Notes: a model not told the origin generated them from the sequence alone. Numbered from the stretch's first letter, positions 1 to 32,000 are shown. The stretch: DNA of 32,000 bases from Nitrosomonas europaea (GCF_900167395.1 NZ_FUWK01000009.1:30001-62000), one strand, 5' to 3'. A program made the numbers and translations.

Positions 1-89
1 TCATCGACCACTCGCCGCACCACCTCGGCAGGATCAGGAGGGATCGCCCCGGGCGAAGTAAAGTCAAGCAACAGATTGTCGGCACTCAT
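1..89 (-). CDS. 5' end (29 codons) of an unidentified CDS that runs off the left edge of the window
   Basis: ATG at 89..87 (minus strand), 18 nt downstream of the spoT stop. The frame stays open to position 1 (MSADNLLLDFTSPGAIPPDPAEVVRRVVD...). No recognisable motif and no clear Shine-Dalgarno, so this call is weak. Confidence 0.25.
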   Translation of the reverse strand, partial: MSADNLLLDFTSPGAIPPDPAEVVRRVVD

Positions 90-107
90 TTTTTATAAGG
101 TAGTGGT

Positions 108-2273
108 TTACAGGTTCTTGATACGCCCCATTTTGACTATTTCATCAATGTGCTTCAGCCTGCGGAAAATCTGTGCAAGGTGCTGACGATCTCTGGTCTG
201 CAGGATAAAGCGCATCGTGGTGTAATCTTTGTCATTCTCCAGCGTGATATCGTCAATATTCGAATCTGCTTTAGCGATCTCGGCAGTTACTCTGGCCAAT
301 ACGCCGCTTTTGTTTACCACCGTCATGAATATACTGACAGGAAAAGTTCGATCGATATCCGTTCCCCAGACGACATCCAGCTGATTTTCCATGTTTTTAT
401 GGTCCTTGATCCTGATTACCGCAGGACAGTCTTGCATATGGATCACCAGTCCCTGATCTTTCTTGATCAGACCAACGATACCGTCGCCCGGTATGGGATG
501 ACAGCATCGTGCAAATTTGACGGCCATTCCCTCAGTACCCAGGATGGTGATGGAGTTATTGCTCTGTATGTTTGAGACAGATTCACCCGGTACTGCCAGG
601 CGTTTGGCCAGAACGGCTGCAAGCTGTTTTCCCAGGGCAATGTCTGCCAGCAGTGCTTCTTTGGACTTGGCCTTGCTTTCCTTGACCAACTTTTCCCATT
701 GCGATGGCTCGATAGCGTCCGGATTTACGCCAAAAGAATGCAGCGCCTGATTCAGCAGGCGTTCTCCAAGCTTGACTGATTCATTGTATTGAATGGTCCT
801 CAGAAAATAGCGAATACTGGAGCGCGCTCTACCGGTGGCGACATAAGACAGCCAGATGGGGTTCGGCTTGGCTGCAGGGGCAGTGATGATTTCCACGCGA
901 TCCCCGCTTTTCAGTCGGGTACGCAACGGGGTGATTTCACCGTTGATTCTGGCCGCTACACAGCAGTTTCCGACGTCAGTATGCACAGCATAGGCGAAAT
1001 CCACTACTGTTGCGCCTCTTGGTAATGTCAATATCTTGCCTTGAGGAGTGAACACATATACTTCACCAGGGAACAGATCAACCTTGAGGTGCTCCAGAAA
1101 TTCGAGCGAATCGGAAGAGTCATTCAGGGTTTCCAGCAAACCTTTCATCCACTGATTGGCTTTCATGTGCAGATCATCTATTCCAGCATCAGTGTTCTTG
1201 CTTTTGTAAAGCCAGTGTGAAGCTACCCCGGCTTCTGCAATGTGATGCATCTCATGGGTGCGGATCTGTATTTCTATCGGTAATCCGTAAGGTCCAAGCA
1301 ATGTACTGTGTAACGACTGATAGCCGTTCGGTTTGGGGATGGCAATGTAGTCCTTGAATTTACCAGGGATCGGTTTGTAAAGGCTGTGGAGCGCTCCAAG
1401 TGCCACATAGCAGGAAGATACATCTCTGACGATCACCCGAAAACCGTAAATATCCAGTACATCCGAGAAACTGAGGTGTTTCTCGGCCATTTTCTTATAG
1501 ATACTGTACAAATGTTTTTCACGTCCGGTTACTACAGCATCCAACTCTGCTTCCTGCAGACGCTGCTTGATTGCATCGAGAATTTTTCCGACGACTTCCC
1601 GTCGATTTCCCCTGGCTGCTTTGGTTGCTTTGAGCAGGACCTTGTAGCGGGTCGGATAGGAAAAACAGAAACCCAGCTCCTGCAGCTCCTGGTAGATGTT
1701 TTCCAGGCCGAGTCGATGAGCAATCGGAGCATAAATTTCCAGAGTTTCCTGGGCGATACGGTGTTGTTTCTCCGGTGACATTACCTCGAGAGTGCGCATG
1801 TTATGCAGGCGATCAGCCAGCTTGATCAGTATTACCCGCACATCCTGTGCCATAGCCAGCAGCATTTTGCGGAAATTTTCCGCTTGCATATCCGCCTGTG
1901 TCTGGAATCTGATTTTGTCGAGTTTGGAAACCCCATCGACAAGTTCAGCCACGGAAGAACCAAATCTTTCGCTGATTTCCTGCTTCAGGATGCCGGTATC
2001 CTCTACCACATCGTGTAACAGTGCTGCAGTGAGTGTGACTGCATCCAGGCGCAGCTCGCCCAGTATTCTGGCTACAGTAATCGGGTGGGAGATGTAAGGT
2101 TCACCTGATTTCCTGAACTGTCCGGAGTGTGCCTTTTGGCTGAAGAAATAGGCACTCTTGAGTAATGCCAGATCTTCAGGTTTGAGATATTGGGATACTT
2201 CACTGATAAGCAGTTCCGCTTCCGGTGAAATAACCGCAGAATCGTCCGAGTCATTCAAAATAGGATTTTGCAT
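108..2273 (-). CDS. spoT: bifunctional (p)ppGpp synthetase/hydrolase, RelA/SpoT family (721 aa)
   Basis: ATG-initiated 721-aa ORF. It has an N-terminal HD hydrolase motif (HPITVARIL...LLHDVVEDT), a RelA_SpoT synthetase core (YKPIPGKFKDYIAIPKPNGYQSLHST), a TGS region (VFTPQGKILTLPRGATVVDFAY) and a C-terminal ACT-like region. The intact HD residues favour SpoT over RelA. Confidence 0.93.
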   Translation of the reverse strand: MQNPILNDSDDSAVISPEAELLISEVSQYLKPEDLALLKSAYFFSQKAHSGQFRKSGEPYISHPITVARILGELRLDAVTLTAALLHDVVEDTGILKQEISERFGSSVAELVDGVSKLDKIRFQTQADMQAENFRKMLLAMAQDVRVILIKLADRLHNMRTLEVMSPEKQHRIAQETLEIYAPIAHRLGLENIYQELQELGFCFSYPTRYKVLLKATKAARGNRREVVGKILDAIKQRLQEAELDAVVTGREKHLYSIYKKMAEKHLSFSDVLDIYGFRVIVRDVSSCYVALGALHSLYKPIPGKFKDYIAIPKPNGYQSLHSTLLGPYGLPIEIQIRTHEMHHIAEAGVASHWLYKSKNTDAGIDDLHMKANQWMKGLLETLNDSSDSLEFLEHLKVDLFPGEVYVFTPQGKILTLPRGATVVDFAYAVHTDVGNCCVAARINGEITPLRTRLKSGDRVEIITAPAAKPNPIWLSYVATGRARSSIRYFLRTIQYNESVKLGERLLNQALHSFGVNPDAIEPSQWEKLVKESKAKSKEALLADIALGKQLAAVLAKRLAVPGESVSNIQSNNSITILGTEGMAVKFARCCHPIPGDGIVGLIKKDQGLVIHMQDCPAVIRIKDHKNMENQLDVVWGTDIDRTFPVSIFMTVVNKSGVLARVTAEIAKADSNIDDITLENDKDYTTMRFILQTRDRQHLAQIFRRLKHIDEIVKMGRIKNL

Positions 2274-2612
2274 GAAATTCTCAAAATTTTTAAGTATGAA
2301 ACAATTTTGTTGTTTCTATCTTTTAGCAATGTCTGCCTGGCTTAACCGTTTTCCCGGGTCCTGATGGTGCACTATTCCAGATCAGGTGCGGGTGACATGA
2401 AGGCGTCAGCGGAGCACCCGGGAGTGGAAGTAATGACAACTCCAAACAAAAACATATTTTTGCTGAAAATACTAGCTCAGAACCAGGTGACGCACAATCC
2501 GGGCATGCAGCACAGCAAGCCGGGTAGAACAGATACCCGTGTTTCATAAAGCATGCTGTGGCTTCTAAACAGCCGGCCGGGATGTGTCGATTTACCGGAA
2601 ATTTGCTGTTAG

Positions 2613-2641
2613 TTGCTGTACGGGGTGATTTCAGTGATAAT
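2613..2641 (+). promoter_or_regulatory. candidate sigma-70 promoter for tRNA-Leu
   Basis: TTGCTG (2613-2618), a 17-nt spacer, then GATAAT (2636-2641). The -10 element ends 23 nt upstream of the mature tRNA 5' end. Pattern match only. Confidence 0.35.
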
Positions 2642-2664
2642 TGCGTTCCTGCCGCAACTTGAAA

Positions 2665-2751
2665 GCCGGGATGGCGGAATTGGTAGACGCACGGGACTCA
2701 AAATCCCGCGATGGTGACATCATGGGGGTTCGATTCCCCCTCCCGGCACCA
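2665..2751 (+). tRNA. tRNA-Leu (anticodon CAA), type II with long variable arm, CCA encoded
   Basis: Hand-folded cloverleaf. Acceptor GCCGGGA/TCCCGGC; anticodon stem CGGGA/TCCCG with loop CTCAAAA (CAA); variable arm GATG-GTGA-CATC; T arm GGGGG-TTCGATT-CCCCC; discriminator A followed by CCA. Confidence 0.95.
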
Positions 2752-3112
2752 CAAAGAATATTTTAAGCTCCGCTTTACTTCATCAAATTCAAGGCAGTCC
2801 GACAATCTGCTGGAAGTCAACTGGTAAGAAAACGGAGCGAAGACTTGTTAGCTTCCTGTTTGTTACTCTTCTGTACTTATCTAACCGAATGGTGCCGGTT
2901 TGGTGGTGCTGGTGTCAGCAGTAAAAAATGCACTTGGAGCGTATACAGGTACTGATAAACTTTGCTACTTGGACAATGCTGATTTCTGGTGCTTCTTCGG
3001 GCGGCACTCCATTTATATGATCTTTCCGAATCATAATCCAGGTATCTTGTGTCGGGTTGGATCATCCGGGTGCCCCGGGAAGCTCATCATTGATAATTGA
3101 TCAGGAGGACGA

Positions 3113-3475
3113 ATGAATCTCAAAAAATGGACAGATGAGGAACTGGTATCGACCCGGGATCAGATCGAGGCATGGTGTGCCAAATATGCTCAATCGGTCT
3201 GGGATGGACGCAAGGGATACCTAACGGGATTACTGGGTGTATTTGGTATCTCGACTGGCGTTGTATTTTTAATGTTCGATGGGATTGAAGTGGTGAGTTT
3301 TGTGCCGATTTTGCTGGGGGTGATCGTCTGCTTTACATGGTGGAAGACAAAACAGCAGCACAAGAAAAACAATGGTTTTCTGGAAGAGATCAAAGAAGAG
3401 ATCGCACGCCGGGCAAAAAAAATGGAGAAGATCGAGAAAAATAAGCCCCAGTCAAACCATGCTGTATTACCGTAA
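3113..3475 (+). CDS. small hypothetical membrane protein (120 aa; two predicted TM helices plus a Lys/Glu-rich tail)
   Basis: Strong SD (AGGAGG, 5 nt spacer) before the ATG at 3113. Hydrophobic segments GLLGVFGISTGVVFLMF and VVSFVPILLGVIVCFTWW are followed by a charged, coiled-coil-like tail. No family recognised. Confidence 0.65.
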   Translation: MNLKKWTDEELVSTRDQIEAWCAKYAQSVWDGRKGYLTGLLGVFGISTGVVFLMFDGIEVVSFVPILLGVIVCFTWWKTKQQHKKNNGFLEEIKEEIARRAKKMEKIEKNKPQSNHAVLP

Positions 3476-3562
3476 TTCCAGATTGACTGATCTGCTGCTC
3501 GATTGATCCGGGAATTGATCGTCGGTAAGTCTGAGCTCATCAATGTAAGTCGAATGACCGGA

Positions 3563-4738
3563 TTAAGGCAGTTTGAGTGTCAGTTGTGAAATATCTGCTT
3601 TGGGAATCCGGACGGGTAGTGAAGGCCGCAGAGTATGCAGAACTTTCCGGGCAGTTGCGCGGCAGACAGTCAGTTTTCCCCCATAAATTCCCACAATCCG
3701 GGGAGATTCAGGCGAATCACATTGCAGGTGAGTTTCACGCGAGCGACCGAAAGGATTATTGCGCGATACGGGCAGTACGCGCAGGCCGGTAAAGCGTTCC
3801 CGTACCGTGGCGCCGTGATCGGGAAAATAATACCGGAAGCAACCCAGCAGGTAGTTTTCTTCGGATACCAGCGGGAGAGCCTTGTCGGGTGCTCCTTCGA
3901 ATACTGTTTCAGTTGTGCCCAGTAAAATATGCTGTTTCCATGGCAGCGCGAAAATGGCTCTTCGATCCTGTGGTGATTCGAGGTAATAACAGCCTTTATC
4001 CAGACTTCCTTCCAGTATCAGATGAGTGCCTTGTACCAGCTCTACCGGGTATGCCGGTGGTGCGGGCGAGATTCGTTCCGCTACCTGACTGACCCATGGG
4101 CCGGCAGCATTGACGAGCGAGCTTGCCGTACACTGGTAAGCCTGGTTGTTTTCCAGAAATTCGATTTCACAAATCTCTCCGGAAATTCTGGCGTGGATGA
4201 ATTCAGCCGGGCAGTGTAATTCCACCCCGAGCGAGGAGGCAGAATGCATGATCGCCCGGGTGAGCGCCTGATCGTCGGTTTGCGCATCCCAATACTGGAA
4301 GACATGTCTGAGTCCTCGCGTGGAGAGGCCGTCCAGCTCCCCCCATCTCCTTCTTGGTATGGAATGAAAGCCTGCGCCTTTGCTCAATCCTGCAAGCAGG
4401 GCATAGAGACTGAGCCCTGCGCGTATGGTCAGCGTATCGCGTGAAGTCTGATCGTAAATGGGGATATGAAATGGCTGCAATCTGACCAGTGAAGGCGCAA
4501 GGCGCAGGAGCGCAGCCCGTTCCTTCAGGCTTTCCCATACCAGTCCGAACTGGCCGCTTTCCAGATAACGCAGACCGCCGTGGATCAGTTTGCTTGAACG
4601 GCTCGAAGTTCCTGCAGCCAAAGCAGTTTTTTCCAGCACCAGCACATTGTAGCCAAGTGCAGCGGCAGCCTGTGCAACGGCTGCGCCTTGAATTCCTCCT
4701 CCTATGATTACAATGTCGTAGTGGCGGGTTGTAGGCAT
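3563..4738 (-). CDS. FAD-dependent oxidoreductase, glycerol-3-phosphate dehydrogenase (GlpD)-like, short form (391 aa)
   Basis: N-terminus YDIVIIGGGIQGAAVAQAAAALGYNVLVLEKTALAAGTSSRSSKLIHGGLRYLE closely parallels the E. coli GlpD dinucleotide-binding and SSKLIHGGLRYLE motifs. At 391 aa it lacks roughly the last 100 aa of canonical GlpD. Its start lies 7 nt after the stop of the upstream phosphodiesterase gene. Confidence 0.85.
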   Translation of the reverse strand: MPTTRHYDIVIIGGGIQGAAVAQAAAALGYNVLVLEKTALAAGTSSRSSKLIHGGLRYLESGQFGLVWESLKERAALLRLAPSLVRLQPFHIPIYDQTSRDTLTIRAGLSLYALLAGLSKGAGFHSIPRRRWGELDGLSTRGLRHVFQYWDAQTDDQALTRAIMHSASSLGVELHCPAEFIHARISGEICEIEFLENNQAYQCTASSLVNAAGPWVSQVAERISPAPPAYPVELVQGTHLILEGSLDKGCYYLESPQDRRAIFALPWKQHILLGTTETVFEGAPDKALPLVSEENYLLGCFRYYFPDHGATVRERFTGLRVLPVSRNNPFGRSRETHLQCDSPESPRIVGIYGGKLTVCRATARKVLHTLRPSLPVRIPKADISQLTLKLP

Positions 4739-4745
4739 GGCTTGG

Positions 4746-5480
4746 TCAGGGAGCGAGCAGCGTGCTGATCGTATCGGTTTCGATCAGTGTAATGCCGGCT
4801 TCTGCATAACCGAGTGCCGTAGCGTAATCATCGACTGTATAAATCACCCATTGCCAGGGACCGGGCCAGAGTTGATCGAGTTTTTCGGGAAGACAGCGGA
4901 TGCTGCTGAACAGATAATCCGGCTGCAAGCGTGCTGCCATGGCCGATTGTTCGTCAGTCCAGTGTTCGATGATCCAGCCGGTTTTGTACATCTGATGCGA
5001 TTTGATCAGTGCAATCAATTCCCAGTCGAATGAAATCAGGACACATTGTGTGTGCACCACATCAATGACCGGAAGAATTGCATCCATCGTTTTGCTCAGA
5101 CCAAACCGGGCAATGCTTTCAGATTTGATTTCGACGAAGGTGGTGACTTGGGGATGCTGCGCCAGATAGCGGCAGAATTCTGCCAGACGGGGAATTGGAG
5201 CAGGCTCTGTACCGGATGAACACGTGACATCTGGGCAGGAGACGGTCAGTGTATCGATTTCATCGTCTTTCAGTCTGGTCAGATAGGCATTGCGGCCGGT
5301 CAATCGCTTCAGATTATCGTCATGACAGAGATAGGGAGTCAGCTGGCGGCTCAGTTGAATGTCAATTTCAACATACCGGGCACCAGCCTGGACTGCAGCC
5401 CGAATTCCGACCAGTGAATTTTCCGGATACAATGCGGGATACCCTCGATGGGCAACGAAACAAGGAACACCATGCACCAT
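4746..5480 (-). CDS. glycerophosphodiester phosphodiesterase family protein (GDPD; cytoplasmic UgpQ-like, 244 aa)
   Basis: Shows the GDPD signature (HRGYPALYPENSLVGIRAAVQAGARYVEIDIQLS). No signal peptide. Probably forms an operon with the GlpD-like gene. Confidence 0.85.
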   Translation of the reverse strand: MVHGVPCFVAHRGYPALYPENSLVGIRAAVQAGARYVEIDIQLSRQLTPYLCHDDNLKRLTGRNAYLTRLKDDEIDTLTVSCPDVTCSSGTEPAPIPRLAEFCRYLAQHPQVTTFVEIKSESIARFGLSKTMDAILPVIDVVHTQCVLISFDWELIALIKSHQMYKTGWIIEHWTDEQSAMAARLQPDYLFSSIRCLPEKLDQLWPGPWQWVIYTVDDYATALGYAEAGITLIETDTISTLLAP

Positions 5481-5590
5481 TACAGAAGAACCACTCCTCT
5501 TTTTCCTCGAGTCTACTCTCTATTCCATTGGATTGCGATGTTATCCGGTAATGGAAGGACCGTTCAGGAGCCGTTCAGTTTGAAGGGGGT

Positions 5591-6250
5591 ATGATGTATA
5601 AAAGAGATACTCGTTTCAGTATGGTGTTTCCGGCGTTGCTCGCGGTGGTTTTGTTTGTTCCGTTTGTGATGAATTTTCTGGCACATGCGTGGTATGGAGA
5701 GAAACATTTTCCACCACTGACGATGATGAAACTGCCGGCTGACAGTTCGGTCATCAGCCTGCCGCAAGAAATAAAACAATACAAACCTTTTGAAATCACA
5801 TTGCAACTGAATACCAGAGAACTGGCGCGGCGTATCAACGATATCGTCAAGAAATCTCATCCCGGAACCGAGCTGCAAGGTATTCGCAGCGAGGTTTTCC
5901 CTGAAATGCGTGCCAGGATAGCCGGAGATGCATTTTCGATCGATCCACCGGAGCCGCAGGTGCAGTTCTTTTCCGGTCAAGGTGAGATGAGCCGGTGGTC
6001 CTGGATCATTACTCCAGAAAAGACGGGGCGTCACCACCTGTTGATCGAGCTGCATCTGCAAACGGCTGAAACCACCCGTGAGCATCCGCAAGTTGCGGAT
6101 CTGGCTGAAATTCAGTTGTTTGTACGAGAAAACCCAGAAGCATGGATGCGGACTCATGGTATCTGGTATGCGCTCTTTACTCTGCTGGCAGCAGGGTGGT
6201 GGTGGAAAAAACGTCTAATAAAAAAACGAAAAGCAGCCAAAGAGCAGTAA
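5591..6250 (+). CDS. hypothetical exported protein with a C-terminal TM anchor and a basic tail (219 aa)
   Basis: SD GAAGGGGG lies directly upstream of the ATG at 5591. The N-terminus is signal-peptide-like with an AHA-W site (MMYKRDTRFSMVFPALLAVVLFVPFVMNFLAHA). The soluble domain is about 150 aa. The C-terminus is ENPEAWMRTHGIWYALFTLLAAGWWWKKRLIKKRKAAKEQ. The gene ends 41 nt before czcC. No family recognised. Confidence 0.7.
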   Translation: MMYKRDTRFSMVFPALLAVVLFVPFVMNFLAHAWYGEKHFPPLTMMKLPADSSVISLPQEIKQYKPFEITLQLNTRELARRINDIVKKSHPGTELQGIRSEVFPEMRARIAGDAFSIDPPEPQVQFFSGQGEMSRWSWIITPEKTGRHHLLIELHLQTAETTREHPQVADLAEIQLFVRENPEAWMRTHGIWYALFTLLAAGWWWKKRLIKKRKAAKEQ

Positions 6251-6291
6251 CTGCTCGCTTTATAAAAATACAGCTTTTATCTTCATTTTGT

Positions 6292-7548
6292 ATGCGGAAA
6301 ATTTTTCTCTGGAGTTTCCTGTCTGGCTTCGCTTTATTTACGGGATCAAATTATCCGGTTCTGGCGGCGGGAGGCGGATATACCGTCACTGATATTCAGC
6401 GTATGGGTTTACAGGCCAATGGCTTGCTGCAGGCTGTCCGTTCACAGGTCGAGATAGCCAGGGCAGAGGTTACCAGTGCATCGGCATTTCCCAACCCTGA
6501 AGTTACTTTTATGGCTGGCCCTGACAGTAAGCGTTTACCTGAGATTGATACCGGGCCGGCTTCCATGCAACGGCAGGTGACAGTCAGTCAGTCACTGGAA
6601 AATCCATTTGTGCGGCGTGCCCGGATCGGTGCGGCAGAGGCCGGGGTGGAAGCCAGTCGCGCAAATCTGGAACAGGCACGGGCAGATCTGGCGGCGCAAC
6701 TTCGGGTACATATCTATGAATTTCTGTTGCGACGTGGTCTGGCTGAGATGGAATCAGATATTCATGATCTGATGGGGGAAATACAGCGTCGTATCAAGCT
6801 GAGCGTTGAATCGGGTGAAACTGCCCGCTTCGAGTTGATTCGTGCCGATACCGAAGTAATGACGGCAGCGAGCAGAAAAGAGGCAGCATTATTGAATACC
6901 GAACGGGCACGTATTGCTCTGTTGCAATTGACAGCAGGCGCCTTGCCACCTGAATTCAACGTGACTGCTTCGCTCGGTGATCCGGTCGAATTGCCTTCAC
7001 TTGAAGCGTTACGTGTTGAGTTATCAACTGTGAATCCGGAAATTCTGCGTTTGGAGGCAGAGCAGAATCGCGCACATCTGCGAATCGACCAGGAGCGTGC
7101 TTCTGTACTGCCGTCAGTGAATATTCTTTACAGCAATTACCAGGACAAGCAATTTACATCGAATACCGCTGGATTGAGCGTACGGATTCCACTTTTCTAT
7201 CAGCGGCGCGGTGAAGTCGATGCAGCGGTTTCAGATGCAGCCAGAGTGCGCGAGACGCTCGATTATCGTCGCTATGAGATCAATCGACTGCTGGAATCCG
7301 CCTGGCAGGCGATGGAGATTGCGCGGCGCAGAGTGGAAATGTTTGAAGGCGGTATCGTCAAGGAAGCAGAAGCGGCGCTGCGTGTGGCGGAAGCTGCTTT
7401 CCGGCTGGGGGAAAGAGGGTTTATCGAGGTGCTGGATACCCAGCGGGTGTTGCGTAATGCCCGTTCGGAGCTGTTGCAGGCCCAGTTCGAATTACAGTCA
7501 GCAGCGGCAGAGATAGATCGGCTGCGAGCGCATTATCCAAAGGAGTAA
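6292..7548 (+). CDS. czcC: TolC-like outer-membrane efflux protein, CzcC family (418 aa)
   Basis: The ORF track begins at 6142, but the ATG at 6292 yields a signal peptide (MRKIFLWSFLSGFALFTGSNYPVLAAG). The body is a two-repeat alpha-helical/beta-barrel OMF-type sequence. It sits first in a C-B-A operon. The symbol is a family-level assignment only. Confidence 0.85.
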   Translation: MRKIFLWSFLSGFALFTGSNYPVLAAGGGYTVTDIQRMGLQANGLLQAVRSQVEIARAEVTSASAFPNPEVTFMAGPDSKRLPEIDTGPASMQRQVTVSQSLENPFVRRARIGAAEAGVEASRANLEQARADLAAQLRVHIYEFLLRRGLAEMESDIHDLMGEIQRRIKLSVESGETARFELIRADTEVMTAASRKEAALLNTERARIALLQLTAGALPPEFNVTASLGDPVELPSLEALRVELSTVNPEILRLEAEQNRAHLRIDQERASVLPSVNILYSNYQDKQFTSNTAGLSVRIPLFYQRRGEVDAAVSDAARVRETLDYRRYEINRLLESAWQAMEIARRRVEMFEGGIVKEAEAALRVAEAAFRLGERGFIEVLDTQRVLRNARSELLQAQFELQSAAAEIDRLRAHYPKE

Positions 7549-7557
7549 CCTTTTTCA

Positions 7558-8721
7558 ATGAATTTGCAGATACAGATCATTGCTGTTTTTCTTGCATTCG
7601 TCACACTGTCTGTTCCGGGTTGCAAGAGCGGAGAGGAACAGGAGCCTCCGGAAAAACACGTCAAGGCAGAAACAGATGATGCCAATACAATTTTTCTCAG
7701 GCCGGATTTACGCGAACGGATCAAAACCGGCAAGCCCTTTTATGCCGATATTGCTGAAAAACTGAGCGTCCCCGGGCAGATCAAGGTCAACGAATTGAAG
7801 CTCGTTCAGGTCGGGGCGAGCTTTACCGGGCGGATCGTCGAAATTTATGCACATTTGGGGGATAGTGTTTCCGCCGGTACCAAACTGGCCAGGATTTCAA
7901 GCCCGGAACTGACCCAGGCTCAACTGGCTTATCTGCGTGCCAATTCTCTGGCAGTACTGGCACAGCGTGCAGCCATGCGCGCACAGCAATTGTTTGAGGA
8001 GGATGTCATCAGTGCTGCAGAGCTGCAGCGCCGGGAATCGGAATTACAGGTTTCAAACGCTGAACTGAGTGCGGCGAAGGATCATTTGCGGTTGCTGGGA
8101 ATGGATAACCAGGCAGTGCAGGATCTGACCAAACGTGGCCAGATCCTGCCTTCCGTGGTCATTACCGCACCGCGCAGCGGTACGGTAATTGCACGCGATG
8201 TTGCGCTGGGACAGGTGGTTCAGCCTTCGGATCAGCTATTTACACTGGCTGATTTGTCGGTGCTGTGGGTGGTGGGGGATGTCCCGGAGCATGCTGCCCA
8301 TTTTGTCGAGCTGGGTCAGCATGTGGAAGTGCGCGTACCTGCATTGGGGGACACGAGTTTCGATGGAACCATCATTTTTGTATCCGACATCGTCAATCCG
8401 CTGACACGAACGGTAACTGTCCGCACGGAAGTGGATAATCCTGAACGCAGGTTACGTCCGGATATGCTGACCACAGTGAATATCGATGAACACGCGCGTG
8501 AGCGTCTGGTCATCCCGGAAGGGGCGGTGGTACGTGAGAATAATGAGGATCATGTGTTCATTGCCCGGGAAGATGGCGGTTTCACACTGACTCCGGTCAA
8601 ACTGGATGAAATGATCAATCAGGTAAGACCCGTCCTGGAAGGGTTGACACCGGATCAGCAGATCATCGTCGATGGTGCCTTTCACCTGAATAACGAGCGC
8701 AAGCGCAAGGATCTGGAGTAA
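7558..8721 (+). CDS. czcB: efflux RND periplasmic adaptor (membrane-fusion protein, HlyD/CzcB family, 387 aa)
   Basis: AAGGAG lies 12 nt upstream of the ATG. The N-terminus is lipoprotein-like (LSVPGC). It has biotinyl-lipoyl-like and coiled-coil hairpin regions (ISSPELTQAQLAYLRA...). Its stop overlaps the czcA start (TAATG). Confidence 0.9.
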   Translation: MNLQIQIIAVFLAFVTLSVPGCKSGEEQEPPEKHVKAETDDANTIFLRPDLRERIKTGKPFYADIAEKLSVPGQIKVNELKLVQVGASFTGRIVEIYAHLGDSVSAGTKLARISSPELTQAQLAYLRANSLAVLAQRAAMRAQQLFEEDVISAAELQRRESELQVSNAELSAAKDHLRLLGMDNQAVQDLTKRGQILPSVVITAPRSGTVIARDVALGQVVQPSDQLFTLADLSVLWVVGDVPEHAAHFVELGQHVEVRVPALGDTSFDGTIIFVSDIVNPLTRTVTVRTEVDNPERRLRPDMLTTVNIDEHARERLVIPEGAVVRENNEDHVFIAREDGGFTLTPVKLDEMINQVRPVLEGLTPDQQIIVDGAFHLNNERKRKDLE

Positions 8722-11700
8722 TGATGATTACTTCTCTGGTACGCGCCATGCTGGCGCAGCGGCTGGTGATAGTCGTGCTGACGCTGATTCTGATGGGGTT
8801 TGGTCTGCATGCAGCACAACGCTTGTCAGTCGATGCGTTTCCGGATGTCACCAATATTCAGGTGCAGATTGCGACTGAGGCAGTCGGTCGCAGTCCGGAA
8901 GAGATAGAACGGCTGGTGACGGTTCCACTGGAAATTGCCATGACCGGATTGCCCGGACTGGAGGAAATGCGTTCACTGAACAAGAGCGGTTTATCCATCA
9001 TTACCCTGGTTTTTACCGATGAAACCGATGTTTATTTTGCCCGGCAACTGGTCATGGAGCGGCTGCTGGAAGCAGCCAGTAAAATGCCACCGGGAATTAT
9101 CCCGCGCCTGGGTCCGGTTTCTACGGGCCTGGGAGAGGTTTATCAATACACGATCGATCATCCCAATGATGGTGAGCGGGCACTGACCGTCGAAGAACTG
9201 ACCGAACGGCGCATCGTGCAGGACTGGATTGTCCGGCCAATGTTGCGATCCATTCCCGGAGTGGCGGAAATCAATTCGCAGGGAGGGTATGTCAAGCAAT
9301 ATCATGTGCTGACGGATCCCAACAAACTGCGTCACTACGATCTGACACTGAACCAGGTAGAGAAGGCCGTTGCAGAAAATAATGCCAATGCCAGCGGCGG
9401 TATCCTGCCGACCGGCAGTGAACAGTATCTCGTTCGAGGGGTTGGCCTGATTCGCACCCTGCAGGATATTGGCAATATCGTCCTGTCGGAAGAGCGCGGT
9501 GTGCCTGTATTCGTGCGTGACATCGCTGAAGTGAAACTGGGCACGGAGGTCAGGGCAGGGGCCGTCATCAAGGGTGGGTATACCGAATCGGCTTCCGGCA
9601 TCGTGCTGATGGTCAGAGGCGGGAACGCCAAGGAAATCGTGGAGCGCGTCAAGGTAAAGGTGGCGGAGATCAATGAGCAGAAACTGCTGCCCGGCGGATT
9701 ACAGATCGTTCCGTATTATGACCGTACCGACCTGGTCGATGCCGCATTGTGGACGGTCAGCAAGGTACTGATGGAAGGTATTTTTCTGGTCATCGTCGTG
9801 TTGTTCATCTTTCTGGGGGATGTGCGCTCGAGCCTGATCGTGGTGGCAACACTGGTAGTTACGCCCTTACTGACATTCATGATAATGAATCACCAGGGTA
9901 TCTCCGCCAATCTGATGTCACTGGGCGGGCTTGCGATCGCGATCGGGCTGATGGTCGATTCCACCGTGGTGGTGGTGGAAAATGTCTTTCATCGCCTGGG
10001 CCATAGTGGCAACACGCAGGAATCACGTGCGCGTACCATTATTGAGGCGGTGGGTGAGGTCGGTACACCGGTGATTTTTGGGATTTGCATCATCATTCTG
10101 GTGTTTCTGCCACTGATGACGTTACAGGGTATGGAGGGCAAGTTGTTCAGTCCGCTGGCCTTTACGATTGCGATTGCTTTGGCGATTTCCCTGATCGTCT
10201 CGCTGACTTTGTCCCCGGTATTGTGTGCCTATATCCTGAAAGGGGGGGCCGATCACGATACGACGATCATTGCCAAACTGAAAGCGGCTTACCATTCCTT
10301 GCTCAACACTGCACTCAAGCGGGGAAAACTGACAGTTACCACTGCGCTGGGATTATTGCTGCTGTCTTTTGTGTTGTTTCCATTTCTGGGGAAATCGTTT
10401 ATTCCAACTTTGAAAGAAGGTGCATTGACTCCCCAGATCAACCGGGTAGCCTCGATTTCCCTGTCCGAAGCCATTGAAATGGAAATGGAAGCCATGAAGG
10501 CCGTATCGAAGGTGCCAGGGGTGAAAAGTGTGGTATCCAAACTGGGGCGCGGTGAATCTCCTGCTGACCCGGCCGGGCAGAATGAATCCGATCCGATCGT
10601 GATACTCGATCCGGAGTCCGGTCGTACCCAGGATGAAGTGGATGAAGATATCCGCAAATTGCTGGAGGTGCTGCCAGGCGTCAATATCGTTTTGTCACAA
10701 CCGATTGCCGAAAGAGTGGATGAGATGGTGACTGGTGTACGCTCTGAAATTGCAGTAAAAATTTTCGGGGACGATCTGAATAAATTGCGTGAGCTGTCGG
10801 AACAGATCGCACGCATTTTACGCAGCATTCCGGGTGCACAGGATATTCGTATAGAACGTCTGTCCGGCCAGCAATCCCTCACCATCGATGTTGATCGTAA
10901 TGCCATTGCGCGTAACGGTATCAATGTCGCTGATGTGCATGAACTGATCGAGACTGCTGTCGGCGGTCGTGAAGTCAGTACTTTGTACGAAGGTGAGCGG
11001 CGTTTTTCCATCGTGGCACGTTTTCCACAACATTTTCGTGACAGTATCGAAAGCATTCGCAATTTGCTGCTGCGGGCCCCGGATGGCGTAACCGTGCCCT
11101 TATATACTGTTGCTAACATTAACATCGTCGATGGTCCCGCCCAGGTTTCACGTGAAAATGCCAAGCGTCGCGTAGTAGTCGGATCGAATGTCGAAGGCCG
11201 TGATCTGGGCGGGTTTGTAGCAGAGGTACAGGAGCGGATTGCCAAAGAAGTGAAACTGCCTGACGGTTATTTCTTCGAGTGGGGGGGGCAGTTCGAGAAT
11301 ATGGAGCGTGCTATGGCTACGCTTTCGATCATTGTCCCGATAACGATTTTTGCGATTTTCTTTTTACTGTTCATGTTGTTCAATTCCCTCAGATTGGCTG
11401 CTTTGATCATTCTGGTGCTGCCATTTGCATCGATAGGGGGTGTATTTGGCCTGTTTGTCACCGGTGAATATCTATCGGTGCCTGCCTCGGTTGGTTTTAT
11501 CGCATTGTGGGGAATTGCGGTATTGAACGGAGTGGTGCTGATTTCCTATATTCGCAAATTGCGTGATGAGGGGGTCAGCGTGAAGGATGCCGTCATTAAA
11601 GGATGCGAGCAGCGCTTCCGCCCGGTCTTGATGACCGCTACGGTAGCCATGCTCGGGCTGGTTCCGTTTCTGTTCGCGACCGGCCCGGGCTCAGAAGTGC

Positions 11701-11825
11701 AGCGGCCGCTTGCCATCGTGGTCATCGGCGGGTTGATCACCTCTACGTTGCTGACACTGGTAGTGTTGCCTGTGCTGTATCGCCGGTTTGATCAACCTCC
11801 GGTCACACAGCAGCAAATCCTCTGA
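8721..11825 (+). CDS. czcA: CusA/CzcA-family heavy-metal-efflux RND permease (1034 aa)
   Basis: 1034-aa, 12-TM RND protein. The N-terminus (VDAFPDVTNIQVQIATEAVGRSPEEIERLVTVPLEIAMTGLPGLEEMRSL...DVYFARQLVMERL) closely parallels C. metallidurans CzcA. The TMH IV motif is AIAIGLMVDSTVVVVEN (see findings). The substrate is not established. Confidence 0.92.
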   Translation: MMITSLVRAMLAQRLVIVVLTLILMGFGLHAAQRLSVDAFPDVTNIQVQIATEAVGRSPEEIERLVTVPLEIAMTGLPGLEEMRSLNKSGLSIITLVFTDETDVYFARQLVMERLLEAASKMPPGIIPRLGPVSTGLGEVYQYTIDHPNDGERALTVEELTERRIVQDWIVRPMLRSIPGVAEINSQGGYVKQYHVLTDPNKLRHYDLTLNQVEKAVAENNANASGGILPTGSEQYLVRGVGLIRTLQDIGNIVLSEERGVPVFVRDIAEVKLGTEVRAGAVIKGGYTESASGIVLMVRGGNAKEIVERVKVKVAEINEQKLLPGGLQIVPYYDRTDLVDAALWTVSKVLMEGIFLVIVVLFIFLGDVRSSLIVVATLVVTPLLTFMIMNHQGISANLMSLGGLAIAIGLMVDSTVVVVENVFHRLGHSGNTQESRARTIIEAVGEVGTPVIFGICIIILVFLPLMTLQGMEGKLFSPLAFTIAIALAISLIVSLTLSPVLCAYILKGGADHDTTIIAKLKAAYHSLLNTALKRGKLTVTTALGLLLLSFVLFPFLGKSFIPTLKEGALTPQINRVASISLSEAIEMEMEAMKAVSKVPGVKSVVSKLGRGESPADPAGQNESDPIVILDPESGRTQDEVDEDIRKLLEVLPGVNIVLSQPIAERVDEMVTGVRSEIAVKIFGDDLNKLRELSEQIARILRSIPGAQDIRIERLSGQQSLTIDVDRNAIARNGINVADVHELIETAVGGREVSTLYEGERRFSIVARFPQHFRDSIESIRNLLLRAPDGVTVPLYTVANINIVDGPAQVSRENAKRRVVVGSNVEGRDLGGFVAEVQERIAKEVKLPDGYFFEWGGQFENMERAMATLSIIVPITIFAIFFLLFMLFNSLRLAALIILVLPFASIGGVFGLFVTGEYLSVPASVGFIALWGIAVLNGVVLISYIRKLRDEGVSVKDAVIKGCEQRFRPVLMTATVAMLGLVPFLFATGPGSEVQRPLAIVVIGGLITSTLLTLVVLPVLYRRFDQPPVTQQQIL

Positions 11826-11865
11826 TCGAGATCTTGAACAGGTCCTGAAAGGTGATCCTCAGCCG

Positions 11866-13743
11866 TTAACAGGTTTCGTCATGGCTGCCAGAGCTATGGT
11901 CGAGATGACCCAGAAAACCACCAGACTGATGGTTCCAGAGCCTGGCATAAAGCCCGTTGAGTGACAGCAGCTCGGCGTGGCGCCCCTGCTCGACGATGTG
12001 CCCGTTATCCAGCACGATCAGCCGATCCATGGCCGCAATGGTAGAGAGACGGTGGGCAATGGCGATCACGGTTTTGTTTTGCATCAGCTCATGCAGGCTT
12101 TGCTGGATACTGGCTTCTATATCAGAATCCAGCGCAGACGTTGCCTCATCCAGAACCAGAATAGGTGCATTTTTGAGCAGTACCCGGGCAATGGCGATAC
12201 GCTGGCGTTGCCCGCCTGACAGATTGACTCCGCGTTCTCCCACCATGGCGTCGTACCCTCTGCGGCCGTAACTGTCTACCAGTTCCTGGATGAATTCATG
12301 CGCATGGGCCCGCTGTGCGGCCAGGATGACTTCTTCTTTGGTGGCATCGGGTCTGCCAAACAGGATATTTTCACGGATGGAACGGTGCAGCAATGAGGTA
12401 TCCTGAGTAACGATGGCGATGTTGGCACGCAGGCTCTCCTGCGTTACCGTACGAATATCCTGCTGATCGATCTGGATACTGCCCTGCCGGATATCATAAA
12501 AACGCAGCAAAAGGTTGATCAGAGTCGATTTTCCGGCACCGGAGGGACCGACAATCCCTACCTTTTCGCCAGAGCTGATATGGAGATCGAGTGCTTTGAA
12601 AATCCGGTGATCCTCGTTTTTAATATCGTTATGGTAGGAAAATTCGACCTGGTTATAATCGATTTGTCCCTTCGTGACGAATAGCGGTATGGCATCGGGG
12701 GTATCTGTTACTGCATATGGTTTGGCCAGCATGTTCATGCCATCCTGCACGATGCCGATGTTCTCGAATAATTCTCCGACTTCCAGCATGATCCAGTGAG
12801 ACATCCCGGTCAGGCGGATGGCAAGACTTAGTGCAATGGCAATTGCTCCTGTGCTGATACTTGTATCGAGCCACAACAGGATACCAAGTGTGCCGATCGC
12901 AAAAACGGACAGCATGTTATTGATCCAGACACAGGTATTCAGCTGCGTCACCAGACGCATTTGCGGGTGGACGGTATCCAGAAATTCCTGCATACCGTCC
13001 CGGGCATAGTCGGATTCCCGCCGGGTGTGGGAGAAGAGCTTGAGGGTGAGAATGTTGGCATAGCTGTCCACGATGCGCCCAGTCATGTTTGAACGGCTAT
13101 CTGCCTGAATCCGGGAGATGTGCCGGAGTTTGGGTATGAAGTAGCGCAGAATACACAAGTACACTGCCAGCCAGATGATCAGCGGAATACAAAGGCGCAG
13201 ATCTGCATTGGCAATCAGCAGTAATGCAGTTGCCAGATAGACGGTAACAAACAGCAGAACATCGAGCGTTTTGATGATCGTTTCACGTACAGCCAGTGCC
13301 GTTTGCATGACTTTGGTCGCGATACGTCCGCTGAATTCGTTCTGAAAGAAGGCATAACTCTGGTCAAGCAGGTAGCAATGAGATAGCCAGCGAACGACCA
13401 TGGGAAAATTTCCCATCAGGGACTGGTACAGAATGACTGAATGGAAGAAAACGATCACTGGCATCGCTATCAGGATGAAAAGTGACAATCCCAGCAAGGT
13501 TAATCTTTCTTCCTGTAAAAACGCTTGTGGATCTTTCTCAGCCAGCCAGTCTATGATGGTTCCCAGTACACCGAACAGCATGGCTTCACCGACGGCAACA
13601 CAAAAGGTGGCGATCGCCAGCAAAATGAAATAAATCTCTGCACCTTTCATGTAATGGCGGCAGAACCGGTAGAGCGTAGCAGGAGGTTCGGTCAGTTTGC
13701 CGGATGGAAAGGGGTTGATCAGGCGTTCGAAATAACGGAGCAT
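11866..13743 (-). CDS. ABC transporter, fused permease/ATP-binding exporter (625 aa)
   Basis: N-terminal 6-TM domain followed by an NBD with Walker A (GPSGAGKST), the ABC signature (LSGGQRQR) and Walker B (ILVLDEATS). Convergent with czcA. Confidence 0.9.
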   Translation of the reverse strand: MLRYFERLINPFPSGKLTEPPATLYRFCRHYMKGAEIYFILLAIATFCVAVGEAMLFGVLGTIIDWLAEKDPQAFLQEERLTLLGLSLFILIAMPVIVFFHSVILYQSLMGNFPMVVRWLSHCYLLDQSYAFFQNEFSGRIATKVMQTALAVRETIIKTLDVLLFVTVYLATALLLIANADLRLCIPLIIWLAVYLCILRYFIPKLRHISRIQADSRSNMTGRIVDSYANILTLKLFSHTRRESDYARDGMQEFLDTVHPQMRLVTQLNTCVWINNMLSVFAIGTLGILLWLDTSISTGAIAIALSLAIRLTGMSHWIMLEVGELFENIGIVQDGMNMLAKPYAVTDTPDAIPLFVTKGQIDYNQVEFSYHNDIKNEDHRIFKALDLHISSGEKVGIVGPSGAGKSTLINLLLRFYDIRQGSIQIDQQDIRTVTQESLRANIAIVTQDTSLLHRSIRENILFGRPDATKEEVILAAQRAHAHEFIQELVDSYGRRGYDAMVGERGVNLSGGQRQRIAIARVLLKNAPILVLDEATSALDSDIEASIQQSLHELMQNKTVIAIAHRLSTIAAMDRLIVLDNGHIVEQGRHAELLSLNGLYARLWNHQSGGFLGHLDHSSGSHDETC

Positions 13744-13974
13744 AAAATCGTGTTTCAGAAAAAACAGGTGGTGAGAAATATCAGATGAACCACATTATGG
13801 TTGCGGTGTAAATATTGATATCCATCAGAATTCACAAGGATACCGGATTTTGTCAGGTAACTGATTCTGGAAATCCGGCAGATAACCGGGTGGATATTTT
13901 CGTTTCGGCCACGGCGACTGGTCTGATCGACCAGCAATGACCGATATGGATGAAGTGTTTCCCGGCACTGCGGG

Positions 13975-16026
13975 CTACGGGGGAGAGACTAACGGCAGCA
14001 TGACTGTAAAAATCGTTCCTTTCGATACTTCGCTGGATACATGCAATTTCCCACCGATTTCCTCGACATATTCCCTGCTTTCGAAAACACCGATACCCAT
14101 CCCTGCTGTTTTGGTCGATTCGAAAGGAGTGAACAGTTTCTCGCGGATGAATTGCTCACTCATACCATGTCCGCTATCTTCGATTTCGATGACTGCCCAT
14201 CCGGGCTGCTGCTTGAGCCGCACCTCGACATACCCATCTTTGGGAGTCGCCTCGATTGCATTCTGTACCAGATGGCCAAGGACGCGTTCCAGACGTGACA
14301 GATCAGCCAGTACATTCAGTTCTGTGTCGAGGATGTCAAGTACCGGCTGAGGTTCATAAAAGGATTTGCTGGCAATGATCCGTTGCAGCAGCTCATTCAG
14401 AGACAGGGCATTCTTTTCTTCACGTATGTTTTCACTGCTGAGTTTTTCAAGCATGCGTTTCATTTTATTGACGGATAACGCTACGGTGTCCAGCATATCC
14501 TGCTGAAATTCCGGGTTATCCTTATGCTTTTCTGCATTGGTAAGTAACAGCGAAAGCTGAGCGATCAGATTTTTGATGTCATGTACGATGAATGTGGACA
14601 TGCGATTGAAGGATTCAAATTGCCGGGCCGTGGATAATGCCTGGGCTGCCTCGTACTGCGCCAGATAACTGGCTGCCTGTCTTCCTGCTACTTTCAGTAA
14701 ATCCCTGACTTCCCAGTTGAACTCGACTGCGCTGCGCGGTTCGGTCAGCACTACGAATCCCAGCAGTTCTCCGTGTAATATCAGTGGTACCACCCAGCGT
14801 GCCTTGGGAATGGTGGGCAGCCAGTCGGGTAATATCATGGCCGCGTATTTCTGTGATTCGGAATCATGCTGGTATAAATCGATTACCCAGGAGCTTTCCT
14901 GCATGAACTGGCAAAAATAGCTATCTATTGCCACGGAAGCGTCGATATGTGGAATATTCCAGCGGGCAATCGGCAGATAGGCATGGTGTTGTTCCGATTT
15001 GAACCATACTCCTCCGGCCGGACTTTCGACGAGCTGTGCGAGTGACTTGATCACCCGAACCCTCAATTCTGTTTCTTCCTCGGACAGAGTGCGTGTAAAG
15101 CGCAGCCACTCCTCACGATAGTCATAGTTGTAACTGAAGAAATGTTTACTGATGAACACCTTGAGCCAGGAACGCGTCGTCCCGGAGAACAGTACGACGA
15201 TCAGCAGAATAATCGCCCCGAACAGGAAAGTGAGCTGGAATATCGTCCCCCAGGTGCCTCCCGAGAATCGGAGGTAATAGCCTGCTGCGGCCATCAGTAA
15301 CAGGTAAACTGCCGCGCCGAACAATGCGGAAGAGTAAAACAGGATGCGCCTCGAAACCGCAATACCTACCGTCCATTTCGGATTGCGCGCGGCTGAGAGG
15401 GCAATCAGCGGAACGATGAGTGTATTGACCCATCCCCGGGCAACCCAGATATCGGCACTGATTTTTCTGAACAAGAGTGCATCGCTGTACAGATAAAAAT
15501 CGTAGACAAACAGGCCGCCGATACCCAGGCAGATGAATTTGGTTCCCCAGCGCTGTTCACGGGGAGTGTTCCGGTAGTACTGTTCCACCAGGATCATCCC
15601 GATGATGGCCATTGCCACCCATATAAGAAAATCCCGGGAAGCACCCGGCTGATCCGGATCGATACCGGTGGTCTGACCAAAAACGACTATCTGAGCCAGG
15701 CAAATCAGGTAGAACAGAGCGATGGCAGCGACTGCCGGTCTGATTTTAGGTGATGTGTTATCTGTCTTTCCCGGCTGGAAGGGCCCCAGCAAGGTGATCA
15801 GGAAGATGGTCAGGGTAGCGTTGCGCAGCAGTTCCAGTACCTGGATCAACAGAGGATAGGCGTAATCCAGATAGGACAGCCCTGCGATCGTTGCCGCCCA
15901 TATCGAGGAGGAAAGACAGGCTGCTGCCAGTAATAAACCATAAAGACGTCCCCGCCAGCTGGTAATGAGCAGAATGGATAAAAAGAAAAAGGCTGCTGCT
16001 GCTGCTGCGTAGCTCAGGGTTGTCAT
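13975..16026 (-). CDS. prsK: PEP-CTERM/XrtA-system sensor histidine kinase PrsK (about 683 aa from the ATG at 16026)
   Basis: Large polytopic N-terminal domain (MTTLSYAAAAAAFFFLSILLITSW...), a GAF-like middle region, a HisKA H-box (FIVHDIKNLIAQLSLLL) and an HATPase_c domain (DSGHGM...GMGIGVFESREY). This architecture is typical of TIGR02916. The longest ORF starts at a TTG at 16098, which would overlap the upstream gene by 35 nt; the ATG at 16026 is preferred. Confidence 0.85.
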   Translation of the reverse strand: MTTLSYAAAAAAFFFLSILLITSWRGRLYGLLLAAACLSSSIWAATIAGLSYLDYAYPLLIQVLELLRNATLTIFLITLLGPFQPGKTDNTSPKIRPAVAAIALFYLICLAQIVVFGQTTGIDPDQPGASRDFLIWVAMAIIGMILVEQYYRNTPREQRWGTKFICLGIGGLFVYDFYLYSDALLFRKISADIWVARGWVNTLIVPLIALSAARNPKWTVGIAVSRRILFYSSALFGAAVYLLLMAAAGYYLRFSGGTWGTIFQLTFLFGAIILLIVVLFSGTTRSWLKVFISKHFFSYNYDYREEWLRFTRTLSEEETELRVRVIKSLAQLVESPAGGVWFKSEQHHAYLPIARWNIPHIDASVAIDSYFCQFMQESSWVIDLYQHDSESQKYAAMILPDWLPTIPKARWVVPLILHGELLGFVVLTEPRSAVEFNWEVRDLLKVAGRQAASYLAQYEAAQALSTARQFESFNRMSTFIVHDIKNLIAQLSLLLTNAEKHKDNPEFQQDMLDTVALSVNKMKRMLEKLSSENIREEKNALSLNELLQRIIASKSFYEPQPVLDILDTELNVLADLSRLERVLGHLVQNAIEATPKDGYVEVRLKQQPGWAVIEIEDSGHGMSEQFIREKLFTPFESTKTAGMGIGVFESREYVEEIGGKLHVSSEVSKGTIFTVMLPLVSPP

Positions 16027-16063
16027 GGTGGTCAGCACGGGGGGAGGTCGTGACTGCCAAAAT

Positions 16064-17353
16064 TCATCGGCTGCCTTTGCGCAACAGGACGACGCCAACA
16101 GTGTCGATCAGAATGACGAAATCGAGAAACAGGCTGTGGTTTTTGACGTAATACAGATCGTACTGGAGCTTCTCGATGGCATCCTCAATCGATGCTCCAT
16201 AGGGATAGCGTACCTGGGCCCAGCCGGTAATACCCGGCTTGATACTGTGCCGCATGTTGTAATAGGGAACCTGTGCACTCAGCATGTCAACGAAATGAGG
16301 CCGTTCGGGCCGCGGACCGACGAAACTCATTTCACCCTTGAGCACATTGATGATCTGCGGTAGTTCGTCGATTCTCAGTTTGCGGATGATTCGCCCCACC
16401 CGCGTCGAACGGGGGTCGTCCGTAGTGGCCCATTGTGGTTTTCCGGCTTTTTCCGCATCGTTGAACATGCTGCGGAATTTGATGACCATGTAAGTTTTTC
16501 CCGCATCCCCCACTCTTTCCTGACGATAAAATACCGGCCACCCGTCTTCGATCACTATCAGCAGTGCAGTCAGTAACATAATGGGTAATGTAACGATCAG
16601 CAGCAACAGGCTGGTGATGATATCGAACATGCGTTTGACCACGGTTCTCAAAGTTCCCTGGTTGAAGCCGCTGCCAAACACCAGCCAGCTGGGATAGAGT
16701 GAATCCATTCGCAAGTGGCCGCACTCTCTCTCAAAGAAACCAACCAGATCAGTGACTTTTATACCGCTTATTCTGCATTCCAGCAGCTCCTGAATGGGAA
16801 AAGTGCCTCCTCGTCTTTCCTGCGTTGCGACGATGACTTCACTGGCATCATATTGATCGACCAGAGAGGCCAGTGAACCGGCTTTCGGGATGATCATTTC
16901 CGCTGGAACATGACGGCTTTCTTTATCGAATGGTACAAATCCAACAATTTTTAAATTAGGCAGAATGGAAGTCTTGTCAATGAGATCGAGCAATTCTCTG
17001 GCATTTACCCCGGCACCCAGTACGAGCGCACGGGGGCGTAAACTGTCGAGCCCGGACCACCTGAAAAAAAGCAGTCGGATGATCAATATCAGCAACAAGG
17101 CCAGCAGCATTACGATGGCCAGTAGTCCACGACCGAAGTAAAGATCCGGAAACAGATAAAAAATAAGAGTGATGAAACCAAAACCCAGCGCAAGGGAAGG
17201 GAGCAGTCTGAGCAGAATCCCTTCGAAATCCTGCCGGCCGTCCAATTGGTACATACCCAGCGCAGCCATGCTGGCGAGGATTACGAAAGTAAAAGTGACC
17301 GCTCCAGGTAATTGTGAGATCAGTGATCCCGATACCGGGACATCCCATTGCAT
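16064..17353 (-). CDS. EPS priming sugar transferase (bacterial sugar transferase family, PEP-CTERM-locus type, TIGR03013-like); N-terminal about 28 codons lie in another frame (up to 17460)
   Basis: The C-terminal domain carries the Bac_transf signature ([43 protein letters not shown]...KFRSM...[24 protein letters not shown]). It has N-terminal TM helices and a central Rossmann-like region. The family-typical N-terminus ((M)IRVSNHYISGFSVLLASIEAAALLAVF) is encoded in a different frame from a TTG at 17460. The two frames meet at a T7 run (17375-17381). Confidence 0.85.
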
Positions 17354-17374
17354 GAATCGAATGGCCGCACCGGC

Positions 17375-17381
17375 AAAAAAA
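17375..17381. repeat. A7 (plus strand) / T7 (coding strand) homopolymer where the sugar-transferase reading frame breaks
   Basis: Counted directly: cggcAAAAAAAccgc. Both frames are open across the run. One extra T on the coding strand would fuse them. Confidence 0.9.
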
Positions 17382-17549
17382 CCGCAAGCAATGCAGCAGC
17401 CTCGATGCTGGCGAGCAATACGGAAAATCCGGAAATGTAATGATTAGATACCCGAATCAAAGCATACCCCAGCCAGAATGACGTATAAATAAACGGATCG
17501 GTAAAAAACGGTAAGATCGATGGCGAGCCATCTCACTGTCATAAAACGA

Positions 17550-18329
17550 TCAGAAGCCACCTTGTTTGAGCAGATCAATAACGTAGTTAGCCGGGATGGC
17601 ATAGCTGATCCCGCTTGGATCGCTCAGTATAGACTCCTTTTTGCCTTTTATGAAAACCATATTCACCACCCCGTAAACCTCTCCGGTATCCGGGTCATAC
17701 AATGGGCTTCCGCTGTTGCCCGGATAAGCCGTACCATCGAGCTGAAATATTTTGTAAGCCGATTTTTGCAGTTGTCGAATTTTTGCCGCATCGAGCTGCC
17801 TGGCATTTTGTGCAGGCAGGATGACAGGCGTGATTGAAGAAATGGTAGCTCGATGGGTCACCGGGTAGAAGCCGAGTACCATTCCGATGGGAAAGCCGGT
17901 AAATGCCAGCAATTTTCCTTCTTTTATCGTGCCGGCATCCCCCAGTTTCATTGCAGGTAATGCTGTTCCCTCGAAACGCAAGAGAGCAAGATCATGTTCT
18001 TTATCCAGAGCAATGATCGTGGCATTTCTCAGCTCAGGTTTTTCACCCTTTCCGGTCATGATGATCAATGAGCCTTTGCTGGTATTGCTGGATAAATCAG
18101 AAATCACATGGGCATTGGTTATGGCATGTAAACCATCTTCGACCACGAAGCCGGTACCAAGAAAATTGACAGGGGGAGAATGTAATTTCTGGAAAGAGCC
18201 TATTCCAACAATTGCCGGTTTGATTCGCTCCACTGTTTTTACGAGATCTGCCTGACAGAATGGAGAATAGAGCAGTACCAGACACACGATAAACAATCGC
18301 AGAACGGGAAATGCAGCCGGGTTGAACAT
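17550..18329 (-). CDS. secreted trypsin-like serine protease (S1 family, no PDZ domain; 259 aa)
   Basis: Catalytic triad motifs are present: ITNAHVI (His), EHDLALLRF (Asp) and GNSGSPLY (Ser). The ATG at 18329 gives a signal peptide (MFNPAAFPVLRLFIVCLVLLYSPFCQA). The longer track ORF (to 18497) would overlap tRNA-Val. Confidence 0.85.
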   Translation of the reverse strand: MFNPAAFPVLRLFIVCLVLLYSPFCQADLVKTVERIKPAIVGIGSFQKLHSPPVNFLGTGFVVEDGLHAITNAHVISDLSSNTSKGSLIIMTGKGEKPELRNATIIALDKEHDLALLRFEGTALPAMKLGDAGTIKEGKLLAFTGFPIGMVLGFYPVTHRATISSITPVILPAQNARQLDAAKIRQLQKSAYKIFQLDGTAYPGNSGSPLYDPDTGEVYGVVNMVFIKGKKESILSDPSGISYAIPANYVIDLLKQGGF

Positions 18330-18470
18330 GTGGCAGGAGTAAAATGGGTTGAAGAGTGGTGCCCGCAGTGACTGCAGGACACCGTTCAAAAAATTATTCC
18401 TGTCATATAAACCGGTCCTTCCATGCCAATGACAAGCTGGCACAGGTTGTTCTGGCGTGACAGAAAAATC

Positions 18471-18545
18471 TGGTAGGCGGTACTGGAATCGAACCAATGA
18501 CTTCCACCGTGTGAAGGTGACACTCTACCGCTGAGTTAACCGCCT
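18471..18545 (-). tRNA. tRNA-Val (anticodon CAC), CCA encoded
   Basis: Reverse complement is AGGCGGT-TA-ACTC-AGCGGTA-GAGT-G-TCACC-TTCACAC-GGTGG-AAGTC-ATTGG-TTCGATT-CCAGT-ACCGCCT-A-CCA. All four stems pair, and the anticodon loop is TT-CAC-AC. Confidence 0.93.
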
Positions 18546-18568
18546 CTTTGTTGCCTCTTAACGACAGG

Positions 18569-18598
18569 ATTAGACCATAGCCTGTTTATGCCGGTCAA
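18569..18598 (-). promoter_or_regulatory. candidate sigma-70 promoter for tRNA-Val
   Basis: On the minus strand: TTGACC (18598-18593), an 18-nt spacer, then TCTAAT (18574-18569). The -10 element ends 23 nt upstream of the tRNA 5' end. Pattern match only. Confidence 0.35.
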
Positions 18599-18741
18599 TT
18601 ATTATCGTTCTCCTGAATTCCTGCAAAATAATTGTTTCTGCCCCTAAGGCAAACTCGGCCAATCTGCTATACAATTTCAACCATTGCAATATCAGCCCGC
18701 GGCAACAGGCTCCACTCTTAATATCCGGCAAGATTTACCCT

Positions 18742-20127
18742 ATGTTCATCAGCGTACTCGATCTGTTCAAAATTGGTATTGGCCCTTCCAGTTCTCACAC
18801 CATGGGGCCAATGACGGCAGCAAATGTTTTCCGTGATCATGTCGATCAGTTGGTCTCGCAGACTCCAGACGATCTCAACTATCGTGTCTATTGTGTGCTC
18901 AAGGGTTCGCTTGCCTTTACCGGCAGAGGGCATGCAACGGACAGGGCAGTGGCTTTGGGATTGCACGGCCATAGCCCCGTCTCGCTTGCCGGAGAGGATG
19001 TCAATGCACTGACGGCAAAACTCTGGGCCACCGATACGTTGCAACTTACCAGCGGGAGAGAGATTGGTTTCAACCCTGAGGATGATATCGTTTTTGATAA
19101 ATCGGACCCATTGCCGCAACACCCCAATGGCATGATTTTTTATCTGCTGGATGAAGAGGGGAAAAAAATTCTGTCAGAAACCTTTTTTTCCATCGGGGGC
19201 GGGTTCATCTGCACCCTGGCAGAAATCAACCAGCTGAATGCTCCGCTCAAAATGGAATCTGCCGGGTTGTATCCCTATCCGTTCGATTCTGCGATCGGCA
19301 TGCTAGAAATGTCTCAGCAGAGCGGCTTATCCATCGCCGAAATGAAGCGTGCCAATGAGTTGACCAGAATGTCGGCGCAGGAGCTTGAACAAGGGTTGGA
19401 TAGTATCTGGAAAGCCATGTGTCACTGTGTCGAGCAGGGATTGACGGCAGAAGGCCGTCTCCCGGGCGGGTTGAGTATACGCAGACGTGCAAAAGATTTG
19501 TACGAACAACTGCAGATGCATCCGGAAAAGGCCACACTGAACGATTGGTTATGTGCTTACGCTATGGCAGTCAATGAAGAAAATGCTGCAGGGCACATGG
19601 TCGTTACAGCACCCACCAACGGTGCTGCCGGGGTTATTCCGGCAGTCATTTACTATCTGCTCAAACATGAAGGCGGTACTGAACAGCAGGTACGGGATCT
19701 CCTGCTGACAGCTGCGGCCATTGGCGGGCTGATCAAGCACCTCAGCTCTATTTCCGGTGCCGAAGTAGGTTGCCAGGGAGAAGTAGGTTCAGCAGCAGCC
19801 ATGGCTGCGGCCGGTCTCTGTGCGGTACGAGGAGGTACTACCGAGCAGGTCGAAAATGCCGCTGAAATTGCGCTGGAACATCACCTGGGTATGACCTGTG
19901 ACCCGGTCGGTGGGCTGGTTCAGGTGCCTTGCATCGAACGCAATGGCTTTGGCGCAATCAAGGCACACACTGCCGCTGCGCTTGCCTGTCGCGGTACTGG
20001 CGAGCATTTCATCCCCCTTGATAACTGTATCAATGCAATGAAGCAGACTGGCCTGGAGATGTCGCACAAATACAAGGAAACTTCACTGGGCGGCCTGGCT
20101 GTCAGTGTCAGTATCACTGAATGTTGA
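18742..20127 (+). CDS. sdaA: L-serine ammonia-lyase (L-serine dehydratase, iron-sulfur type, single chain, 461 aa)
   Basis: The N-terminus [24 protein letters not shown] is nearly identical in pattern to E. coli SdaA. Both beta- and alpha-type domains are present, and the C-terminus contains the Cys-containing CIERNG region. Confidence 0.93.
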
Positions 20128-20463
20128 GAGCGTTATTTCCTGAAATTCTCGTTGTGAGGGGGCGATAGCCCGGAGAGTCGCATTATTCAAAGTAAGCCTT
20201 CTGCTGCATGGCTGCACGACAGAAAATGCGTGCCTGATCGTCATAGGCGATACGCCCGCATCGCATACAGTACAAATATGAACATCTCCAGAGTAATACT
20301 GATTCCACGACTGTGGCGGTTTCCTGCCATTGTCCCGTGCGCCTGATCATTACATTGAGTTGCTGATTATCAGATAGTGATACGGGTCTTCTCCCGCTGA
20401 TCGCTGTCTTACGTGAAAAGACCTGTGTTTTTAATGATCGAATACAGGATTTTCAGATTCCCC

Positions 20464-21378
20464 ATGTACCCCTTACTTGCAAGATTCTTCTCATCGCACC
20501 AGCAGGCGCTGGGTGTTCTGTTTGCCTTGCTGTCGGCGATTGGTTTTTCCGCCAAGGCGATTTTCATCAAACTGGCCTATGTCGAGCCTGTGGATGCCGT
20601 AACTTTGCTGGCCTTGCGCATGGTGTTTTCCGTGCCATTTTTCGTATTTGCCATGCTGCACGGACGGGCGCAGGCCACACCCATGGCCCGGCACGACTGG
20701 CTCGCTGTCCTGCTGCTGGGGCTGGTGGGTTACTATCTGGCAAGTTTTCTTGATTTTCTCGGTCTGCAATACATCAGCGCGGGGCTGGAGCGCATGATTC
20801 TGTTTCTGTATCCCACCATGGTGGTGCTTATCAGTGCGCTGGTATTTCGCGCGGCTATCGGGCGCAGGGTCTGGTTCGCCTTGCTGCTCAGTTATGTTGG
20901 TATCGGGCTGGTGTTCGTGCATGATTTCCACATCACATCGGATGGTCTGTTCATGGGGAGTAGCCTCGTTTTTGCCAGCGCACTGGCTTATGCCATCTAC
21001 TTGATTGGTGCCGGACACACCATCGCCCGTATCGGCTCCATGCGCTTTACCGCTTATGCCATGACCGTCGCCTGTCTGGCCTGCATCGCCCAATTCCTGC
21101 TCACTCATCCGCTGGATGACTTGCAGCAATCCACCCGTGTCTATGGCCTCAGCATTGGTATGGCGCTGTTCTCCACCGTGATGCCTGCCTTTGCCCTTGC
21201 CGCTGCTATGCGACGAATCGGCTCCATGCAAACCTCCATGATAGGTGCACTGGGGCCGGTGGCGACCATTTACCTGGCTTACGTGTTTCTCGCGGAACAA
21301 CTGTCGCTGACACAGCTGGCAGGCTCGGGGCTGGTGTTGATTGGTGTGATGATGATCAGTATGCGGAAGATGGAATAA
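20464..21378 (+). CDS. DMT-superfamily transporter, EamA family (about 304 aa)
   Basis: About ten hydrophobic helices arranged as two EamA-like halves. The track ORF starts at a GTG at 20413; the ATG at 20464 (MYPLLARFF...) is a more conservative start. Neither has a good SD. Confidence 0.8.
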   Translation: MYPLLARFFSSHQQALGVLFALLSAIGFSAKAIFIKLAYVEPVDAVTLLALRMVFSVPFFVFAMLHGRAQATPMARHDWLAVLLLGLVGYYLASFLDFLGLQYISAGLERMILFLYPTMVVLISALVFRAAIGRRVWFALLLSYVGIGLVFVHDFHITSDGLFMGSSLVFASALAYAIYLIGAGHTIARIGSMRFTAYAMTVACLACIAQFLLTHPLDDLQQSTRVYGLSIGMALFSTVMPAFALAAAMRRIGSMQTSMIGALGPVATIYLAYVFLAEQLSLTQLAGSGLVLIGVMMISMRKME

Positions 21379-21509
21379 TGGAGTGGCTCTGGGAAACCTG
21401 AACTTGAGCAGAGTGTACACTTAGTAATGATGGCATCCAGGTTATAGAAGCCCATTGCCCGTAAACCATTCACTGATGGTGTGCCTACCTACCTCGAACA
21501 ACTTGGTCA

Positions 21510-24500
21510 TCACTTCGACCATGAATTCGACAACACTTCCGCTTGCTGTAGCACCAATTCCACTGCCTCCAGCTGCTTGTCGGGCGGGTACTTCCATTTC
21601 TGCAAGGTGCGCCGCACCAGAATCCGCAGCTTGGCGCGAACACTCTCACGCACCTGCCAATCCACCGTGGTGCTGTTGCGCAGTTTTTCGGTAATCTCGA
21701 CGGCGATTTTCTTGAGGGTGTCGTCTCCCAGCTCCCGCACGGCGCTTTCGTTGTTGGCCAGTGCATCATAGAAAGCAATTTCATCGGGATTCAGCCCCAG
21801 CGCGGCTTCGCGTTCAAGCGCCGCCTGGAAGTCCTTCGCCATCTGGATCAGTTCCTCGATGATCTGCGCCGTCTCCACCGCCCGGTTGTGGTATTTGCGC
21901 AGGGTTTCCAGCAGGCGGTCGCCGTACTTCTTCTCCTGCACCACGTTGTTGCGTGCGCGCGCCTTGATTTCGTCGCTCAGCAGTTTTTCCAGAAGCTCTA
22001 CCGCCAGGTTGCGGTTCTTCATCTGTCGCACATCTTCCAGGAATTCTTCCGACAACAGCCCGATGTTGGGCTTGTCCAGACCCGCCAGCGCGAAGATATC
22101 CGCCACCCCGTCAGCGACGATGGCGTTGTCCAGAATCTGCTTGAGCGCGCTGTTCTTATCTGCGTCGGAACGCTTGCGGTCCACCGTGGTGAACTTGACG
22201 ATGGCGGCCTTGACGGCGGCGAAGAAGGCAATCTCCGTACGCAAGGCAGCAGTTTCATCCAACGTGCTGCACAGGGAAAATGCCTTGCTCACGGCCAGCA
22301 TGGCATCGAGGAAGCGCTGCTTGCCGTCCTTCAGCCCCAGGATATGGTTGGCTACCGGCACCAGCAGCTTCATTGCATCGGTCTCGAACCCGCGGTAGTC
22401 GAAGCCGTGCATCAGCCCACGCACGATGTCCAGCTTCTCCAGCAGGACTGCCAGAGCTTCGGCCGCGTTGTGCGTCGGGTCGCCCTTGCCCTTGGATTCG
22501 GTGTAGGTCTTGAGCGCCGCCTTCAGCTCGTTGGCGATGCCGATGTAATCCACCACCAGCCCGCCGGGCTTGTTGCGGAATACCCGGTTGACGCGGGCAA
22601 TAGCTTGCATCAGGTTGTGGCCCTTCATGGGCTTGTCCACATACATCGTGTGGCAGCAGGGCGCGTCGAAGCCGGTCAGCCACATATCGCGCACGATCAC
22701 CAGCTTCAACGGGTCCGCCGGGTCCTTGAAGCGCTTTTCCAGGAGTTTTTTGACCTGCTGGCTGTACAGGTGAGGCTGCAGCAAGGGCTTGTCCGCTGCC
22801 GAGCCGGTCATCACTACCTTGATTGCGCCCTTCTCCGGGTCGGCATCGTGCCAGTCCGGGCGCAGGGCGACGGTGGCGTTGTACAGCTCGGCGCAAATGT
22901 CCCGGCTCATGCACACGATCATCACCTTGCCTTCCAGAGTGGCTGTGCGCGTCTCGAAGTGCTGCACCAGGTCGGCAGCCACCTGTTCCAGACGCGGCTG
23001 CGCGCCGACTAGCTTGGTCAGCGCAGCCCAATCGCTCTTGGTCTTCTCGCGGGCGGTGATGTCTTCCTCGTCCTCGATGACCTCATCTACCTGGGCATTG
23101 AGTGCGTCGATCTCGGCCTGGTTCACGTCCAGCTTGGCTAGGCGGCTTTCGTAGAAGATCGGTACCGTGGCGCCATCGTCCACCGCGTCCTGAATGTCGT
23201 AGATGCTGACGTAATCGCCGAACACCGCCCGCGTGTCTTTGTCTTCCAGGGCGATGGGGGTGCCGGTGAAGCCGATGAAGGTGGCGTTGGCCAGCGCGTC
23301 GCGCATGTGCTTGGCGTAGCCAAATACGTACTTGCCGGTCTTGGTATCCAGTCGCCCTTTCATGCCGTACTGGCTGCGGTGCGCCTCGTCGGAAATCACC
23401 ACGATATTGCTGCGATCCGACAGCAGCGGGTGCTGTTCTTCGTCGTCCAGCAAGGCGAACTTCTGCACCGTGGTGAAGATGATGCCGCCCGCCTCACGCG
23501 AAGCCAGTATTTCGCGCAGCTCCTCGCGGCTGCCGGCCTGCACTGGCGTTTGACGGAGCAAGTCTTCGGCGGCGCAAAAGGTGGCGAACAACTGCCCGTC
23601 CAGATCGTTGCGATCGGTCACCACCACCAGGGTGGGGTTCTTCATCTCCGGCTGCTGCAACAGCTTGCCCGCGTAGCAGGCCATAGTGATGCTCTTGCCC
23701 GAGCCTTGCGTATGCCACACCACGCCAGCCTTGCGGCTGCCGGGCTGCACTTCCTTACCATAGGTGGCGCGCGGCTCCTGCACTTCCAACAAACCTTTGT
23801 TCGGGTTGCTGGCGGCGATCACCGTGGCTTTCACCGCCTCGCGCACCGCATGGAACTGGTGATAGCCCGCGATCTTCTTGATGATCTGATCGGCATCCTG
23901 CTCGAACAGAACGAAGTGGCGCACATAGTCGAGAAACAGCGCCGGCTCGAAGAAGCCACGCACCAGCGTTTCCAGCTCGAATTCCAGCAGCGGCCGGTCG
24001 TCCTCGTTGGCAATCGCCCGCCAGGGCTGCATGCGCTCCTGATTGGCCGTGAGCGAACCCAACCGCGCCGTGAAGCCATCGCTGACCACCACCGCCACGT
24101 TGGTGTTGAACAGGTCGCCAATCTCTTCCTTGTAGGTCTGTATCTGGTTCAAGGCATCCCAGATGTCGGTCTGCTCGTTGGCCGGGTTCTTCAGCTCGAT
24201 CACCACCAGCGGCAGGCCGTTGACGAAGGCCACCAGATCGGGGCGGCGCGGCTGGCGGGTAGCCCGGACGGTGAACTGGCTGACCAGCAGGAAGTCGTTG
24301 TTGCGCGGGTTGGCAAAGTCGATCAGGTTGACCAGATCGCTGCGCTTTTCATCACCCACGGAAAACTCTACGGGGATACCGGACAGCAGCAGCCGATGCA
24401 CACGGCGATTGCGGGCAATCAACAACGGCTCGCCCACCGTCAACAACTCGTGCGCGGCCTGCTCCAGCGCGGCGGCGGGGATGTGCGGGTTGATGCGTGC

Positions 24501-24659
24501 CAGTGCGGCCAGCAGGTGTTCTCGCAGCACCACTTGGCGGTAGTCGGTGCGGGCGGGCTGGTCGCCATCGGGGGCGATCTCCGGGCCGTTGGCATGCGGC
24601 CAGCCCAGCTCGGCAAACCAGCCAACGGCTGTATCTTCCAGTTTTTGTTCGGTGATCAT
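21510..24659 (-). CDS. hsdR: type I restriction endonuclease subunit R (HsdR, 1049 aa)
   Basis: SF2 helicase motifs are present: Walker A (HTQGSGKSITM), DEAH box (VISDEAHRSQYG) and motif VI-like (QAIARVNRV). It also has an N-terminal nuclease-type region and a C-terminal helical domain. Its ATG overlaps the stop of the upstream gene (ATGA at 24656-24659). Confidence 0.95.
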   Translation of the reverse strand: MITEQKLEDTAVGWFAELGWPHANGPEIAPDGDQPARTDYRQVVLREHLLAALARINPHIPAAALEQAAHELLTVGEPLLIARNRRVHRLLLSGIPVEFSVGDEKRSDLVNLIDFANPRNNDFLLVSQFTVRATRQPRRPDLVAFVNGLPLVVIELKNPANEQTDIWDALNQIQTYKEEIGDLFNTNVAVVVSDGFTARLGSLTANQERMQPWRAIANEDDRPLLEFELETLVRGFFEPALFLDYVRHFVLFEQDADQIIKKIAGYHQFHAVREAVKATVIAASNPNKGLLEVQEPRATYGKEVQPGSRKAGVVWHTQGSGKSITMACYAGKLLQQPEMKNPTLVVVTDRNDLDGQLFATFCAAEDLLRQTPVQAGSREELREILASREAGGIIFTTVQKFALLDDEEQHPLLSDRSNIVVISDEAHRSQYGMKGRLDTKTGKYVFGYAKHMRDALANATFIGFTGTPIALEDKDTRAVFGDYVSIYDIQDAVDDGATVPIFYESRLAKLDVNQAEIDALNAQVDEVIEDEEDITAREKTKSDWAALTKLVGAQPRLEQVAADLVQHFETRTATLEGKVMIVCMSRDICAELYNATVALRPDWHDADPEKGAIKVVMTGSAADKPLLQPHLYSQQVKKLLEKRFKDPADPLKLVIVRDMWLTGFDAPCCHTMYVDKPMKGHNLMQAIARVNRVFRNKPGGLVVDYIGIANELKAALKTYTESKGKGDPTHNAAEALAVLLEKLDIVRGLMHGFDYRGFETDAMKLLVPVANHILGLKDGKQRFLDAMLAVSKAFSLCSTLDETAALRTEIAFFAAVKAAIVKFTTVDRKRSDADKNSALKQILDNAIVADGVADIFALAGLDKPNIGLLSEEFLEDVRQMKNRNLAVELLEKLLSDEIKARARNNVVQEKKYGDRLLETLRKYHNRAVETAQIIEELIQMAKDFQAALEREAALGLNPDEIAFYDALANNESAVRELGDDTLKKIAVEITEKLRNSTTVDWQVRESVRAKLRILVRRTLQKWKYPPDKQLEAVELVLQQAEVLSNSWSK

Positions 24660-26149
24660 TCCCCCACCTCCCAGTGACCGCCCTTGTTGGGGCCGATGCG
24701 GCGCAAGCGTTTTTGCGCCTTGAGTTTGGCCAGCTGCTTTTCAATCGCTCGGGGCGTGAGTTGCAGACGCCGGGCCAGTGCCGAGGCGGTCAGCGAAGGC
24801 TCTTCGCGCAGCAGATGAAGGATCTTTTTGCCCGTTTCTTCCGAACTTTCTTCCGAACTTTCTTCCGAACTTTCGGAAGCCAAAGTCGCCCCCCGCCCCT
24901 TCGCCCAGAACATCTCCAGCACCGAATGCTCGTGCGGCTCATAGGATTCGCGCAGATGCAATTCGTGGCCCAGGTCACGCCAGCCATGCACGATGCGGGA
25001 CATGCCCGAACCCGCACGCTCGCCCAGGCCAATCATCAGGAACATTTGCTGCATGGTGCGGTTGCGGCAGTCGCTCATGCCGCCTTGCAACGCCTGCTGC
25101 GCAGGCACCCGCAAGCCGCCGGGGTTGCGCAGCACAAAGCCCGCGGGCTCCTTGACCACCAGCACGGAGATGCGGCCCGTGTAGTCCGCATGCACCAGCG
25201 TGTTCACCAACGCCTCGCGCAGCGCCTTGTGCGTGGGCGTATCGTCCTGGCGAATATCGCCCTTGAGCACGAACGGCACCTTGATGTCGGCCGTCAGCTT
25301 GCCCACGACGCGGCGGTAGAAGTCGAACACATTGCCTGACCACGTGCCGTCGGGCACGATGCGATCCAGCCATTGCACCGTCGTGGCATAGTCTGCCGGG
25401 CGCTCCTGATAGTCCAGAAAGCACAGCGGCACGGCCTCGGTGATCGACGACCACTGCCCGAACATCAGCAGGCCCGCCAGCGTCAGCCCGGCTTCGCCTG
25501 TCTCGCGGTGTTGCCGCCAGCCACCGATCTGCCGCAAGAACGCCTGATCTGCCAGCGCATTCCACGGGTGGGAGGGGTCGCGATTGGCAAACAGTTGACG
25601 GTACGCGCGCAGGCTTTCCAGGTGCAGGTCATCCAGGCCGTAGCCGGGCAGGATGCGCTCATCCCGGCTGTCTTCCACCTGCTCGGCCAGCATGCGTTTG
25701 ACGTCTTCGTCCGGCAAGGGCCGGTCACCCTCATGCAGACGGCGGTAGGTATGGCCGCCCAACGGATTGCCCCTCAGGTACACGGGCCGCTGCTGACGCC
25801 GCGCTCGCGGAATCTCCACCACCAGCAGCGTCTTGCCCTCTACCGGCCAGGCCCGCACATCCTCATCCCGCAGCAGATTGACGCTGACCTTCTGGCGGTT
25901 GTTCAGGTGGTTGAACAACTCGGTGCGCAGCTTGTCCGGGTTTTCAATGCCCGCCACTTCGAACTGCCCCTTGCGCTCACGCACGCCCAGAATCACGATG
26001 CCGCCATCGGTATTGGCCATCGCGCTGTAGGTGGGCCAGAAATCATCCGGCAACGCACCCTTGCCATCCCGGCCCTGGGCGAGCTTGCACTCCAGCGAGA
26101 CGGATTCACGCAGCAGGGAAAGATCGTCCAGCGCGGTAAATTCGATCAT
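24656..26149 (-). CDS. AlbA_2 (Schlafen-like) / HATPase_c_4 / winged-helix protein of the COG2865 type, embedded in the R-M operon; function unknown (497 aa)
   Basis: The N-terminus reads as an AlbA_2 signature (ESVSLECK...FWPTYSAMANTDGGIVILGVRERKGQFEVAGI). The middle and C-terminal region reads as an HATPase_c_4 / RecG-C-terminal-like module (REALVNTLVHADYTGRISVLVV...LRNPGGL...CRNRTMQQMFLMIGLGERAGSGMSRI). This is followed by a SEES-repeat linker and a C-terminal wHTH (ILHLLREEPSLTASALARRLQLTPRAIEKQLAKLKAQKRLRRIG). Both ends have ATGA start/stop overlaps, with hsdS and with hsdR. Confidence 0.85.
   Translation of the reverse strand: MIEFTALDDLSLLRESVSLECKLAQGRDGKGALPDDFWPTYSAMANTDGGIVILGVRERKGQFEVAGIENPDKLRTELFNHLNNRQKVSVNLLRDEDVRAWPVEGKTLLVVEIPRARRQQRPVYLRGNPLGGHTYRRLHEGDRPLPDEDVKRMLAEQVEDSRDERILPGYGLDDLHLESLRAYRQLFANRDPSHPWNALADQAFLRQIGGWRQHRETGEAGLTLAGLLMFGQWSSITEAVPLCFLDYQERPADYATTVQWLDRIVPDGTWSGNVFDFYRRVVGKLTADIKVPFVLKGDIRQDDTPTHKALREALVNTLVHADYTGRISVLVVKEPAGFVLRNPGGLRVPAQQALQGGMSDCRNRTMQQMFLMIGLGERAGSGMSRIVHGWRDLGHELHLRESYEPHEHSVLEMFWAKGRGATLASESSEESSEESSEETGKKILHLLREEPSLTASALARRLQLTPRAIEKQLAKLKAQKRLRRIGPNKGGHWEVGE
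24835..24874. repeat. in-frame 12-bp tandem repeat (tttcttccgaac x3 plus a partial unit) encoding (SSEE)3 in the linker of gene X
   Basis: Three perfect units at 24835-24846, 24847-24858 and 24859-24870, then a partial tttc. The last unit forms an 8-bp inverted repeat with the following sequence (cttccgaa-ct-ttcggaag, 24862-24879). Confidence 0.9.
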
Positions 26150-27486
26150 GCGGTCGCCGCCTCGGCAGAGGTGTTGTCGACGGACAGCTCGCCGGAGAGG
26201 AGTTTTGGGAGGAGGGTGTCGCGGAGTTCGGCCAGCGATTGCCCTGTCGTTTCGTTTGCTTGCATTGTCTTCCTAATCTGCGCAACCAGCCCATCGAAAG
26301 CATTCAAAACCGGCGTGGATGGTTTAACCAACTCCAGTCGGTACACGTTCTCCCGATTCAAGCCGGGAACGGCAGCATCGGTATTCATTTTGTTCAACCC
26401 AAGTGTTTGCATGGCATAGAAGCAGTACGTCATCGGCACAGCTTTTGGTTTGACGTAAAAGGTTGTGTCGATCGGGTAAAACGGATCGTCTTCCCAGTAC
26501 AAACTGCCAACTGTTCCTTTGCGGCCAACAATGATCGCTCCATGCGGTACCAATGCTTCATTGTGGCAGCCGGTGATGCCGCCAGAACCGTAAACAGGAA
26601 CAGCGCCTTCTTGGCGGTCGGTTGATTTGAGAGCTTTGCCGTATGCCAATTCAATCAAATCACCGACGCGCTTTACTTGCCACCCCTTCGGAATCGCCCC
26701 CAACTCCGACTCTTGCATGGTATCGGGGAACAGGGCGGCGGTGGCGGCGAGTTGGTCGTGGTGCTCGCGGGGCATCTGGTCGAGCTCAAGGTCGGTCTTG
26801 CCGCTGATGGCGCGCATGGCGGCGCGCAGCGGGTCTTGGCCTTGTTCGATGGCGGCGATCCTGGCCTTGACCGGGTCGAAATCGACAAACCAGGATTTGA
26901 AGACGGCTTGCGCCATGGCTTCGAGGGTTTGGTTGATGCGGCGATTCGCGCGAATCTTGACATCAAGTGCCTTGATGTTTCGCACGACAACTTGCTGCTC
27001 TTCGATTGAGGGAACGGGAACTTCGATTGTTTTCAGGTATGACGAGGGACGTGCGATTGATGGCACACCAACCTGGTTAGCGTTGGCAAGAAGTTTGTGC
27101 TGCCCTTCAGGACTTTTGAAATAATAGACAACAAACTCCGGAAGAATAATGCTGGTATCACAGCGTAAATAGAACTGCCGCTGCGAGATAACATATCTCT
27201 GATATTTTGAATGATTCGGAATAAACGCCACCTGCCCAATATTTCCAGCATGGGTAAAAATCACATCCCCCCTTTGAACATTGGCATTTTTAAGAGAGTC
27301 AGCGTGTTCTTCCGTAATGAAATTGAACTCACTATCTGTTAGTTCTGCATCACGCAGGTGCTGCCCACTTATTATGGGAATACCCGTATCTGTGAATGTT
27401 TCAACTTTAATTGATGAGCCAAACGGCCCCATTGCAACCTTCAGGGCAATTTCTTCAACTCGTTTGTAGGGCCACTTACCAGCCAT
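26146..27486 (-). CDS. hsdS: type I R-M specificity subunit (HsdS, about 446 aa from the ATG at 27486)
   Basis: Two target-recognition domains are separated by a conserved helical spacer ([21 protein letters not shown]...[18 protein letters not shown]) and followed by a C-terminal conserved helix ([17 protein letters not shown]). The ATG at 27486 overlaps the hsdM stop by 11 nt. The track start at 27534 is a GTG lying inside hsdM. Confidence 0.92.
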
Positions 27487-29191
27487 AGCCCAACCCCGCC
27501 AAATTCTTCCTGATCTCCGTCTCCAGCCTCGCACTCTCCGCGAACTGTTCCGCCAGTTGCGCGGTCAGGCGCTGCATCTTGTCGGCAAAAGGTTCTCCGT
27601 CTTCTTCCTGCTCAGCCGTGCCCACATAGCGCCCCGGTGTTAGCACATGCTCATGCTTGCGCACTTCCTCCAGTGAGGCGGATTTGCAGAAGCCGGGGAC
27701 ATCCTCGTACCCATCGCCCTGCTGCCAGGCATGGAAGGTGTCGGCGATTTTCTGGATGTCGTCCACTGTGAAATCGCGCAGCACGCGATCCTTCATATAG
27801 CCCATCTGACGGGCGTCGATGAACAGAAATTCGCCGCGCCGGTCGCGCTTCTTCTTGTCCAGCGCAAAGCCGTTCTGCTTGTCGCGGGTCAGGAACCAGA
27901 TGCAGGCCGGAATCTGGGTGTTGGTGAACAACTGGCCGGGCAGCGCGACCATGCACTCCACGTAGTCGTCCTCGGTCAGCCGCTTGCGGATTTCACCTTC
28001 GCTGTTGGTGTTGCTGCTCATGGAGCCGTTGGCCAGCAGCAGTGCCATGCTGCCGGTGGGCGCCAGGTGCCAGAGCATGTGCTGCAACCAGGCGAAGTTG
28101 GCGTTGCCTTGCGGTGGTGTACCGGCGATCCAGCGCGGGTCGTTGGCCAGCTTTTCGTTCCACCATTCCTTCATGTTGAAGGGCGGGTTGGCCATCACGA
28201 AGTCGGCGCGCAGGTCCGGGTGCAGGTCGTTGAGCAGGGTGTCGGCCGGGCCGCTGCCGAAGTTGAAGTCGATTCCACGGATAGCCATGTTCATCGCAGC
28301 CAGCCGCCAGGTGGTGGGGTTGCTTTCCTGCCCGTAAACGCTGATCTGCCCACTCTTGCCGTTGGCCGCTTTGCCGCCGTGCTGTCCGATGAACTCCTCG
28401 CTCTGCACGAAGAAACCGCCGGAGCCCATGGCCGGGTCATACACGCGGCCCTTGAAGGGCTGGAGCATTTCAACGATCAGGGTGACGATGCTCTTGGGCG
28501 TGTAGTACTGCCCGCCCTTCTTGCCTTCGGCCAGGGCGAACTGGCCGAGGAAGTATTCGTAGACGTGGCCGAGGATGTCCCTGGATTGCAGGCTGAGCGG
28601 CTGGCCCTTGTAGGTCTTGGCCGCGAAGTCGGTATCAGAGAACAGGGCGATGAGTTCGCCCAGCTTGCTGGAGTCGAGCTGCACGCGGGCGAAGTCCTTG
28701 TTTAGCACGTTCTTCAGCCGGATATTCTCCCGTTCGATAGCTTCCATGGCGTTGTCGATCAGCCAGCCGACCGAACGCATTTCCTCGGGTTCGTCCTTGC
28801 CGGGTTTGTTCCAGGGCAGCGCCGCCTTGGGTGGCAGTTGCGCGCAATCGCGCAGGGTTTGCCAGCGGGCTTCCACAGGGACCCAGAACACGTTCTTCTC
28901 AGTGTAGTAGTCGCGGACTTCGAGCTCGGCGGCGATGTTGTCCTCATACTCCGGCGTGCCCGCGCCGCCGTATTCTTCCGGATCCATGTAGTAGTCGTGC
29001 TGAGGGTTGGTGAACTGTTCGCGCAGTTCCCGCTGCCGCTCCTCGAAGGCATCGGATACATACTTGAGGAAGATCAGCCCGAGCACGACATGCTTGTACA
29101 CGGCGGCGTCGAGGTTGGAGCGCAGCTTGTCGGCGGCGGTCCAGAGCTTCTTTTCCAGATCGTTGAAGAACTGTTGTTCTATGGGTTTCAT
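27476..29191 (-). CDS. hsdM: type I R-M N6-adenine DNA methyltransferase subunit (HsdM, 571 aa)
   Basis: Has the HsdM N-terminal domain ([35 protein letters not shown]), SAM motif I ([13 protein letters not shown]) and catalytic motif IV (MANPPFN). No canonical SD precedes the ATG. Confidence 0.95.
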
Positions 29192-29352
29192 ATCAGGAGA
29201 ATGATGAATTTATGCAGTTTGAATGAGGCGGTGGCTATCATTAACCTTATCACATGAGCCTGATTTCATATTTTTCTTTATGCCAGTAATTTTCCTGCTT
29301 CTTATCCGATTGATCCGGATTCGAGGCACTTCGATACCGCCAGGAAGGCTTG

Positions 29353-30735
29353 TTATTTTCCGATGCAGAAACTGGAAAAAATCTCGCCCAGCAGATCATC
29401 GCTGGTAAATTCACCGGTGATGGAGGATAGGGCTTGTTGCGCGAGGCGTAATTCTTCGGCCAGTATTTCCAGCTGATCTGCACGATGCAGCCAGGCGGCT
29501 GCTCTTTCCAGCAGTTCTTTTGCCTGTATCAATGCTTGCAGATGGCGCTGGCGAGCCATGTAGGCGCCTTCTCCGGCAATGTTGGCCTGCCAGCCGGCAG
29601 TTTTGAGCAGTGCAGCCCGTAGCAGTTCTATTCCTTCCCCATTTATGGCTGAAAGGTAAATGGTTGGCCCGGATGTGTTTTCTTCCAGGCGAGGAGGCTG
29701 AGCTGACAGATCGATTTTGTTGTGGACGGTCAGTACCGGCAACCGTTCCGGCAGGCGCGTCAGCACTGAGCGATCTTCTTCTGTTACACCGTGGCGGCTG
29801 TCCACCAGTAACAATACCAGATCAGCCTGTTCGATTGCGGCGTAGGTGCGGGCAATTCCGTGTTGCTCAACAATGTCGCTGGTTTCTCTCAGCCCTGCGG
29901 TATCAATCAGATGCAGTGGAATTCCTTCGATTTCGATCGATTGCCGGACAGTGTCTCTTGTCGTACCAGGAATATCAGTGACAATGGCAACCTCGTCTCC
30001 GGCAAGACGGTTGAGCAGGCTGGATTTGCCTACGTTGGGCTGACCAGCCAGTACGACTTTGATACCTTCCTGCAGCAGATTGCCCTGGCGAGATGCAACC
30101 AGTACCTGTTCCAGTTTGGCTCGGATCGTCGCCAGTTGTTCTGCGGCATGGGCTGACTGGAGAAAGTCGATTTCTTCTTCCGGAAAATCGAGTGTTGCTT
30201 CGACCAGTACACGCAGATCGATTAGTGCACTGACGAGCTGGTGAATCGTTGATGAGAATTCTCCGTGCAACGAGCGTACTGCACAGCGCGCGGCATTGGC
30301 AGTGCTGGCTGCGATCAGATCTGCGACGCCTTCGGCCTGTGCGAGATCGAGTTTATCGTTGAGGAAGGCCCGTAGTGTAAATTCACCCGGTTCCGCCAGG
30401 CGGGCACCCAGTTGAAGGCAGCGATCCAGTAGCAGATTCATGACGGCGGGGCCGCCATGCCCTTGCAGTTCCAGCACCTCTTCGCCGGTGTAGGAATGGG
30501 GAGAAGGAAAGTAAAGTGCGATTCCCTGATCGATGATCTGACTATTCTGATCAAGGAAGCTGAATAACCCGGCATGACGCGGATCAGGAAGCTTGCCCAG
30601 GATTCCCCGGGCAAGCGATTCCAGATTTGTTCCGGAAATCCGGACTATACCTATGCCGCCACGACCGGGGGGCGTGGCAATTGCTGCGATGGTGTCATTA
30701 CTTGTCACCAGAGAGGGCAGGGCTTTTTGATCCAA
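29353..30735 (-). CDS. mnmE: tRNA uridine-5-carboxymethylaminomethyl(34) synthesis GTPase MnmE
   Basis: Motifs seen: [23 protein letters not shown]1 ([12 protein letters not shown]), G3 (DTAGLR), G4 (NKIDL) and the C-terminal FCIGK. There is no ATG near the N-terminus. The track start at 30735 is a TTG. A GVG at 30708 giving (M)[14 protein letters not shown] would match the E. coli N-terminal spacing better. Confidence 0.93.
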
Positions 30736-30766
30736 AAGGACAAAGAGCGATTAAAGCGATAAATAT

Positions 30767-32000
30767 CTATTTCTTTCTCGTTCTTTTGTACATTTTCCTT
30801 GGATTATTGGCAGGAGTTTGAGGCTGTTTAGGGCTATCAGCCGGACTGTTGGCAGTTGTTTCAGGATTTTCTGAACTATTTACCTGTTTACTGACGGGTG
30901 GTTCAGGCGTGTCCTTGCTGGGGGCAGTCCCGTACATTTTTGTAATCTTCCATTGCTGTGCAATCGACAGAATATTGTTGACCAGCGAATACAGAACCAG
31001 GCCGGCCGGGAAGAAGAAGAAAATGGCGCTGAAGGCAACAGGCATAATTTGCATTATTTTTGCCTGGAGCGGATCTGTCGGCGTCGGGTTAAGCTTGGTC
31101 TGCACAAACATGGAAATACCCATCAGCAGCGGCAGCATGTAGAAGGGATCTGGAGAGGATAAGTCATCGATCCAGAGCGCCAAAGGAGCATAACGCAGCT
31201 CTACTGCTGCAAGAATAGTCCAGTACAGAGCGATGAAAACCGGAATTTGCACCAATATAGGAAAACATCCTCCCATCGGGTTGATTTTTTCCTCTTTGTA
31301 GAATTCCATCATGGCCTGGTGCATACGCTGCCGATCACCTTTATATTGATCCTGAATACGCTTCAGTTTGGGTGTTACCAGGCGCAACTTGGCCATGGAT
31401 CGATAGCCGGCTGCAGATAGCGGGAAGAACAGAAGTTTGACGGTCATTGTCAACAGGATGATTGCCACCCCCCAATTGTCCGTCCATGAATGATAGAACG
31501 ATAGCAGGCGGAATAACGGTTTGGCGATCACTGTCAGCCAGCCGTAATCAACTGTGAGATCCAGACCGGGAGCCAGTCCTTCCAGATTATCCTGCTCTTC
31601 GGGGCCCGCGTAAAATGGCATGGTGGTGGCTGCAATTTCACCAGGCGCGATGACACCAGCGGGTACAATCACCCCGGCACTGTAGAGATTGTCACTCTGC
31701 CGTTTGGCAAAAAATTCACGTGGTGTCTGCTGTTGTGGCAGCCAGGCAGTCAGGAAATAATGTTCCAGCATGGCAATCCAGCCATTGTTCGCATTGGCCG
31801 GATAATCTGCCTTGTTCTTGTCCAGATCGGAAAAAGGAATTTTCTGGTATTTACCTTCCTCAGTGTAAACGGCTGCCCCCAGGAATGTGGGGATCATCAT
31901 GGTCTTGGCGGGTGGCGGATTACCGTCACGCAGCATCTGGAAATAGGCAAACGGGCGAACTGTGGCGTCACCTTTGTTTTCCACTTCGAAACCGACATCG
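30767..32000 (-). CDS. yidC: membrane protein insertase YidC (5'-truncated by the window edge)
   Basis: Shows the conserved 60-kDa insertase core (PLFRLLSFYHSWTDNWGVAIILLTMTVKLLFFPLS...INPMGGCFPILVQIPVFIALYW). The frame is still open at position 32000. There is a long Pro/Ser/Thr/Asn-rich C-terminal tail ending in KMYKRTRKK. Confidence 0.93.
   Translation of the reverse strand, partial: DVGFEVENKGDATVRPFAYFQMLRDGNPPPAKTMMIPTFLGAAVYTEEGKYQKIPFSDLDKNKADYPANANNGWIAMLEHYFLTAWLPQQQTPREFFAKRQSDNLYSAGVIVPAGVIAPGEIAATTMPFYAGPEEQDNLEGLAPGLDLTVDYGWLTVIAKPLFRLLSFYHSWTDNWGVAIILLTMTVKLLFFPLSAAGYRSMAKLRLVTPKLKRIQDQYKGDRQRMHQAMMEFYKEEKINPMGGCFPILVQIPVFIALYWTILAAVELRYAPLALWIDDLSSPDPFYMLPLLMGISMFVQTKLNPTPTDPLQAKIMQIMPVAFSAIFFFFPAGLVLYSLVNNILSIAQQWKITKMYGTAPSKDTPEPPVSKQVNSSENPETTANSPADSPKQPQTPANNPRKMYKRTRKK

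Follow-up and report, generated by a model that had tools for sequence, protein, structure and literature searches.

A Schlafen-GHKL-winged-helix gene between hsdS and hsdR of a Nitrosomonas europaea type I restriction-modification operon: a candidate back-up anti-phage effector

Introduction

Prokaryotic Schlafens with an Ex4(E/D)xK motif are described as phage-triggered tRNases by Perez Taboada et al. (Nat Microbiol 2026, PMC13056530), and phage-activated tRNase activity is also reported in PMC13462974 and in bioRxiv 10.64898/2026.05.29.728809. According to PMC13056530, HisKinase-HTH fusions account for 19.2% of the pSlfn set. The members proven there are Ig-like (RorSlfn5) and DUF262 (EcoSlfn7) fusions, with HisKinase-HTH proteins outside the tested set; when Slfn-HisKinase genes were expressed on their own in E. 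coli, the cells were not protected from a phage panel (PMC13056530). Because of this last result, autonomous defence by the Slfn-HisKinase architecture is only putative.

A related mechanism is that of RzAgo, a SLFN-pAgo Schlatpase. ATP binding by its PF13749 GHKL domain leads to a tetramer in which the active Schlafen site is built, and residues E314 and N318 coordinate the gamma-phosphate and Mg (bioRxiv 10.64898/2026.05.29.728809). In the same study, Schlatpases are said to be small proteins for the most part, some ending in an HTH and some not, and Poribacteria R-M operons are noted to contain Schlatpase genes. Other work places such genes within defence loci. Slfn-minimal HK-wHTH genes, found inside BREX loci of at least 1017 taxa, have been read as back-up effectors (PMC12839542), and a tight association with R-M is described for Slfn-ATPase-DNA-binding clusters (PMC13462974).

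A second point of comparison is PrrC, the product of the third gene of the type IC EcoprrI operon (hsdM-hsdS-prrC-hsdR). PrrC is masked by the R-M complex. In this paper we describe a Schlafen gene, here called X, which occupies the equivalent position in N. europaea.

Results

A complete type I R-M operon carries a fourth, coupled gene

The window (the 32,000-nucleotide stretch of DNA that we analysed) contains the gene order hsdM-hsdS-X-hsdR (Table 1). The host R-M system is complete: hsdM is full-length, hsdS has two TRDs, and hsdR has the nuclease, SF2 motor and C-terminal domains. The nearest solved structure for this HsdR is that of EcoR124I.

An earlier note on this DNA had described ATGA overlaps at both ends of X, and both are present in the ORF listing and in the sequence. 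The ATG of X overlaps the TGA of hsdS at 26146-26149 (sequence '...gcgaccgcATGAtcgaa'), and the TGA of X overlaps the ATG of hsdR at 24656-24659 (sequence '...gtgggggaATGAtcacc'). These overlaps amount to translational coupling on both sides, and thus X should be made together with the R-M subunits. The 11-nt overlap described between hsdM and hsdS is also found if the ATG at 27486 is taken as the hsdS start (the hsdM stop ends at 27476). This start is backed by independent gene calls on identical contigs (8664 versus 8674, locus L081), and it fits the PADLOC specificity-subunit model, whose alignment to the longer hsdS ORF with a GTG start begins only at residue 17. Inside the operon, a scan for consensus promoters and terminators gave nothing above shuffled expectation.

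The arrangement is not unique to the window. The 4-nt hsdS/X overlap also occurs in loci L001, L009, L014, L018, L026, L027, L029 and L048, and the distance from the X stop to the hsdR start is -4 nt in eight loci. A contig search found a protein identical to X encoded in 82 blocks.

As had been noticed, X shares the GC-rich composition of the R-M genes: hsdR, X and hsdM have 61-65% GC, whereas the flanks have 48-53%. The block as a whole has about 62% GC and the host about 51%. In our preferred reading, the R-M operon that carries X was acquired horizontally.

Table 1. Features of the hsdM-hsdS-X-hsdR locus (positions in the window)
Feature	Position	Strand	Evidence and remarks
hsdR, restriction/translocase subunit, 1049 aa	21510..24659	(-)	Pfam HSDR_N, SWI2_SNF2, T1R_D3-like, T1RH-like_C; TIGR00348 E 2e-181
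X ORF, 497 aa, ATG start	24656..26149	(-)	Schlafen(AlbA_2)-GHKL ATPase-wHTH; 'Schlatpase-HTH', pSlfn-HisKinase-HTH class
C-terminal winged helix-turn-helix, X residues ~439-497	24659..24834	(-)	Pfam HTH_11, HTH_24; model; Foldseek
Perfect 12-nt x 3.3 tandem repeat	24835..24874	(-)	TRF; encodes Ser/Glu linker between GHKL and wHTH
GHKL (HATPase_c_4) ATP-binding domain, X residues ~305-395	24965..25237	(-)	N-box E312/N316, NPG 342-344, G2 box G376-G382
Schlafen/AlbA_2 nuclease domain, X residues 16-144	25718..26104	(-)	PF04326 E 7e-10; PDB 2kyy; Foldseek SLFN13 5yd0
Predicted catalytic motif E15-x4-E20-x-K22 (ESVSLECK)	26084..26107	(-)	Invariant in alignment A1; kept in 78-79 of 80 genome homologues
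hsdS, specificity subunit, 446 aa from ATG at 27486	26146..27486	(-)	Pfam Methylase_S, two stretches; PADLOC Specificity_I E 2e-112
hsdM, methyltransferase subunit, 571 aa	27476..29191	(-)	Pfam HsdM_N + N6_Mtase E 5e-110; PADLOC MTase_I E 9e-184
AT-rich spacer, 161 nt, mnmE stop to hsdM start	29192..29352	(-)	Left junction of GC-rich R-M insertion

X has a conserved enzymatic core and a variable C-terminal part

The order of domains read from motifs in the earlier note (AlbA_2/Schlafen, HATPase_c_4, acidic linker, winged helix) agrees with Pfam, Foldseek and TRF. PF04326 (SLFN_AlbA_2) scores 39.8 bits in X against a cut-off of 25.3 bits, and PDB 2kyy matches the Schlafen domain with an E-value of 8e-12. 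The structural model of X, which is of moderate confidence (pLDDT 74), matches the SLFN13 N-domain (5yd0), but the match is weak (Foldseek E 7.5e-3, prob 0.87). PF13749, on residues 340-395 of X, reaches 24.7 bits, slightly below its cut-off of 26 bits. In homologues with 56-89% identity to X it scores 28-32 bits, above the cut-off, and there is a precomputed PF13749 match as well. The GHKL domain also matches the catalytic domains of the histidine kinases CpxA, CusS and PhoQ in Foldseek.

The residues expected at both sites are conserved. Within the GHKL domain E312, N316, N342-P-G344 and G376-E-x-A-G-x-G382 are invariant in alignment A1, and E312 and N316 correspond by motif to E314 and N318 of RzAgo. 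Among 80 genome homologues with 47-87% identity, the acidic residues E15 and E20, K22, and the GHKL residues E312, N316, G344, G376, G380 and G382 are each kept in 78-80. Judged by sequence, X is a prokaryotic Schlafen with an intact predicted Ex4ExK site and a Schlatpase core.

The C-terminal part is a different matter. Pairwise identity in the X family is 63-72% in the enzymatic domains, 47% in the wHTH and 29% in the linker, whose peptide repeats differ from homologue to homologue in alignment A1. Pfam wHTH families match X residues 438-478, the model has three helices and a beta hairpin in this region, and Foldseek matches it to ZitR/MarR and Zalpha winged helices; the wHTH is of the MarR/ArsR/AsnC type. 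The putative sensor-like part of X is the variable part, that is, the wHTH and the linker.

Neither PADLOC v2 nor NCBIfam has a model dedicated to X. PADLOC matches X only with SLFN-pAgo/Aga models, of which the pAgo model PDLC02394 aligns with X residues 41-347 (E 8e-8), and NCBIfam gives only a weak HTH match. The best whole-protein structural match is DIP2311 of Corynebacterium diphtheriae (PDB 3lmm, Foldseek E 6e-19), which also matches X by sequence over residues 309-475. Both 3lmm and 2kyy (a RecG-related N-domain) are structural-genomics entries without assigned function, at about 20% identity to X. Annotations at source are 'predicted HTH transcriptional regulator' or 'RecG'. We rejected the label 'RecG-like helicase' for X because Pfam finds no helicase domain in it.

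Such annotations, and a wHTH of the MarR/ArsR/AsnC type, would fit a role for X as a DNA-binding regulator of the operon (of the controller-protein or BrxR-like kind) or as a 'RecG-like' nucleic-acid accessory, with no toxic effector role. This alternative, which the earlier note had also raised, is not supported by our comparisons, and we consider it very improbable. Nuclease and ATPase motifs that are invariant across 80 homologues would be superfluous for a mere repressor, and, of the folded domains of X, the wHTH varies most and is replaced in long forms of the protein. Additionally, when eight M-S-X-R operons were compared, neither conserved sequence nor a conserved operator (C-box) or promoter was found upstream of hsdM. 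The size of X also argues against this role, since it has 497 aa and three domains whereas C proteins have about 80-100 aa, and the absence of a helicase domain speaks against a RecG-like accessory.

X is found within and outside R-M operons

We examined the neighbourhoods of 43 relatives of X in which both flanks were usable. The order hsdS..X..hsdR was found in 22, some type I R-M gene adjoins X in 27, and 16 have no R-M neighbour. About half to two thirds of the close relatives lie within type I R-M operons. M-S-X-R is also present on PGAP-annotated Pseudoalteromonas plasmids; in complete E. coli genomes a related operon was not found, and only matches of about 71% to hsdR were seen. Stand-alone copies of X lie in integrase/IS (transposon) islands and on plasmids, and distant homologues lie on Streptococcus phage satellites. 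At the R-M-negative loci, 87 proteins encoded near X were compared with Pfam, and the top families listed did not include any of R-M type; the neighbours include integrases, IS66, YhcG/DUF1016, DUF3375, HipA and housekeeping genes.

Where X does accompany R-M genes, it varies in a different manner from them. The co-variation of X with HsdR is weak (rho 0.29), whereas that of HsdR with HsdM is tight (rho 0.90). In locus L018 the R-M backbone is about 89% identical in nucleotides and X is only 75% identical with a different C-terminus, a case of a divergent allele having been exchanged. Long-form relatives have the wHTH swapped for a different C-terminal region with the hsdS-hsdR slot unchanged. 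In other loci this slot holds FRG, SIR2_2 (SIR2), RVT_1 (reverse transcriptase) or AAA_15/21 (ABC-ATPase) genes. Given the stand-alone copies, the weak co-variation with HsdR and the other genes found in the slot, X appears to be swappable defence cargo, not a core R-M subunit.

Is X controlled by the R-M complex?

The earlier note placed X at the PrrC position, which is correct, and went on to suggest that X could be an effector or sensor wired to that complex of R-M proteins. In a PrrC-like arrangement, X would be held inactive in contact with HsdM2S (or M2SR2) until an anti-restriction protein such as Ocr, ArdA or a Stp-like protein freed the tRNase. PrrC itself is the precedent (PMC12707154), and it resembles X in its predicted output, tRNA cleavage, and in having an ATP/NTP-binding regulatory domain. 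The translational coupling of X to hsdS and hsdR and the 22 relatives with the same gene order are consistent with this arrangement. So are reports of fusions that join a Schlatpase module to HsdS or to an R-M methyltransferase (bioRxiv 10.64898/2026.05.29.728809; PMC13462974), and the lack of defence by Slfn-HisKinase genes cloned without their neighbours, as if a partner were needed (PMC13056530).

However, the evidence leans against such wiring, and we think a PrrC-like guard unlikely. PrrC is nearly exclusively R-M-embedded (bioRxiv 10.1101/2024.01.29.577857), whereas the 16 relatives of X with no R-M neighbour lie in unrelated islands, and BREX loci embed the identical architecture (PMC12839542). 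The weak co-variation with HsdR and the exchange of X alleles on one backbone in L018 also speak against a fixed partnership. Furthermore, X is not homologous to PrrC: Pfam, PADLOC and NCBIfam gave no match in it to PrrC, RloC or an ABC-ATPase, and the folds are unrelated, PrrC consisting of an ABC-ATPase and an ACNase domain and X of Schlafen and GHKL domains. Last, the FRG protein carried as cargo in related loci shares a C-terminal motif with HsdR, whereas the C-termini of the short and long forms of X show no similarity to the HsdR C-terminal region that might indicate docking.

It is also conceivable that X reports on restriction itself. The wHTH and linker would detect products of HsdR translocation or cutting (ends, ssDNA or stalled complexes) and switch on the RNase, so that the R-M strike is amplified into translational shutdown. 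A nucleic-acid-binding fold at the C-terminus of X, and the location of X directly upstream of hsdR and coupled to it, would suit such a sensor. In PMC13462974 it is speculated that cleavage products may be the signal for R-M-linked Slfn-ATPase-DNA-binding proteins, in comparison with the activation of SLFN11 by ssDNA, and RloC senses double-strand breaks (PMC12707154). Nevertheless, stand-alone copies of X have no adjacent nuclease, and the long-form relatives keep the slot with a different C-terminal region in place of the wHTH. We regard this sensor as distinctly unlikely.

Taken broadly, the idea that a type I R-M system gates a Schlafen RNase, either through latency imposed by HsdM/HsdS until an anti-restriction strike or through DNA structures made by HsdR, seems to us doubtful. 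If it were true, it would account for the lack of defence by Slfn-HisKinase genes cloned alone. It would also be the first demonstrated R-M-coupled Schlafen, in which the logic of prr had been re-invented convergently from an unrelated fold. The frequent, exact embedding between hsdS and hsdR, with overlapping starts and stops, might mean that X depends functionally on R-M; our preferred explanation does not require this.

Discussion

We believe that X most likely serves as a back-up effector against phage. The role of defence effector, as originally suggested for it, is the best reading of the invariant motifs, the embedding in R-M operons and the finding that Schlafens are phage-activated tRNases. 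In a fuller version, in which we place about even confidence, X would be a stand-alone 'Schlatpase-HTH' Schlafen, carried as exchangeable cargo, that provides a tRNase-based second layer against phage.

Our model addresses how X may be kept off, how it may be switched on, and what would follow. We infer an RNase activity for X, as well as its ATP-driven activation, its trigger and its defence phenotype. The predicted parts are a Schlafen/AlbA_2 endoribonuclease, a Bergerat-fold GHKL domain, a flexible, repeat-rich linker and a variable winged helix. By analogy with characterised Schlafens, X would be latent in uninfected cells. We propose that an infection cue, either a nucleic acid or a phage protein, is sensed by the variable C-terminal part of X itself. 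This cue, together with ATP bound at the GHKL domain, may cause X to oligomerize, and the active tRNase may form when the single-lobe Schlafen domains pair in the oligomer. Cleavage of tRNA would arrest translation, giving an abortive or growth-arrest second layer against phages that escape restriction. The embedding of X would then serve its co-transfer and co-expression with R-M, and obligatory physical control by the complex would not be needed.

The comparison with RzAgo supports parts of this model. X and RzAgo have in common the two-domain core of SLFN_AlbA_2 and PF13749 and the Glu/Asn N-box of the GHKL domain, and in both the Schlafen domain is single-lobed, so that it would need pairing in X as well. 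Unlike RzAgo, X has no Argonaute sensor and its sole extra module is the linker with the wHTH; thus, its trigger must differ. To our knowledge, none of the small stand-alone Schlatpases has been characterised. The statement in the earlier note that COG2865-type proteins have no demonstrated function holds for this exact stand-alone architecture, but is outdated for the module.

X is also like the pSlfn-HisKinase-HTH class in architecture, in the Ex4(E/D)xK motif and in association with defence islands, and differs from the proven Ig-like and DUF262 fusions; the available text of PMC13056530 mentions no embedding within type I R-M. Close published cases are the Slfn-HK-wHTH genes embedded in BREX/BR loci (PMC12839542) and the R-M-linked clusters (PMC13462974, Fig. 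6). These have the architecture of X, are nested in methylation-based defence operons and have been read as suicidal back-up RNases. X differs from them in its type I R-M host and in the precise, coupled hsdS|X|hsdR arrangement, and the published statements are comparative genomics.

As the Schlatpase/pSlfn-HisKinase-HTH class and its association with R-M and BREX were described in papers of 2026, this locus is a clean new example and not a new kind of system. Its value lies elsewhere. Among prokaryotic Schlafens, the Slfn-GHKL-HTH form is the most abundant and has no demonstrated phenotype. The M-S-X-R unit is compact, with four coupled genes, and natural variants exist in which one backbone carries a different X allele or one X accompanies a different hsdS. 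It is therefore a convenient locus for asking whether Schlafen RNases act alone or report the state of a neighbouring restriction system. If X does read the state of the R-M system, the 'guard of restriction' principle would extend beyond PrrC and PARIS, and would be tied to the Schlafen lineage held in common with the human antiviral proteins SLFN11/13.

Results

The gene X, which encodes a Schlafen(AlbA_2)-GHKL ATPase-wHTH protein between hsdS and hsdR, is real, intact and well placed. Both the listed ORFs and the sequence itself bear out the 497-aa reading frame described in an earlier note, and both ATGA overlaps reported there, hsdS stop with X start (26146-26149) and X TGA with hsdR start (24656-24659), can be read in the sequence. 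The 11-nt hsdM/hsdS overlap also holds, given the hsdS ATG at 27486, the start that was also called independently on identical contigs and the point at which the alignment of the PADLOC S-subunit model begins. By Pfam, PADLOC and NCBIfam, the neighbours of X make a full type I restriction-modification (R-M) set. The operon lies directly after yidC-mnmE, and the remaining window genes are housekeeping genes (spoT, an RND efflux pump, an ABC exporter and a histidine kinase). A simple scan found no promoter-like or terminator-like excess within the operon, a result that agrees with a single polycistron without proving it.

Coordinates of the operon, its site and cargo genes (L numbers: loci from X relatives or matching contigs, own coordinates)
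Feature	Locus	Coordinates	Strand	Remarks
X	window	24656..26149	minus	ATG start, 497 aa; ORF list and sequence
hsdM	window	27476-29191		HsdM_N, N6_Mtase
hsdS	window	26146-27486		Methylase_S
hsdR	window	21510-24659		HSDR_N, SWI2_SNF2, T1R_D3-like, T1RH-like_C
mnmE-adjacent backbone site	window	29192-29353
mnmE-adjacent backbone site	L001	2619-4122
mnmE-adjacent backbone site	L018	1601-4833
FRG gene	L005	6654-7946		between hsdS and X
FRG gene	L008	6719-7990		between hsdS and X
FRG gene	L012	6724-7989		between hsdS and X
FRG gene	L063	5441-6682		between hsdS and X
FRG gene	L072	1358-2587		between hsdS and X
SIR2_2, reverse transcriptase or AAA_15/AAA_21 gene	L028	3300-4433		hsdS-X slot
SIR2_2, reverse transcriptase or AAA_15/AAA_21 gene	L062	6815-7978		hsdS-X slot
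SIR2_2, reverse transcriptase or AAA_15/AAA_21 gene	L064	6724-7977		hsdS-X slot
SIR2_2, reverse transcriptase or AAA_15/AAA_21 gene	L054	2054-3637		hsdS-X slot
SIR2_2, reverse transcriptase or AAA_15/AAA_21 gene	L067	1430-3022		hsdS-X slot

The operon is GC-rich (61-65% versus 48-53% in the host region), as the earlier note had said. Over window 21400-29200, hsdR, X and hsdM have 61-65% GC, the hsdS target-recognition domains about 52-57% and the host about 51%; the closest relatives are in the Comamonadaceae. This points to a probable recent transfer from a high-GC betaproteobacterium. The same R-M backbone occupies the position right after the 3' end of mnmE in the window host, in an uncultured Comamonas and in Snodgrassella, hence in three genera, and no integrase was seen in the window. 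SGI1-type islands also insert at this site. In a same-species contig (L082 6723-14849, compared with window 21301-29400), the X protein is identical and the nucleotide identity is 97% from the central region of hsdS through hsdR, but hsdM is merely 90% identical and the first hsdS target-recognition domain is replaced. These differences indicate that the operon's 5' half has probably undergone allelic exchange within the population.

The domain reading of X was correct. Pfam matched SLFN_AlbA_2 at residues 16-144 (E 7e-10), several winged-helix families at residues 438-478, and HATPase_c_4 at residues 340-395 with 24.7 bits, slightly below the 26-bit cut-off that close homologues of X exceed. 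In Foldseek searches, an AlphaFold2 model (29 sequences, mean pLDDT 74) matched the structural-genomics protein DIP2311 (3lmm) over the whole chain (E 6e-19), as well as the histidine-kinase catalytic domains of CpxA, CusS and PhoQ, the SLFN13 N-domain (5yd0, E 7.5e-3) and MarR/Zalpha winged helices. The sequence profile matches 3lmm and 2kyy, a 'RecG-related' N-domain (E 8e-12). Additionally, the PADLOC SLFN-pAgo model aligned on residues 41-347, so X is homologous to the Schlafen-ATPase module of SLFN-Argonautes.

Across X and 28 aligned homologues, the Schlafen catalytic motif E15-x4-E20-x-K22 and the GHKL boxes (N-box E312 and N316, N342-P-G344, G376-E-x-A-G-x-G382) are invariant. The residues of both motifs are retained in 78-80 of 80 sequences, a set that includes 79 genome-derived relatives of 47-87% identity. 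The enzymatic domains are the conserved part of the protein (mean pairwise identity 63-72%), and variability is concentrated in the winged helix (47%) and the linker (29%). It is very improbable that X is a plain regulator or nucleic-acid accessory, as its catalytic motifs are invariant, its HTH is variable and an operator is missing: the eight M-S-X-R (hsdM-hsdS-X-hsdR) operons compared have no conserved sequence in common upstream of hsdM.

The linker between the GHKL domain and the wHTH contains a perfect 12-nt x 3.3 tandem repeat (SEES..., window 24835-24874), and at this site (alignment columns ~440-500) each homologue has a different short peptide repeat (SPESS, SVQSS, VNDG, SPKSS, ETP and others). 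This suggests recurrent in-frame slippage and a putative length-variable tether. P0017, a 46.5-kb Logan contig, carries a 391-aa X allele that is identical to residue 343 (RNP) and then runs out of frame at a C/G run, 'aaccccggcgg', corresponding to window ~25120. The ATP-lid boxes and wHTH would be lost through this break, which reflects either a genuine inactivating frameshift or an error of assembly.

A one-genome-per-species scan gave at least 575 X relatives, and the best 80 loci were fetched and queried with the window HsdM, HsdS and HsdR. Within these, hsdR lay no more than three genes off on the same strand in 31 of the 58 loci that have 2 kb or more of downstream sequence. The order hsdS..X..hsdR was found in 22 of the 43 loci readable on both sides, and some type I R-M gene in 27 of the 43. 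Taking all informative loci, 46 were R-M-linked and 16 were not, a ratio biased upwards since short contigs score positive only. The X stop and hsdR start were most commonly spaced by -4 nt (eight loci), then -11 nt (four loci), and the 4-nt hsdS/X overlap recurred in at least eight loci. Embedded loci came from Comamonadaceae, Rhodocyclaceae, Desulfobulbus, Halomonas, Undibacterium, Shewanella, Burkholderia, Verrucomicrobia, Lentisphaerae, Riflebacteria and Methylococcales; on Pseudoalteromonas plasmids, the PGAP annotation reads M, S, 'RNA-binding domain-containing protein', R. Because a genome with thousands of genes typically carries about one type I system, this adjacency rate is far beyond chance, with the loci being non-independent events. 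Embedded and non-embedded copies were interleaved in similarity clustering; thus, embedding has been gained or lost repeatedly.

X is cargo of the R-M operon and not a core subunit. In 23 operons, HsdR and HsdM identities co-vary tightly (rho 0.90), whereas X and HsdR co-vary weakly (rho 0.29, Mantel p 0.003). The R-M backbone of the Snodgrassella locus L018 is ~89% identical to the window in nucleotides; its X has 75% identity over the first 1250 nt, then a different C-terminal part of ~270 aa. Two forms of X exist, one of ~500 aa with a wHTH (the window type) and one of ~660 aa, whose C-terminus gave weak Fic-like_C matches only. L053, from a Pseudomonas MAG, has two different Schlatpases (SLFN_AlbA_2 plus PF13749 GHKL pairs) flanking hsdS, at 4943-6346 and 7998-10019. 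The one between hsdM and hsdS is canonical, with strong Pfam scores and a wHTH, and the one after hsdS is the long form.

A single gene-caller ORF separates hsdS from X in 17 loci. The larger same-strand ORFs encode FRG (five loci), SIR2_2 (three loci), a reverse transcriptase, an AAA_15/AAA_21 ABC ATPase and unknowns. Given the SIR2_2, reverse transcriptase and ABC ATPase genes, the hsdS-hsdR gap acts as a miniature defence island. The FRG cargo ends in a segment homologous to the far C-terminus of HsdR (T1RH-like_C; against the window HsdR, 42% identity over 45 aa, E 3e-9), and this segment may be a docking motif that plugs the cargo protein into the R-M complex. No similarity to it was found in X. 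The window HsdR C-terminus also matches the PADLOC candidate PDC-S15.

The 17 R-M-free loci carry integrases, IS66, YhcG/DUF1016, DUF3375 and HipA beside ordinary genes. Stand-alone copies of X occur on Burkholderia and Pantoea plasmids, and distant homologues on Streptococcus phage satellites. In the Javan series (MK448556, MK448414, MK448442, MK448661 and others), these homologues have 28-37% identity, lie near one element end (positions ~1400-3000) and are annotated 'ATP-dependent DNA helicase' or hypothetical, which would fit defence cargo.

Discussion

The protein class of X, its predicted role and its association with R-M and BREX are already in the 2026 literature. Prokaryotic Schlafens that bear an Ex4(E/D)xK motif cleave tRNA and thereby protect against phage; their commonest architectures are HisKinase fusions (34%) and HisKinase-HTH fusions (19.2%), of which the former gave no protection when expressed alone and the latter were outside the tested set (Perez Taboada et al., PMC13056530). 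Kuzmenko et al. (bioRxiv 10.64898/2026.05.29.728809), who named the Schlatpases, showed that an SLFN-Argonaute tetramerises when its GHKL domain binds ATP, which pairs single-lobe Schlafen domains into an active tRNase. They describe Schlatpases as mostly small proteins in which a C-terminal HTH may or may not be present, and report R-M operons of Poribacteria in which the Schlatpase stands alone or is fused to HsdS. In light of this work, the earlier claim that no function has been demonstrated for COG2865-type proteins no longer applies to the module, but it still holds for the exact stand-alone architecture.

We propose, at even chances, that X is a latent, ATP-regulated Schlafen tRNase that occupies the hsdS-hsdR slot as exchangeable cargo and forms a second defence layer. 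Translational coupling to the R-M genes would give co-expression, an infection cue would be sensed by X's own variable C-terminal part, ATP-driven oligomerisation would switch X on, and it would act once restriction fails. Our data show the anatomy of the locus, the conserved motifs, how often X is embedded and its modular exchange; the RNase activity, ATP dependence, trigger and phenotype are all features that we infer. The architecture is that of the Slfn-minimal HK-wHTH genes nested within BREX loci in at least 1017 taxa, which have been interpreted as back-up suicidal effectors (PMC12839542).

It is rather unlikely that X is instead masked by the R-M complex, as the anticodon nuclease PrrC is. 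The position and translational coupling of X, the reported Schlatpase fusions to HsdS/methylase and the negative result with isolated HisKinase Schlafens argue for such a guard; the frequent stand-alone copies, the weak co-variation with HsdR, the BREX-embedded members of the same class and the lack of a docking motif argue against it. 'Guilt by embedding' was set out for type I R-M by Payne et al., with PrrC as the near-exclusive embedded example (bioRxiv 10.1101/2024.01.29.577857), whereas X relatives frequently stand alone. Less likely still is that X senses DNA structures generated by HsdR. Slfn-ATPase-DNA-binding clusters have been described as 'tightly associated' with BREX, R-M and type I CRISPR, with the sensing of DNA-cleavage structures offered as speculation (the Cash paper, PMC13462974). 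That the Schlafen of X is in some way gated by the R-M machine is possible, if doubtful, and the compact M-S-X-R operon could serve as a test bed for such gating.
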